Source of the DNA: Carcharhinus longimanus
Lineage: Eukaryota
Reading direction: 5' to 3'
Assembly: GCA_030264375.1 (NCBI GenBank)
Contig: JASCQW010000122.1
Location: 22,960,517-23,024,516, forward strand
Length of the DNA: 64,000 nucleotides
Below are positions 1-64,000 of the stretch, in pieces. The notes beneath the pieces were generated by a model. The model saw only the letters and a list, made by a program, of their open reading frames with translations. It was not told the origin of the DNA and made no database searches. Numbering within the stretch: position 1 is the stretch's first letter; each line of letters begins with the position of its first letter. Made by a program: the position numbers and the translations under genes.

Positions 1-9
1 CCCATTCAT

Positions 10-143
10 AATAGTGAATGTGTCTACACCAGATGAACTGCAGCGGTTCAACAAGGTGGTTCACCACCACCTTCAAGGACAATTGGGGGGTGGGCAACAA
101 ACACTGGCCTTGCCAGTGCCACCCATATCCCACAAAATAATAC
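10..143 (+). mobile_element. 3' tail of a CR1-group LINE (same family as 42525-46450)
   Basis: actgcagcggttcaacaaggtggttcaccaccaccttc...ctggccttgccagtgccacccatatccca plus A-rich end. The same tail recurs at ~62690-62777 (+) and ~42525-42650, ~56300-56480 (-). Confidence 0.75.
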
Positions 144-212
144 AACTTTTTAAAACTCACATTCCTTCTTGAAGTCACTCCTTAAACCCACTCAAAATGA
201 CAAATAAGTTAA

Positions 213-582
213 ATGCGGGCAAATGGAATTTAATGTTGGCAAGCGCGAGGTGGTCCACTTTGGTAGGAATAATGTTACTTACGTGGCGAAAAACTGCAGC
301 AGGCAACGGTGCAGAGGGACCTCGGGGTCCTTGCGCATGAGTCGCAAAAACCCAGCCTGCAGGTGCAGCAGGTGGTCAGGAAGGCGAATGGGATGCTGGC
401 CTTCATAGCGANNNNNNNNNNNNNNNNNNNNNNNNNNNNNNNNNNNNNNNNNNNNNNNNNNNNNNNNNNNNNNNNNNNNNNNNNNNNNNNNNNNNNNNNN
501 NNNNNNNNNNNCTTATTGAATGGCGGGGCAGGCTCGAAGGGCTAGATGGCCTACTCCTGCTCCTATTTCTTATGTTCTTATG
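213..582 (+). mobile_element. 5'-truncated young CR1 LINE (RT C-terminus and 3' UTR; middle in gap)
   Basis: MEFNVGKREVVHFGRNN and QRDLGVLAHESQK...QVQQVVRKANGMLAFIA are CR1 ORF2 motifs. 3' end gatggcctactcctgctcctatttcttatgttcttatg. Confidence 0.92.
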
Positions 583-617
583 TTTCCCACCACATTCAAT
601 GCAGTAAACAATGAGCA

Positions 618-983
618 CAATTTGTCAACCTTGTGGTTCTAACTTAACTGATAGCCCAGCTCTCTGCAGCATGTGTCAAATGCTGTTTTAGAATGTTGCT
701 GTGAGGCATCTTGCAATGATGCGGTGCCTTAACGGCACTCTGCAAATTGTTGTTGTTGATTGGCTGCCTAATTTGCTGGATGACATTGCTATTTCTGGAT
801 GCCCAGAGATCCCCCTTGACTCAGTGCCACTAAATTCAGATGGACATTCAGAAAGGGGAAACCCACACCAAAGGAATCGCTGGATCCTTGTGGCCAGTCT
901 ACTCTAAGGTCAGCAGCAAATGGTGACATTTTCCAGGGGACCCTGGGCTACCCTTTAAGTTAGAACTCAAGGTTGACAAATTG
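618..983. repeat. ~30-bp inverted repeat pair enclosing ~307 bp (possible MITE or inverted duplication)
   Basis: 618-647 caatttgtcaaccttgtggttctaacttaa versus reverse complement of 955-983 caatttgtcaaccttgagttctaacttaa. Confidence 0.7.
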
Positions 984-2610
984 TCTACTGTTTTGGTTGC
1001 ACCAGAAATATGTAAGTATATTTATTTGTTATTTCTAACATTCTCTGCACTTGCAAGGAACAGATTTTAAACATCCCAACCATGAGATTTTCAATTCCCC
1101 ACAAGAATCAACCTCCAGCTAAAGAACATAAAGTGTGTGAATGTGTGAACTAAGGCCTAATGAATCAACACTGTATGTACGAGCTTTTCAACTTGCCCGC
1201 TGATCCACTTATAGTACTGAGCCCAGTCCCGTTCAGCAGCATTGCAATTCAAAAGCTGAACTGTAGCGTTAGGGTCGATGCTTATAAGGCCAGTTTGAAT
1301 GCCTTGTAGCCATCGCTTACCAATGGCAACATGCAATACAATAAAATATAGGTTGAAGAGATTTGCTGCTCCATCATTGGGTTAGCTTCAGGTGATCAAA
1401 TGAATTAATTTCTGCCTGGTTGTTTTAATTTGCCCAGCAGAAAACTACCACATCTTTCTCTGAAAGCTCATTAATAAGCCTCAATATGCAAATAAACCAA
1501 CTTTACTCTCTTTTGGGAGGTGCAAAATATAGATGCATATAAACTATTTGAAGTACTACTAACTTAACACTATGGTTACTAGCTCTTTAGGTTCTGAATC
1601 CAGATTTAGTTCTACTTTCAAGCCTGTCTCTCCCCAAACCCCCCACCGACAATTCCGCGAGTTCCTTTATCTTGAAAAATCGCTTTCCATGGCAAACAGG
1701 TTAGGTTTTAATTGTAATTAACCCAAGTTTGTTTGATTTGCATTTACTTCAGGGTTGTTTCCACAAATACTCAATCAGACTTCCCATTTATTTTACATTT
1801 AACACTTTAATCTCCAACCTAAATCTTGTATTCCTAAAACTAAACATTGTGCTATNNNNNNNNNNNNNNNNNNNNNNNNNNNNNNNNNNNNNNNNNNNNN
1901 NNNNNNNNNNNNNNNNNNNNNNNNNNNNNNNNNNNNNNNNNNNNNNNNNNNNNNNNNNNNNNNNNNNNNNNNNNNNNNNNNNNNNNNNNNNNNNNNNNNN
2001 NNNNNNNNNNNNNNNNNNNNNNNNNNNNNNNNNNNNNNNNNNNNNNNNNNNNNNNNNNNNNNNNNNNNNNNNNNNNNNNNNNNNNNNNNNNNNNNNNNNN
2101 NNNNNNNNNNNNNNNNNNNNNNNNNNNNNNNNNNNNNNNNNNNNNNNNNNNNNNNNNNNNNNNNNNNNNNNNNNNNNNNNNNNNNNNNNNNNNNNNNNNN
2201 NNNNNNNNNNNNNNNNNNNNNNNNNNNNNNNNNNNNNNNNNNNNNNNNNNNNNNNNNNNNNNNNNNNNNNNNNNNNNNNNNNNNNNNNNNNNNNNNNNNN
2301 NNNNNNNNNNNNNNNNNNNNNNNNNNNNNNNNNNNNNNNNNNNNNNNNNNNNNNNNNNNNNNNNNNNNNNNNNNNNNNNNNNNNNNNNNNNNNNNNNNNN
2401 NNNNNNNNNNNNNNNNNNNNNNNNNNNNNNNNNNNNNNNNNNNNNNNNNNNNNNNNNNNNNNNNNNNNNNNNNNNNNNNNNNNNNNNNNNNNNNNNNNNN
2501 NNNNNNNNNNNNNNNNNNNNNNNNNNNNNNNNNNNNNNNNNNNNNNNNNNNNNNNNNNNNNNNNNNNNNNNNNNNNNNNNNNNNNNNNNNNNNNNNNNNN
2601 NNNNNNNNNN

Positions 2611-2686
2611 GAGAGTGAGACAGAGAGTGAGACAGAGAGTGAGACAGAGAGTGAGACAGAGAGTGAGACAGAGAGTGAGACAGAGA
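2611..2686 (+). repeat. (GAGAGTGAGACA)n 12-mer tandem repeat running into a gap
   Basis: About six perfect units directly after the 1856-2610 N-run. Confidence 0.95.
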
Positions 2687-2689
2687 GCA

Positions 2690-4730
2690 GCCATTGTTGC
2701 ATGCGCAATCCAAACAGCAGGCATGTGCACATGCTGAGTACATGGTGCCAGACTGCAGGCACGCATGAGGGTGCCACAGACAAAAGCACACATGCGAGGC
2801 ATCAGACAAGCATGCCCACGAGGCGTCACAGACGAGAGCGAAACAGCGTGCACGAGAGTGCCACAGAGCGAGAGAGCGTGCACGAGGATGCCAAAAAGCA
2901 GGACGGTGTCCGAGCATGAGAGCACGCACAAGGGTGCCAGAGAGCGCGAGCGTGCCAAGGAGCAGGAGCATATGGGAGAGTGAGCGAGAACACAAGCGTC
3001 AGGGAGTGAGAGGGAGTGAGCGAGTATGCCCAAGAGCAGGCACGTGCGCGAGTCAGAAAGCAGGCGTCACTGCGCGGGTGAGCCAGAGAGCAGGCGCTCA
3101 CACACTGAGGGTGCAACAGATAAGAGTAAGTCTGCACGAGGTGATACAGATGAGTGTGCATGCCTGCAGGGTGCCACAGGCGAGAGCATGCGTGCACGCA
3201 TAGCCACAGATGAGAACGTGTGCAAACTGCCACAGACAACAGCATGCACACACGTGCGAGGTACCACAGACAAGGGTGTGTGCGTGAGCTGCCACATATG
3301 AGTGCGCACGCCTGCAGTGCCAGAGATCACAGCACGCGTGCGAGTTGCTGGAGACGAGAGCGTGTGCGCAAGGGTGCCACAGAACGAGGTAGAGCGTGTG
3401 CGAGGGTGCCACTAAGCAAAGGAGCACCAAGGGTACCACGGAGCGCGCAAGTGAGCGTGCTCTCGCACACAAGGGTGCCACAGAATGAGCGAGAGAGAGA
3501 GGGAGAGAGAGAGAGAGAGAGAATGCTCACGTGCGAGGGTGCCACAGATCAAGAGAGAGAGAACGTGCAAAGGTACCAGGGAGAGAGCGAGGGTACAACA
3601 GAGTACGAGAGGGTGCCACGGAGTGACAGTAAGACAGCACCATCGTGCATGAGGATGCTACAGAGCGAGCAAGAGAGGGAGCGAGAGAAAATGCACACCA
3701 GGCCACAGAACGAGCAGGAGGGCGCGTGAGGGTGCCACAGAATGAGCGAGACACAAAATGCGCACTCACGCACGAGGGTGCCACAGAACGAGTGAGAGAG
3801 CGCGCTCACGCACGAGGGTACCACAGAACGAAAGAGAGAGAGCGCACTCGCGTACAACAGTGCCACAGAACGAGCGAGAGAGAGCGTGCACTCCTGCGCG
3901 AGGGTGCCACAGAACAAGTGAGAGAGCGCGAGCATTCACGGACAAGGGTGCAGAGACACAGAGGGCGCAAGCGAGCGCTCACATGCGAGGGTGCCACAGA
4001 ACAAGCGAGAGAGCGCGCTCGCACGCAAGGATGTCACAGAACGAGTGCGTGCACAAGGGTGCCCCAGAACGAGCAAGAGACCACGCGAGGGTACCACAGA
4101 ACGAGAGCGCGCTCACGCGTGAGGGTGCCACAGAACAAGCCAAGAGAGAGGGTGCTTGCGCACAAGGGGTGCCACAGAACGAGCAAGAGAGAGAGACAGA
4201 GAGCACTCGCACGCGAGGGTGCCACAGAACGGGCAAGAGAGAGCATGCTCACACGCAAGTGTGCCACAGAACGAGAGAGTGCGCTCATGTGCGAGGGTGC
4301 CATAGAATGACCAAGACCACGTGAGGGTGCCACAAAATGAGCAAGAGATTGCAGGAACGAGCGAGAGACCGCACGAGAAAGAGCAGGTGAAGGTGCCACA
4401 GAATGACAGATCGTGCGCTCGTGCATGAGGGTACCAGAAAAAGAAAACGCGCACGCTCGGGTGCCACAGAACAAGCAAGAGCCCACGTGAGGATGCCACA
4501 GAACGAACAAGAGCGTGCTCACATGCCAGGGTGCCACAGGACGAGCAAGAGAGCGCACTCACACGCGAGGGGGCCATAGAACGAGGATTCGCGCGCGAAG
4601 GTGCTACAGAACAAGCTTGAGTGCGCGCGAGGGTGCCACAGAACGAGCGGGTGAGTGCACTCATGCGTGAGGGTGCCACAGAACAAACGAGTGTACTGGC
4701 ACACGAGGGTGCCACAAAATGAGACAAAGC
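2690..4730 (+). repeat. Diverged CpG-rich minisatellite, ~40-bp unit, roughly 50 copies, core GAGGGTGCCACAGAACGAG
   Basis: Core recurs about every 35-45 bp (e.g. ~3774, 3814, 3900, 3988, 4122, 4215), linked by GA/GC/CA dinucleotide-rich variable segments. Source of the many overlapping spurious ORFs. Confidence 0.93.
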
Positions 4731-5310
4731 ACCCGAGCCAGCAGAGTGAGGCGCACACGGGTGCCACTGACCCAGCCGCTGCAGGCACAAGCGTGCACAC
4801 CAGGGCACCAGCGGAAGTGGGGAGCGATCACACACGCCAGGGGGAGCGGGGTGGGAGCGCACACAATAGAGTACCAGTGGGGAGCGGGGCGCAGGGCGCG
4901 CATGCACCAGGGGGAGAGAGGCACGACACCAGGGTGGGGAGTGCACACGCCAGAGCGCCACTGAGCCAGGGGGAGTGGGGAGTGGGGCGTGACACCGGGG
5001 AAGCGGGAAGCGGACACGCCAGGCGCCACTGAGCCAACAGGAGCAGGGTGCGGGGCGGGTGTGCCAGGACACCGAGCAAGCACGTGCATGCAAGCCAGAG
5101 GGAGAATGTACATACGAACCAGAGCAAAAGCACACACCAGAGAGAATGCTCGTGCGAGAATGTGTGCACGTGCGAGAGTGAGAGAGACAGACAGCATGTG
5201 TGTGAACGTATGTAAGCAGTGTGAGAGGGAGTGTGAGAGACTAAGAGTGTGCGAGTGAGATTGTGCAAGCGCATATGAGAGGGAGAGGGAGAGGGAGTGA
5301 GAAAGAGTAA
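4731..5310 (+). repeat. G-rich degenerate repeat (cacacgccagggggag...gggg) grading into a decayed GA/GT microsatellite
   Basis: Repeated cacac(g)ccaggg / gtggggag motifs at 4790-5070, and GA/GT-rich tract at ~5130-5310. Confidence 0.75.
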
Positions 5311-5798
5311 GATTGCATCTGATCGTGTTAACAAGAATGTGAATGTTGGATATGAGAATTCAGCTCTCCTAAAATTTGACAGCGGAAGAGACAGCATCAC
5401 GCCTCCCATTAAAATAAAAATCACAAAAACTTAAGACTTAAATACTTTAATGGAAACAGGTTGAACTAAGCAATCAGATATTCGGAACAATATGCTTCAA
5501 CAACTTTGTACTCCAATTTTAAAATTCCAAAAACAAATATAAAATGCAAAGCACACAAGTTCCATGCAATCCATAGTGAAAATGATACTAATAAACGTAA
5601 CAAAGTGCACCAGCTCAAAACAAACTTCTGCACTAAACCATTTAATTAGCTTTCCAAATTTTGTCTCAGGGGATTTGGGGCTGGTAGGAGGAGCTTACCT
5701 GACAACAGGCAACGGACAAATTTTAAGATGGGAATTCGTTAAGGCGGAGATTGAGCAGAAGTGTAAGTAACATGACTGTAGCAACCAAACTTTGGATT

Positions 5799-5985
5799 TA
5801 GACCATAAGACATAGGAGCAGAATAAGGCCACTTGGTCCATCGAGTCTGCTCCATCATTCAATCATGGCTGATATTTTTCTCATCCAGTCTTCTGCCTTT
5901 CCCCCATAACCCCTGATCCCCTTATTCATCTAGAACCTATCTATCTCTGTCTTAAAGAAACTCAATGACCTGGCCACCACAGATT
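5799..5985 (-). mobile_element. CR1 LINE 3' fragment
   Basis: Plus accataagacataggagcagaataaggcc...tctgctccatcattcaatcatggctgat is the reverse of a CR1 3' UTR with its terminal short repeat. Confidence 0.85.
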
Positions 5986-7226
5986 CAGGGATTCTACTTC
6001 CTGCACTCGTATCAGCATCTACGTTTCTGACATGTGCACAGAAAAGACACTGTTCTAGAAAATCAAATACTACGAAGCCCATAATTTGTGTCTTCTTAGT
6101 TTATGTATTATTATATGGTGGATCAGTTGAGTAGATTGCCCGTTGAACTCTTATATAAATTCATTCAGATTCACCATGCATTGTGAGCACTAAAATTATT
6201 TATTCAATGTTAGAAAATGTTATAGATAATTAGGTTCACAAACACAATTCCACCCTTATTACTTCATGTTATTTTAATCCAACATTTTCCCCGTCTCTTC
6301 CTCTTCCCCATTCCAGACTCCGGTAGTTAACCTGCTCTACATCCCCTGATGACAGACTACAATCAGCAAAAAGAGGTTGTTCTCAGATTTCAAATCACAG
6401 TGCCAAGTGGTTTGCATCAATCTGTCCCTCCCTCGACTGGGTGGAGTGAGGGACCACAAGAAATAATTCACAAGCCAACGGCTGATCACAGTGTTTTAAA
6501 AAAAACCATCTAGGATGAATACTATGAAAAAGAACTATAAAGGCACAATACATTAATTTGGCCAAATTGGTGCAATGATCAAGGCCCACAGGAAAAACTA
6601 TGCAATTTGAACGGTGATTTCTGGAAAACATTTCTGTGGGAAAGCTTTATTTTTATTTGGAGCTGAGTAAGCAGTTCAGACACTCAAAGCATGGCATTGA
6701 TTTTATTTTTTAAACATTTCTTGCCAGGATTCTAAGCATTTCATTTTTCACAAGTAATTCCATGCATACCTTATGCATAATTTAAAAAGAATACAAAGAA
6801 TAGGTGCAAATACCATCAGCTAGTACCCAAATGAAAACTGTGCACGTGTGAAGCCTGGCCAATAGCACTCTCCCATTTACAAATCAACTGACTATGGAAG
6901 CAGCAGGAACAATACCTGGCGCGAACTGATGTTTGAAAAAGTTCACCTTTCCATCAGAAAGTCATTCATTGCTGGCAACATGACACATGGAACATTCTGG
7001 CATGGAATGTACAACATTTAAATTCAATTACATTGTTGATGTGTATTACTGTAAATACATAGAAGACAAATAACAATCAACGTCATTTCGTTCGGGTGCA
7101 GACATGGATCTCCCCTAATGCCTTCTGAGTAAAGGAAAATTCAGAACATTTGCATCTGAATTGTACTCTGATCCCAGAAGTGTGCAGCATTATCAGTGAA
7201 GTGTTTCTTGTTCCCCCTTTACCTAC

Positions 7227-7359
7227 CTGTTTTGGGGTCCACATCTGCTGGTAAGTGTGGTGGAGGGTTACCTGGTGTGAAGTGTTCATTGCTGTATGTT
7301 ATCAGTGGCGTTAACGGGTGGACGTGATGGGGATGTTGCACAACGGGTACTTTGTTAGA
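7227..7359 (-). CDS. TCF7L2: Internal coding exon of transcription factor 7-like 2 (equivalent of mammalian exon 6; context-dependent regulatory region upstream of the HMG box)
   Basis: Minus strand reads ...ctttcttttggcag|TCT AAC AAA GTA...CCC AAA ACA G|gtaggt. Length 133 bp, phase 0 in, phase 1 out. Translation [44 protein letters not shown](G) matches the TCF7L2 peptide as I know it; HHVHP and [18 protein letters not shown] distinguish it from TCF7L1, LEF1 and TCF7. Missed by the ORF track, which lists another frame. Confidence 0.97.
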
Positions 7360-7395
7360 CTGCCAAAAGAAAGACAGGAAAGGAGTGAGTTAGAC
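7360..7395 (-). promoter_or_regulatory. TCF7L2: 3' splice acceptor, polypyrimidine tract and branch point of the TCF7L2 exon
   Basis: Minus strand gtCTAACtcactcctttcctgtctttcttttggCAG. CTAAC branch motif (plus gttag, 7389-7393) lies about 30 nt upstream of the AG. Confidence 0.9.
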
Positions 7396-10300
7396 AACAG
7401 CAACCAATCGATGAACCATAACTTAAGACAAATGGCATCGAGTTGAAGGGGGCCTCCAACAGGGGACACTTGAACATATTAAGTGTTGTCAAAAATCAGA
7501 GGTGTGCATTAGATGATGAATGGTTCCCAGTCAGATTTTATTTTGATATATGTCATCTCTCTTCTGCTATCAATTTAAAAGAATTGTAACAAAAGAGAGT
7601 GATTTGAATCACTCTGCACTAAAGCAACCATATCTGTTACAATTTATCAATCAGGTTTTTGTTACTTAGCAAATATCCACATTTCATCAAGTCAACACCC
7701 AAAAGAAAACTCCATTAGAAATGAACCATCTCACAGTTGTCCAAAAAAAAAACTCATCCAAGGGAAGAGAAATGGTGAAAAATACAAAACTCTTTGGGTT
7801 GTAACAAAAAACAGCTGTCATCACCTTAGGGGCTTTGCTTTTACCTGGTATATTTAGCTCAGTTTATGAATTTTCAGGAACAGAAATATTATTTAAGCCT
7901 TTTGTCCATTTTATTGACTCCAATTGAACTTGCCCACAAAACTCTGTAACCATTACAGTCCAAAAGACCAATCACAAGGGCAAGGAACAATTTTTATAAA
8001 AGCCTATTTTGATTAACATCAACATAAAATAACCACAGTAACCAAAGATACTTGGGTCATTGTGCAACAATAAGCCTTTACAATAAATTAGATCCAACAC
8101 ACTATTTGTTTATGGGGATGTGGGTTGACAAAGCCAGCATTCAGCTCCTATCCCCAAGTTATCGTATTGTGAATTTAAATATAGATATAAAAATGGGCCT
8201 TTAACCACGAGTTTGAGGAAATATTTTCACATGTCTTGAGAATAATTTTTTTAAAAAAACTATTTATGTCATCTGCTTTATTCAACTAGTATCATATATG
8301 TGCACAAAGGAAAGTGAGTACATGATTTAAATTCAATCTTCGTTAACTAGCTGAGGTAAAAAACAGTAAACCAGATGGAAGATTCATACGAAAGTAAAAA
8401 CCTGAAAACATCCAATCTCAACTCATTCTGATTTTTTATTGTGCCCCATCACCCATCCCTTATGTGGACCCACCAGTGACATCTAGCAACAGTAGATCAG
8501 TACTGCATTTTTCTTTTAAAAATTAAAAAAAGTTTATCCAAAAAAGTAACAGAGAATATTTTTGAACTTGTAAAACCATATTGGTATTAAGTTTCTTCTG
8601 GTTCAATTTTGCGCAAAGTGCGCAAAAGCTACTTTTTGCAGTTACTCGCAGGAATGTGCACATTTTTGAAAAATCACAATTGACGTGCAGGGTTCACAGG
8701 GTTAATACCGTTACTACTTAGACTTTTAGTATCACTGTAAACCAAAAGGCAGTCATAAACAAGCAGGAGAACCTTTAAGAAAAACAGATCTGCTTCTCAT
8801 CGAAGCAAATGAGAAGTAAAACCTTGAACTTTAGCACAAAGATTTCATCATGATGCTACAGGGCATTTTCAGCTGTGGAGTCTGCAGCTGCTTGCACTTT
8901 GCGTGAAGGCTCTGTCTACTGGCATCATAAGTCTCCTGCAAGTTTATGCTTCATAAAGAATTTGCTGTAGAATCCTGAGAGCAAACAGCAGGAGGCTACA
9001 GCTAGTTATTTACTGTCTACAGTCTCTCCTGTTTCTAATTGGCGCCTGCTACTGTCGTAATGAGTTTATATGAGGCATGGACAATATATAGATCATGATT
9101 CAGTTTATTCCCCTTCATAAATGATTTGAAAGTCCCATCCCATCATCAACAACAAACTAATTTCAATTGTAATGAAACATTTATTAACAAAAAAAAACAA
9201 TTAGGGCCCAATACAATCTGACTTCCATCCGTCATATTTTAGAGATTTCTTTGATCCTGCACTGCATTCCCTTCAAAATCTATTTATTTGGTTAATATTT
9301 CAACCAGGTTAGTGAAGAAGAGCATTAATTTAACATGCATTAACACACAGGAAAACAGTGGTTAGAATATTACCTCCTTTGCAAAGAACACAGATCTGAT
9401 ACAGCCGCAAGAACATTTCCAAAGAAAGTATGCACAGAGCCGTTCAGCTCTCTCAGCTGTATCTGGACTTGACCTACTGCAACCTTTGAACTACACCCTC
9501 GCTGATTAATCAGGAACTGATCCAACTCTCTATTTAATACCTTGCCAAGGTTTAAGATTAACTTCAACTCTTGCCCCATTTTGAGCATGTAAATAACAGG
9601 CCTAGTTACACGTTTTGCATAAAATAGTTCTCCACATCCACCTCAATCACTTGCACTATTTTAAGTGCTTGCACATTATTTTGTTCCAGCCTTCTATTCT
9701 GATAGAAATTAAGCTTTAACCGCCATTCATGGCAATGTGGGCTTAAAAATGAAATCATATAATATTTTCCCCCACACCCTATTTTTTGTTAATCCACAGT
9801 GCTCGGACCTGTACACAACAGCAGTTACTCCTTCTCCATTGGCTGCAAGGGGCCAGATGAGTTGTGCAAGTCTCAATCCAATTTTGTTAGGCACAATTCT
9901 AAGGCACCAAACTACCCAAATGTGGCACTAAATAATCAGTTTTATTCAGAAAAGCCAGAAGAATACTTGCAAGTAGGTAACTTTGCTAATTTTGGATTTT
10001 TGAGGCTTTCCAGGATATGGTCAATGCTTTGTCTGGACTAAGATCATTTGACACAAGGGGCTCAAATATCATCCAAAAGAGGAACACAATATTCACCAAA
10101 AATGTAAATTAAGTAACTTTCTGGATGAATAGTTGAAAACTAAATAATAAACTAGTAAAAACAGCAACTAACTCATTTTCAGATAATTAGTAGAAAGAGA
10201 GAAGAAAAAACTGAGAAACACAAGGGCGGGGGGAAGTGGGAGAGGGAGGGTAGAAAATAAAAAAAGAATAAAAGGAACACTTCACGCTCCACAAAAAAAT

Positions 10301-13300
10301 GTATTTGCATGGATTCATGCATACAAACTAAATCAATATTGTTTACTGAGACTCAGCTTAATGCACAAAACATGGCAGACCAGTAATTTCATCCAAATTT
10401 ATTTTGCATCGCGCGACACTGCAGTCCAGTTTGTCCAGTGTTCCCAAATTGATTGAATTCAGATACCCTATAAAACTCATTAGGGTAATAAAGCAAATCA
10501 GGTGCTACAAAAAAATCTGTAGAGCATACCGAATATAATATAAAAAGTAGTTACCATCCATAAGACAATGCAACTCTTCAGATTAAATCAGAGGTTAAGC
10601 ATGAAAAATGGCAATAAAAAGGACCGAGAAAGTAAAAGTTGCTTGATCATAAATACCACAAAGTGGGGGAATAAATTAGGCCTAGCCCAAATTCTATATA
10701 TTCATTTTAAAAATCACAAGTCAGTGTTAGTGTATTTCAAGAAAGTACATTTATCAGATAACTATCATCTATTAAGATAGTAATGGAGGAAGACTTTATT
10801 CAACTCAGGAACTTCTCATTTACCAATCTGGTGGCTGTTTATTTTGTTTTAATGTACGTGATGTATTTAATTCATAAAAATATAAGAAGAATTTCCAAGT
10901 AGTAGATCTGATTTCCTTTTTTTTAAAAAAACTTTCACATCTGATTTTCAAGCCAAGTGAAAATGTTGAAGAACAAGTCTATGGGGCAACTCTTCAATGT
11001 CAATGATTAGCATGGATTTTAAACCAAATCTGACTTCCAATAACATGCAAAGGGGAAAAATACTCTTTAGGCTGAAGAAGCCTAAAATATGCACAGTCCA
11101 AATGACCAAGATTCAGCACTTAGTAACTGCAGCGATGTTAATTCAGCTCTCAGGCACAATTTCTAACCTGGTGATCGGTATCTACATTCAAGTACTAACG
11201 AGCATGGAACGTTCACACCCTAAATCGCACATCAGCAACTGAATTCAGTTAAAAACTATGCAGTCCACTTTTGTTCTGAACTAAAAGCAACTTATGTAAA
11301 TAGGTAATAGTGTTGCATGGGGCGGTGGGGGGGGGGGGGCAAAAAGTGTAATTATACTGTACAAATACAATTTTTTATTTTGTGAATACTCCCCAATTCC
11401 TAAAGTTTTCCATTGTTCCTTGAGGGACACCACCCAAGAAAATGATGAATGCATTTGACTTAGCTGCTTATGCACTTAAGATTTTTAAAAAAAGCATCAA
11501 TAAAATATATCAGCTTCATACATAGTTCATTTGTTCATCATTGTTATTATGAGTTCTTTCTAATACAACATACTTGTAAAGTGGAGAATAGAGAGAAATA
11601 ATCATATTCTAGTTTATTTCATTAAGGGTGAGTAATTATTTCCAGAATAGGTGAAGGAGTGTGGGGTGGGTATTATTTTAAAACAAAATGCCTCTTAGAA
11701 CATATTTAGCAGTTTTTAACTTATGTGGCAGATGCAGTGATTTTTCATTAACTTCACCTGTTAAAAATATGCATTACAAAAGAGATGTATGATAAAAATC
11801 AGAGATATAAAACTACAATCACTTATAGACAGAACCATACTGCCGCACTATCAATGAACGTGACTTCTACTGGGGATTAGGGATCACCTTCTGTGATGCT
11901 GTCCGTTCCTCCTGTGAAAAACACAAACCTGTGGCCTTGTATGCATGACACACCTGCACGGGCGCAAGTATAAAATGCATGACTTTGTGCCAGATTTTAC
12001 AGCCCTGCTTCCAATAACCAGCAACAACCCCCGCACCCCCCCCCTCAAAAAAAACACCTTCCCAATTGGCAATCTTAAGCATTTTTATCCCTCTGGTAGA
12101 ATTTTCATCCTTAATTACAGTAGCCATCAGTGGGAAATTATATCAAATAATCTTGTCACTTTGCTCTTTTTAAAAGTGTGTTATTTGGGATTACATGAAG
12201 GAAAGAGGATGTTAGAATATGAAGCTGCTGCCAAGGGAGGAAATGAAGGAAATGCCTGTAGGAAGTGGGACTGTCCATCAAACAGTGGCAGTGGGCAGGC
12301 TGTGAAGGGAAACCCCTCCTCTTGGATCATTGCACAACACTTTACCCAGGAAACTCTAGAATCAACCTCTGACCTTTCAAGCGTACTTAAGCATCACATT
12401 CCAAATAAGCTGCAGTGGGAGATATTTCACTAGGGTGGACCCTACACAGTATTCACAATCAGGAATGTGGCAGTCAAAGATTGATTGAACACTCATACTC
12501 CCTCCCCGCATTTTTTTAAAAAAATGGTAACCCGAGAGAAATGAAAGCTTGCCGTTCACCTCTGATGTCATTAATCAAGAGGCAGGCAAAACAAACTCGA
12601 GCGGCTGTGACCGTCTTTCTAGCCAGTCCCTTCTACTGAATGCACCCCTATTGCGTTCATTGCAGTTCTGTGCAGCTGAAGAAAGATTGGGTCTGAAAAG
12701 TGCATTTGTGCTCAAAGTACAATAAAACAAAAGCAGCTACACAAGGGGGCTTGTCAGGCTGCCTTCCCGAGGCTAATTCTGGCAAGTCCAATGCTTTGCT
12801 TAAATTACTAGCCCTGAGCTTGGCTGTACCCAGACATGGCTTACTGTTCCAAAGTTACTAATCTTAATGGTCTGCAACACTACATTCTCTCATTCTGAAA
12901 GTCTGCTCTCTATTAACTCCCTAATTGCTGGTCAATTATGCCCAACTGCATTTTTTCTTAAAAAAAGAGTTTTTTTAAAAATAAAAGAGCTATTGACAGT
13001 TAAATTTTGCAACTCTCCCCACAATGATAACTTTCCATTAACAGAAGTTGATGGATTTCCTAAAGGACAAAATTTAAATACATACTTTCATTCAACTTTT
13101 CCTTCACATTCTCACCCACCGAAAAGAAATCCTTCACACCTGAGTAAGCATTTTCTTTCAAATCTACTTTTCCTATTCTTATTTATACAGTGGTCTGCGC
13201 CCTTTTCACAGTATTATACAGCTCATTTCTGGCCAAGGTCTTGCCCTTTTGTTAACTGGCCATTGTTCCCAGGGACAAGGCCTTCATTGACTAGTAAAAC

Positions 13301-16300
13301 TCTCCTGTTCAGAAAGAGGCTCCTCTTCTCCTCCAACAAACGATGACAGGACCACTGACACGACAGCATACAAGACAAAACTGCATGACCAGGCAGTACA
13401 AAACCTCTTCAGAATGCTCTCACATATTTCCACGCTGTTCCAGCTGTCAAGAAAGAAAGACCACTTTCTGGCCACCCAATTGTTACAATTGTATGAGGCA
13501 AACCAAACTAAAATCCAGCTTTGGGGCCTACTATCCTCTTAAATCATTTGGCAGAGGACTAGAGTTATTAAATGCATTTCTTATGTTAAACTATTAAGTA
13601 CTCAGCTATATTAGTCCTTAGCATATTTCGGGGAGCAGGAAGATTTTAATGTATTTCAGTGAAACAGTCGCCTCTCTGTTAGGGCGGCATTCTCAAGAAC
13701 TTTCCTACCTAATGACTACCTTAGTGGCGCTCGGGTTTCAAAAGACAAATTCACAAGCATGTCAGACTATGTATTCAAGAGCAAACCAAGCTCACTTCTT
13801 CAACATACTACTTTCCCTATATGTAAATAACTAAAAGTAGGCACTTGTAAAAAATTCCACAGTGAAAAAACATTGAAACTTCAATTTGGAAGATTTTCTC
13901 AATCGCCATTTTCTGAACCTCATAGCAAAGCTAATGTAGAGCAGAAAAAACAAACTGGTGTTTTTTAGAAGGGGGGGTGGTAGTGTGAACAGGGGCTTGA
14001 TGAGCCCACACTGAAATGCGTAGTCAGGACACTCATGTCTTGTAAAGGGGTAATTAAAGCTGCTAGATAAACATCGAGAACAGAAGATCACAAATGAAGA
14101 AGCAGAAAAGGTAGATTAACATGATATCACTGCATGTTATAGTACATTAAATACCGCTCAATAATATTCGAGTTAACGCAAATGGAGGGTGCATTCCATT
14201 GCAACTGCAGTGGCTTACTGAAAGGAGCCCTTTATTCCAACTGCTTTAGTAATTCCACCCGCTTTAGACATACACTGGCCATCTATAAGTCTTGAAGTCA
14301 TAGGAAAAAAAGCATTTGAGATTGACATTTGGAAGGTTCGAGAATAACCCATAAGTGTAATTTACACAATATCAGAAGTTTTGGCTATTACAGGGTGTTA
14401 AAATGAATGGTTAGTCCATATGATTCTTTTTCAGAACATATTTGATATTTGCCCTTACTAACCTAATAAATATTTGTCAGTGACAAAACTTTTGCAGTTA
14501 TCTGCCCAAGTTAGCTATTGAGTAATCCAATCATTTGAATTTAATATTTAATTTTTTTTAGTAAGCTTTAGATAAATCTTGCAGTTCAGTTCATACATTT
14601 TGAGTGAATATGGACACTGATCTCAATACTCATGTAATTTTATCAATTGTGCATTCACTTAAATGATTGTTTCTTATTTCTGATAAGATTGAGACTGAAG
14701 GCAGAAAGGTCCAGCACTACAAAGCAGTTACCCTTTCTTACAATGCACGTATGCTTATTGAGAGGAGCCTTGAGCATCACTCCTTTCAGTGAAAAAAAAT
14801 CAATTTGCACTTACAGCAGTTCAGCCTAATGTATAAAAGAGTTTCACAGAGTCCACAGTACAATGACTGAACTCTGTGTAGGATGTGTGTGCCAGACTGG
14901 ACAAGTAGTACAAGGAAAGTTAACTGACAGGCAATGATCGATTGGTGTTTCAGGTTGACAAATTCCAGCAGTACAAGACATCTGCCAAGCATGTGACCTG
15001 ATAAATAGCAGCACTAAGGCTCAAATCCAAGTATTCATTTCAGTATAAAACAGAAGTCAGTCGTGTGCGAGCAAGAAAAACTGAGGGGGAAAAAAGACAA
15101 TGGGACAATTTTATAAATGTACACTAAAGGTTTACCTTTTTTTGTAATGATTATGTTCGCATGGCCTTCAAAACATATGAAAATTGATGACAGTACCTTT
15201 GTGGCTATCATTCTGCCTACAGCTCCTCTCAGTAACATTAATGTAGCTTCAATCAGTGAAATTACCATATTAAGTGATTAAGCAACAAAATATAGTAGAA
15301 GCCTCTTAATGGGAACACCTGCATGGAAAGCAAAATGTTTCCTTTATCCAATTACTACTAAACAAATATAAAAATCTTGAGTGGCAATCAAGTGCATATT
15401 GGAGGTGTCAAAAACTGAAGTCATTAATTGATCTTTAATAGCAGATTTGCAATATAGGGAAGAAGACGTGGAACTATTTCAGTGTTTGTGAGAATTGCAT
15501 TCATCCAACACAATTAAAAAGCAGCTTGATCAATTTCCATCGCAAATGGTCCTAAGCACTTCCTTAAGCAGATTTATCTACTACTTCTGTTTATCTCTCT
15601 TGATTCAATCATGTTGCAGCTTTGCAACATCAGGCCAAAATGTTCACCACAAACCATCAGTTTTGTCATTAGAGTACATTAAGATTTAAAATCAGTCATG
15701 AAGTGAATGCAGCCTCTCAATTAATAAATAATTTGACTGTATCAGGTGTAGTCTACCAGGCTTAAAAAACAAAAATAAAACCTAAACATGTGTGGGTATT
15801 TTAAAATGCGAGGGCAAGGGGGTGGGAGGAGTAAGGGGGCACGGGTGGGACAAATCAAAATATAGCAAGAAAGAGACCTAACAAAGGTAGATTCAATTTT
15901 ATAAATGATAGATACTATACTTAATGTGTTCAGAAAATTTAACTCATGTCCACAATGATGCAACTTCATACCACTTCAAAAAATTGTGCTTTTTTTAAAT
16001 ACCACTAAAATATAATATGCAATTTGAAACTTTCGGACATTATTACTTCAACATCAACAAGTTCTATAAAGAGTTATTGCACATCATGCTTAATGCTTTA
16101 ACCAATTCACACAGGAATGCTAACGGTTTGCTGTTAAAAAAAAGTCCCACAGGACACTCGACACGTTTGCGTATTTGTTATTCAAATACCAGCAAATACC
16201 AAGTATGAAATGACAGTGAAGTACAACAGTGATATAAAAATGTTTAGTTGCTTAATTATAATGGAGGAGGGGAAATCACAGGGAATGGTTATCAATAAAA

Positions 16301-17631
16301 TAATAAAATATCAGCTTTAAAATGTTCGTTTTATTTGTTCTGGTGGTATGTTCAGAACATCTGGCACTAATTTTGTTCATAGCAGGGAAAAGACAGCCCC
16401 ACAGCAGTGGAATACATATACAAATGAAAACCTCAACCTATATACATATTTAAGAAAAACATCAGGATTTGTTTTTAAATCCAATCAGAACGCATAATAT
16501 TAGACCAAATCGTCATTTGGGTACATTCTAAAATATCATTGAATGGAAGGCTTTTGTTACACCACCCCACAGTGTACAAAAACATGCCAAAACCTCAAAA
16601 GTGAGGTTTTCCTGCAAACTCAAAAAGACTGTTCAGAAATGCTCCACATTTTCCTTTATAAGCATTTAAGAAAATCTTTCGCTCCCTCGCAAAAACCTAA
16701 ATGAAAATGAGCACATTCGAGAACACCAACTTGCTGTCTACAAGATTCTACAATTACCTGTTATATCTGAAGTGTGCCACGCTTCTAATAATTTATTTAA
16801 GCCTTTTTTTTTAAAACATACACTTCAAATAAGTTAACCTTCAATATAGCAAATCATTGCGTGCAATCTGGTCAGCAATAACGGATAATGTATTTAAGGT
16901 TTTAAAGAGAAAGAATATAGGGCAGGGAGTAAATTATTCTATAGTGTTAGCAATACTTCTTTTGAATACGTAAAGCATTTTTGTTGAAAATGATAAATTA
17001 AAACACTGTGCTTTTTAGGATTCAACGGAAGATAATGTAACAGTTAATTAAGAAAAAATACAACCTTTTCTCTACCTACATCCTTCAAAATGACATACAT
17101 TAATTTTTATTTAAAAAGTCTCTGTTATATATTTGGTTTTGTACATCACTTGCACACTGTTGCTTTCAAAATAGCTTCGACAATTGAGCCACGGAAGCAA
17201 CTCTACCTCCAGACATTTGAGTATATTTCACTTAAATTTTGGAAGTTAAATTTAACTAAATGAAAGCATGACAGTGGAATGTCGGAATTAATCAGGTACA
17301 GTGCTAAAATGTAAATTCTGCACTGAAATCTGAGTGCAGAATATCCAATAGTAAGCAGCTATCGAGAAAAATAAATCAGTATTGAGCTGGTTAAATCAAC
17401 TTTTTTGAAGAAATCCCAATGTCATGCTGCCTGCAATTGGATTTTCCTTTTTTGTTTCTTCTTCACAGACAGATTCTTCTGAAAGCGGCAACACAAAGGT
17501 CACAGTTTCAAGTATTGGATAGAAGGTCGCTTGCCTTAACTGACCACCTCTTAACCACAGTAACTGGCCTTATCTGAAGCCCATCGAGTGAAATAAAACA
17601 CAAACGTGCACTGTAGCATATGGTAACTTAC

Positions 17632-17754
17632 CCAGCTGTTTAGATTGAGATGCCAGCAACCAAACTGATGGAGAAAGGAGAACCCAGAGGCTAGCGTTCC
17701 TCCTTTATTGTTCCCTTCTTCCATTCCCAGCAAAATCGCATCCCTCGGGTACAT
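17632..17754 (-). CDS. TCF7L2: Candidate alternative first coding exon D of TCF7L2 (41 aa: MYPRDAILLGMEEGNNKGGTLASGFSFLHQFGCWHLNLNSW)
   Basis: agcagc-ATG (A at -3) at 17754, 123 bp = 41 codons, ending TGG|GTAAGT (plus acttac 17626-17631). Perfect donor in phase 0, in frame with the 7359 acceptor, with a purine-rich UTR-like leader upstream. Confidence 0.65.
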
Positions 17755-19684
17755 GCTGCTTTATCTTCTGTTGTCTCTTAACCTCTACAACTTTTCCCCC
17801 CTTTCTTTCTTGCCTTGGTGCCGACTGCGCTTTGTGTCTTCGTGGTTTTCCTAGCGTCTTTTTTTCTCTTAAAAAAGTACTAAAAAAAATGTCTCAAAAG
17901 ATCAAAAGCTTTCCATTTCTGTGGCCTGGTGTTTTTAGAACCAACATTCTCATTCAAGTTTGCCGTTAGTAACATCTTAGTCCTGGTGTAGTCCTCTGTC
18001 TGCCGTGTAGCAGGTACCAAAATTTAGGACACACTCAAATGATAACATAGATCACTGCACCAAAACGCTCACTTAGAAATGAGTAAGCCCGCACACAGGG
18101 GTATAACCCCATGCGTACTATTTATTTTCTTTTCAAAGCCTACAACTCTCCTAGGATTACCAAAATGACAATGCTGCAACTCTATATGGAAAGGTATCAA
18201 TAAGTGCAGCAGCAAGGAGACAAGCATTGGTTAAGGGAGCATGATCAACAAACTGTAGCATGCAGTCACATCTGTGGGAATGTCAAACCCCTCACGCTGA
18301 ACTTCTGGGGGTAGAGTTGCAAGAATGCTCTATTTTCTTTGACACGGTGACACTATAATATATCTCACGCACACAGACTCATATACATACAAATATATAA
18401 AAATATATGTTTAAAAAAAAGACACCTGTGAGGTCTTGCCATCAGTCCCAGCAGGTTTTTTTTAATTACAACAGTAAACAGGGTGGAGAAAAGGCAAAGC
18501 ACTAGACCTCACTGCAGCTTCTACTGGCTGACCTCAGCTACACACAATATACAAGAGCAGCTTTTGTATTACAAGGATTCTCTTTCCGAGTTGCTCTTTG
18601 CATACTGCTTCCCGTCGCTAATTGCATCCCCAAACAAAACCCTCTCCATCTCCAAATTGGGGGCAGCTCATATGTTCCAGAAAATGCTTTTCACAATGGA
18701 AGCAAAAAGTAATGAAATGTTCCCATTAACCACGCTCACCCCCCCCCCAACACCCCCTCCCACCCCTCCACCATGAATATAGGTGGCATAAAGCCCACGA
18801 TACCCTCCCACCAACCAAAAAAAACTCAACTTTTTAAAAACAAACTTTACAGGCATTCAGTTTTCTTAAAAATATAAAGTCGTTCAGTAGGCTCTGCAGA
18901 AGATGCCACATACTTTTCCTTCCCGTCTATCTGCCTGATCAGAAAAGTGACAAGACACGAGAACAGGGGAAACAAAACACTGTGCGGTTTTTTCCCTCTT
19001 TATTTCGTGCTCTGCACTAATCTGGCCTTCGCGTGCAAAGTGTCGGCCAGAAATCTTTAAGGCCTTAATACCAAAACAAAACCTTTGAATTCCCTTTATA
19101 TGGTGCAATACAGGCGCTAACAAAGGCAATGAGGCTACAGTTTGACATATAAAAAGCCCAACAACGAGGCAGCTAATTACATTCCCTCCCTCTATTCATG
19201 GTGGCCACCACACTCCAGCAGCTTCTTTTGTCACACGTGCAATTTCTTAAGTAAACTGGGAGTTTGGTTGCTGATGATGGACAGTTACTAATCATTTAGC
19301 ACAATGAACGCTAAGTGCGACAGAAAGGATGGGCAACTTCAACACAGATTTCTTTGGGATTGGAGGATGTGAGAAGAAAAAAAAAGGAGCGGGGTGGGGG
19401 CGGTGGAAGCTCGCCACACAGACGACGAAAGGTGAACACTTAAAATGCCAGATCCTTTCAGTTCACATATTTACCTTGCATCTACTGGGGGAGGGGAATC
19501 AAGCCCAAGACAGGAAGGGGTGACAAGCTGTCTTGTCAGCTTGGATCGGGAATGTCTCACTCGTTGAGACTTTGNNNNNNNNNNNNNNNNNNNNNNNNNN
19601 NNNNNNNNNNNNNNNNNNNNNNNNNNNNNNNNNNNNNNNNNNNNNNNNNNNNNNNNNNNNNNNNNNNNNNNNNNACATATTTAC

Positions 19685-19747
19685 CTTGCATCTACTGGGG
19701 GAGGGGGGAGGCCGGGGGGGAGTTGGTGGAGGGAAAGGCAAAAACAT
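19685..19747 (-). CDS. Weak candidate alternative first coding exon C (MFLPFPPPTPPRPPPSPSRCK)
   Basis: ATG at 19747-19745, 21 open codons, then AAG|GTAAAT donor in phase 0. Low-complexity, next to a gap, and the donor region is duplicated at 19465-19496. Confidence 0.3.
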
Positions 19748-20016
19748 GCTGTGGGAAAGAGAGACTGCAAATCAAACTTGCCAACTCCGATTAACTTCAG
19801 ACATTACATCAGGAACAGAATTCTAAATACTTCCATTACCCAATAGTTTTTTCGTTTCACTCCCCCCCCCCCTCAAACCACCAGAAAAGTTTTCCATAAA
19901 ATCTCAATTTAAAACAAAACACACACCAAAGCACAATTAACCTAAATGTCATATTAGTCAATTGGAAAATAATGCTTTCGAGCATTCAGTCCTTCTTAAA
20001 AATTTTGCTAACTTAC

Positions 20017-20200
20017 CATTTACACCTGCTCAAATTACGATGCTTCACACTGCCTGAATTCAAACATGCTGCCGTTCCTGTGCTACAGCATAAAATCAGC
20101 CGGCTCTTTGCGATGTGGGCAGATCCACTGGGGGGCAGCACCCTACCTGAGCCACTTACAGCCGAGATGCTGCTGAGATAGGGACACGAAGCGATTACAT
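20017..20200 (-). other. TCF7L2: Candidate internal alternative first exon B of TCF7L2 (ends in ATG)
   Basis: Plus aacttac|catttacacc is minus GGTGTAA-ATG|GTAAGTT: second perfect ATG|GTAAGT (ATG 20019-20017), in-frame TAA immediately before it, phase 0. Kozak context weaker (T at -3). The 5' boundary is a guess. Confidence 0.55.
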
Positions 20201-20880
20201 CCAACTCCAGCTCTCCAGGAAAAGATGCTCAAGTTCAGGTCTATTCAGTGAATTACCTTGCTTCATGGGAAAGAGATAATGAGATGGCAGCACTCATTTG
20301 ATCAGAACCAGCCCCAAAAATCACACCAACAGTTTTCAGAGAGGAACAAAAGAACAACAGTTGCTTGCTTTCTTGGCGACATTAAAACCAGTTGCAGCCT
20401 CCCATAATGTTAAATTGGCTGGTATTTTTGAAGCCAGACCAGAGAGAGAGAGAGAGAGACATACAAAAAAAAGTAGTTCCTCCCCCCCACCACTCCCCCC
20501 GCCTCCCGCAAGGTACATAAAGGCTAAACCTACCGTTTATTTTGCCCACATAGCCAGCTCAGTTTAATCACGACCGCCGGGGAATGCTGAACTATGAAAT
20601 GATTTTGATACATCAATTCAAAGTTTCTTTTTTAAACAAAAAAAAGGCAACTTAGCAAGTTGTGTATCTGAGCTCTAATATTTGCCACAGCCAAATGTGG
20701 CAAGCGGTTCCATAAAGCTTCCCTGCCCACTTTTGAAGCCTGCGTTACTAACACACGCAGAATGACACCACTGAGCGCCTTTAAAGGATACTAGGGAAAA
20801 AAAATGACTATTGATCTTCAAATGGTGATAATTGAAAAGATCAAAAGATTAAACAAAATCAAAAAAATGCGCTGACTTAC

Positions 20881-21150
20881 CATGTTATGCTTTTTTTTGT
20901 TACAACTTGGTTGAAATTTCAGTCAAACAAGCTTCATCGGAGATGTCAAATTTTTGGCGGACTGTGATCGTATTACTTCCGCAGCCTTGCCTCACAATAC
21001 TTCAGAACTTTTTACCTAGCTTTGGTTTACTTTGAAAGCTGCAGCTCAGCAAACCAGCACAAATTATCTTGCCACCTTCTACAGCTCTGATGCTTTGGCC
21101 GCTAACTTTGGAAGGCCCTTTACTACTGCATCAAAATTAGCATTGTCAAA
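20881..21150 (-). other. TCF7L2: Candidate internal alternative first exon A of TCF7L2 (5' UTR plus start codon only; gives M-SNKVPVV...)
   Basis: Plus gacttac|catgttatgc is minus GCATAAC-ATG|GTAAGTC: perfect donor directly after an ATG (20883-20881), A at -3, phase 0 matching the 7359 acceptor. The 5' boundary is a guess. Confidence 0.7.
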
Positions 21151-21270
21151 GCGGTTAATGAATATTAATACTGTATTTGTCATTGGAGCTGGCCTGATGC
21201 TGAACTCCGAGCCATCCATCAGGGACAAGATTAAGAACACAATTATTTCTGACTGACAGGGTCCAAATCT
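21130..21270 (-). promoter_or_regulatory. Candidate internal promoter upstream of exon A
   Basis: Position immediately 5' of the first ATG|GTAAGT exon. Clustered homeodomain cores (aaattag, gttaatgaatattaata, gattaa, aattat) and TGTCA/TGACA (TALE-type) motifs. Motif-level evidence only. Confidence 0.4.
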
Positions 21271-24200
21271 GCTAGATTTTTTTTGCAAATCTAAAAAAAA
21301 ATAAGAGACAAAAAAAAACATCTTATGGGTTCCCCCTGGGGACGAACAGTCAGATTAATACACTTTTAATGAAGTGAAGGCTATTAAGTATGAAGAAAAA
21401 GCAAACAAGATGTACAAGTCGAACTTACAAATGCGGCACGGTGGCTGATAAAAATTAAAAGAATGGCATATCTTTTTCGACAGCTGTCTGAAATTTTTCT
21501 TCAGAGCTTTCTGGAATGAAGAAAGAATCTTTCTTCCCAATTCTGCATCATTTGAATAAGGAATGCACTGTTATAACCCACATGGGATAATTGTGTCTAT
21601 CTTGTGTCTTAACAACATCAACTCAAAGGCAGGATCCTAAATAATTCCTACACAAATATTATAATCAACACTTCCTTAAAAGCAATTGACAATCATGATT
21701 ATTCTCTCAATTGGATCTGCATGCTGCTAAAAATACTTTAAAAAAATGTACGCCAAATATACTTTGTGCAGACTTTACGATACCATAATATACGTTGCGA
21801 AAAATTATCCCGCTGTTATAAAAGACCAAACTTAAAACACATTTAGAACAGCGTCCTAACCTTTCAACGCTGACGGTTTCTGTGGGAATTTAAGGAGAGT
21901 CATAAACATCGGCAGCAAAAGGCAACTTAGTTCAACCATGTTTCTATAGTTGCCTTCGCAGCTAAATATCACTAAAATTCCCTGCGTGTAAAGTCATGCT
22001 ACATGTCTTGATCTCACATAACTGAACTATAAACACCCAGCAAACATCCTTTGCCGCTACTCATATTTACTTTCTCCCCGCCTCTCTCAAGCTTTTAGGA
22101 ATTCCCAATACACNNNNNNNNNNNNNNNNNNNNNNNNNNNNNNNNNNNNNNNNNNNNNNNNNNNNNNNNNNNNNNNNCATAACGGGAGACGGTGGAAAGG
22201 TTCAGATGCAGATTTAAAGAACGACGACTATTTGGGCTAAAGTCATTTGAATGGCAAACCCAAAAAAAAAGTGTTTTGAATTTCCTCGGCCACCCCTACA
22301 AAGAATAACCCCAATGCACCAGAAACGGGAAGTGTAGCATTGGTCCTTTCCTTGCTCACAGGACTCGGTTTCCTTTCTCTACTGTTTTAAAACCTATTAA
22401 AGCTATTTTCTTTAAACGGCGATTTGGGAAGGGAGGAGAAAGAGGTGGAAGATAAGGGGGGAAAAAAAAGAGAAAACTGACAGATGCGACAGTTAATGCC
22501 ATCTGACCAGTGAAATGAGGGGGTCTGGGTCAAGCGACTATGGCTGCCAAGCTAATCTACTGCTCTCACTGACCACCCCACTGGCTGCTCCTAATACCAT
22601 TAGCAATCCTTAGATGAACATTCTAAATTGGAGTTTTGTCCTCTGATGAGCCAATCTGACCCCGCTGAAACAACCCTGGAGCTTCATGTGCAGATGGCAA
22701 ATCTCCTGAAAACATTTCTTTCAGCTTTAAGATTTTTTTTCCCTTGCCCGCTTTCTTTTGTCTTGCTCAATCCTTTTCGCCCCTCTCCGATTTGAGATAA
22801 AACATTGCAAAAGCACAAAAATATGCCTGTTTATCTAACCCGGTTACTGGTGCCATTTCACTTTAGAAGTGCACCCTGAAACATTTTCGAACAATCCATT
22901 GTTGGTGGGTTTTCATTTAGCTTGGTCATTGTGCAAATTACTTTAACTCGCTCCTGAAAAAAAAAGAGGGGAGCGAGGAAAAGAGAAATTGGAGGGTGTT
23001 TGTGAAAACTGTCAGGTTTGAAGCTTTCTAACCAAGTGAAGTTAGAGGCTGCTGACTCTGAAGCAGTGGGTGCAGAAAGCATTTGCCTGACAGAACATTT
23101 ACCGCAGACAGCTCCCGCTACCTCTACTTACACAGCACGATCACATCAGCCTGAGTATCAAATTAACTCACTGACTTTGAAAGTTATTGATCTGCTATTA
23201 AGACACTAGTGAACTTGATGAAATCAGTGCTGTAGGTGCAGTGAAGACTTCAAAGTCTCGCACAGACACATAAAACAAGTTTCTTTGATCCTTTTTACGA
23301 TCCGCAGAGGGTTTAAAGCCCAATTCTCGATGTGCTGCTCTTCACACTCGTCAGGTCTGATTTTTTTTTACCAATAGACAGCTTGATAATGTTAATAGTG
23401 CATATTTTAGCAAACAACTAATTCTAAACCAATATCTTAATCTGTTCAGACTAACAGCATAATTTATTAAAACATGTCAAACAAAAACCAATTTTACCTT
23501 TATTGCTGTCTGCACTGCAGGAGTCAGGAATTTTCAATGNNNNNNNNNNNNNNNNNNNNNNCCGTATCTACACCAGTATTTTATCATTAAGGAGATGATT
23601 AATTGGCACAGACTTACGAAATCCTTATTTGAAGGACTTTAATAACACTAACATAACAGCAGTGTTGGTATTGGAAAAGCAACAAAGACATTAAGAAGTT
23701 CAAGTAGAGAGTAAAAAAGGATTCAAGTAGGAAACTGCTTCATTAGATTCGGAAATGATTTTACAATAACAAAAAAAAATTGAAATACAAACCTCAGTAT
23801 GATAAAATGGCCCACAGATTAGAGCTCAGATCACTCACTGGGAACCACAATTATTTCTTCTGCACCAAACACACATGCCAACTTGAAAAATTAACCTTAT
23901 TGGTCAGAAAGATACTTAAATTGCAATTCAAAATTTTTGCACACATTTGTAAAAGACAAATAAATCAACTACTTTTTTTATACAAAAATCTGCTACACTA
24001 ATCCTGTTCTTAATTTTAACTATTAAGAGGATACTAGCTGTGGATGCTAATATTTGAGTTTTGAAGGATTGCATTTATTGTAAAATGTATTCAGTCAAAG
24101 TGACAATTTATGTCGACAAAAAAAATCCATTCTGTTAATTATGAGAAATAGAAAGTACTATAAACAAAATTTTTTAAAAAATCAACTGCAAGAGCCTTCA

Positions 24201-27200
24201 CCATGATTTTATATTAAAACTGTGAAAAGGTTCATGCAAATTTGTTACAAAAAAGATTCTCTCATGTAGACAGTTCTCACCAAAACACTGTTCGCTAATG
24301 AAATCATCTACAATACAATTCAGGAACAAATTAAGTTTTTGTACTAGCTACTGGGGTCCCACTTACAATTCTAATGAAGTCAACACTCCAATAAGATGTG
24401 TTCAGAAAGTTTCCTGGGCCACCAGCACAGAGATCCTTTTCGCCAATTAGTGCAAAGAAAAAGAAGGGGAGAGAAAAAAAACCAGAGTGCCCGTACTCAA
24501 AGAGCTAGGCCTCACGGCAAATCTGTCATGTCGACTGAATTGATCAACGGGACTGGTATTTCTAATGGCATCTTGTCAGGAAAAGTCAGCCATAGGGAGC
24601 CACCTGTGTTACTCTTTGCAGACAGCTAAAGAGCTAGATACCGATCTCAGGCAGCATCTTTTACTAACAATTTGGGAGAGCAGTCTGATTTCCACTACCG
24701 TACAACTTGTCATTCTGCAATCATCAGAAATGGTTATATGCTGAACACAGCCATTCCATAGACAGCCAATTTACTAGAAACTCAACGCTACAAAACAATG
24801 AGAATGATCAATTTCCAATTTAAAAAAAACAATTAATTGTGCATATCATTATGCTCATGGATTCCATTCTCTAGTAACAAGCATGACCTAGACTTTGCAA
24901 TATAACAAGAGTGCAGATGACGTGGAGTCCTGTTTGGCCAAGGAACGCTTTTCCAGGTTCAACAATACAGCCTCCAAACTCTCAGAAACCAGTTCTTAAG
25001 ACAATAAGATGTGCATGAACCATTTTGAGTGCGCTGCCATAAACATTACAGAATACGGGCAGCCAGATCTACACCAAATACATTATTAAGTTCCACAAAA
25101 TGAATCACAAAAATGAGGAACTTGCATACAAACGTCAGAAGGCGCGCACAATTTTTTTGGGGTGCCTAGTTTGTCAAGCGAGCCAAAAGCACTTGGGTTG
25201 CAAATCACGTATCGCAATCTTTCTTGCTCTCATCAGTCAATGAAATTCTCAGGTTCTTTCTCTTTGCAGCCTGCGGCGGTGGCTTTGCCCAGGGACATAT
25301 ACCAATAGAAAAATTTTCATCGTGTTAGCATTTCAAATGGCAGAAAGTGAAAGGAAGCCCTAACTGATCATAGCCTGCGGAATTAATTGGCTATTCTCTG
25401 AATAATGTCGCTCACCGCATATCCTTGGGAGACCAGCACTAGCCGAGGCCACGTTTTTGTGCAACGGCTTCAAAAAAAAAAAGCGCTTAGGGGGTATTGG
25501 GGGGGGGGTCGGAAAGCTTTAGCGCATTTCCCCAAAGACCAAGCAAATAGAACCAGCGAGCCTTGCCCAACTAATCCATTTGGTAATTAAATGCACAATT
25601 CCATTAAACATTCTTCCATCATTTCAAAATTACATGAACAATAGATTCCGATTGCTCTGAATCTATATGCTGGATACGCGATATCAATGCAATGAACGCG
25701 GCTGGAAGACTTCTGTCTTAAGTGAGGAAAATTTAAAATATTCTCGGCTTTTTGCCAGTTTTAAAACAAAGAACTCAAGTAGACGCCATGTTGCTACTTG
25801 TTTCATTCTGTGGGATTAAAGTTTGGGCTTTTTTTTCACTCATCAAAGGATATGCAATGACCCTGCTTGATATGAGTATACCACTCTTTAAGACACATCT
25901 TAATCTAACCTTTTTAGGACTCTTGGCTTTCAAACTCAAAACAGCATTAAAAATAGGCATTGTTGGTCAGCCCTGGGAGACTGAGCTTCTGGCTTTCGCT
26001 GGCCAGGGCAGTAGCCCTCTGGATACACAGCTGCTTACGCGGCCAAGCAAGCTCTGCACAGCAAAAGGAAAGCAAAGGGGGAGAAAGTGAAAAGACGAGA
26101 TTAAAAAAAATCTTCGCAAATGTTCCATCTTTCGTTATCGACTGCAGCCTAGCGTGAGGTGCCAATTTTCAGCTCTAAAGAGAGGACACAAATTCGCAGC
26201 GGTCCCATTATGCGGTCTCTTCGCTCATTGTATATTCCGTCAACGAAGTCAATCTTATTAACTTCCGCTCTGGTTCACACATGACATTTTCTTCAATTTT
26301 CTTGCCAACATCAAAAACATCAATTAGCAGCTAGAAAATAGGAAGGAACAAATGACAGAGCCCGATAACGTCAACTATTTGAAACAGAGGGTAAATCTAT
26401 TCCGCAATACTGAATGCATTCATTACCAATTCATTTTCAAAGGAGGCTTCCAAATAGCAAGGAAAATTAAATTTATCATCTAGAAATGTCCAGAAATTGT
26501 TTGTTTCTTAATCCTATATCTACAGTGCCTCTTCCAAACGCAAGATGAAGAAATGTTATCTAGTTTTAGGTTTGTACAGTGCAACTTGGAGAGAAATCGA
26601 TGGGTTCAGCACCATACAGGATGCACTGAATCTCACGCAGAAACTTGAAATAGATGTAACCGTACTAACTTACTTCCGATATTTCTACATATTTCGCCCC
26701 TACTTTACTAAATTTAAATACAAGAAAGATTCCTTCGTCCATCAAAATGAGACACAATTTACCAAACTTATTTGCTTTTGCAGCTGACTCTGTTTCACTG
26801 GATAACTGACATGTAGCTTAAAGTGTATCGTGGCAAACACTGTTTTACAATACTTAAGTAAAAGCTATTTCTGCTGATGTGCCTGCTTTATGAGAAGGCT
26901 TTCATGCTTGTATTACATCTCCTAGGGAGTGAATAAAAGCAAATTTAGTGACTGCTGAAGACGACTGCTCGGAATTAATGTGAACAGAAAAGAGCAGCTA
27001 CACCAAATAAACAGATCACTTTCCTCTGACCATTGATTTCTTGATCTTTTGACATTATTTACGAGCTTCCTATTCTCTTTCCTGTCTTTTTTCCAATGTC
27101 ACAAAGGAAAAATGTCTAAACAGCTGATGGCAGGATTATCAATTAGCTGTCAAGATTCTGCTTTCCAGCACTGAACAATACCTGCCATAACACTGAAGAT

Positions 27201-30200
27201 CGGTAATACAGCGAGACACATACAATACTGTGCTCTCTGCATACAGACTTGGGTAACACAGTGGCAAGTCTTGAATGAAACTTATGTCCGATCATTTCTA
27301 CAATTATATTGATTTATCCAGTTGTAACTGAATACATATTGTAAATTATAATTAAGAATTTATATTTAATATCAGATAACATTGACTTGCAACTGCACAT
27401 TTTTCTTCTCAAAAGGTGGGGTGGCAGTTAGGGTGCTCGATTCCTGCCGCATAAGCTGCTGCAAACACATTCCACTGACATTGCAATCAGTTCTTTTGGT
27501 GCAGCTAGGACCTAACCTTGATGCTTCTATTTATTCTGTTTGTACAGCAGAGGTAAGGCATGAAGCGGGGGGGAAAAGAGAGATGGAATGGCATTTCTTC
27601 GTTCAGTGATTAAGCTGGCAATAACCAGACTGTAATGAGAATGGACACATTTGCTCCAGCAATCACAATCAATGCTTGCACAAAAATATAGTCCTGTTTT
27701 TAAGAACTTTTGCAAGTTGCGGAATTAAGAGTCGTAAGTACAATTTATTCAGCGTGTCACTAGACACTGCAGTCCGTGCAGTACAATTAAAGTTCTTTTA
27801 AAAATAAATCACTCCATAAACAAAACCAGCACATGATAATAGTCCTACAATCTGTGTTAACAGGTCTTGCAATGTTAGCTATCCTTCAGAGATAAAATTT
27901 CAGTTGTCAATGTATCTAAAATTACACGGCAAGAATAGAGATGATACATAAAATTTTCAGACAAGTTAGGGTTCACAAAGAAAAAACTAATAACAAATTA
28001 TCTACATCTTCTTTAAATGATGCGCTTAAGTAAAATAGAACACAACTAAAATCATTTCAATTTATTTAACAACTGCGTGTGTCTCTTTCAGTTTGTGTGA
28101 GAATCTGCATCAGAATTCCCAATCCTTTCAGCCTTTTTTTTGAAAAAGGAGCAGAACGTAGGTCTGGATAACGGCTTGGTAGCATTCGGAAGTTCCGCAC
28201 ATTTAAAACCAACAACACTGCTGCGTAGTTTAGTCAATGTTTTATAAATATCTTAAATATTTTGTGGCACCTAAAAAAAAATGGCATGTTCCGGAAATAG
28301 CAGTTAAAGTAATTTAAGCATTTCGTTAGAACATCCTGGACAACAATCAGTCAGAATATATTTGGGGACAGGTGGCAGCGTTAGAGAAAGAATCTTCAAA
28401 GATTTTCCAGTACTTTAATATCTGGCTACATTTGCTAGAAAATTCCCTATCTGCAGTATCTTGCAGCTCACCCACAACCACATAGAATTCTAAAATATTA
28501 CTAATGACGAGAGCCAAGCTACGTGATGCTAAACTCCAAAACTCGTGTTTTAATTTTGACATGCTTTTTTGTCAAGTGTCACATTTAATTTTTTTTAAAA
28601 ACAACTATTCTGGATTTAATTTTGGCACCACAAAAGTCCAAAACCCAACATTCCACGAAGGGTTATTGCTATTTTTCTCCAACGATTTACATCCTTATTT
28701 GGAATAACAGGCCCAAATATTTTTTACTGTTGTGTAAATAGCAAAATGTTCATTGACCCAAAGCTGCAAACAGCAACCACAAGCTGCTGATTACCGGCAT
28801 TTGCGGTTGTGGTTCTGCACCATGCTCTGTCCTTGAAACTGATGCCGCACACGAATCCATTAGGCGAGAGAGTTGGTGCTCTTGATCTATTATTTACAAA
28901 GAAAACCCTCCCCTTGCTTAAGTGGCCCCTATACTTCAGCCTTCATTACAAGATCATTTTTATTCTGGTAAAAAAAAAACCTCATACTCAGTTTAATCAG
29001 GCTGACACCTATACTCTGTCCGGTCTTGCTACTTGGAACTTAAAAAAAAGCACTCCTTTTGCGACACTGTCATTTGGAGCACTGTTATATTTTAAACATC
29101 CAAAATTAAGTATAATTGATTAGCCGAGATCCCACGCCAATTGGCCTTTTTGATTCAAAATTTAACAGTTTGCTGCCTACTATACATTACCCTGGATTTT
29201 TCCTTTGGTATTGCAATTTATATAGCTGCCTCTTAGATAATGCAACCATTCTGTTTACAGCTATCACTTGTGCACTGAGAGGATTTTTTTTAAAAAAGGA
29301 AACTGAGGGGATCCAATTAATGTTTCATCAATTTTGGGCAAGACTTATAAAGAAACATTTAGTGGAATTGTCTTTTATACCACTGTAGAACTTATTTCTG
29401 CAATATTCTATGCTTCATTGAGTATTTATATATTAAACTTGCAGGACAATTTAAATTAACAACTACTAGTTGTTCTTAATCATATTTGTTTCCCACTCAG
29501 TAAGTATATTGTACAATACATAAATTTTAAGATCTGGCAAGCTATAAAACACAGATTAGACCCTCCTCCACTAATCTCCCCTTTACCCTTCCAATCAATT
29601 TTTAAATACAATAGCGATGGAATTTTTATTATGCTTTATAAAGTGGTGCTGTCATATTATTTGTTATGCTGGGGAAAAACAGCAAGACAAAAAAATTGTT
29701 TGTTGCCTGATTTATTTATATCACAATAATGCTATCGGTTACATACTTCCAAAAGCACTGTATTACACTTGAGGAATTCAGACTACTTGCCTTAATCATT
29801 TTGACATTTAACTAGCAATTATTAATTCAATTTGTCTTTATTACAGCCACCAGAGACTGATGGATAACCATCACTAGATGTGATACAGCACTGCATGACA
29901 GAAAATTGCAGAACAATGCAATATTATAGATAGAGCTGTTAAGCAGCTGCTAATATTGTACAGCTGAGACTCCCTTTCAGGTGAACACCATTACCCTGGC
30001 CACGGTTGATCTAAGCACCAGCAAAAAAAACTACAACGCTAAACTATTCAGGTCAATATATGTATTNNNNNNNNNNNNNNNNNNNNNNNNNNNNNNNNNN
30101 NNNNNNNNNNNNNNNNNNNNNNNNNNNNNNNNNNNNNNNNNNNNNNNNNNNNNNNNNNNNNNNNNNTATGTATTCGAATACAAAAAAAAGATTTACATGC

Positions 30201-30589
30201 TAGATGAAACACACTTAAGAGTCACTAGCCACCCCTCAAAATAAACTATTCGATTTTCACAAGAACTTCTGATGCAAGATGCAAAGAAAGCCAACTTTGC
30301 CATTAGCCAAAGGACATCGAATTGGGTAGCCCACTAAAAATATTGCCGACCCAAATCTATTATTAATATGCATGAATAGTGCACACGTTCTCCTCTTTAA
30401 ATCGTCTTTGATAGGCAGCCACAATTCCATGTGATTTGTTTAAATGGATACTGTTAAGGCATCTGTCATTCTGACTATGTGGAGGAACACTCATTGTCAC
30501 AAACAGAATTGACACAAAGAAAAAAGTTGAAAGCAGCCAGGCTTCCGAAACTTGTAACAGTGCAGCATTACTCATTTTGATAGCATGGA

Positions 30590-31150
30590 ACCTCTATGAA
30601 TTTCTCTCTCCAGTTAATACATTCATAAAGTACCATACAAACTTGAGAGCATTACAACATAAGGTGTTATTTTTCCCGTCATGGCTGCACCACCTCAAAT
30701 CATTCACCTTTTTCCACCAAATATCTATCCAATTCTTTTTCAAAGGCTATTATGGATTCCACTTCCACCATCATTACAGGCAGGCAGTTCCATAACCTCA
30801 TAGCCAACTGCAATTTTAAAAAAAATCTTTCAAATTATCTTGCTCTTTTTAATGACATTAAATGTTTCTGGTTAGAATTCAACAACAGGTGGATTTAGTT
30901 TTCCCATATTATCAAACACCGCATGATTTTAAGTATCTCAGATCTTCTCTTAATTTGCCCTGTTCTTAGGTGAAAGAGCTCCAATTTTTCCAATTTCCTT
31001 ATAACTAAAGCTTCTCACTCCAATTTTACCTTTCTTCTGCAAACTGTGAACATATGATGTCGAGGCAGGAATAGTCTACTTGGCCCCTCAAGCCATAACT
31101 GACATCCTTCCCATTGTGTACACAAAACTGGAGTGGAATACACTTGCTTT
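30590..31150 (-). mobile_element. Old, heavily decayed CR1 fragments
   Basis: atatctatccaattctttttcaagg...ttccaccatcattacaggcaggcagttccataacctc and aggaatagtctacttggcccctcaagcc resemble reversed CR1 3' region. Confidence 0.55.
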
Positions 31151-32014
31151 CCATTTTAGGCACCTACTATTGAAGTAAAGCACTCAGATACAAGTGTCCT
31201 ATTCTACTTCCACTCCTCACCACCCCGTCAACTGAATTCAGAAGAGGGAACCAAAACAATACTAACAATCTGAAGACCATAAATCTAGGCATCACTGCAT
31301 TCCAGCACTGTGCTGCATTGGCCATTCTGTGTGTGAGCCAAGGCTGTGAAGACTGGAAAGTAATCTGACCATCCAGCACATTATAGTAAGCCCAGCCCTG
31401 CCCTCACCAGACAGACATTCTTTAACACATGCTTCACATATCAGCTACTCTATGTCAATTAGAAGTAGAATTGTGGATGAATTTTGTCCTTCATATTCTA
31501 GTAGTGTTGAAACCATTTGGAGAACTATCGTGCCTAACTTAGCATAACCAAAAATTACACACAGAAACTTCCAATTCAATACTGTTTACTCAGTGAAATG
31601 GTGCAATTATGCACTGACCTATTCAGCAGCACCTAGACTGTAATGTTATGGTTAATAGTGGAATTTTTAAAATTGTTTTACCAAATTTTACTGAAGCTAT
31701 TGTTCAGTACAGAGGAAATGTAAAGTTTTAATATAAATATAAAAATATTTAGTGCAGCATGGTAAAAATGCAGCTCATTTTCTTTCAGCGTTAACAAGCC
31801 CCATATGGCTCCTTGTAACATGGTTTTCAGATAAGGAGATCGAGTGTGATGGATTAAAACCTTATCTTAGTGACCAAAGTAATGAAGAAATGTCATCTTC
31901 ACAGGACTTTTTTTTAAAAAGTCAATCATACTTTATTTAACATCGGAGATACTTCTAACTAAACATGTTCATCCCCAAATAAAGAAATAAATATATTTTT
32001 AATTGAGCTTTGAC

Positions 32015-32145
32015 TAAGGATCATCTGGACTTGAAAAGTCAGCCTTTTTTTCTCTCCTTACAGATGCTGCCAGATCTGCTGAGATTTTCAAGCATTTTCT
32101 CTTTTGGTTTCAGATATTCCAGCATCCACAGTAATTTGCTTTTAA
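32015..32145 (+). mobile_element. Short high-copy shark repeat (probably Penelope-terminal-repeat derived)
   Basis: acagatgctgccagatctgctgagattttcaagcattttct...cagatattccagcatccacagtaatttgctttt. An inverted copy lies at 51412-51545. Superfamily is from memory. Confidence 0.65.
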
Positions 32146-32319
32146 TGTATTTTTAGTACCTGCTAGATGCCAAACTCACCAGCTAACCTAATACACCCGT
32201 AAACAGTAAGATAGCACAGTACAGTGATCATGGAGAAATGCAAAACTAGAATTTAGGCTAATGTTCCTTTTTTAAAAAAAGGATCAGTCTAAGTCAGCCT
32301 ATTTAGAAAGAGAGAGACT

Positions 32320-32436
32320 TCAGCCGGAATTTTACCACAAGCCCGCCCTGATTCCAGGGCATGCAGAAGGGAAATCTTCACTGGCCTCGGGCAGGATTTT
32401 ACAAACTCACCCGAACGAGGTTGTAAAATCCCGCCC
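32320..32436. mobile_element. ~115-bp MITE with imperfect terminal inverted repeats
   Basis: Left cagccggaattttac, right gtaaaatcccgccc. A related copy lies at 60451-60573. Confidence 0.65.
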
Positions 32437-34429
32437 ACCAAGTCGCAAGGTTAAATCAACGTATGCAGAAATAATAGTGGCAAGAAAATTATCTAGAAAA
32501 AAATACTTCAATTTAAGTAACGGAGATCAAAGATTTAACACTAATTCTGAAACCATTAATATAAAAGGGAGAGGCAACACTGAATACGCAGCTGTTCAAT
32601 CAACAGTTGAAAGTAAAAGCTGGGCTAATACTGCTGATAAAAGGTTGGAGCCAAACATGAAGCTTTCCTTCTCTTTCAGATGCTGATTGACCTACTGTGC
32701 AATTTTTAGTCTCTCTTTATTAGCTGGAAAGATAACCAGTGAGTGCATGGTAACAAACAAGATAATTAAAGATAGGGCTCTCTGAAGAAATTCAGATGTG
32801 TTTTTACCCCAGTTCGAAGGAAAAAATGTTTGGTCATTAGAAATGTTTCTTTCCCCTCTTTCAAAAACTCTTGATTCATGGTTTTAATTGAACATTTAGT
32901 TCTGTACCAAATGGTGTTTATACCTTACCTGCGCAGCTCCTCTCGCCTTGCATAATGAAAATATTTATGGTTTACGAAGAGTAAAAGTGTTTAAATCCAG
33001 GAAAGGATCGGCTAAAAAAAAAAACACCCCCATAAAACCTTCACACTTTAAGTCTTTTACCATTTGCTGCTTAATGCAATCACAGCAGACAAACTGTCGG
33101 GATCACTATCCGCTCAGAGTTAATCAACCGTTCAGCCTAGTCTGTTCATTCTATAATATTACATTGGAATACAACACTGTGCACTTAATACCTTGCTGCA
33201 GTTATATAGCAATTCTCAGCTTGATGATGCCCAAAGGGTGCAATTATCTTCAATTTCACCAAGTAATTTTTATTATGGAATTCCAGTTGACCGCATCGCA
33301 TAAAAAGTTAGAATATTCAACCATTTCCGCTCATCTCAAAATAGCGCACATGCAATTCTGTGCAGTTGAAACTTCAAACATAAAGGACTTAATCACAGGA
33401 CAATATTAGACCAATTACAAATACAAAAAAGTCTAAAGTAGGCCCAATGACTAATATTAATTTGGGTATAAGAATTCAGCCCAAAAGGAAGGGATTTGTA
33501 ACTTGATCTTTTCCCAAAATTACCAAAAAAAAGTTAAATAGCACCGTACTGCATAAAGATTGAGATTACTTGTAATCAATTAAAACTAGTGAATAGTTGT
33601 CCAGTACTTGCCAAAAAATCATATACAATATATTGCCAGCCTGTCCTTGAATTGCAACTTTAACTGCACCAATTACTGTTTCAGTAGGAACTGATTATGT
33701 AATACTTGCAAGGCAGTGAACATGAGCAAAAAAAACACAAATCTGGAATATTTTCAGGACCATCTAAATTGTATTTTTCTTGACGGAGAGGTCAATTTTC
33801 CCAGCTCGGTGTTAGAATGCTGCCGAGAGTTAATAATCACTGCTAGATCTTCTCTACAGGCTCAAACACCTTGGGAGATTATTCAGGTAAGTCAGCTGCA
33901 GCTTCAGGAATTTCACATCATATTTAGCTTGTCTATAAGCCAACTGATCTGGAATCAATTTGTTTGCTCAGAGTTAACTGTCGATTTGTGATGAATGGAT
34001 AATCTACATTTAGAAAACCTCAGTTCTTTCAGTTAAACTGAATTTGTAACTATAGCGGGAGCATTGACTTACTTGTGTTACAGGACTCCTCCACTGCCCA
34101 CTCTTTTCCCATCCCCACGCTACCCCGTTACAACCTAGCATTCAGCATGGCCTTCATGCCAATGACCCTTGAGAATAGTGCATCTGCATGCACCCATCAG
34201 CTCATGCAAAACAAACAGCATGCGTAATTGACATTGCACACCAGAGCTTTGTGACCTTCAAAGGTGAAGAATCCTTCTTCATCAAAACCAAATCCCATGG
34301 ATCAGCTACAAGGTTTCACTGCCAAGGTCCAAAAACCTCCTCCTGAAAGTAGCCACAGCCATGGGAACAAAAACAGGCCACACCAGAAATTGTTCCCAGG
34401 TTACTCTGTTATTTTAAAAGGCTAACTGA

Positions 34430-35280
34430 ATGTTAACCTCATCTCAATGGAATTGGAATTCAAGAAGTGATGCCTCTTTTTTACAAAATCTTGTCAGGCC
34501 TCATCTAGTGTGTCATGTTCAGTTTTGGACACTAAACCTCAGCAAGAATATTCTAGTCTTGGGAGGGGTACAGCAAAAACAAAAATCACCAGAATCAAGA
34601 ATTAAAGGGATAAACTATGTGAACAGGTTACATAAAGATGGCTATTATGCCCTCTAGTTCAGAGGGTCAGATGCCATCTAATCAAGGTCTTCAAAATGGT
34701 AAAATGGACTTAACGCTATTTCCACTGACTGGAGAAATCAGGAGACGAGAACATAATCTTGAAAAATCAAGCTGTGCAGTTTACTCCATCTAAGAACATA
34801 ATAAGAACATAAGTAGTAGGAGCAGGAGTAGGCCATCTAGCCCTTAGAGCCTGCCCTGCCATTCAATAAGATCATGGCTGATCTGAAGTGGATNNNNNNN
34901 NNNNNNNNNNNNNNNNNNNNNNNNNNNNNNNNNNNNNNNNNNNNNNNNNNNNNNNNNNNNNNNNNNNNNNNNNNNNNNNNNNNNNNNNNNNNNCAGCTGC
35001 GGCCTCACCAGTGCCCTGTACAGTTGCAGCAAGACCTCCCTGCTTTTATATTCTATCCCCCTTGCTATAAGGGCCAGCATCCCATTCGCCTCTCCCAAAA
35101 GAATGTGGATACTGGATTAAACTAAAATTCTCACGGCCAGGTAGGAGAGTTTATTTTACTGGGGAAGGACATCAACTCATATGGGTCAAAGTTGGAGTTG
35201 AAGTACAGGTCAATCTGATCTAGTTAATTGACAGAACACATTCAAGGGTCTGAAAGCCTACTCCTGTTCCCTATATATTT
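34430..35280 (+). mobile_element. Old CR1 3' region interrupted by a younger CR1
   Basis: LVRPHLVCHVQFW (CR1 LVRPHLEYCVQFW motif) in ORF 34430-34657, and tail aagggtctgaaagcctactcctgttccctat near 35245-35275. Confidence 0.75.
34790..35093 (-). mobile_element. Young 5'-truncated CR1 (same subfamily as 213-582)
   Basis: EANGMLALIARGIEYKSREVLLQLYRALVRPQL, and plus taagaacataataagaacataagtagtaggagcaggagtaggccatctagccc is the reversed tail. Confidence 0.92.
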
Positions 35281-36227
35281 CTCCTGCAGGAATGTATGTA
35301 CTTGGATAAGGCATAAGCTTTTCTCAAAAGGGAATATTCGCATGAAAACAGATGTATATGAACCAAGTATGGAGGAGACTTTGGTTGACTCCCTTTTAGT
35401 GTTCCTGCTCTCAATATTATTTGGGTGAGAAGTAACAACCTACCAGCTAAGGAAAGCCTGACCCATAGGACGCTGGCTCTTAGCACCCACTTTTCACCCC
35501 CCAGCCCCCTCCACAACCCCGGATGTGACAAGCTGCCTGCAGGGTAGCAGCTGCCATGCGTGCCACATTGCAACAGGCCATCCAGCAGCTGGGTTAATCC
35601 CAGCAGTGACAGGATGAGGTCCTTAAATGGTCCAGAAGTAGTCACTTGAGGGCCTCAAATGGTTGTGGCCACCATAGTCAACCATGGGTCCTTTTGCCCA
35701 GAACTTAATTCGGGCAGAGGCAGGAAGGCACATGGTTCCAGTATGCCATGATCCCAGCCAAGTACATGCCCTTCCACGTTTGCCACCAGTGAGAGCACAA
35801 GATTCCATCCACAAGCAGGACTGGGTCTAAAATCAAGCCTTCTAAGCTCTTGTCGCATCACATACTGTTGTATCATAACAAACTACTCTTAAAACAAGTC
35901 AAAAGAAGTTTGAAACAAGAATACAAGATTAATTTTAACTAAAATACGGTGTTAGAAATGCAGTGGCCTTTTTCTAAAATGGTGATATTCTGTGTCGTGT
36001 TAATATTGCCAGTTTTGTTGCTACCATAGGCATTCCAATTCTGCTGCTCGCAATTTCCTGTAGACTTCCACTGAGCAGAAACACCTTTGCCTGGACTCCT
36101 TGAGAGACTATTATAAACACCTCTCACTGCTGCTCATGTCTGCATAGCATCTTTCATCTAGCACTTCATTTTTCTACCCTTCGAGATGTTATTTAGCAAG
36201 TATAATGTTTAAATCATCTGCATGTCA

Positions 36228-36445
36228 TGGTCCCATGGCACTAACTTTCTTAAGAGCAAGGGAGTTATCTCTCAATCATCATCACAAAAACAGATTATCA
36301 CATTGCTCGTTTGTGGGATTTTGCTGTGAACAAAACATTGTGATTCCGACATTACATTAATTTCAAAAAGAATATCCATTGCCTATAATGCATTTTGGGA
36401 CATCCGGTTGATCACGAAAGACACTATATAAATGTGAGTCATTTG
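36228..36445 (+). mobile_element. Deu-domain SINE 3' half (SacSINE1-like)
   Basis: tcccatggcact...gagcaagggagttatct...cagattatcacattgct...gtggga...cattttgggacatcc...gaaagacactatataaatg (L2-type tail). Confidence 0.7.
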
Positions 36446-36464
36446 TTTTTCTTAAACTGATGAG

Positions 36465-36790
36465 CCGTGGGTCAGTTGGCAGCACTCACGCCTCTTAAGT
36501 TAGATGGTTGTGGGTTCATGTCACACACCAAAGATGTAAGTACAAAAACAAGACTGACACTCAGATACAGTGCTGAGGGAGTGCTGCACCCTCAGTAGAG
36601 CCGTTGTTCAGGTGAGACATTAAACCAACACACTGTCAGATCCCATGACACTATTTTGAAGACGACCAGGGAGTTCTCTCTGATGTCTTGGCCAACATTC
36701 ATCAATCAACATTAATAAAACAGGTTATCTGGTCATCACCACATTGCTGAGCACCTATTATGCCAACAGGTGCTGTATAAAGTCAAATCT
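36465..36790 (+). mobile_element. tRNA-headed Deu-domain SINE (SacSINE1-like)
   Basis: Pol III head (gtgggtcagttggcagcac...gtgggttcatgtc) followed by cagtgctgagggagtgctgcac...gagacattaaacc...gatcccatgacactattttgaaga. Confidence 0.75.
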
Positions 36791-37159
36791 TCGTTCTCCC
36801 ATTGTCCCCGATAACTTATGACTATTTCACTTAATGGCAATAGCCACTGTTTACCACGACTTATTCTGACCTTTAGCCAAACATGTAAATTAAACCATTT
36901 TACTGAAATATGAAAGACTTAGCCAATCCCATAACAAGTTGACAAATGTCAACTGAAGAGCTCACAGGATGGGAAATAAAATTATAATATTATTCCAGAA
37001 AGAGCTGGAAACATTCATCAAAAGTCAAGGCCCAGGATCATGAATGGGCAGTGAAGAAGGAGCTTTGCTTTGTGTCTAATCTATGGGGTGATGCTACTCA
37101 GCATAACATTTGGAAGAAAAAATACCGTTCCAAACATTACACTTATATTATAACTACAC

Positions 37160-37438
37160 CGTGGTTAGCACTGCTGCCTCACAGTGCCAGGGGTTCAATT
37201 CCAGCTTGAGTCACTGTCTATGTGGAATTTGCACATTCTCCCCGTATCTATGTTGGTTTCCTCCTTCAGTCCAAAGATATGTAGGTTAGGTGGATTGGCC
37301 ATTCTAAATTGCCCCTTAGTATCAGGGGGACTAGCTAGGGTAAATGCATGGCATAATGAAGATAGGGCCTGGGTGGGTTTGTGGTCGGTGCAGGCTTAAT
37401 GAATGGCCTCCTTCTGCACTGTAGAATTCTATGAATTC
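37160..37438 (+). mobile_element. HE1-type V-SINE with CR1/HER1-like tail
   Basis: gtggttagcactgctgcctcacag (A box), ggttcaattcc (B box), V-domain tgtggaatttgcacattctcccc, tail aatggcctccttctgcactgtagaattctatga. Confidence 0.9.
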
Positions 37439-39167
37439 AAACACATTTCTTATTGATAAATGGAAGGTCACCACACGCTCAACTGAATTAACTAGGTTCA
37501 GCACAAAGTCTGCTTTCTATTGGCCCACTCTCAACTCTGAAGAGCACTTCTGATTTTACTGGACTAACATCTTCATTTCTGATCTCTAAGAGCGAGATTG
37601 TTAATTTGTGCGGTGCTTTTCTTACCCATGAAGGTAGCACATGAGGCACCAGGATGAGACTGAGCAAACTAATTTAATACAGGTATGCATATGAACAATG
37701 GAGGAGCTTTGGGCTACAATTTGTAACCTGTGAGTAAAGGGCTTATGGTCAGTGCCTTGGGTGGGAAATACATGTAGTATGCCATGGCTCCTGCTCCTGT
37801 GTTTTTAAAGCCACTTTAAGCAATTAGAAGTAAAATTTTACTTGAAATCATTATTAATGCGAGGAGCACAAAGTCGTACCACCTTCACTGTGAAATTCGT
37901 ACCCATTACACATTTTTCCTCAATTATAATATTCATAAAATATGAAACCATTCCATGAAAATTTATTCAGTAATGGTCAAAAAATATTAATGGAGAAAGG
38001 CAGTACAGAATTTTATAATCCTGCTGCTGGAATTAAAGTATGCAACAGTAATTTGAACAGTCATTCTCTGGTTCTAATTGAAGGTTAAAATTACAGAAAT
38101 ATTCATAATTACATAATATCGTCTCCAGTCAATGCTGGCATCAATTAAAAAGTACTGGTGCATAAGCAAATTGGCAGAGTAGACACAAAATATGAAAGAG
38201 ACTTAGTTCTTCCGAAGATTACTTCATAATCCAAAAGTTGCTACATTCATTGACCTAACTTTGTTTTCAATGCACTCTGCAGCCTGCCACACAACAGAAA
38301 CTGGTAGAACACACTACCACGTGAAGAATGCTGCCCAATGGCTTATAAATGACTGCTTTAATGAATGAGAACGCTTTACCATAATATATATTAAATTGCA
38401 CATCATGATTGGGATTTCTTCACAGTAAACTGTAAAATACCTGAAGACAAAAATCAGAAGAGATTCAACTGAGGAACAACACAAACAGAACACTGCATCA
38501 GCTGCTGGACTATCAGAACTCCACTTAACGGCAACACTGAATTTTAAACGGTGCAAAGTGAAAATGGGACTTAAACTTGGACTTCAAAACTGTCCGGGAA
38601 TCATATTCTGCATGCCAAATTTTGACTTAACAAGGCAACATTTTGTCTGCAATTTACAGTTGTGCCCCCCCCCCCACCACCCATACCAAACTCAGAAGGA
38701 AAGGTGGTCCAAGGCAGGAGAACCTTTGAAAAGCCTGCACAGCAACAACAATACATTGGGGACAGGCTAAACAGGCCAATGGTCAGACCTCCTCCCCTCC
38801 TGGATCAGAAGTCCCACTCTCCCCGAGAGCTGCAGACTATCAGATTGGCCAGCGATCTAGCAGTCCCAACATTGGCAGAACTCAGTACAGGTGGCTCCCA
38901 GGACTGCAAGGAGGCCCGGGAAAGATCATGGCAAACGGAGACAGACAAGTCCTAGACCTTTAACAGTAGGGTTGGATTGGTGAGCCTAGGGAGGGGATTG
39001 GCGGTTGGAGGGCAGGGTGGGAGAAAACAGACATCTGAAAGGGGGGGGGGGGGGGATAGAATGTGATGTGCAGGGGGAACCTCCCCAGTTGATCAGCAGC
39101 CTCTCTTTTCTTCCCACCTTTACAAAAATGATCTTCACACTCGGGCAGTGCAGTTGTGCTCAATGTT

Positions 39168-39425
39168 TTATAGAATAGAATCATAGAAGGTTTATGGCGG
39201 AATGGGGCCACTTGGCCCATCAGTGTCTGGGCCAGCCAAAAACAAGCCAGTCAACCTAATCCCACTTTCCAGCACTCAGTCCACAGCCCTGCAGGTAACA
39301 GCACTTAAGAGACATATCCAGACAACCATTTAAATGAGTTGAGGGTTTCTGCCGCTACTACCCTTTTTGAGCAGCGAGTTCCAAACTCCTACCATCCTCT
39401 GGGTGAGAAAGATTTCCTCATCTTT
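39168..39425 (-). mobile_element. CR1 LINE 3' fragment
   Basis: tagaatagaatcatagaagg...ggccacttggcccatc...taatcccactttccagcact...gcgagttccaaactcctaccatcctctgggtgagaaa. Confidence 0.8.
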
Positions 39426-40464
39426 TCATGACAGTGGAGGCAAACTGGGGCCCTTCACTTGCTCTTAACTGGGCAGTTAAATGCATTGACAGGAGCCCAG
39501 TGGACATATTACCCACCTACGTATTATGGGGAACAGGTCTGGGTTTGGATTTGGGGGGGGGGAGGAATAGGTTGGGCACCCAACGTATTTTGCTTGCTGC
39601 CTTCCACCCCTCCAAAATTACATCCACGAGAGGAAGTCAAACTCCAACTCTACAGATTTCCCAATACAATGAAAATTTCCACCCCATTGTTAACCCCCAT
39701 CAGCTTGTAAAAAATAAACTTCTGACTTTCCATTGCTTTGTACCAATCCAACCATTTTTATATAATTCCATCCATAAAATATATATCCTACGTATATAGA
39801 AAAATTACAGCTAACGCTGCTTATGATAAATTGCAGAGATCCTTGGGTATCCTCCCCCACATTAGTGACAGAGGAGATAAGATAATGTAAGAAATCAGTC
39901 TGAATATCATGTGAAAGGATCAGTACAAAGCAACTCACAGTACAATGCATTATTAATAATTTTCTGTCACTATACCAGAAATCCTTAAGAACTGAGATAT
40001 AACAATGCTCCTTCAGGACTTGAGTGTTACCAATCATATCTTTAATCCTACTCCTAAAAGTAATTTATGCTGGGTAAACAGAATTCTCAAGCTGCATTTT
40101 TTTTGTTAGACTTAAGTAGATCTGTGGGATGATTTCTTGTCATTGCTATCTGTAGCTGCATCACTAGCACAATCCAAATGGACACAATTTTCATTCCACT
40201 AGAAATGATGAAAAGCGGAAATATTGACGTAGGGACGCTGCTGCAATGGAAATCATCTCCATAGTGTTTATTTAGACCACATAATTGTGAACGAACACAT
40301 GATAAGGCTCATTTACCAAATACAAGTCTTTTTGAGAAGGGAGATATTAGATTGTAAATGGGAGTTTTCAGGCAACTATAGTTTGTTGAAGAGTAATCAC
40401 TACTTTTTTTATATAAAAAGTGCTAGGCAAAACCAAAAATGCACACTCGGTCAACTTATGAAGT

Positions 40465-40728
40465 AAAGTTTATTTATTAGTCACACATAAGTCTGACATT
40501 AACACTGCAATAAAGTTACTGTGAAATTCCCCGAGTCGCCACATGTTCAGATCAATGCACCTAACCAGCACATCTTTCAGAATGTGGGAGGGAACCAGGG
40601 TACGTGGAGGAAACCCACGCAGACACGGGGAGAATGTGCAAATTCCACACAGACAGTGACCCAAGTCAGGAATCAAACCCAGGTCCCTGTGAGGCAGCAG
40701 TGCTAACCACTGTGCTACCATGCCACCC
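40465..40728 (-). mobile_element. V-SINE with HE1-like head but a different 3' tail
   Basis: Minus gggtggcatggtagcacagtggttagcactgctgcctcac...V-domain...ggggaatttcacagtaactttattgcagtgttaatgtcagacttatgtgtgactaataaataaa. Confidence 0.88.
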
Positions 40729-42651
40729 AATTTTTATATCTTACATTTATATTTTATATTGTAAAATGTTATACTTTACCTTAGAATTATATGAATACAC
40801 TATTATCAGTAACCTGTTACTTAAGGGTACTGAACTAGAAGATTGTGAAATGGATTTTCCTCCATTGGCTATTCATTTTTTGCGTACATAAAACATCCAA
40901 CGATCCAAAAGCAGTCATTTGAGGTCCACTTCAGTTGTACCAGTGGACTTCTCTGTTCAGTATTTTCATCATGTTTCCCATGATGAAAATCAAAACTGGA
41001 CCTCAGAACCAGTGGGCTTTCCCATAGTCTCCCCCCCACCCCCATACACACACCTGGCCGGGGGGGGGGGCGGGGAGGAGGTGCAGCAGGAACGTTCGCT
41101 ACAGCGATGCCAGCCAGGTCCAACTGCTGTTCTCCTCTTCCATGCTTCTCTGTCTTTAGATGTAGGTGGGTTACAGAGGGTTATATCTCTCATACAAATC
41201 AGTAGCTGAACTGTTCCAGCTGCTATTCAACTGCAAGACAAATAGCGGCGATCTTCAGCTAACCAAGGTCCAAAGCCATTGCTAAATGAAGCTTGCCAAC
41301 ATGACTTCTTTTTGATGACAAGTTCAACTTAATAACTGGTTGACATGGAACTCACCTTTGCAACTATCAAGTCTCCTATTTGGAGATCCATGTGCTTCTC
41401 ATTGTACAAGTATTCCTCTACTGCGTTCAAATTCTGACAACATTTCTTCTGATAGAAGCCACACTTTACCTCTTGATGTCGACTCTTGGGTGTCCTTATA
41501 ACCGTAGGTTCCTGTGTCCCTCACAGGTAGTATGCTCTGAGGTGGGTGCTTGTTGATCAGGTAGAGGGTGGAGAGAATCAGGTGAAATAGTGAGGCTATT
41601 TGCTCATGTATGGAATGCAACTCAAGTTGTAGGCAATATTCTTTAACGATAAGGTGGCAGTCTCTGCCAATCCAGTCTCCCATCAGCTCAGGTTAAACCT
41701 TTCATGGGACTCCTTCAGAGCTCAAATACTGGTACCTCCTCTGGTACTAAGTACCACTTAAAGCCATCATGAAGAGAGATTTACAGCCCAAATTCTCACC
41801 CCTACTGCCATCTTCACGGACCAAGTGGGAAAAGGCAAGCATGGCTGGTGGAACCAAAATAATCAAAAACTGACATGACCCTGGCACAGAAAGCATATTG
41901 TTCCAGAATACCTTGGGTTCATTACAGAATGCACTTCATGAACTATCTGAAACAGGTCAAATAAAAAGTCTTTTGCCACTAACCCATTATGGATGGATGA
42001 GTTATTAGCATGCAAGACAAGATACATGCAGCATCCAACACCCGTTAAAGTACAAAGTGGTTTACTGCATTTAGAACTATACTCAAATTTTTAAAAATCG
42101 TTGACTAAAATTTTCCAGAACAGAGTTTTGTGTTGGCAGCATGTATTGCTGTTAAAACTCAGAATTCCCATAGGATTTTGCGCCTTTTACCGTGTTACCT
42201 AAATGTGTTACACATTTCCACTTGCACCTAAACGTAATATATCTGAGTGAGCCAAGAGCTATCTTCAAAAAGAATACTTAGATGCCAATGATGTTCAAGA
42301 TATTAATTTTAGAATTAGAATTTAAAACTCATTGTTTCATGTTAAATTAACAGCAAAGGAAAAATACAAAGAGTTATTCATATTCTGTGTTCATACAAAG
42401 GCATAATCAAGTGCTGTGTCCATTCAGACTAACCCAAAACTTGCCAGCCTTGGACTTCCAATCACTAGCAAGTGTACATGAATATTTAATGACTAGGTCA
42501 GTAGAATAATAGTGGTCTTATTCTTTCACAAGGCTTGGGCCTTGCTGGCTACGCAAGCAGTTTTATTGCATATCCCTAATTGTTCTGAGAAGGCAGGGTG
42601 AAGGTGGTGCCTTTTTGAATCACTGCAGTCCATGTGGTCTAGGCACACCCA

Positions 42652-43875
42652 AGGAACACTGCAGCAAGGAGAATCGAGAAGGTGGTCACAGCAATGACAC
42701 ACCCTTGTTTGACCCAGTCTGAATATTAATTGAGTCTGTGATAGATCCATTAGTCTGGATCTCACCCTCAGCAAGTTCCCCGCTAGAGTGGTGCTAAACA
42801 ACAGACAAGTGGGAATCTGTTCAACCTCCACTACCTGCAGACCAGATCCAAGGTTGCCCTATCCTCTGTCACTGAACTAAAATATGCGAATGATGCTTGC
42901 ATCTACACACACTCAGTAGCCAAGCTCCAAGCCAACATCTTCATCGAAGCACGAGACCACAGGCCTTTGGCTAAACATCTGTAAGACAATGGTCCTCTAC
43001 CACCCTGCCTCCGCCACAGAGCACAGCACCCTGGTTATCAAGATCCATGACAAGGCCTTGGACAACATGAACAATCTTCCATACCTTGGGAGCCTACTGT
43101 CAACAAGAACGAACAACATTGCTTTCAGTGCACCAGCGCAGCCGATGGGTCACCTGAGGAAGGGAGAATATGAAGACCAGGACCTCAGACCTGGCACCAA
43201 GCTTATGATCTACAAACTCCGATCCGGATGCAACTCTCTTTGGGCTGGATGTGGCCCACGGGCCATAGTTTGGAGACCCCTGATCTACAGAGTAGTAGTG
43301 ATGCCCACCCTCCTATATGGCTCAGAAACATGCACTATATACAGCTGCACCTCACCACTAGCACTACCTCTGCAAGATCCTGCAAATCCATTGGCAGGAT
43401 TGATACACCAACATCAGCATTCTTACTCATGCCATTATCCCCAGAATCGAAGCTTTGACCATGCTCAATTAGTTCCTCCGAGTTGACCACATCACCTGCA
43501 TGTGGTCTGATCGCAGACTCAGACAACATATGCTCTACTCGGAGCTTTGACGTGACAAGCAAACTACAGGAGGGCACAGCACATGCTTCAAGGACACTTT
43601 CAAAGCCTCTTTGAAAAGATGCAACTTCCCCATTGAATCCCTGGCCCAAGACTGGAAATGGAGAAAAAGTACCTGGGAAGGAGCTGATCAAGTCTCTTCA
43701 CCACCAAGACCAAGCATCAACAACTAAAGGAGCACATGGGAACCCACCTACCCGCTCCTCCAACCACTGTCAATCCCACCTGTGACAGACACTATAGGTC
43801 ACACGTTGGACTCCTCAGTCACCTGAGAACTCATTTTTAGTGCAGAAACAAGTCATCCTCTGCCCTAAGAACAGG
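42652..43875 (+). mobile_element. 5'-truncated RTE (BovB-like clade) LINE relic
   Basis: GNLFNL...ELKYANDAC (degenerate YADD), PYLGSLLS, DQDLRPGTKLMIY..VV.PTLLYGSET, and 3' end aagtcatcctc...ctaagaac. Confidence 0.85.
43208..43290. mobile_element. hAT/Charlie-type mini-MITE remnant inside the RTE
   Basis: Right end gggccatagtttggagacccctg (Charlie-like TIR) followed by atctacag (43283-43290). Left atctaca (43208-43214) abuts aact, the inner part of the left TIR. Confidence 0.75.
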
Positions 43876-44327
43876 AGCATCCACAGTGCTGTTAAGACAG
43901 GTGCTTCAGAATTCTCATCCAGTGACATCAAAGGAATATAATTGCAAGTCAGAATGGTATGTGGCTTGGTGAGCTTCGAGAGGTACTTGCAGGTGCTCAT
44001 GTTCCCAAGCATCTGTTGCCTTTGTCCTTTCAGGTGGTAACGGTTGTGGGTTTGGAAGGTGCTGCCAAAGGAGCCTTGGTGAGTTCCTGCAATGCAGTTG
44101 TGCAATGCCACTGCGTATAGGTGGTGGAGGGAGTGGATGATAGTGGTGGTGCCAATCAACTGCTTTGTCCTGGATGGGGTCAAACTTCTGGGGTGCTGTT
44201 GGAGTTGCACTCATCCAGGCAAATGAAAGGTATCCAATCACATTCCTGACTTGTGCCTTATCAATGCTGAATAGGCTTTAGGGAGTCAATGTGAGTTCCC
44301 ATAGAATTCCCAGTCACCTGCTTGCCT

Positions 44328-44625
44328 AGCCACAGTGGTTAGCACTGCTGCCTCACAGCATCAGGGACCCAGGTTTGATTCCCAGCTTGGGTCACAATCT
44401 GTGCAGAGTCTGCACATTCTCCATGCCTGCGTGGGTTTCCTCCGGGTGCTTGGTTTCCTCCCACCATCTGAAAGACATGTTGGTTAGGTGCATTGACCGT
44501 GCTAAAAATTCTCCCTCAAGTGTAACTGAACAGGCACCGGAGAGTGGCAGCTAAGGGATTTTCACAGTAACTTCATTGCAATTTTGTTGTAAGCCTACTC
44601 GTGACATTAGTAAATTTTGTTTTTA
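44328..44625 (+). mobile_element. V-SINE (same tail family as 40465-40728) inserted into the LINE
   Basis: cacagtggttagcactgctgcctcacagcatcagggacccaggtttgattccc...gggattttcacagtaacttcattgca...gtaagcctactcgtgacattagtaaa. Confidence 0.88.
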
Positions 44626-47600
44626 AAACAACATTTATGTGGCTGGTCCAATTCAGTTTCTAATCAATGCTAATTCCTAGGATGTTGATAGTGAGGGATT
44701 CAACAATGGTAGTGCCACTGAAAATCATGATGAGATGGTTAGGATATCTTTTATTAGAGGTAGTCATTGGCTTGCCACTTATCTGCTCCCAGCATTGTCT
44801 GGGTCTTGCTGTTGGGCACGGACTGTTTCAGTATGTAAAGAATTGTGAATGGTACTGAATATTGTGCTATGAATGAACATTTCAACTTGTGACTTTATTT
44901 TAGAATTGGGAAGCAGCTGAAGATGGCTGGGCCTAGAACATTACCCTGAGGAACTCCTACAGCAATATCCTGGGACTGAGATTGACCTCCAACAACCAGA
45001 AGTATCTTCCTTTGTGCTAAGTATGATTCTAACCAGTGGAGGGGTCCCCCTGCTTCCTATTGACTCCAGTTTTACAAGCACTCCTTGATGCCATATACAT
45101 TTGCCTTGATGTCAAGGGTCATCACTCTCACCTCTTGAATTCATGTTTGTCTTGTCCATGTTTTGACAAAGAGTAAAATGAGGCTAGGAGCTGAGTGGTC
45201 CTGGCCAAACCCAAATGTAGCCATCAGTGAGCAGATTGTTGCTAAGTACCACTTAATAGTATTGTTGACGACCCTTCTATCACTTAACTGATGATCACCA
45301 GCAGACCGATGGGATCATGATTAGCCAGATTGGATTTGTCCTGTTTTTTGTGTACAGGACATACCTGGGCTTTTTCCCACATTGCCAGGTGGATACCAGT
45401 GCTATTGCTGTACTGGAACAACTTGGCCAAGGGCACAGCTAGTTCTGGAGCATAATGCTTTAGTATTGTTGCTGGAATATTGTTAGGGCCCATAGCCTTT
45501 GCAAAATCCAGTGCATTCAGCCATTTCTTGATATCACATGGAGTGAATAAAATTGTCTGAAGACTGGCACCTGTGACATCGAAAACCTCCAAAATAGGTT
45601 GAGATGGATCATCCTCTTGGCACTTCAGGCTGGAGACTGTTGAAAATGCTTCAGATTTTTCTTTTGCACTGATATACAGGGTCTTTTACCGAGAATGATA
45701 TTTATGGAGCCTTCTCCTCCAGTTAGTTATTCAAGGTTGGATGTGGCTGGACTGCACAGCTCAGATCTGATCTGACGGTTGTGAGATGGCTTAACCCTGT
45801 CTATGCTACATGCTTTTTTCACTATTTGGCATGCAAGTATTTCTATGCTGTAACTTCACCAGGTTGACATCACACGTTTGGGTATACCTGGCTCTGCTCC
45901 TGGCACGTCCTTTCACACTCTTCATTGAACCGGGATTGATCCTCTAGTTTGATTGCAACATTAGAGTGGGGGTTTTGTCAGGCTGCGAGGTTACAGACTG
46001 GTGTTGTTTGCAATAATGTTGCTGCTGATGATGCACAGCGCCTTATGGGATGCCCAGTTTTGAGTTGCTAGATCTGTTTGAAATCTATTCCTTTTACTAG
46101 CATGATGATAGAACCACACAATGCAATGTAGGGTATCTTCAATATGGCAAAGTAATTTAATCTCTGCAAGGACAGCAGGAGATATCCTTGCCCATGTGCG
46201 TTCTGATACCATGAGGCTAAATGGGATCCAGAGTTGATGTAAAGAACTCCCGGCTGCATACTCACTGTTATCCAATTAGGGGGGACAGGTATGGTGATAG
46301 TGGTGCCACATGGTTCTGAGAGCATGACTATGTCAACCTGTTTTTCTGTGGGACAGCTCTCCCAATTTTTATGCAAGTGTCCAGATGTTAGACTATGCAG
46401 GGTTGACAGAGCCAGGTTTGCCATTATCATTTCTAGTGCTTAGGTCAATGACAAGTGGTCCTTCCAGTTTCAATCCTCTTTGCAACTTTGTAGCTAACTG
46501 AGTGGTTTGCTAGGCCACACCAGATTTCCTCCCCTAAAGAACATGACTGAACCACATGGGTTTTTATGACAGTCGAGTGTGGTCACTATCACTAAGAGTA
46601 ACTTCTTAGTTGCAAATGTATTCACTGAATTTAAATTTCACTATCTGCCAATTGAGAGAGAACTGGGTAACTAGAGAAAGATCAATATGTGTCAAAAGCA
46701 ACGAGAACCCAGGAGATGACAGATAGCAGATGACTGAAATTGACTTTAAAAATACATGTTCACACTTCTTTATATTTCTATAAACTAACAAATCAGCTAG
46801 ATGACTTCATCCAAGGCTGGACCTACAGAATTTTCCCAAATCCTAGTGTATCACGTTCAATAGCTTGCTCCTCCAATAGACTCAAAATATCACTTAAGTG
46901 GAGACGAAGGGTCCATGTTTTTTGTGCCAAGGTTACCTTTGCAAACTGCAAATGTTGGCAATGCTGATGGACTAATTATAACCCGAAAATTTGCTAACCC
47001 AAAATAGTTTTTATAAATAACTTTTCTATTCTAAACATGAAAACTGCAAGAGCTCATGCAACTATTTTACATTAAAACTGAGAATGAGTGCGACATTCCA
47101 ATGGAACTGTCTGCAGGTGGTGCTTTTGAGCATCATGTTATGTGGCTCATTAACTAAAACATCTCTAACTTAACAAAACATATAACAATGTCCCTTGCAG
47201 TCGCCAGGAATTGAAAATAATTTCCATTTCTTAATCATTTTCACACAATCCCTTCCCCAAATGAGGCCTAAAACTCTCCAATAAGGTTAAACTTCATCTA
47301 ACTACCAAATAATTAAATCATCTTATAATTCCAAAGCTAGGTTTTCAACTGAAGCAGCAACAGGAGTAGAAACAGCCTTCAAGATCAGGCTCTCATATAA
47401 TCAGCACTAATATATTAAACGTGAAAAAGGTTGTTACAATCTTGGAAACACTGGGTAAAGATTCAACAAGTTTGTCTCAATCCAATATCCCAACTTAACA
47501 TTTGCCAAGATGGAAACCACTCCCCTCTGCTGCTTCAGCTGGAGGGGGAAAGCAGCTTAGGGCAACTCCTTTACCCCATCTTTGAAGAAAATAGCCTCTG

Positions 47601-47744
47601 GTTCATTTTCGCTCTCAAGTGAGTGGGTGCAAAGTCAAGCAGTGCCACCCATCCTTCTCTCCTCTCCTCACCCCCTCCCCCTGCATAGGTCATCCAACAT
47701 AGCCATTCCTAATGCTGCACTTGGGTCTCAGCTTCCTGCATGTT

Positions 47745-49170
47745 TGATTTGATTTTGATTTATTATTGTCACATGTATTAACATGGTGAAAAGTTTCTTG
47801 CGTGCTATACAAACAAAACATACCATTAAGACAGAAGGACACAAGAGAGTGCAGAGAGAGTGTTACAGTCAGTCATAGCTAGGGTGCAGAGAAAGATCAC
47901 CTTAATGCAAGGTAAATCCATTCAAAAGGTCTGACGGCAGCAGGGAAGAAGCTGTTCTTGAGTCGGTTGGTACGTGACCTCAGACGTGTGTACCTTTTTC
48001 CCAAAGAAAGAAGGTGGAAAGAGAATGTCCAGGACGCGCAGGGTCCTTAATTATGCTGGCTGCTTTGCTGACGCAGTGGGAAGTGTAGACAGAGTATTTG
48101 GATGGGAAGCTGGTTTGCATGATGGATTGGGCTACATTCACGACCTTTTGTAGTTCCTTGTGGTCTTGGGCAGAGCAAGAGCCATACCAAGCTGTGATAC
48201 AACCAGAAAGAATGCTTTNNNNNNNNNNNNNNNNNNNNNNNNNNNNNNNNNNNNNNNNNNNNNNNNNNNNNNNNNNNNNNNNNNNNNNNNNNNNNNNNNN
48301 NNNNNNNNNNNNACAGATTGTTGGTGACCTGGACACCTAAAAGCTTATAGCTCTCGACACTTTCTACTTCGTCCCAGTTGATGTAGACAGGGGCACGTTT
48401 TCCTTTATGCTTCCTGAAGTCGATGACAATCTCCTTCATTTTGCTGACACTGAGGGAGAGATTATTGTTGCTGCACCAGTTCACCAGATTCTCCCTCTCA
48501 TTCCTGCACTGTCTCATCATTGTTTGAGATCTGGCCCATTACGGTGATGTCATCAGCAAACTTGAAAATCAAATTGAAGGGGAATTTGGCCACACAGTCA
48601 TAGGTGTATAAGGAGTATTAGTAGGGGGCTGAGAACACAGCCTTATGGGGCATCGTTGTTGGGGATGATCGTGAAGGAGGTGCTATTGCCTATTATGATT
48701 ACAGTCTGTGGGTTAGGAAGTTCTATAAAATAACATATAAAATATGATGAAGTCATCAGATAGATGACTTCAGCTAAGACTGGACCTACAGAATTTTCCC
48801 AAATTCTAATGTGTCATGTTCAACAGGATACTCCACCGAGAGACTCAAAATATCACTTAAGTGGAGCTGAAGGGTCCATCACAGAGGGAGGTGCCCACCC
48901 CCAGCCAACAGAGTTTGGAGATGAGTTTCATGGGAATAATAGTGTTGAAGACTGAGCTGTAGTCAATAAATAGGAGTCTGACATAGATGTCCTTGTTACC
49001 TAGGTGTTCCAGAGTTGAGTGTAGGGCAAGGGAAATGGCGTCTGCTGTGGACCTGTTGTGGCAGTAGGCAAAGTGTAGCGGACCCAGGTAGTCCGGCAGG
49101 CTGGAATTGATTTGTGCCATGACTCACCTTGCGAAGCACTTCCTAATGATGGATGTCAGAGCCACCAGCC
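47745..49170 (-). mobile_element. 5'-truncated Rex1/Babar LINE relic
   Basis: [87 protein letters not shown], and a tail reading aataaatcaaaatcaaatcaaac on the minus strand. Confidence 0.92.
48721..48879 (+). repeat. Diverged direct copy of 46776-46916 inserted into the Rex1 element
   Basis: Shared blocks ttctataaa.taaca, tagatgacttca, ctggacctacagaattttcccaaat, agactcaaaatatcacttaagtggag and gaagggtccat. Confidence 0.9.
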
Positions 49171-50454
49171 AATGTAACAGCATAAGAGATTGATCAGCAA
49201 GCTCATAAACGTTAGCTCTTCAATTAACTTTTACGGGGGAGTGTCATCGGGGTGACGAGCTATGCAGGACGGTTTGCTCCCTTGTTTGTGCTAAGTTAGC
49301 TGCCTGGGCTGCACGTTCCTTCGTCTAGGATGGTTGGTTCAGCTCCCAACTGCTGCCAATGACCACCATTGCGGGCGAAGGCAGGCTGAAATTCAGCTGA
49401 ATTACCTCCTGTATTGAATAGTCGACTAAGGTCACGAACAGCATGCCAAGAACCGCCAATTACCTGTCAGTACGCCAATGGAATCACAGCCCAGTACAAG
49501 TGGCCGTCTTCAAGAAAGAAGGGCAAGTGGAAGTGGGAGAAGCTGAAGAAAAATATTAACTTTACAGCTGCTGCTGCCTCAGCGCGCGTTTTAAAGCCCA
49601 CCTGTACAGTATTTGTTTAACACCGCAGCAATGATACATATACAACCGGCAGGAGCATCCTAACAGGAAATCTTTTAAACCTACCTTTTTATTTTTAAAA
49701 TGTACAAAACATTGCAGTTTCTTTTGCAACCCACTGNNNNNNNNNNACTGCTAAATATTCCCAGAAGCTCTGCATCCACTTTATAAAACAGCAGGCTTAG
49801 GTTATTTAACTTCAAACCTGTGTTTTCTTTATTGCTCAGTAGTATTCACAAGTTCCAGGATGGTGCTTCTGTTAACAGCAAGATTTTTTCTCAGTTCTAA
49901 AATTGTCTCTTGTGTTTACCCTGCTAAATATTCTCATACAGCAGTTGAAAAATCCATTAAAACCTTTGTGCAACCACAATTTGCATGAGAATCTACCACT
50001 CATGTTGTATGAAAATAAGCCCACAAACTAAGTACGTTTTGCTTCTGAAATCCATACTCTCTAGGTCTCGGTGTCAATTAACAAGCACTTAGGCCAGAAT
50101 ACAATGTTTGCATTAAAAAAAATTGTAATTACTTCCAGAGAGGAAGAGGTTTTCACTGTGCACAGACATCTCTAAGCAGATTTCTTAAGTATTTGTTAGC
50201 TTGTGCCAATTATGGGCTAGAAACAGCAGTGTGGATCTACAGTAATTCTAGCCTGTTCCTCTACCAACAATTACGAGTCAACTAAAAGCAGTTTAACTTT
50301 AGGAAGCTGCCTTCAATCACCAAAATGCCACTTTCAAATCAGAGCCCCACTTCTTTGGGAGCTTCTGGATTATCTGTGCCACTAACCACGTGCAAGTAAA
50401 ATATTAACAGTACCGGTGGGCCTGATGGTAAATACAAAGAAAGTGCATCAATGT

Positions 50455-50890
50455 TAGCTGTGACTCAGTGGGTAATAATTTCACCTGGAGTCAGAAAGTT
50501 GCAGATTGCAGAGAGTCAAGTCAAAAGTCTAGGCTAACTCTTCAATACAGATAGTATCACAGGAGTGCCCCACAGCCTGAGGTGCCATTATTCAACTGAG
50601 CTGTCAAACCAAGGCTCCATCATGCCTCACAAGGGAGATAAAACATGTAATTTCACTAGTTACAGAAAAGGGGTGGACGAGTTTTCCCCAGTGCCCTGGC
50701 CAAAACACCCACACAGCATCATTGTTCTTGGTGTGCAAATTGGACTGATATTAATGTGGGAGCTTGCTGTGCATAAAATGGTTTCCATATTTGCCTACAT
50801 ACAGTTATCACCTTTCAAAGTAATGCAATGGTTGGAAAGAGCTTTGAGCTTTCTAGAACATGTTAGACATGCTATAAAGCTGCAAGTTTC
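50455..50890 (+). mobile_element. Old Deu-domain SINE copy
   Basis: agctgtgactcagtgggtaa...gagtcagaaagttg, gaggtgccatt...aaaccaaggctccatc, gtgggagcttgctgtgcataaaatgg, gctataaagctgcaagtt. Confidence 0.65.
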
Positions 50891-51411
50891 CCTCCTGCTT
50901 CACAGCAGCAATAATTCAAGAGGAACTACATACTTTGGTTTGTAGGAAGTTTGTTATTGCTGCATTATTTTCAGGAAAGATTTGGTGAAGTAGCATTTCC
51001 AGCTCTTCATACATATGAAATTCTTCTCTTTGCCACAGTCATTCACATCAGCTAGTAAAGTGTGCTGAACAACTCCAGATTCAAAAGTATACCTAGCCAG
51101 TCTTAAAGATTATTATTTTTGGGCTATCAAATATTTCAATGGTTTAAAGGGGGAAAAAAAAGCCTATACATCAAAAAATCTCATACATGACAAGAAATCC
51201 AATTCTCAAAGAACAACTCATACCACCCTCGAATAAAAAGAAACACAGGCAGCATATGCAACACCACAACCTGAAAGCATTATCACATAGCTCCAGGTTT
51301 GCATGGTACTGAATTACTAATCTTAGCTGTGCTGTTACAGACAAGCACAAAGCAAATGTGAAGTGTTTCCCCTCGAAGGAGGGGGAGGGTAACTGACTTG
51401 ACAACAATGGT

Positions 51412-51545
51412 AAAGGCAAAATACTGCAGATGCTGAAATCTGAAACAAAAGCAGAAAATGCTGGAAAACCTCAGCAGGTCTGACAGCATCTGTGGAGAGA
51501 GAATACAGCCAATATTTCAAGTCGGGATGACCCTTCATCAGAGCA
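51412..51545 (-). mobile_element. Short high-copy shark repeat (same family as 32015-32145)
   Basis: gcaaaatactgcagatgctgaaatctgaaacaaaagcagaaaatgctggaaaacctcagcaggtctgacagcatctgtggagagag. Confidence 0.7.
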
Positions 51546-51864
51546 ACAATATCGTCTCTCGCACCTTCTAGTAGCTAGCTGAAGAGCAAAACCTAGTTTG
51601 TTCACTCTATCTTCCTGGCTTCGGGTTGTGCACGTGGCTCCAGGCACCCCAAAGTGGAAGGGGAAGGGGAAGGAACCAAGATTAAAATTTAGCACAGCTT
51701 TCCAAAACAGTTTGAAAACACAATGACTGCAAAGTATTTACAGTAGAAACAAAAACTGCTTTCTACTTTCTCAAACAGAAGGTAGCAACTATTCATGATT
51801 TCTTAATGCTTTGAATCAAACTTTCAAAGAGCTTTCAAAACAACAATGTATATTTACTATGTAT

Positions 51865-52540
51865 TACATTAAAGCTGCAATATACTAAGGTGCTTCACAA
51901 GAAACTCAGCTGAAGAGAAAGGTTCTAAGGGGAATGCCTTAAAGAAGGTAGAAAGGCAGATAGGTATATGGACAGCATTCCAGGATTGAGGCTTGCCAAT
52001 TCAAGGCCCAACCACCAAGTGTTAAAATTGGTAATGCTCAGGCGACGGTGCAGAGGGACCTCGGGGTCCTTGTGCATGAGTCGCAAAAACCCAGCTTGCA
52101 GGTGCAGCAGGTGNNNNNNNNNNNNNNNNNNNNNNNNNNNNNNNNNNNNNNNNNNNNNNNNNNNNNNNNNNNNNNNNNNNNNNNNNNNNNNNNNNNNNNN
52201 NNNNNNNNNNNNNGGAATGTGGAACTGAGCCATGACAGGTCAGCCATGATCTTATTGAATGGCGGGGCAGGCTCGAAGAGCTAGACGGCCTACTCCTGCT
52301 CCTATTTCTTACATTCTTATGTTCTAGGTGACAAATAGAGCACAACCATTTTGGAGGGCTGTGGAGCTGGAGAAGACAGAGACAGGGAGGGATGAAGCCA
52401 TGACGGAATTTAGAAACAAAAATCAGGGCACTGCTTCACCGGGAAGCAAAGTAAGTCAACGAGCAGAGGGATGATAGGTGAATAGGGCCTGGACAAGTTT
52501 AAACATGGCCACCAGAGTTTTGGATGACTTCAGGTTTATG
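51865..52540 (-). mobile_element. Old L2 LINE 3' region interrupted by a CR1
   Basis: ctaaggtgcttcaca, gagacagggagggatgaagccatgacggaatttag and cagagttttggatgacttcaggtttatgg resemble reversed L2 3' ORF2. Confidence 0.65.
52040..52325 (+). mobile_element. Young CR1 (near-identical to 213-582), middle in gap
   Basis: QRDLGVLVHESQKPSLQVQQV, and tail gacggcctactcctgctcctatttcttacattcttatgttct. Confidence 0.92.
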
Positions 52541-52544
52541 GCGA

Positions 52545-53905
52545 TCACGTTTTCTTAATCTTAACATAAAAGCTGGGCGTATTAATCTTGAAGGGACAGA
52601 TTGTGTCCTGTTTGAGGCCTGAACCCTGGCCAGTAATCATGCGCTTTCATAATTTTGGTCGTAGTTGTTTCAAGGAGGCTGGAAAACGTCTGAAAGCTAT
52701 CTGAATGCAGGTTGCCCTGCTTTATCCTGCTACCCTGAGGGTGACATCTGATGGATTCTTAAGGCTGCTCAACAACCTTACTAAGGCTTTGGCTTCTTAC
52801 CATGGATGTCAATTTGGAATCATAATCTGTAGTTCATTGGTAATCTTGGACATTAACCCTGGTCATTACACTCCTTTTTTGTTTTGTGACACTACTTATC
52901 ATGTTGACAGGGGCCATCAAGTATCTGAGCACTGGGGCAAATTTTGCTCACTGTTTTCTGAAAACCAAGACCATCCATTTGTTTAAAATGGAATGCATCC
53001 CTCAACATGTTTCTTTAATTATTCCAAGTTTAAGACACAGATTTCATCTTACTCTATCTTTGTCGTGCCTTTGGGGTGACACATGGTGATTATCTGCATT
53101 GCTTTAGGCTCTGTGCTAAAACTGAATCCTAATGGTTTAATATCCTCAAACAGCACGAGTGTGTTGGAATGGGTTGTATGGCAACAGGGCTGTGAGATAT
53201 TTATCCATGTTTTCCTCTTACAATTCTTGCATTTACTACACCATATCCTTCGGTTTTGTCATAATTAATACAAGTATTTCCACTGTGGGGTGGTGGGTGA
53301 ATGGTTTGGGTAGAGATCGTGGGTATGGCCCAACAAGTCCTCACAGCTGGTGAGGAAAACCCCCTTTGAACTACTGGTGTTTTGCATTTTTTTCATGTAT
53401 TGTTATTTTGGGGTCAAAGAATCACTAACTGGCACATATCCTGGGAAAACACGTTTTGTATCAATGGCACACTGATATAGCTGAATATGGGGGGAAAATG
53501 TGCTTTGGTATGCACCCAAGCATGGCATGAGAATCTTTCGCTGATCAGCCTTTTCTGTACTGTCTCAATATCCTGTATTCTCCTTAGTTGAATACACAGT
53601 TGCAGTAGCGACTTTGAAAATCCTGGAGTCTAAATTACGTGGCTCTGTCTCTAGTATCCTGTAAGTGAGGTTGTACACCATACTCGTGGCTTTATCTTGT
53701 TATCCTGTTCTCCCCCAAATCTCTGAAATTTATAATTTGTGTCTTTGGGGGCATTGTTGGTAATGAATAATCTGAATCAACTGTGTTGGTGCTCTTTCTG
53801 TAATATATATGTGGAAAATTTATGCTGTACTGTACCATTGCTTGAGGATGTGTCACGTTGTTATAAAAATGGGAAAATCTTCAATAAAAATATATTTTTA
53901 AAAAA
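52545..53905 (+). mobile_element. Internally deleted L1-like element (ORF1 remnants, degenerate body, polyA end)
   Basis: PWPVIMRFHNF (~52624-52656) and ALLYPATLRVT (~52714-52746) resemble fish-type L1 ORF1p motifs. T-rich 3' UTR ending ttcaataaaaatatatttttaaaaaa. Confidence 0.6.
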
Positions 53906-54900
53906 CCTCAGTGGTTGCAGACAGGTCAAGTCAGATGAGAAGACAAACTTTAACTTCACCATAGTCACCTAGGATATCATCCATGACTTTGATAAAGAAC
54001 CACTTCAGAGTTGTGATAGAAACCTGGTTAGAGGAATTTGAACATGGAGTTCAAGGAAAGATGAACAGAGATTTGGGAGACAACAATACATTCAAGGACT
54101 TTTGCAACAAAAGGGAAATTGTAGATGGGGTGGCCGTTCGCAAAGACAGTGGGGTCAAGGGTTGATTTTTTTTTGACAAAAAAGGTGATGACATTTAAAG
54201 ACCGGGAAGTGTGAAATGATATGGCCAGGAGAGAAAGTCTGATCAGCATGTTAGTGGCAATAAGATCAAAGGAACAGGAGTTGGGTCTTGTGGACTTGAT
54301 GTGCTCAGAGAGGGCATGAGCAGACCTGGGAAAGAAACAAGACAAAGGTGCAAGTTCAAGGCTGGGGAAGTGGGAGACATGGGAGGAATTTTGGTCAGGT
54401 GGGCTGTTCACAGAGAGTGACATAGCAGACACAACTTAACAGATGACCTTGATCTTCGTGACAACAGTGCACTCCAAGCACTTATTATTGGAGATAAGAT
54501 GGAGAGGGAGAGGGAGCGGGAGAGGGAGAGGGAGCGGGAGAGGGAGAGGGNNNNNNNNNNNNNNNNNNNNNNNNNNNNNNNNNNNNNNNNNNNNNNNNNN
54601 NNNNNNNNNNNNNNNNNNNNNNNNNNNNNNNNNNNNNNNNNNNNNNNNNNGGGAGAGGGAGCGGGAGAGGGAGCGGGAGAGGGAGCGGGAGAGGGAGCGG
54701 GAGAGGGAGCGGGAGCGGGAGCGGTGCTTGAAATGATGGTTGGCAGCAAAAAAGAAAGTAGCCAAGTGCTGTCTTTATCACCCTATGATGATCCTGGAAC
54801 TGCGACACGGATATGGAGGAAGGATCCAACAGTGCTTTCTGTGGTATAGTCTGGTCTGGCTACTACCACACATGATAAACTAAGTTGAGGGTTAACCCTC
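53906..54900 (-). mobile_element. L2 LINE RT-region relic
   Basis: KKSTLDPTVFANGHPIYNFPFVAKVLECIVVSQI corresponds to the L2 motif KKPTLDP..LANYRPISNLPFLSKVLE. Confidence 0.85.
54504..54722 (+). repeat. (GGGAGAGGGAGC)n G/purine-rich tandem repeat spanning a gap
   Basis: Perfect units on both sides of N 54551-54650, inside the L2 relic. Confidence 0.95.
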
Positions 54901-56299
54901 TATTTGAAAAATAATCTGTGTTGTTAAGCACCCATTTCACACAGATGAAACCCTTTCTAAATCTGCTTCTTCAACAGTCACCAGTACTGAAATGCTTTTG
55001 CCTATTCCTTTTCTTTCATCGCTCCTTCTTTGCATTGGCCAAGAAGTGGCTGTGAAATGATTGCGAAGCAAACCACAATGCATTATCAAATGTGCATCTC
55101 TAACTTTTGCAAACGAAACCCTAACTTTAAATTAGCACAATTCAACACAATGTTTTATACACAATCCCCATCATGTTTTTTGCGGTGATGGGGGGGTCGG
55201 GGGGGAGAGAAAAAAGAGAAGTGAGATAGGGACTGTGGAAGAATTCACATCTGTAAAAGCATTTTTTCTATTCAAAACAGCTGCATAATATCGAAGTTCC
55301 ATTTTTACTGAAATTTGCCCTGGAGAGGACTCTCTGCAATTCACTGCTCTGCTTCCCTCAGGGCCAATACTGGAGTGTTTCCAAGCTATAACACAGACAG
55401 GCGTTACATTACACTACCTCCTGCACCACCACAACTCTGTTGAATATACTTATTCAGATGTAGCTGAAAAAAATGTGAAGGCTGCAACAATCATTCAACT
55501 GTTACCACCCGGTCCTGGCCCCATTTTAGGGCCCCAAACTCCTGCCTGGGTAGTAGAATTTTTCACTAAATGATACTGAATACTTGAAGAATCACAATGG
55601 ACAGATACATTAAAGAGAGAATACTGGCTCAAAGATCTTTTCAAAGTGGCACTGAAATGGTAGTAATTAGGAGAGATTTTTCAACTAACTTTGGTGTTAC
55701 CTACAGGCTTGTTTTGTTTACACTAAATTTCAGTTCCAACTTTCTTAAACTCTCATAAAAGGGTCTCTAGTCAACTGTCAATTTAAGCTCTTTTAAATGG
55801 AGTCTGATCTGACAAGTACTGGTGCTGATGACATATAAATGAATGTTTGCCAAGGACCTCTGTGTTCACCCTTGACCTCTGTCCTGTAGATCACATTAAG
55901 CTTGACATTATCTTACTGTCAACTCGATGGGAAGGAGTGTTTAAGATAAAGAGTGGAATCAGGCTAAGACAACAAGCTGAAATTGGAAAGAGCATGGACT
56001 GGACTTTCTTTACCAGCAACAAGATAGTAAATATTAAATGCTTCCTGCTTTCCATCAAAGACACCAAAACACAAACATCAAGTCTTCTATCTGCTGCTTT
56101 ACGACAAAAGTACAGTGGAAGTAAGTTGAGGTGGGCTATGATGCTAAAACAAAATGCCTTATTCATTCCACAGAGAAATAAACAGATTATCCAGTTGTTC
56201 CCATTATTTCTGCACTGCTACAAGACGTCAACTAATAGAACAAGAGCAAGCAATTCTAGATTCCCTAAGTCAGGACAATAATCAGGTCTTGCAAGAATT

Positions 56300-56480
56300 T
56301 GTTTTATTCGTTTTTGGAATAAGAACATCAGTGGTTAGGCCAGCATTTATTGCCGATCCTTAATGATGATCGAGGAGGTGGTGATAAACCACATTTTTGA
56401 ACCACTGGTATCTGAATAATAGGTACACCCACAGTACTTTAAGGAGGTATTCCAGATTATGACCTAGCAACAATGAAGAA
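56300..56480 (-). mobile_element. Decayed 3' tail of the CR1-group LINE family
   Basis: ggccagcatttattgccgatccttaat...gaggaggtggtgataaacc...ttttgaaccactg...aggtacacccacagtac. Confidence 0.65.
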
Positions 56481-57159
56481 CATCGATACACATCTGCACA
56501 TACAAGTGCCCAAAATTTCTAATCAATAGGCCTAATTTAAACGGATTCAACTCATGTGACATATAAACCTTCAATTCTCTTAAGTTAATCTCAAACACAA
56601 CTTTTTTTTTATAATCAAAAATACACATTCCAGGCAATTGCTTAATGTTTGCTACAGGTCTCATCATGACGGTCATTATTTCCTACTAGAGGGGGCAGGG
56701 GGTGGGATGCATGTGGTGGCGAGCACGATGAGCAAGTTACACAACTATTGTTTGGGCCGCTGTTAAATCTCATGTCATTTCCAAATAAAATACGCTTTGT
56801 GACACCAGGTGCAGCACCACAAGACAGGTCTGCACACAATATCTCAGTGATGATGGAAGTCTAGACATACTTGCATGTTTGTGCCCTTTATTCATTCCTT
56901 TACAAACTTTAAATCAGTGGCTCAAAGCCAAATCCTTGTTCTCAGTAGCAAATGAGAAGCAACTCAATGAAAATATTTTTTGAATTTGTCAAATGAAAGC
57001 ACTGAAGAGAACATAATTGAAATAAATAGCACTCCCTATTTCAGTGAATTTCAAAAATTNNNNNNNNNNNNNNNNNNNNNNNNNNNNNNNNNNNNNNNNN
57101 NNNNNNNNNNNNNNNNNNNNNNNNNNNNNNNNNNNNNNNNNNNNNNNNNNNNNNNNNNN

Positions 57160-57366
57160 GGAGAACATAGCCTTCTACTTAAACTAAAATCCTGGAACCC
57201 ACTGCCTACAGGAATGGTAAAACTAGAGACGAATAAGTTTGAGAGAAATAAACTTACAAGGCTAGAGGATAGGGCAGCAAAAGGACTGACTAGGTTGCTG
57301 TCTAGAGAACTAGCAGGAACTTGATGGGCCAAGTGGCTGCATTCTGTGCCATAATGACTCTATGAT
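57160..57366 (+). mobile_element. CR1 3' fragment
   Basis: SWNPLP motif, and tail ttgatgggccaagtggctgcattctgtgccataatgactctatga. Confidence 0.7.
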
Positions 57367-59104
57367 GCTACAATGAAGGACCAGCACCAGACAGGAGAAC
57401 ATCAGCAAGCTTGAAAAAGTTGCATCTAGGCAGGAGTTTCAAAACTCTGAGAATGTTAAAGGATGGGGACCAAGGAACCTTAGCAGCTTCAGTTTTTGCA
57501 GTCCTTGAGACAAAAGGGGGAGAGAAAAGATGGAAACAAGTGGGTAATCATTGATCAGACAAGCTTCTCCTTGCACAGGATAACCAGAGCTGCTGGAAGT
57601 CTTTGAGACACAGAAAAGGCATTCAAATTTTGGATGGGCTCAGACTATTGAGGCAGTTAACTAATGAGATGAAAATATGTGGAGAGCCGAAAAGAGGAAA
57701 CCATGAAAGGAGGAAACAGTTTCTCCAGCAGCTGGAGCAATGGCATTGAGATGGAAGGTCTAATTGAGGTCATAGTTACTCAATGCCAAAACTGTTGATA
57801 GATGAAGAACTAGTGAAGAAGTCAAAGTTATCGAGTGACAGCTGTTGTTTAGACTTGAGAGATGTGTAGAAGAAACAATAACTTGAGGGCTAACAGCAGC
57901 TTCTATAACTTTATATGGGCAAATGGACTGAAATTAGAAAGCAGATGATTTTTCTGAGGGACAGGATGAATACTAGCAAACTTCGAGGGATCTAGGCAGA
58001 TGAATGGTAATTACAAGGGACTGAGGAAACAGTGCAAGACATGGGTCAGTGAGGGGAAAATTTTGAATCTTCTGAAAATATNNNNNNNNNNNNNNNNNNN
58101 NNNNNNNNNNNNNNNNNNNNNNNNNNNNNNNNNNNNNNNNNNNNNNNNNNNNNNNNNNNNNNNNNNNNNNNNNNNNNNNNNNNNNNNNNNNNNNNNNNNN
58201 NNNNNNNNNNNNNNNNNNNNNNAATAGAGCTGGAGAAATGCAAGCTGAAAAGGTCAGCTTTTATCTTTGAGAGTTAGCAATCACGACATTTGTATAGAAA
58301 TGGGGGGGGAAATAAATAAACGCAGAAGTTACAAGAGACAGCTTTACAAAAGGTGTGAAACTCTCTACAGTTCTTCGCTTCCACATTGCTTCAACAAAAA
58401 TCTAAATTAGCTTTACCATCAAAAGTTTGAAGCTGCCAAGAAAAATGGCCAAGTGCCACCAGCCATTCTATTTCATTTTTCTGTCCATACAGTGAATGAA
58501 CTAGCTATTCTGATCCACCTGAACAAAAAAAATTCTAAAAGGGAAGAGTTCTGAGCTCTCGTACTTACTTTTTGAACAAACAGCACATAACACTACTATA
58601 CCCCTCTACCACCCCCAAAAGTCCACTTTTTTGTCGCAGGGGGTCCAGAACAATTACAACAATTGCACTGGGGACGGTACAGGCAGAAATGTGAGCCATC
58701 ATCAGTCATGTCTTTTGTCATCTAAAATGCTTTCTCCCTGGTACTGAAGCAATCTTCCACCATGAACGGAGCTGCTGCCTGGAACGGATGTTCTAAATGT
58801 CCAGCCACTCCACAACGCGCTTCCACAGCTCAAGGGGCCACAGGGATTTAAATTCCTGATAACTCTGGATCTATAGTACTCTGCATACAAAAGATATAGC
58901 AAGATAGATAAGTTTTCTATTTTTCATTTAGATAAGTTGTAAATGGATATTACTGGAGCATAACTTTTGCACTTGTAGTGTAAGTTAAATTTATTTCTTC
59001 TAAATGCAAACACGAGGCCACTTTGAATAGAAGATTTCCAAATTAGCTTCAGATTTATAAGAGGCAAAGGATAACTCAAGAGTTTCAATCAAAGAGTGCA
59101 GCAC

Positions 59105-59960
59105 GCTAGGAGGACATTCGACCTTCCTAGTCCCAATGAGCTCTCTGTAAGAGCAAATTAGCTAGTCCCACTCCCCCACCTCACTCCTCCTTTCAAACTT
59201 TATCACTATACAATTCTTTGCATTAAATTTAATCTATCACATGTCTAGCCATTCCCTATCTTCACAATGGTTTCAAGTTTTGTGTCACCTGCAAAGTATG
59301 AAATTATAGCATGCACACCCAAGTTGAGATCATTAACAAAGATCAAGAAAAGTAGCAGTCCTACTACTGATCCCTTGGGAATCCCACTGCATATCTTCTT
59401 CCAGTCCATAACACAACTATTCATCACTACTCTGCCTCCAGTCTACCTTGCGGCCACCTTTCTATCCATGCTACAACTGTCCCTTTTATTCCACAGCCTC
59501 TAACTTTGCTGACAGGTCTGTTATGTGGCACTTCATCAAATGTCTTTTGAAAGTCCACGTACATCACATCAGCCACATGACCCTCATCAAAAGTTCACAC
59601 AAGTTAATTAAGCACTTAATTAATCCACATCTCTGCAAGTGAATGTTAATTTTGTTATGTATTATTGTTTCTAGAATGGTTTTCCCATTGCCAAGTTTAA
59701 ATGATATATAGTGGCGGTGCCTATCCTTTCCCCCACCCCAACTTTTAACAAGGTTATTAAACCCGCAATTCTCCAGTCCTCCAGCCATGTATCTAAGATA
59801 GATTGGAGGGTGCCTCTGCAATTTCCACCCTCACTCCCTCAGTGTCCTCAGATGCATCTAATCATGTCCTCGTGGCTTATCAACTGTTCAGCCTGCTCTT
59901 TAATACCACCTCTTTCTCATTATGCACTCATCCAATGTGTCATTATGTGCTGGGCAACAT
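59105..59960 (-). mobile_element. Old CR1 RT fragments
   Basis: SGIPKGSVVGLLLFLIFVNDL...ISYFAGDTKL matches the CR1 motif GVPQGSVLGPLLFLI.INDL...FADDTKL. Confidence 0.85.
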
Positions 59961-60289
59961 CTTCTACCAGAGACGGCGGGGAAGCGGGAAGTGGTGAATC
60001 AGGAGGTGAATGCACGGAAGGCAAGCACAAGAGAGAACAGTTGGAACTCATCTGCTCATAACCCATTCCAATGTCAACAGTATTCTAAAGCTATCTGTCC
60101 TATCCCATCATTCCAGCCACACATACACCTCCTCTATCCTTACTAGTGTGTAACACCAGAAGTAATCCAGCCATTATTCCCACTGGAGATCTTCCTTGCT
60201 AGGTTCTTTCCTAGCTTCCTAAAATCTGCCTGCAGGACCTCATCCCTCGTTTTACCCATGTCATTGGTACTGATGCAAGACCACAGATC

Positions 60290-60660
60290 ATGAGTAATAA
60301 GAACAGGTGAAGGACGTTCGGCCCCTCAAGCCTGTTCTACCATTCAACAGCATCATGACTAATCCAACATTCCTCACATACACTTTGCTGCCCTTTCACT
60401 GCAACTCTCAATTTCAAAATTCTATCTATCTCAGCCTTTAATATGCACAAGCGCTGGAAGCCTACCGCCCTGCCCGCCATGGAATCGGAGCAGGCCGGGG
60501 TGGACAATAGAAATATCTGTTGACCTCGGGTGGGAATTTCCGGTCTTGGTCAAGCGAGGTCATAAAATCCCATCGTGGACTCTGCCCCCACAGCTCTCTA
60601 TGGCAAGAAATTCCAAAGACTTTCATCCCTCAGCGAAGAAATTCCTCCTCATCTCAGGCC
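60290..60660 (-). mobile_element. CR1 3' fragment carrying a MITE insertion (60451-60573)
   Basis: CR1 sequence tctatctatctcagcctttaat is interrupted by gcgctggaagcctacc...cataaaatccca and resumes gactctgcccccacagctctc...gaaattccaaaga. Confidence 0.78.
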
Positions 60661-62479
60661 ATGGCTACTAGTTATTCAACCTTGCCCATCAGTATGTTCC
60701 GCAGCTGTTCAGATATCCTTTACCATGGTGCCAGGGCAGCAACATATCATTTTGGATTCACCCGCCTGTTCCCATGTGTATAGAAATACCCATCACTGTT
60801 GCTTTCCCCATTCTTCCCCTGCACACCACCCCCCCCCGCCCCCAAAACAACTGGTCTTGAAACACTCAGTCATAGCGATATGTATTATACTGCATTTTTG
60901 ATCTTTGCACGTAATCTCTTTGAAAAGTAAGGGAGAGACATTTAATGATGCATTCTCCCCTCATGAAGCAAACAAGACACACTCAGCCAGCCAAGAATGG
61001 TTGAGGAAACTGGATCAGGCAGAGGGCAGAAAAGGCAGGGAAACTGTCAAGCTTGGAAAAGAATATCAGCTGTGGCCGAGAACATACGATACCTGGCCCA
61101 CGTTTCCACTCCAAACCTATTTCATCACTCACCATCAAACTTTCCCAGGCCACTCTCATGCAGGATGAAGGCACAGGCTGCTGCGGCTCATCTTACCAAG
61201 TGCCCCTTCACCACATGACCTTCCAAATTACCCACTAGCTTTGGCTTGACACTAATTGGTAAACCTGCTGAACCATATTGAGGCAAACAAAAAGACACCT
61301 GGAGTTCTGTCAAAACATGCCGTCAGTGAAAACTGAACAATTTAAATAGGCTCAGACCAGCCCCACAACAGCCTGGGCAAAAAAAAAGGGGGCAAGTATA
61401 ATCTGCAGAAAAACAAAGGCTCAGAAAGAAGAAATTCTAGAATCCTCTGCTTGTATACAGAATATACAATATGAAAATCAGTTTAAATCTAAGAATTGAA
61501 AAGAATGTGCATTTGTACTCAGTCACTGGCAAGCTCCTTTACAATTGAAGGATCTCTGCGACCAAGTTTTCTACAATAAGGCCCGGCTTTGAGTAGCTTT
61601 GCGAAATAGCAGATCAAATTTCACATTAACGTGGGACTGCAGGCAAGTAACTAAAATATAGAATTCCAGGTCCGTGCCATTGTCTGAATTTTGAGATTTA
61701 TCCGAGAATTTGCTGCTTAAAAACTTAATCTGTGATGCTTCATGTATGTTTATTAAGGCTTGAACAGCAATCCAAAACTTCACAATAATTCATTTTGGAC
61801 TAAAATAATAGCATATTGGAATACAATCTAGCTTGTAAGATTGCAACTAATTGCCTAAGAGCCCTCAGAAGAGCCAAGTTGCTGCAAGAAGGAAGTCTAT
61901 AAAATAGATCAATTCACTTCCCATACAAGCCTTTCACCAGAGCCAGTCCAAGGTCCAGAAGGTGTACGCCTACATTAACTGCCTGTTCTTTTCCAAAGCA
62001 GAAAGTCCTTACTGCTCATAACTATGCAATAACCCCTGCTCTGAGGTGTTCATCCATGATCGATGCAGTATGAGAACCATTTGTTATTAAATTAAAAAAC
62101 ACAAAAAGGCCAAGCTGGGCACACAGAATTTATGTTCCGTTTACTTGATTTGTGAAAAACACCCAGCTGTGTGATTACAGATTCCGTCTCAAATGTGCAT
62201 TGGCTATAGACAGCAACCCGAGCTGCATACAGCCAACTCCGCTACACTCAAAGATGCTTAATTTCAATACACTGAACATTCAAATGTGTTTTGGAGCAAA
62301 AATAGACTTTAATCATCAACATAGATTGGTGACACTACAACCAAGTATTGCAATTTAGTAATCTGTTAGCAAGTGGCAATGAGCAACACACTATGTTGAC
62401 AATTAATACTAACAGTGTTGTACCATCAATTGACCCCACTGTCTCTAAATTGTCAGACTTTTATTCAACATACAATGTT

Positions 62480-63030
62480 ACAGCAACGCTAAGTCCAATA
62501 CTACACCATCACTAAGGCCATTATTTCCACCTCTGTATTGTCCCCTGCCTCAACTCATCCACTGCTGAAACACTCATTTGTGCCTTTCTTACCCCTGAAC
62601 TTGGTTACACTCCTGGCTAGCTGCCCATGTTCTAAGTTCCATTAGCTAGAGGTCATCTAAAACTCTGCCTAACTTGCACCATGTACCATTACAACCACCT
62701 ACTTAAGGGCAGCTGGAGATGGACAACAAATGCTGGCCTTGCCAGTGACACACATATCCCATGAAAGAATAAAAAAATTCTCCCAGTGCTCCCTAAACTA
62801 CACTGGCTCCTGGTTTAGTAGCATCTCAATTTTAACATTTTTATCCTGGTTTTCAAATTCTTCCATGGCCTTGTCCAGCCTGAGCTCTGATCTCTTTGGC
62901 TGAGATTTTGGTCATCTGCCCCAATTAGCACCTTGTGTGGCCCTGCGCCAAATTTTGTTTCACAATGCCCCGTGAAGCAATTTGGCATGATTTACTACAT
63001 TGACAGGTGCTATGTGCAAGCTGTAGGAGT
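62480..63030 (+). mobile_element. L2 3' relic with a CR1-group tail inserted at ~62690-62777
   Basis: ctgctgaaacactcatttgtgccttt...gaggtcatctaaaactctgc, L2 tail gtgaagcaatttgg...tactacattgacaggtgctat, and insert caaatgctggccttgccagtgacacacatatcccatgaaagaataaaaaaa. Confidence 0.75.
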
Positions 63031-64000
63031 GCCATAAAATCAGGGCTATAAATGCATATTAGTACCAGCACATGGAATAATCTAGCAGAAAATTGATGGA
63101 CTGAAGTTAAGTGTCTGATAACATCTTGTTTTGTAAAACAAATTAATCTCTTTTCCAATGATAAGCAACCCACATTCAGTGCTTCAGTAAAGCAGACACT
63201 AACCAAAAGTTGTACCAACTCCATCCAAGACCCCACAGTGAAATGGATTGCAAGGCAAATAAACAGTTGAACCCTGACCCCACTCCTTCATAGATGTCAC
63301 CATCACCCTATCCCAGTTCCACCAAACATTAAATACAAAGGCTTCAAAATTGCAAGATGCTAGCAAACTGAAGTGTACTGCATTCCACTGAACTTCAGTC
63401 GAAGCACAAACCAACTCAAGATAAATGGATTAAAAAGCTATCTTTTCATCAAATGGTATAATTCAAGGCCCAAGTTCACACCCAAAATTGCTTGCATCAA
63501 CACAAGTGACAGGAAGCAGGCAATACGTAACTAATCATCCAGTAATATACTCTCAATCATGCTCAAAGCTTAAACATCACTCTTGCATTTTGAACTCTGT
63601 GCACATGCATGTATTTCCTACAACACTTCAGCATTCAAATTTCCATCAGTACTGCTGGTAAAATGAAAATGAATCCAAACAATTCAACCAACTCATGTTC
63701 GACACACTGCATCAAAAATGGCAGCATTTTGAAAGAATTAACATTTGTTGGCAATCACGCCACCAAAGTTTCATGCTAATATTTTAACAGAAAGGGAACA
63801 TTCTTGTTTAAGAAAAAAAAGTAACAAAATCAAAATTTGTACTTGTTTGGGTACCTTTATTTGTGGCACTTCTATAGATTAGAAAATAGAAGTCTGGTTT
63901 ATATACAACATTTCTCTAGTAAAACTAGCTCTCTAAGCTCCTACTTCTGACACAGATTTTGTGATTTTTTTAAGGGGCGTCTTGACAAATACATGATTAA

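Follow-up and report, generated by a model that had tools for sequence, protein, structure and literature searches.

The TCF7L2 locus and its donor cluster

The window, by which we mean the whole 64,000-nucleotide stretch of Carcharhinus longimanus DNA analysed here, carries part of the shark orthologue of TCF7L2, the host gene named in the preliminary description. Exon matches to shark RefSeq TCF7L2 (P0121) are 97 % identical for exon 1 and 100 % for exons 5 and 6, and both halves of the assignment hold, since the exons agree with the shark protein at the sites where skate differs and the three other TCF/LEF loci of the genome are located elsewhere, on contigs C109, C1 and C166. Exon 6 (7227–7359, minus strand), the common acceptor exon, is 133 bp long and encodes 44 aa (SNKVPVVQH...DPKT) that are 100 % identical to vertebrate TCF7L2. 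Intron 5 extends over 67.5 kb to the acceptor at 7359 from the donor of exon 5 (YLQMKW...AHIV), which lies outside the window at the window-equivalent position 74906, and exon 1 is about 139 kb upstream. In the genomic sequence, exons 1–3 and 5 are upstream of the cluster described below, the HMG exons are downstream and intact, and the frames are open; the HMG box, the NLS and the C-terminal variants are all found downstream of the cluster.

Four minus-strand donors are clustered 10.3–13.5 kb upstream of exon 6, inside intron 5, at 20881 (ATG/GTAAGT, the slash marking the exon end), 20017 (ATG/GTAAGT), 19685 (AAG/GTAAAT) and 17632 (TGG/GTAAGT). Their coordinates were verified, as were the in-frame ATG previously claimed for each (20883, 20019, 19747 and 17754/17724, respectively) and the phase 0 of all four relative to the 7359 acceptor of the 133 bp exon. 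Taken alone these motifs are suggestive only, since the motif was picked post hoc, its total is as expected and nine sites in the intron score higher. All three occurrences of G/GTAAGT in the 67.5 kb intron fall inside 3.25 kb (P=0.007, assuming uniform placement and for a motif chosen after the event), although three in total, against 2.8–3.8 expected, is no excess; ATGGTAAGT occurs twice against 0.28–0.39 expected over the whole intron. With a rough donor matrix, whose frequencies are approximate, nine intron sites beat 20881 and 20017, and 19685 is outside the top 30. A second group of strong donors (32929, 32411 and 32180) was rejected, one being inside a repeat and none having other support. 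The CpG ratio is only mildly raised (0.37–0.57 per kb, the window as a whole being at 0.36), and a CpG island reading was rejected on these values.

Candidate first exons and the upstream element

Nine runs were judged to be probable RNA (a tool's guess, at 6–15 % of words) and four of the nine were examined over positions 19676–21000; contigs of this kind are unable to show transcription starts. The exon ending at 20017 is spliced to exon 6 in a contig of a related species. This contig, of X2 (depth 39), covers 20431–20017, where 21 of 415 letters are mismatched and 6 are gaps, and then continues into letters identical to window positions 7359–7333. The junction, with exact GT/AG boundaries and 27/27 letters matching, comes from one contig of one study of a related species in probable RNA, and its exon 6 side of 27 letters is shorter than the 31-letter bridging standard. 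The contig is unspliced for at least 415 nt upstream of 20017, passing the donor-like sites 20257 and 20147 and the acceptor-like site 20172, which is the only such site of this exon and at which splicing would bring in a stop; at its upstream end 55 further letters, outside the alignment, are repeat. This probable alternative first exon (20017–20431, minus strand, at least 415 nt) has a predicted M-SNKVP... product, its ATG at 20019 has a weak start context with eight upstream ATGs in 20490–20020, and a contig of X1 runs across 20017 without splicing.

The motif at 20881–20883 (minus strand), which has an A at −3, is likely, from its sequence, to be a further alternative first-exon end. One low-depth X6 contig crosses this donor unspliced, and of the junctions to 7359 that the preliminary description had proposed to look for, the four runs yielded that of 20017 and none at 20881 or 19685 over 19676–21000. 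Contig cover is absent in these runs at 19685 and 20887–21000, which carries no evidential weight. Annotated M-SNKVP isoforms make up 10 of the 299 proteins compared (from mouse, degu, spiny mouse, marmot, chicken, quail, sparrow and zebrafish) and are silent on which first exon is used.

The coding part of the exon ending at 17632 (17632–17754, minus strand) comprises 41 codons (MYPR...LNSW) and a phase-0 donor, is present in single copy in the genome, and is identified as a probable alternative first exon through annotated isoform N-termini. Its peptide has 90 % identity to the N-terminus of little skate RefSeq TCF7L2 isoform X18 (XP_055502842.1, P0100), and a 41-residue peptide, constant in length, is joined straight to SNKVP at the start of 34 of the 299 proteins, from skate, sturgeon, zebrafish, suckers, loach, chicken, quail, lizards, python, platypus, rodents and chimpanzee. 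Identity to bony vertebrates is 46–71 %, and 12 of the 41 columns are invariant among eight sequences (M1, P3, R4, G10, K17, G24, S26, W34, L36, L38, N39 and W41). Read-through ORFs in other vertebrate genomes continue W-V-S, which fits the same donor. Splicing of this exon to exon 6 is database-supported, being indicated by orthologue protein records where that of 20017 was seen in a relative's contig. The RefSeq isoforms that start with the same peptide (zebrafish X19/X41 and sterlet X41 besides that of skate) are automatic models, and no shark isoform is among the cluster members listed; of the 45 cartilaginous-fish proteins in the listed part of three clusters (45 of 106 members), 1 has the MYPR exon and none an M-SNKVP start. 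A direct search with residues 1–41 of P0100 (6 candidates) matched that record alone and is uninformative. A search with the 41-residue alignment (7995 candidates scored) gave 42 matches, none labelled chimaera, lamprey or hagfish, but many carry no species name and the result is not to be read as absence. TCF7L2 has links with thalamus development, a neurodevelopmental disorder and type 2 diabetes, and we note that this conserved alternative N-terminus is undiscussed in the literature examined.

The remaining candidate (19685–19747, minus strand) is doubtful as an exon of the module. It consists of 21 low-complexity codons with an acceptor-like site, 19748, directly before them, and nothing resembling its peptide was found among the protein N-termini compared. 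A 100-N assembly gap (19575–19674) lies 10 bases from 19685, and the 32-base context of this donor is repeated across the gap (19706–19675 being the same as 19496–19465), producing a second donor copy at 19475. Separating this copy from the gap are 77 bases (19574–19498) that match a repeat copy of contig C112 with 100 % identity. Since the 32-base repeat stands on both sides of the gap with a repeat-derived piece between, a single donor, which the assembly has duplicated within 19465–19706 (minus strand), probably underlies both 19685 and 19475.

Upstream of the cluster is a conserved element (21082–21219, minus strand), which, together with 17754–17632, is conserved with bony vertebrates as judged via protein records. 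Its translation has 89 % identity to the ab initio N-termini of three bird gene predictions, and the shark frame reaches a TAG just short of the splice point of the bird models; the element is probably non-coding promoter or enhancer sequence and may act as the promoter. It contains four TAAT/ATTA homeodomain cores, a mere hint of control by Vax homeodomain proteins.

Comparison with known short isoforms and with paralogues

In mouse and human, three sources (PMC3468386, PMC3825142, PMC10208975) describe the Tcf7l2 intron-5 promoter of Vacik, Stubbs and Lemke (2011), with the exons Ex1b–e or exon 5′, which give rise to dnTcf7l2 and S-TCF7L2. Nanopore sequencing puts mouse exon 5′ transcripts at about 50 % of the Tcf7l2 in brain; they are neural-specific and are required for the short protein. 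The shark module resembles this system in its gene and intron, in having several probable first exons grouped into a few kb ahead of exon 6, and in splicing to exon 6 to give M-SNKVP or MYPR...W-SNKVP products that lack the β-catenin-binding domain. It differs in the number of donors, which is at least 10 for mouse exon 5′ (numbers 2–9 within about 6 kb) but in shark comes to two supported, one likely and one doubtful. The likeness to Ex1b–e is one of intron position and protein records, not exon by exon.

The preliminary description had dated the module to the jawed-vertebrate ancestor, and an exon shared from skate to chimpanzee agrees with this, but such antiquity is not new, since skate RefSeq XP_055502842.1 already has the exon and Torres-Aguila 2022 (PMC9303524) assigns the isoforms to post-2R gnathostome TCF7L2. 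That paper, which includes four cartilaginous fishes and presents a composite model, reports the gain of at least two ΔN isoforms through novel exons that lie between exons IV and V of its numbering; the strings MYPR, WHLNLN and MSNKVP are absent from its available supplements, which list full-length proteins. No description of such exons in cartilaginous fish was found in the open literature (subscription papers being outside the scope). At the sequence level, the shark data are evidence that the last common ancestor which sharks share with bony vertebrates already had a short-TCF7L2 module, and they firm up the published dating.

The ΔN isoforms of LEF1 and TCF7 are similar in that an internal promoter yields a TCF protein without the β-catenin-binding domain, but they start in exon III, whereas shark TCF7L2 would use new first exons within the intron that precedes exon 6. 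No such module was found within 40 kb ahead of the shark TCF7 exon (C109; 5109 N), within 20 kb ahead of that of LEF1 (C1; 5010 N) or in 34 kb of TCF7L1 (C166; 2812 N), where the matching intron is just about 3 kb, nor do these paralogous introns show sequence likeness to it; among the four shark paralogues the module would appear to be specific to TCF7L2. A profile match on C166 (E-value, 0.044) was rejected as a 21-codon fragment in a different intron.

Interpretation and alternative explanations

We consider it very likely that the TCF7L2 intron-5 alternative-first-exon module is represented here by its shark orthologue, in which an internal promoter probably drives a short TCF7L2 without the β-catenin-binding N-terminus. 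The orthology to the mouse module, as originally claimed, is borne out by the 20017 junction in a relative's contig, the 17632 exon across jawed vertebrates and an intron position the same as that of the mouse/human Ex1b–e start site. Not all of the four first exons claimed with it have fared equally well: 20017 stands by its junction and 17632 by annotated orthologue isoforms, 20881 is likely but has no junction, and 19685 is left without support.

Transcription would start in intron 5, near 21219–21082 and further downstream, probably in the diencephalon and midbrain as in mouse. Each first exon would then be joined in phase 0 to exon 6 (as observed for 20017, database-supported for 17632 and expected for 20881), skipping exons 1–5 (residues 1–162), and the predicted products, M-SNKVP... 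(20881, 20017) or MYPR...W-SNKVP... (17632), would keep the HMG box, the NLS and the C-terminal variants. That the module yields two kinds of short TCF7L2, one a bare M-SNKVP and the other with a 41-residue N-terminus of exactly the same length from skate and shark to chimpanzee, is a rather doubtful proposal that we offer tentatively. By analogy with mouse, the short protein would bind TCF sites, be unable to recruit β-catenin and repress Wnt reporters, competing with the long form where nuclear β-catenin is present and overlapping with it in function where it is absent.

This dominant-negative Wnt antagonism is carried over from mouse, where it is contested in the thalamus: in a knockout preprint the short and long isoforms are redundant rather than opposed. 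The same exons and short proteins could instead provide a β-catenin-independent regulator of thalamus and midbrain that acts alongside the long form, a reading to which we give a little under an even chance; it is compatible with the module anatomy and replaces the last step of the mechanism alone. The requirement of both isoforms for vocalisation in the mouse literature favours such a regulator, but mouse short TCF7L2 represses TOPFlash in a manner that requires DNA binding, and a review has Vax proteins activating the dominant-negative isoform in forebrain. The Xenopus headless phenotype that Vacik reportedly described in 2011 also counts against it.

Two further explanations were weighed. 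The stretch might be mainly a conserved intronic enhancer, its donors weakly used or its RNA non-productive, with little short protein made; the unspliced low-depth contigs of X1, X6 and X8, the upstream ATGs and weak start at 20019, and DNA-level constraint at 21219–21082 that mimics protein conservation would all suit this, but it is made unlikely by the depth of the spliced X2 contig and by a 41-codon frame that 34 records, ranging from skate to chimpanzee, show intact, in phase and of equal length. We regard as more improbable still the view that the segments belong to the full-length transcript, as internal cassette exons or as donor motifs that arose by chance. It can draw on the acceptor-like site 17664, from which an in-frame cassette of 33 nt would run to 17632, on a possible 64-nt cassette at 19748–19685, on stronger donor-like sites elsewhere in the intron (one within a repeat), and on a mouse 'exon 5b' between exons 5 and 6 that was once considered. 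However, exon 5 is joined to a ...W-SNKVP insert in none of the 299 proteins, inclusion of exon 5b is unsupported by mouse RT-PCR, and the 20017 exon extends over at least 415 nt, beyond its sole acceptor-like site, whose use adds a stop; for 19685 alone a cassette or chance origin is plausible. With the alternative-first-exon module as the preferred reading, the coordinates of the cluster are usable for isoform-specific probes in shark embryos.

Host gene and donor cluster

The window (G000:C122:22960517-23024516, in the 2.68 Gb Carcharhinus longimanus genome) carries on its minus strand a 133 bp exon at 7359-7227 (exon 6) whose peptide, SNKVPVVQH...DPKT, is 100 % identical to vertebrate TCF7L2. 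Exon 1 of shark TCF7L2 is ~139 kb upstream, outside the window, the exon 5 donor lies 67.5 kb upstream, likewise outside it, and downstream the HMG-box exons are intact. The TCF7L2 exons of this locus agree with the shark RefSeq protein (P0121) where skate departs, and the paralogues TCF7, LEF1 and TCF7L1 are on other contigs of the same genome (C109, C1 and C166 respectively), C166 being assigned to TCF7L1 from its exon IV and by exclusion of the others. These matches, with the paralogues placed elsewhere, identify the host on sequence grounds as shark TCF7L2, with the donor cluster in its intron 5. Two ray RefSeq isoforms (P0148 and P0157) join exon 3 to exon 6, skipping exon 5, and an exon-5-skipping splice form has been reported for zebrafish (PMC3825142). 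A small C-terminal exon (SNWASYQLQARSEETFIFRR) follows two C-clamp exons at locus L011 (G000:C122, about 22932900-22933010) and is common to shark and skate isoforms, and the intron after exon 6 contains a degenerate tandem array (window 2611-4953) of 32-44-base units, purine-rich on the plus strand.

The preliminary description had listed four phase 0 donors on the minus strand, at 20881 and 20017 (both ATG/GTAAGT), 19685 (AAG/GTAAAT) and 17632 (TGG/GTAAGT), each following an in-frame ATG, and a sequence check found donors, ATGs and phase all as given there. The motif G/GTAAGT occurs at three sites in the whole of intron 5, a count equal to chance expectation, and all three are inside 3.25 kb (P = 0.007, post hoc); nine other intron 5 sites outscore 20881 and 20017 on a rough donor matrix with approximate frequencies. 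The pair of ATG/GTAAGT sites (2 observed versus 0.3-0.4 expected) is a better hint than this clustering. Three strong donor-like motifs also lie within 750 bases at 32929-32180 (minus strand), the one at 32411 in an interspersed repeat, and the CpG ratio is raised at 25001-27000 too.

Proposed first exons ending at 17632 and 20017

The exon at 17754-17632 (minus strand) encodes 41 codons of the form MYPR...W. When exon 6 was used as query and N-termini were sorted among the 120 matches listed of 3823, at least 13 mapped to this exon, the best among those listed being little skate isoform X18 (37 of 41 residues). In a set of 299 proteins, made up of exon 6 matches, cluster members and the results of an alignment search, 34 open with M[YD][PL]R...W, a peptide of 41 residues that leads straight into SNKVP, and none places it after exon 5; these 34 are not so many independent observations, since many are automatic models and several come from one species. 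Such starts are found in skate, sturgeon, zebrafish and other otophysan fishes, in chicken, quail and other birds, and in lizards, python, platypus, rodents, a mustelid and chimpanzee. One of the 45 cartilaginous-fish proteins listed (three clusters, 106 members) has the exon, and a skate isoform with it is already in RefSeq. Unspliced genomic ORFs of other vertebrates read on as W-V-S, as does the shark TGG GTA AGT, and this fits a donor kept at the same position. Twelve of the 41 columns are invariant across eight sequences. The boldest reading, in which this N-terminus would be a functional module in its own right, is less likely than not. The DNA upstream of the ATG at 17754 is purine-rich and has no acceptor, and the sole acceptor-like site here, a good match at 17664, lies inside the exon. 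Its use could yield an in-frame 33 nt cassette (17664-17632, minus strand) spanning the peptide's best-conserved end, a form absent from all 299 protein records.

For the exon ending at 20017, four of nine sequencing runs of probable RNA were mapped onto 19676-21000. One contig of run X2, from a related species (~94 % identity, depth 39), covers 20431-20017 and departs from the genome exactly at the 20017 donor, its 27 remaining letters being those of 7359-7333, the start of exon 6. The predicted junction of 20017 to 7359, spanning a 12,657-base intron, is thus seen in a relative, in one contig from one study of guessed RNA and with 27 exon 6 letters against a bridging standard of 31; a further 55 letters at the upstream end of the contig are unplaced owing to a repeat. 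The exon measures 415 nt or more, and donor-like sites at 20257 and 20147 and an acceptor-like site at 20172 are crossed unspliced in this contig. A low-depth contig of run X1 reads through the 20017 donor without splicing and has no listed difference within ATG/GTAAGT. Eight upstream ATGs lie within 20490-20020 (minus strand), each closed before the start codon at 20019, which itself has a weak context, so that protein yield from this exon may be low or regulated; the upstream ATGs suggest translational control.

Donors 20881 and 19685 and the upstream conserved element

The junctions predicted from 20881 and 19685 to exon 6 were not seen in the four mapped runs, in which 19685 is without cover and a contig of run X6 (depth 5) spans 20886-20638 across the 20881 donor unspliced. 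The 20881 site remains a likely alternative first-exon end, given its full donor, its ATG with A at position -3 and a conserved element just upstream. Ten of the 299 proteins are annotated isoforms in which a bare methionine precedes SNKVP (mouse, other rodents, chicken, quail, a sparrow and zebrafish, with no cartilaginous fish among them), and their records do not give the exon supplying the ATG. Donor 19685 is a weak one, with a 100-N gap 10 bases away, and the 19747-19685 peptide found no look-alike among the N-termini compared. The 32-base stretch with this donor is repeated at 19496-19465, and the 77 bases preceding that copy have an exact match in a copy of a repeat elsewhere in the genome (G000:C112:74680295-74680371). 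The region 19465-19706, with its gap, duplication and repeat piece, is a probable assembly misjoin in which a single donor is written twice.

When translated, the upstream element at 21219-21082 (minus strand) shares 89 % identity with the N-termini predicted by three ab initio bird models (P0049, P0072 and P0080), and the shark frame ends in TAG just ahead of the models' splice point. We take the element to be conserved non-coding DNA with homeodomain cores, which the bird models appear to miscall as a coding first exon. By its position, it is presumably the counterpart of the Vax-activated promoter region that Vacik 2011 is reported to describe.

Relation to the known short-isoform module

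A start site for Ex1b-e ahead of exon 6 and the activation of the short isoform by Vax are described in reviews, and sources on the module include PMC3825142, PMC10208975, PMC3468386, PMC11969957 and bioRxiv 10.1101/2022.01.10.475593. A study of chordate TCF/LEF genes that includes four cartilaginous fishes (Torres-Aguila et al., 2022; PMC9303524) attributes to TCF7L2 two or more delta-N isoforms that arise from novel exons within this intron (intron 5 here) and were gained after 2R in gnathostomes, and none to TCF7L1; the parts of its supplements examined hold full-length proteins only. Our test of the shark paralogues agrees with this account, and no paper that names these exons for a shark turned up in our literature search. 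The shark module is real and orthologous to the known TCF7L2 intron 5 module, as had been proposed, with two exons supported (17632 and 20017), one likely (20881) and one doubtful (19685). Its dating to the jawed-vertebrate ancestor agrees with PMC9303524 and is not new, that age having already been proposed.

An internal promoter region would feed several first exons spliced in phase 0 to exon 6, as shown for one and, for a second, backed by records of orthologues, and from its anatomy the short TCF7L2 would not bind beta-catenin. In mouse, such short transcripts are neural-specific and account for roughly half of the brain's Tcf7l2 in nanopore data. A ~6 kb deletion that takes in exons 5'-2 to -9 abolishes the short protein and leaves pups with impaired vocalisation, and that protein acts as a repressor of TOPFlash. 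For the embryonic thalamus, in which nuclear beta-catenin is absent, a 2025 preprint (bioRxiv 10.64898/2025.12.27.696670) describes the short and long forms as mostly redundant. The role of a 'Wnt-repressor switch', which the preliminary description had assigned to the module, depends on context and is putative for sharks.

What the first reader, a model, noticed from the sequence alone, without database searches (positions are those of the whole stretch)
17632..17754. Alternative 41-aa N-terminus (MYPRD...CWHLNLNSW) for truncated TCF7L2
A good-context ATG opens 41 codons ending at a perfect phase-0 donor. The C-terminal half (FSFLHQFGCWHLNLNSW) is aromatic-rich and could be an interaction motif replacing the beta-catenin-binding domain. 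I have an unverified recollection of predicted tetrapod TCF7L2 isoforms starting MYPR and ending in W before SNKVP. If true, the peptide is constrained and essentially uncharacterised.
Basis: partly seen in the sequence, partly recalled or inferred. Interest (0 to 1): 0.7.

Follow-up and report, generated by a model that had tools for sequence, protein, structure and literature searches.

The report
Conserved alternative N-terminus of short TCF7L2
In a shark-type TCF7L2 gene, an alternative exon, seen spliced in a related species, encodes a 41-amino-acid start conserved from sharks to mammals; it would replace the beta-catenin-binding region in the known short brain form of this Wnt-pathway regulator and likely docks a still unknown partner protein.

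Summary
A 41-codon ORF (17754-17632, minus strand) ends at a phase-0 GT donor in the intron before TCF7L2 exon 6. The 17632/7359 junction is present in one contig of a related species. Database isoforms with this N-terminus exist in 16 named species from skate to rodents. Published variant numbering shows that human NM_001349870.2 very likely has it too. It is one of the known intron-5 first exons that make short ('dominant-negative') TCF7L2. A sibling exon at ~20017 supplies only an ATG. So the isoform is already annotated. What I did not find in print (10 searches; Vacik 2011 unreadable) is that the peptide is under protein-level constraint: conservation stops at the ATG and the donor, length changes stay in frame, and a hydrophobic core (residues 25-41) is kept in 40 variants. 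No eh1, WRPW or PxDLS motif, one stray LxxLL, no Pfam or PDB match, no confident fold. Translation is not shown. Best guess: a fold-on-binding docking motif for a beta-catenin-independent co-regulator.

The parts
17632..17754 (-). 41-codon ORF of an alternative first exon of TCF7L2 (ATG at 17754)
   Evidence: homologous N-termini
17632..17685 (-). conserved hydrophobic core, residues 24-41 (hydrophobic 25, 27, 28, 31; W34, hydrophobic 36, L38, W41)
17722..17724 (-). second in-frame ATG (M11) in strong context; kept in 20 of 36 41-residue variants, lost in the divergent ones
17626..17631 (-). phase-0 splice donor GTAAGT
   Evidence: junction
17755..18065 (-). 5' untranslated part of the exon (minimum extent, from a relative's spliced contig; start site unknown). 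In-frame stop three codons before the ATG, purine-rich so no acceptor, upstream ATGs at 17916-18048 whose short ORFs end within it
7226..7359 (-). shared TCF7L2 exon 6 (SNKVP...PKTG), acceptor AG at 7361-7360
20011..20043 (-). 3' end of a sibling alternative first exon ending ATG|GTAAGT (ATG 20019-20017); gives a one-residue N-terminus
   Evidence: loose end at exon 6 in run X3 maps here with 1 mismatch in 26; Met-SNKVP models
20875..20883 (-). candidate third first exon ending ATG|GTAAGT (ATG 20883-20881); junction not seen
   Evidence: sequence only; outside the stretch laid

Best explanation
This is a spliced alternative exon in TCF7L2 intron 5, likely a first exon, whose conserved 41 codons would give short TCF7L2 its own N-terminus in place of the beta-catenin-binding region, and that peptide likely acts as a fold-on-binding docking site for an unknown co-regulator. 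Shown: position between exons 5 and 6, in-frame splice to exon 6 in a relative, conservation across jawed vertebrates, a sibling exon that gives only a Met. Inferred from mouse work: an internal promoter cluster fires in diencephalon and midbrain neurons and yields HMG-box proteins that cannot bind beta-catenin. Inferred here: choice among the first exons makes two classes of short protein, bare (Met-exon 6) and peptide-bearing. The peptide's variable Gly-rich middle is a linker; the core 25-41 is the binding surface (short amphipathic helix 25-31, Gly break, then W34/L38/W41). Whether the partner activates or represses is open. Odds by step: real spliced exon 0.97; translated and selected as protein 0.85; partner docking as the selected role about 0.6 of that.
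For: Junction 7359/17632 with GT-AG ends in a 462-nt contig that continues 311 nt upstream of the ATG. Isoforms in 16 named species: skate, sturgeon, squamates, birds, carnivores, rodents. Human NM_001349870.2, called a DN-TCF7L2 isoform (PMC13693294, passages), has published residues W34, P113, R243, K283, C337; 5 of 5 fit the mammalian 41-residue isoform and, of N-terminal lengths 0-259, only 41 fits the four body residues. Conservation stops at the ATG and donor: unnamed pairs 41/41 or 40/41 identical in the ORF are 3/14 downstream and 9/20 upstream. 29 of 30 profile hits are complete: 25 of 41 aa, two of 39, one of 42, one of 59, all in frame and changed in the N-terminal half or linker. 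On a 14-taxon tree 43 replacements average BLOSUM62 +0.02 against -0.66 for DNA-only evolution (0 of 250 simulations with even rates, 4 of 250 with uneven rates); ATG plus open frame survived in 1.2% and 3.8% of 4000. Positions 25, 27, 28 are hydrophobic in 40 of 40 variants and 31 in 39 of 40 while swapping mostly among F/L/V. Predicted disordered in the whole isoform, as docking motifs usually are (established knowledge). Short TCF7L2 works without beta-catenin and redundantly with the long form in embryonic thalamus (bioRxiv 10.64898/2025.12.27.696670, parts 1-4 of 5 read), which implies other co-regulators.
Against: No ribosome or peptide evidence. The junction is in 1 contig of 1 of 4 runs laid, 29 nt on the short side, depth 5.3, against 16.8 for the sibling-exon contig; run X1 crosses the donor unspliced. 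A first, tree-blind test of the replacements was not significant (P 0.09 and 0.08); with uneven rates the number of invariant columns was not unusual (P 0.36) and hydrophobic retention was borderline (0.052). No orthologous DNA was obtained, so no dN/dS. Protein searches see only intact ORFs; 1 of 30 hits (P0244) breaks off about halfway. The peptide evolves faster than canonical exon 5 (25/41 against 31/34, shark to rodent). No eh1, WRPW or PxDLS in 40 variants, LxxLL in 1; no Pfam or PDB match; helix periodicity not significant (P 0.22). Siblings that give only a Met show the short protein can be made without the peptide, and deleting the short-form starts changed few genes (37) in embryonic thalamus.
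Confidence: 0.52

Rival explanations
1. The peptide is translated and selected, but as a stability or localisation tag (N-degron or hydrophobic degron) that sets the dose or half-life of short TCF7L2, not as a cofactor site.
For: The first five residues are conserved apart from the core: M1 40/40, Y2 35/40, P3 37/40, R4 35/40. Met followed by a bulky residue is a known N-degron and N-acetylation class, unlike the Met-Ser start of the sibling forms (recalled). The disorder is dosage-sensitive and promoter choice is proposed to buffer protein level.
Against: Degrons rarely need an 18-residue pattern with fixed Trp and Leu spacing for the age of jawed vertebrates (inference). Residue 2 is H, D or N in 5 of 40 variants.
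Confidence: 0.18
2. The stretch is conserved as DNA or RNA (promoter, enhancer, splicing signals); the ORF is a tolerated leader and the peptide has no role of its own.
For: The whole block 17421-18335 is conserved in related species' contigs, as are other intronic blocks. The most invariant codons lie next to the donor. The tree-blind test was not significant. Ascertainment favours intact ORFs.
Against: Conservation ends at the ATG and donor; all length variants are in frame; replacements are conservative on the tree; hydrophobic positions swap residues but keep character. The 5 indels displayed for 17421-18065 all lie outside the ORF, but 20 indel rows were not displayed.
Confidence: 0.14
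3. The peptide acts within TCF7L2 itself, folding onto the HMG box or the Groucho-binding region or pairing two molecules, and so changes DNA binding.
For: Amphipathic hydrophobic pattern. No external motif match.
Against: The whole-isoform model shows no contact, but is too poor to count (mean pLDDT 35.7). About 165 low-complexity residues separate the peptide from the HMG box.
Confidence: 0.1

Closest known systems
Short / dominant-negative TCF7L2 from the intron-5 promoter (Ex1b-e of Vacik et al. 2011, not readable here; exon 5' set of Qi et al. 2023, PMC10208975)
   Same: Same intron, same acceptor (exon 6), loss of the first ~161 residues, several alternative first exons in a few kb (mouse: at least 10, eight within ~6 kb).
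   Different: The passages I read describe the product as a plain truncation; none mentions an exon-encoded peptide. Which numbered mouse exon matches this one could not be determined.
Human RefSeq NM_001349870.2 and predicted 'isoform X' models in other vertebrates
   Same: Very likely the orthologous isoform: five published residue numbers fit only a 41-residue N-terminus; XP_ models carry the peptide.
   Different: Annotation only; I did not see the human sequence itself, and found no functional study of the peptide.
dnLEF1 and dnTCF7 from internal promoters (PMC4963812, passages)
   Same: [quoted passage not shown]
   Different: Different intron (LEF1 intron 2). No homologue of the peptide in 165 kb of introns of the three paralogues in this genome (best E 0.13) or in the genome-wide search.

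Membership tests
Intron-5 alternative first exons of short TCF7L2 | lies between canonical exon 5 and exon 6 | tested here: met
   exon 6 at 7359-7226; exon 5 lies 11 kb beyond the window end, contig C122 23035523-23035422
Intron-5 alternative first exons of short TCF7L2 | splices to exon 6 in frame | tested here: met
   junction 7359/17632 in one contig of run X3, a relative; fused isoform models
Intron-5 alternative first exons of short TCF7L2 | is a first exon with its own start site | tested here: inconclusive
   in-frame stop 3 codons upstream, 20% pyrimidine before the ATG against 70% before exon 6, contig unbroken for 311 nt upstream; contigs cannot show a start site
Intron-5 alternative first exons of short TCF7L2 | one of a cluster of first exons sharing the acceptor | tested here: met
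   second exon ending at 20017 joined to exon 6 in run X3; candidate at 20881
Intron-5 alternative first exons of short TCF7L2 | product lacks the beta-catenin-binding N-terminus and keeps the HMG box | tested here: met
   P0002 matches only positions 138-222 of PF08347 plus PF00505; full-length P0009 matches 1-222
Intron-5 alternative first exons of short TCF7L2 | expression restricted to diencephalon and midbrain | not testable with these tools
   tissue of the runs not on record; mouse data
Intron-5 alternative first exons of short TCF7L2 | Vax-dependent promoter (recalled from Vacik 2011) | not tested
   paper not held; a plain count of TAATTR sites showed no clear enrichment
Intron-5 alternative first exons of short TCF7L2 | blocks beta-catenin/TCF reporter activity | not testable with these tools
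   needs an assay; which N-terminus published dn constructs carry is not stated in the passages read
Groucho/TLE-binding motifs (eh1, WRPW) | F/YxIxxIL or W/F-R/K-P-W/Y (patterns recalled) | tested here: not met
   0 of 40 variants
Nuclear-receptor box / CtBP motif | LxxLL or PxDLS (patterns recalled) | tested here: not met
   LxxLL 1 of 40 (fifth position Gly in 38 of 40), PxDLS 0 of 40
Conserved non-coding element with an incidental ORF | conservation independent of reading frame | tested here: not met
   edges at ATG and donor, in-frame length changes, conservative replacements; protein-level tests only, no dN/dS

The most novel reading that the evidence does not exclude
The peptide is a swapped-in effector domain, born in the jawed-vertebrate TCF7L2 gene, that recruits a co-regulator without beta-catenin. 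First-exon choice would then switch short TCF7L2 between a bare competitor and a Wnt-independent regulator of thalamus and midbrain identity, and 'dominant-negative TCF7L2' would be two different proteins.
Probability: 0.25. Interest if true: 0.8.

Novelty: new variant of a known kind. Interest (0 to 1): 0.5.

Why it matters
Short TCF7L2 is about half of the gene's brain transcripts and is needed for mouse vocalisation (PMC10208975). A 2025 preprint finds it acts without beta-catenin rather than as an antagonist and names no partner in the parts read. A peptide kept from sharks to mammals is a concrete candidate surface for that activity, testable with three point mutants. It would also mean that constructs of short TCF7L2 are not interchangeable, and that variants in this exon, intronic on the long reference transcript, could be missed: the TRND cohort study excluded non-coding variants.

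Tried and rejected
Internal cassette exon: rejected, in-frame stop and no acceptor upstream. M11 as the true start: rejected, lost in 16 of 36 variants while M1 stays. Duplication from a paralogue: no hit in 165 kb of paralogue introns, not their whole length; none in 16 lamprey proteins, of one 27-member cluster with 15 listed plus one singleton, which is weak evidence of absence. AlphaFold2: the isolated peptide gave one long low-confidence helix (pLDDT 64.6, pTM 0.28) and the whole isoform 35.7; neither was used for a fold search. Pfam and PDB: nothing for the 41-mer. ESM Atlas with the stoat homologue: one hit at 0.78, below the chance level. The third homologue search missed its aim: the profile took in the TCF body and only 845-2410-residue proteins were searched. 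Metagenome scan for orthologous DNA: one chance prokaryote-like locus, L002. Run search: no RNA holder on record, ten guessed RNA runs listed; four were laid. Runs X2 and X4 showed no junction; their contigs cover the exon only. No complex prediction was sent, because no candidate partner sequence was at hand. Vacik 2011 and Vacik and Lemke 2011 are not held; their figures or supplements may already show this ORF. Supplements of the 2025 preprint are closed; the Qi 2023 supplements gave no exon sequences as text. Earlier-findings look-ups gave nothing relevant.

Full report
Observation. Window 17754-17632 on the minus strand reads as 41 open codons from an ATG and is followed at once by GTAAGT. 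The ATG has A at -3 and T at +4, and an in-frame stop lies three codons upstream. The only canonical TCF7L2 exon in the window is SNKVP...PKTG at 7359-7226, 45 of 45 residues identical to shark proteins. The canonical exon before it lies 11 kb beyond the window end, so the ORF sits in intron 5 by mammalian numbering. On sequence alone it is not remarkable: 4 of 54 strong donors in this intron have an in-frame ATG at least 41 codons upstream.

Splicing. Contigs of four runs guessed to be RNA, out of 16 listed, were laid on 7000-18350. One contig of run X3, a relative, joins 7359 to 17632, skipping 10,272 bases with GT-AG ends, and continues to 18065, that is 311 bases upstream of the ATG. A contig of X4 ends at 17631; a contig of X1 crosses the donor unspliced; X2 covers part of the exon only. 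X3 also joins exon 6 to canonical exon 5 and to a third sequence, which maps to 20018-20043 with one mismatch and ends ATG|GTAAGT. That sibling exon gives a one-residue N-terminus. A similar ATG|GTAAGT lies at 20883-20875, unverified. The 50 bases before the 17754 ATG are 20% pyrimidine against 70% before exon 6, so the exon has no acceptor near its ATG and is most likely a first exon.

Conservation. A search with the 41-mer found 7 proteins among 10 candidates and one with the lizard N-terminus 10 among 11. With cluster members the N-terminus appears fused to exon 6 in models of 16 named species: little skate, sterlet, two lizards (one model mis-spliced), a python, chicken, two quails, stoat, otter, two marmots, two deer mice, guinea pig and hamster. 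It is 41 residues in all 17 variants then in hand. A profile search of 1.84 billion representatives gave 30 hits. 29 are complete: 25 of 41 residues, two of 39, one of 42, one of 59; 22 of 29 are followed by the read-through of a phase-0 donor; P0244 breaks off about halfway. Many are divergent and unnamed; two are fused to exon 6 sequence, and I infer that they are teleost-like. No homologue was found in paralogue introns of this genome or in 16 lamprey proteins.

Human. I did not see the human sequence. PMC13693294 (passages) names NM_001349870.2 and NM_001349871.1 as the DN-TCF7L2 isoforms. Two cancer papers (passages) give variants on NM_001349870.2 at W34, P113, R243, K283 and C337. All five match the 477-residue mammalian isoform with this peptide, and only an N-terminal length of 41 fits the four body residues. 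The isoform is therefore very likely a curated human transcript. The W34L call itself is one tumour-only FFPE variant and says nothing about function.

Protein or DNA constraint. No orthologous DNA could be had (one search gave one chance locus), so the tests are indirect. Unnamed records that run into the flanks show identity falling from 40-41 of 41 in the ORF to 9 of 20 upstream and 3 of 14 downstream. A tree-blind test of 35 replacements against single-base changes was not significant (P 0.09; hydrophobic retention P 0.08). A tree-aware test on 14 named taxa (43 replacements, same statistic on simulated DNA-only evolution) gave mean BLOSUM62 +0.02 against -0.66, reached by 0 of 250 simulations with even rates and 4 of 250 with uneven rates. 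The ATG and an open frame survived in all taxa in 1.2% and 3.8% of 4000 runs, indels not counted. The number of invariant columns was not unusual under uneven rates (P 0.36). Across 40 distinct variants, positions 25, 27 and 28 are always hydrophobic and 31 in 39, while 24, 26, 29, 30, 32, 33, 35, 37, 39 and 40 almost never are. M1, W34, position 36, L38 and W41 were required by my extraction pattern, though 29 of 30 profile hits met it. All protein searches favour intact ORFs. The peptide evolves faster than exon 5 (25/41 against 31/34). Taken together, protein-level selection is likely (about 0.85), not proven.

Anatomy and mechanism. The peptide has a conserved first five residues, a variable middle that takes the insertions and deletions, and a core at 24-41. 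It has no eh1, WRPW or PxDLS motif, and LxxLL in 1 of 40, no Pfam or PDB match, and no useful fold prediction. A short fixed hydrophobic pattern on a flexible tether in a disordered transcription-factor tail is, by general knowledge, most often a fold-on-binding site for another protein. I commit to that reading at about 0.5 overall; a stability tag (0.18), DNA-level conservation (0.14) and a contact within TCF7L2 (0.1) are the rivals.

What is known. Reviews (PMC6147171, PMC3429047, PMC3468386, PMC4963812; passages) report from Vacik et al. 2011 that promoters Ex1b-e in intron 5 give a 35-40 kDa TCF7L2 lacking the first 161 residues. Nagalski et al. (PMC3825142, passages) found it to be almost 70% of the gene's mRNA in embryonic thalamus. 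Qi et al. (PMC10208975; passages, section 13, supplement search) found at least 10 such exons and showed that deleting eight removes the short protein and impairs vocalisation. Gabriel et al. (bioRxiv 10.64898/2025.12.27.696670, parts 1-4 of 5) found short and long forms redundant and beta-catenin-independent in the embryo. PMC6772062, PMC7473649 and PMC4742197 (passages) added nothing on the peptide. A full-text search for four peptide words found no TCF7L2 paper, and the other nine searches listed no study of this N-terminus. Vacik 2011 itself is not held and may show the ORF.

Verdict. The feature is real and belongs to a known class, and the isoform is already in annotation. The new element is the evidence that one of these first exons encodes a constrained peptide as old as jawed vertebrates while its siblings give only a Met. 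That makes an open question, how short TCF7L2 acts without beta-catenin, directly testable. Novelty: new variant of a known kind. Interest 0.5.

Noticed in passing
window 12127-12566, 13048-13521, 14192-15079, 16245-16612: Intronic blocks between the alternative exon and exon 6 that align at about 85-95% to contigs of related species; candidate conserved enhancers.
   Followed up: no
window 19460-19720: The same ~35 bases, with a strong donor-like site, stand on both sides of an N gap (donors at 19474 and 19684); probably an assembly duplication of one site, possibly another first exon.
   Followed up: partly
window 20146, 20256, 20533, 26673 (minus): Further strong donor-like sites in or near the first-exon cluster; 26673 has an in-frame ATG 23 codons upstream. 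No junction evidence.
   Followed up: no
window 17916-18048 (minus): Five upstream ATGs with short ORFs inside the transcribed leader; they could damp translation of the peptide-bearing form if the start site lies above them.
   Followed up: partly
window 8137-8894 and 12685-13063: Very high contig depth in run X2, pointing to interspersed repeats.
   Followed up: no
window 2800-5400: Long degenerate tandem repeat that gives long spurious open frames in all three minus frames.
   Followed up: no
window 44800-49150 and 59250-59600 (minus): Broken reverse-transcriptase-like frames, likely LINE remnants (recognised from memory, not searched).
   Followed up: no
mammalian proteins P0050, P0054, P0060, P0067; P0055 and others: Another intron-5 coding exon inserted before exon 6 in mammalian models, and short isoforms starting inside it; not looked for in the window.
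   Followed up: no
proteins P0233 and P0244: A mammal-like variant with several changes at otherwise conserved positions, and a record that breaks off about halfway through the peptide; either relaxed copies or assembly artefacts.
   Followed up: no

What the first reader, a model, noticed from the sequence alone, without database searches (positions are those of the whole stretch)
20011..20890. Two separate 'start-codon-only' exon ends (ATG|GTAAGT) 864 bp apart
The exact 9-mer acttaccat (plus strand) occurs at 20011-20019 and 20875-20883. A given 9-mer is expected about once per 260 kb at uniform composition, so two within 0.9 kb on the gene's strand is notable. Both would give the identical protein M-SNKVPVV..., so the redundancy would be purely regulatory (different promoters or 5' UTRs). 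Kozak contexts differ (AAC-ATG versus TAA-ATG), and the +4 base is supplied by splicing.
Basis: partly seen in the sequence, partly recalled or inferred. Interest (0 to 1): 0.7.

Follow-up and report, generated by a model that had tools for sequence, protein, structure and literature searches.

The report
TCF7L2 short-isoform alternative first exons
These two motifs are splice donors inside a large intron of the Wnt-pathway gene TCF7L2 of what is likely a shark or ray; one is spliced in a related species and the other likely is, and they would start the short, beta-catenin-blind form of the protein already known from the mouse brain, so this is an old conserved feature rather than a new one.

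Summary
Confirmed in sequence, but already known. The window is the minus-strand TCF7L2 gene, mostly the 67.5-kb intron between exons 5 and 6. The two ATG|GTAAGT sites (exon ends 20017 and 20881) are the only ones in 64 kb. With a third donor at 17632 they are the only three G|GTAAGT on the gene strand, all in phase with exon 6. A putative-RNA contig of a related species joins 20017 exactly to exon 6. Donor 20881 was not seen spliced (0 of 4 runs), and a distant locus keeps the upstream element without that donor nearby. The 17632 exon encodes 41 residues conserved from skates to mammals. Proteins starting Met-exon 6 are annotated in zebrafish, birds and mammals (14 of 525). This matches the published intron-5 promoter (Ex1b-e; at least 10 first exons in mouse brain) for dominant-negative/short TCF7L2. 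The paired 9-mer alone is weak statistically. Separate promoters were not testable. The scan's earlier notes hold no TCF7L2 entry.

The parts
20017..20381 (-). First-exon candidate A. Ends in ATG (20019-20017) directly behind an in-frame TAA; donor GTAAGT from 20016; intron of 12,657 nt to exon 6. Five upstream ATGs, all closed by stops before the donor. 5' end unknown (20381 is only where the contig stops).
   Evidence: contig of run X1 lies 20381-20017 and its 27-nt loose end equals the first 27 nt of exon 6 (checked); uATGs
20881..21028 (-). First-exon candidate B. Ends in ATG (20883-20881), A at -3; donor GTAAGT from 20880; would give an intron of 13,521 nt. Upstream boundary unknown; splicing not shown.
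   Evidence: sequence; X6 contig covers 20886-20638 unspliced with no listed change at the donor; weak conservation 21013-20923, 76%
21029..21374 (-). Deeply conserved element upstream of donor B; likely promoter/enhancer or 5' UTR. 10 TAAT/ATTA cores.
   Evidence: 85% over 355 columns to L017; 180 of 191 identical over 21270-21080, 71-nt exact run; 87.5% at amino-acid level to three bird gene predictions; TAAT/ATTA 10 vs mean 4.0, reached by 6 of 164 tiles
19185..19310 (-). Further conserved block inside the cluster, role unknown
   Evidence: tblastn of tinamou prediction P0374, 60% over 43 codons, E 2.6e-10, with a stop in this window's frame
17632..17754 (-). Coding part of a third alternative first exon, 41 residues (MYPRD...LNSW), donor GTAAGT, phase 0; intron of 10,272 nt to exon 6
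   Evidence: 90% identical to skate isoforms P0100 and P0373, 61-76% to amniotes; 32 of 525 retrieved proteins start MYPR; donor
7227..7359 (-). Shared exon 6 of TCF7L2 (SNKVPVV...DPKT), 133 nt, acceptor for all the donors above and for exon 5
   Evidence: 133 nt equals the human span from c.484 to c.616

Best explanation
The two ATG|GTAAGT motifs are splice donors in intron 5 of TCF7L2, one shown spliced to exon 6 in a related species and the other likely so, and they likely end alternative first exons of the known internal promoter cluster that would make short TCF7L2 lacking the beta-catenin-binding domain. How it likely works: transcription starts inside the intron about 126 kb downstream of exon 1 (inferred). 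The first exon ends on the ATG and is spliced in phase 0 to exon 6 (shown for 20017), so the protein would begin M-SNKVPVV, about 161 residues shorter, with the HMG DNA-binding box intact (from gene structure). It would bind TCF sites without recruiting beta-catenin, as a repressor or as beta-catenin-independent extra dose in the embryonic diencephalon and midbrain (from mouse literature; not tested here). Exon 6 has no Met of its own at its start, so any first exon must bring an in-frame ATG; putting it at the last three bases adds nothing to the protein and doubles as the G of the donor. That explains the repeated 9-mer without a duplication (inference).
For: Gene identity and structure. Exact junction 20017 to 7359 in a contig of run X1, depth 54. 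All 3 G|GTAAGT of the gene strand fall within 3.25 kb and all 3 are in phase with exon 6. The third is an annotated first exon from skate to mammal. 14 of 525 retrieved TCF7L2-like proteins begin M-SNKV, from zebrafish, birds and mammals; in chicken, quail, zebrafish and mouse the same protein has two RefSeq accessions in sequence. Such proteins keep the HMG box and only positions 148-222 of PF08347. Literature: promoter upstream of exon 6, Ex1b-e, 35 kDa protein lacking the first 161 residues (PMC3468386, PMC3429047); at least 10 alternative exon 5' in mouse brain, removed by a ~6 kb deletion that abolishes dnTCF7L2 (PMC10208975).
Against: Donor 20881 was spliced in 0 of 4 runs laid; the only contig over it (X6, depth 5) is unspliced. 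2 of 4 runs laid nothing. X1 is another species (90-95% alike) and its RNA nature is a guess. L017 keeps the upstream element but has no GGTAAGT anywhere in its 4,014 nt and no match to exon A or the 41-residue exon in the ~3.3 kb that follows. None of the 14 M-SNKV proteins is from a cartilaginous fish (listings are capped at 15 per cluster). Two accessions for one protein may differ in other untranslated parts. No start site was seen. The primary paper was not available, so exons were not mapped one to one.
Confidence: 0.8

Rival explanations
1. One promoter near the conserved element (21374-21029) makes one long first exon with alternative 5' splice sites at 20881 and 20017; the protein is the same and only 5' UTR length and uORF load differ.
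For: X6 contig runs unspliced from 20886 to 20638, across donor B towards donor A. The best-conserved block lies upstream of both. Compatible with the best explanation on the protein; differs on 'separate promoters'.
Against: The X1 contig stops at 20381, though a repeat at 20432-20475 may cut it. X6 could be pre-mRNA or DNA (depth 5). Mouse literature speaks of several first exons.
Confidence: 0.3
2. Only 20017 is a real donor; 20881 is a chance or lineage-limited look-alike beside a conserved enhancer.
For: No spliced contig at 20881; donor absent from L017; chance of one extra copy in the window is not small.
Against: Perfect GTAAGT, in phase, A at -3, kept in organism B, about 40 nt below a conserved block; P about 0.01 for a second copy within 900 bp. 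L017 diverges abruptly about 40 nt before the site, so it may be interrupted rather than informative.
Confidence: 0.17
3. These are internal cassette exons of the full-length transcript; exon A would add premature stops and act as a poison exon lowering full-length TCF7L2.
For: Stops in frame inside exon A. A pyrimidine run followed by AG lies near 20420. A mouse 'exon 5b' between exons 5 and 6 was once predicted.
Against: No loose end at the upstream side of the X1 contig. That paper found no support for exon 5b inclusion. Mouse long reads show exon 5' transcripts lack exons 1-5. A terminal ATG is not needed for a poison exon.
Confidence: 0.05

Closest known systems
dnTcf7l2 / S-TCF7L2 intron-5 promoter, Ex1b-e (Vacik, Stubbs, Lemke 2011; primary paper not held, seen only through passages of PMC3825142, PMC3429047, PMC3468386, PMC11969957)
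   Same: Same gene, same intron, several first exons upstream of exon 6, product lacking the first ~161 residues (exon 6 starts at residue 162 in amniote and 163 in shark/ray proteins), a conserved element in the cluster.
   Different: Found here in a likely cartilaginous fish; Vax activation, start sites and tissue not tested; which Ex1 matches which donor was not established.
Mouse Tcf7l2 alternative exons 5'-1 to -10 (Qi et al. 2023, PMC10208975; passages, one methods section, table S1 and supplement legends seen; figures not)
   Same: Cluster of several 5' splice sites within a few kb, all joined to exon 6.
   Different: Three clear donors by sequence here against at least 10 by long reads; the passages seen do not say which mouse exons end in ATG.
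RefSeq/UniRef isoforms starting M-SNKV (mouse XP_006526957.1 and XP_006526958.1, chicken XP_040558186.1 and XP_040558187.1, zebrafish XP_073773497.1) and MYPRD (skate XP_055502842.1)
   Same: Identical N-termini to those predicted here.
   Different: Predicted models; their first-exon DNA could not be fetched, so donor homology is not shown.
Short dominant-negative LEF1 from its intron-2 promoter (PMC3825142 passage)
   Same: Internal promoter giving a TCF/LEF protein without the beta-catenin-binding domain.
   Different: Paralogous gene, different intron.

Membership tests
dn/S-TCF7L2 alternative first exons | Lies in TCF7L2, in the intron between exons 5 and 6 | tested here: met
   Exon 5 ends at window-equivalent 74906, exon 6 starts 7359, intron 67,546 nt; this locus fits skate TCF7L2 better than the three paralogue loci
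dn/S-TCF7L2 alternative first exons | Spliced to exon 6 (donor 20017) | tested here: met
   27-nt loose end of X1 contig equals the start of exon 6; related species, one run
dn/S-TCF7L2 alternative first exons | Spliced to exon 6 (donor 20881) | tested here: inconclusive
   0 of 4 runs show it; one unspliced contig; contigs show presence, not absence
dn/S-TCF7L2 alternative first exons | Product lacks the beta-catenin-binding N-terminus and keeps the HMG box | tested here: met
   Exon 1 lies ~126 kb upstream, HMG exons downstream of exon 6; in-phase ATG; domain content of M-SNKV proteins
dn/S-TCF7L2 alternative first exons | Several first exons or donors clustered within a few kb | tested here: met
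   3 of 3 gene-strand G|GTAAGT in 17632-20881; conserved blocks
dn/S-TCF7L2 alternative first exons | Transcription starts inside the intron | not testable with these tools
   Only contigs were offered; they cannot show starts
dn/S-TCF7L2 alternative first exons | Conserved element activated by Vax homeodomain proteins | tested here: inconclusive
   Conserved TAAT-rich element present; identity with the published element and binding not tested; primary paper not held
dn/S-TCF7L2 alternative first exons | Expression limited to diencephalon and midbrain | not testable with these tools
   Runs carry no library or tissue record

The most novel reading that the evidence does not exclude
The cluster is an ancestral jawed-vertebrate set of plug-in starts for short TCF7L2: two Met-only exons that differ in Kozak strength and uORF load and so set protein dose, plus a 41-residue N-terminal exon conserved from skates to mammals that makes a third, functionally distinct TCF7L2 class rather than a plain dominant negative.
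Probability: 0.3. Interest if true: 0.45.

Novelty: already known. Interest (0 to 1): 0.22.

Why it matters
It would date the short-TCF7L2 promoter cluster to the last common ancestor of sharks and mammals and point to the conserved pieces worth mutating. TCF7L2 matters for forebrain patterning, autism-linked variants and type 2 diabetes, and whether the short form is an antagonist or a redundant dose buffer is debated (bioRxiv 10.64898/2025.12.27.696670, abstract and passages). The gain is incremental: the system, its product and its multiple first exons are published, and skate models already carry one of the exons.

Tried and rejected
Chance statistics of the paired 9-mer as evidence: weak. 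Local duplication: the region has one match in the genome, and the two sites share little beyond the 9-mer by eye; no formal repeat search was run. Structured RNA: 0 Rfam matches in 16500-23500. The 46-codon frame at 21219-21082 as a protein: no Pfam match; it ends in a stop here, and its conservation is at DNA level (71-nt exact run); the three bird proteins that use it are likely gene-prediction products (inference). No RNA holder was listed as RNA on record. No laying across the whole intron was obtained, so the junctions of donors 20881 and 17632 remain unshown by reads; runs X4 and X7 laid nothing; 4 of 24 listed runs were laid. Search for a shark or ray M-SNKV protein: 0 of 14 such proteins among 525, from capped listings. 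Primary paper and PMC3401628 not held. No primer list in the Qi methods section or text supplements; its figures S15 and 6d are pictures and may hold the exon map. Literature searches: N-terminal peptides, 0 papers; Vax2 + Tcf7l2 + internal promoter, 0; shark terms gave one TCF/LEF evolution paper whose searched passages do not mention the internal promoter; start-codon-only terms gave 43 papers, none of the 20 listed titles on TCF7L2. MaxEntScan was not available.

Full report
Observation. The 9-mer occurs twice in the 64 kb, at 20011-20019 and 20875-20883; on the minus strand both read ATG|GTAAGT. Shuffles give 0.64 expected and 16 of 100 reach two. A second copy within 900 bp has P about 0.01, but 56 distinct 9-mers recur that closely in 17001-23000.

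The gene. A six-frame scan finds the SNKVPVV exon on the minus strand at 7359. It is 133 nt with a normal acceptor and donor, matches PF08347 positions 148-191, and is 100% identical to many proteins named TCF7L2. Skate TCF7L2 P0201 maps exon by exon to the window's contig at 75-98% identity, better than to the three paralogue loci. Exon 5 ends at window-equivalent 74906, so the intron is 67,546 nt and everything from 7360 to 64000 is intron 5. Exon 1, with the beta-catenin-binding stretch, is about 126 kb upstream of the motifs, and the HMG exons are downstream of exon 6. The organism is likely a cartilaginous fish, judged by closeness to skate proteins.

The cluster. The gene strand has three G|GTAAGT in 64 kb: 20881, 20017 and 17632, all in phase 0 with exon 6. 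At 20017 the ATG follows an in-frame TAA. At 20881 the frame is open for 14 codons with no other Met. So both would give Met plus exon 6. The third ends a 41-codon frame starting at 17754 that matches annotated N-termini: 90% to skates and 61-76% to amniotes (13 of the first 120 proteins hit it; 32 of 525 start MYPR). It has no Pfam match. Conserved blocks also lie at 21374-21029 and 21013-20923 and 19310-19185.

RNA evidence. The run search listed 24 holders, none on record as RNA. Four were laid on 19900-21070. In X1 (related species, 90-95% alike, RNA status a guess) one contig of depth 54 lies on 20381-20017 and continues with 27 letters that are exactly the first 27 of exon 6. A spliced joint over 12.7 kb argues that it is RNA. 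This shows donor 20017 in use and the +4 base supplied by splicing. In X6 one contig of depth 5 covers 20886-20638 unspliced, with no listed change at the donor. X4 and X7 laid nothing. Donor 20881 is therefore not shown spliced. Exon A holds five upstream ATGs, all stopped before the donor; by the listed differences one of them (20091) is changed in X1.

Evidence against deep conservation of donor 20881. L017, the one locus confirmed among 599 candidate stretches, shares the upstream element (180 of 191 identical, 71-nt exact run) but stops matching about 40 nt before the donor. It has no GGTAAGT and no match to the rest of the cluster. It may have lost the donor or be interrupted; I could not tell.

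Annotated proteins. Of 525 retrieved sequences, 338 have exon 5 before SNKV, 32 start MYPR, 14 start M-SNKV, 123 have other N-termini and 18 lack the motif. The 14 come from zebrafish, chicken, king quail, song sparrow, rodents, bear and apes; none is from a shark or ray. Chicken, quail, zebrafish and mouse list the same protein under two consecutive accessions, which fits two 5' ends for one protein but does not prove it. These proteins keep the HMG box and lose PF08347 positions 1-147.

Literature. Vacik et al. 2011 was not held. Passages of reviews describe a promoter upstream of exon 6, named Ex1b-e, giving a 35-40 kDa dominant-negative protein without the first 161 residues (PMC3468386; PMC3429047), activated by Vax proteins (PMC11969957). 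PMC3825142 (passages and section 21) finds the truncated form abundant in embryonic mouse thalamus. PMC10208975 (passages, section 24, table S1, supplement legends) reports at least 10 alternative exon 5' by nanopore reads, about half of brain transcripts, and loss of dnTCF7L2 and of normal pup calls after a ~6 kb deletion. A 2025 preprint (abstract and passages) argues the short form is redundant with the long one in embryos. Passages of PMC6772062, PMC6908431, PMC7473649 and PMC9303524 added nothing on exon ends. None of the text seen states that the first exons end in ATG; searches for the N-terminal peptides found 0 papers.

Mechanism. Shown: location, phase, donor sequences, one junction, conserved blocks. 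Inferred: internal transcription start, use of donor 20881, translation from the terminal ATG, repressor or dose function, brain expression. Exon 6 opens without a Met, so each first exon must supply one; a terminal ATG does so with no added residues and gives the donor its G. Rivals are one long exon with two donors (0.3, overlapping with the main reading), a spurious second site (0.17) and poison cassettes (0.05).

Verdict. A real feature and the orthologue of a published system. Already known; interest 0.22. What remains open is the age of each donor and the role of the 41-residue exon. Earlier notes of this scan hold nothing on this place, this sequence or TCF7L2; the one note shown (LARP1) was not used.

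Noticed in passing
window 17754-17632 (-): Third alternative first exon coding 41 residues conserved from skates to mammals, with a weaker match in a carp prediction; no Pfam family and no paper found by peptide search.
   Followed up: partly
window 21374-21029 (-): Highly conserved TAAT-rich element. A 46-codon frame inside it is used by three bird gene predictions, probably wrongly.
   Followed up: partly
window 19310-19185 (-): Another conserved block, matched by a tinamou gene prediction; likely non-coding.
   Followed up: no
window 20160-20159, 20254-20253, 20147-20146 (-), approximate: Weaker donor-like sites inside exon A (GCT|GTAAGT, AAG|GTAATT, CAG|GTAGGG); not used in the one contig seen.
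   Followed up: no
window 20067-20035 (-): 10-codon uORF in the same frame as the main ATG, ending 15 nt before it.
   Followed up: no
window 19447-19480 and 19675-19700: The same ~25-30 nt appears on both sides of the 100-N gap at 19575-19674, suggesting a small assembly overlap inside the cluster.
   Followed up: no
window 61135 and 52803 (-): Two more ATG-ending donor-like sites (ATG|GTGAGT, ATG|GTAAGA) far upstream in the intron; no evidence of use.
   Followed up: no
L017:690-4014: Similarity to the window ends abruptly about 40 nt before donor 20881; part of what follows looks retroelement-like by eye.
   Followed up: no
window 2600-5300: Long low-complexity repeat array next to a 755-N gap, in intron 6.
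   Followed up: no
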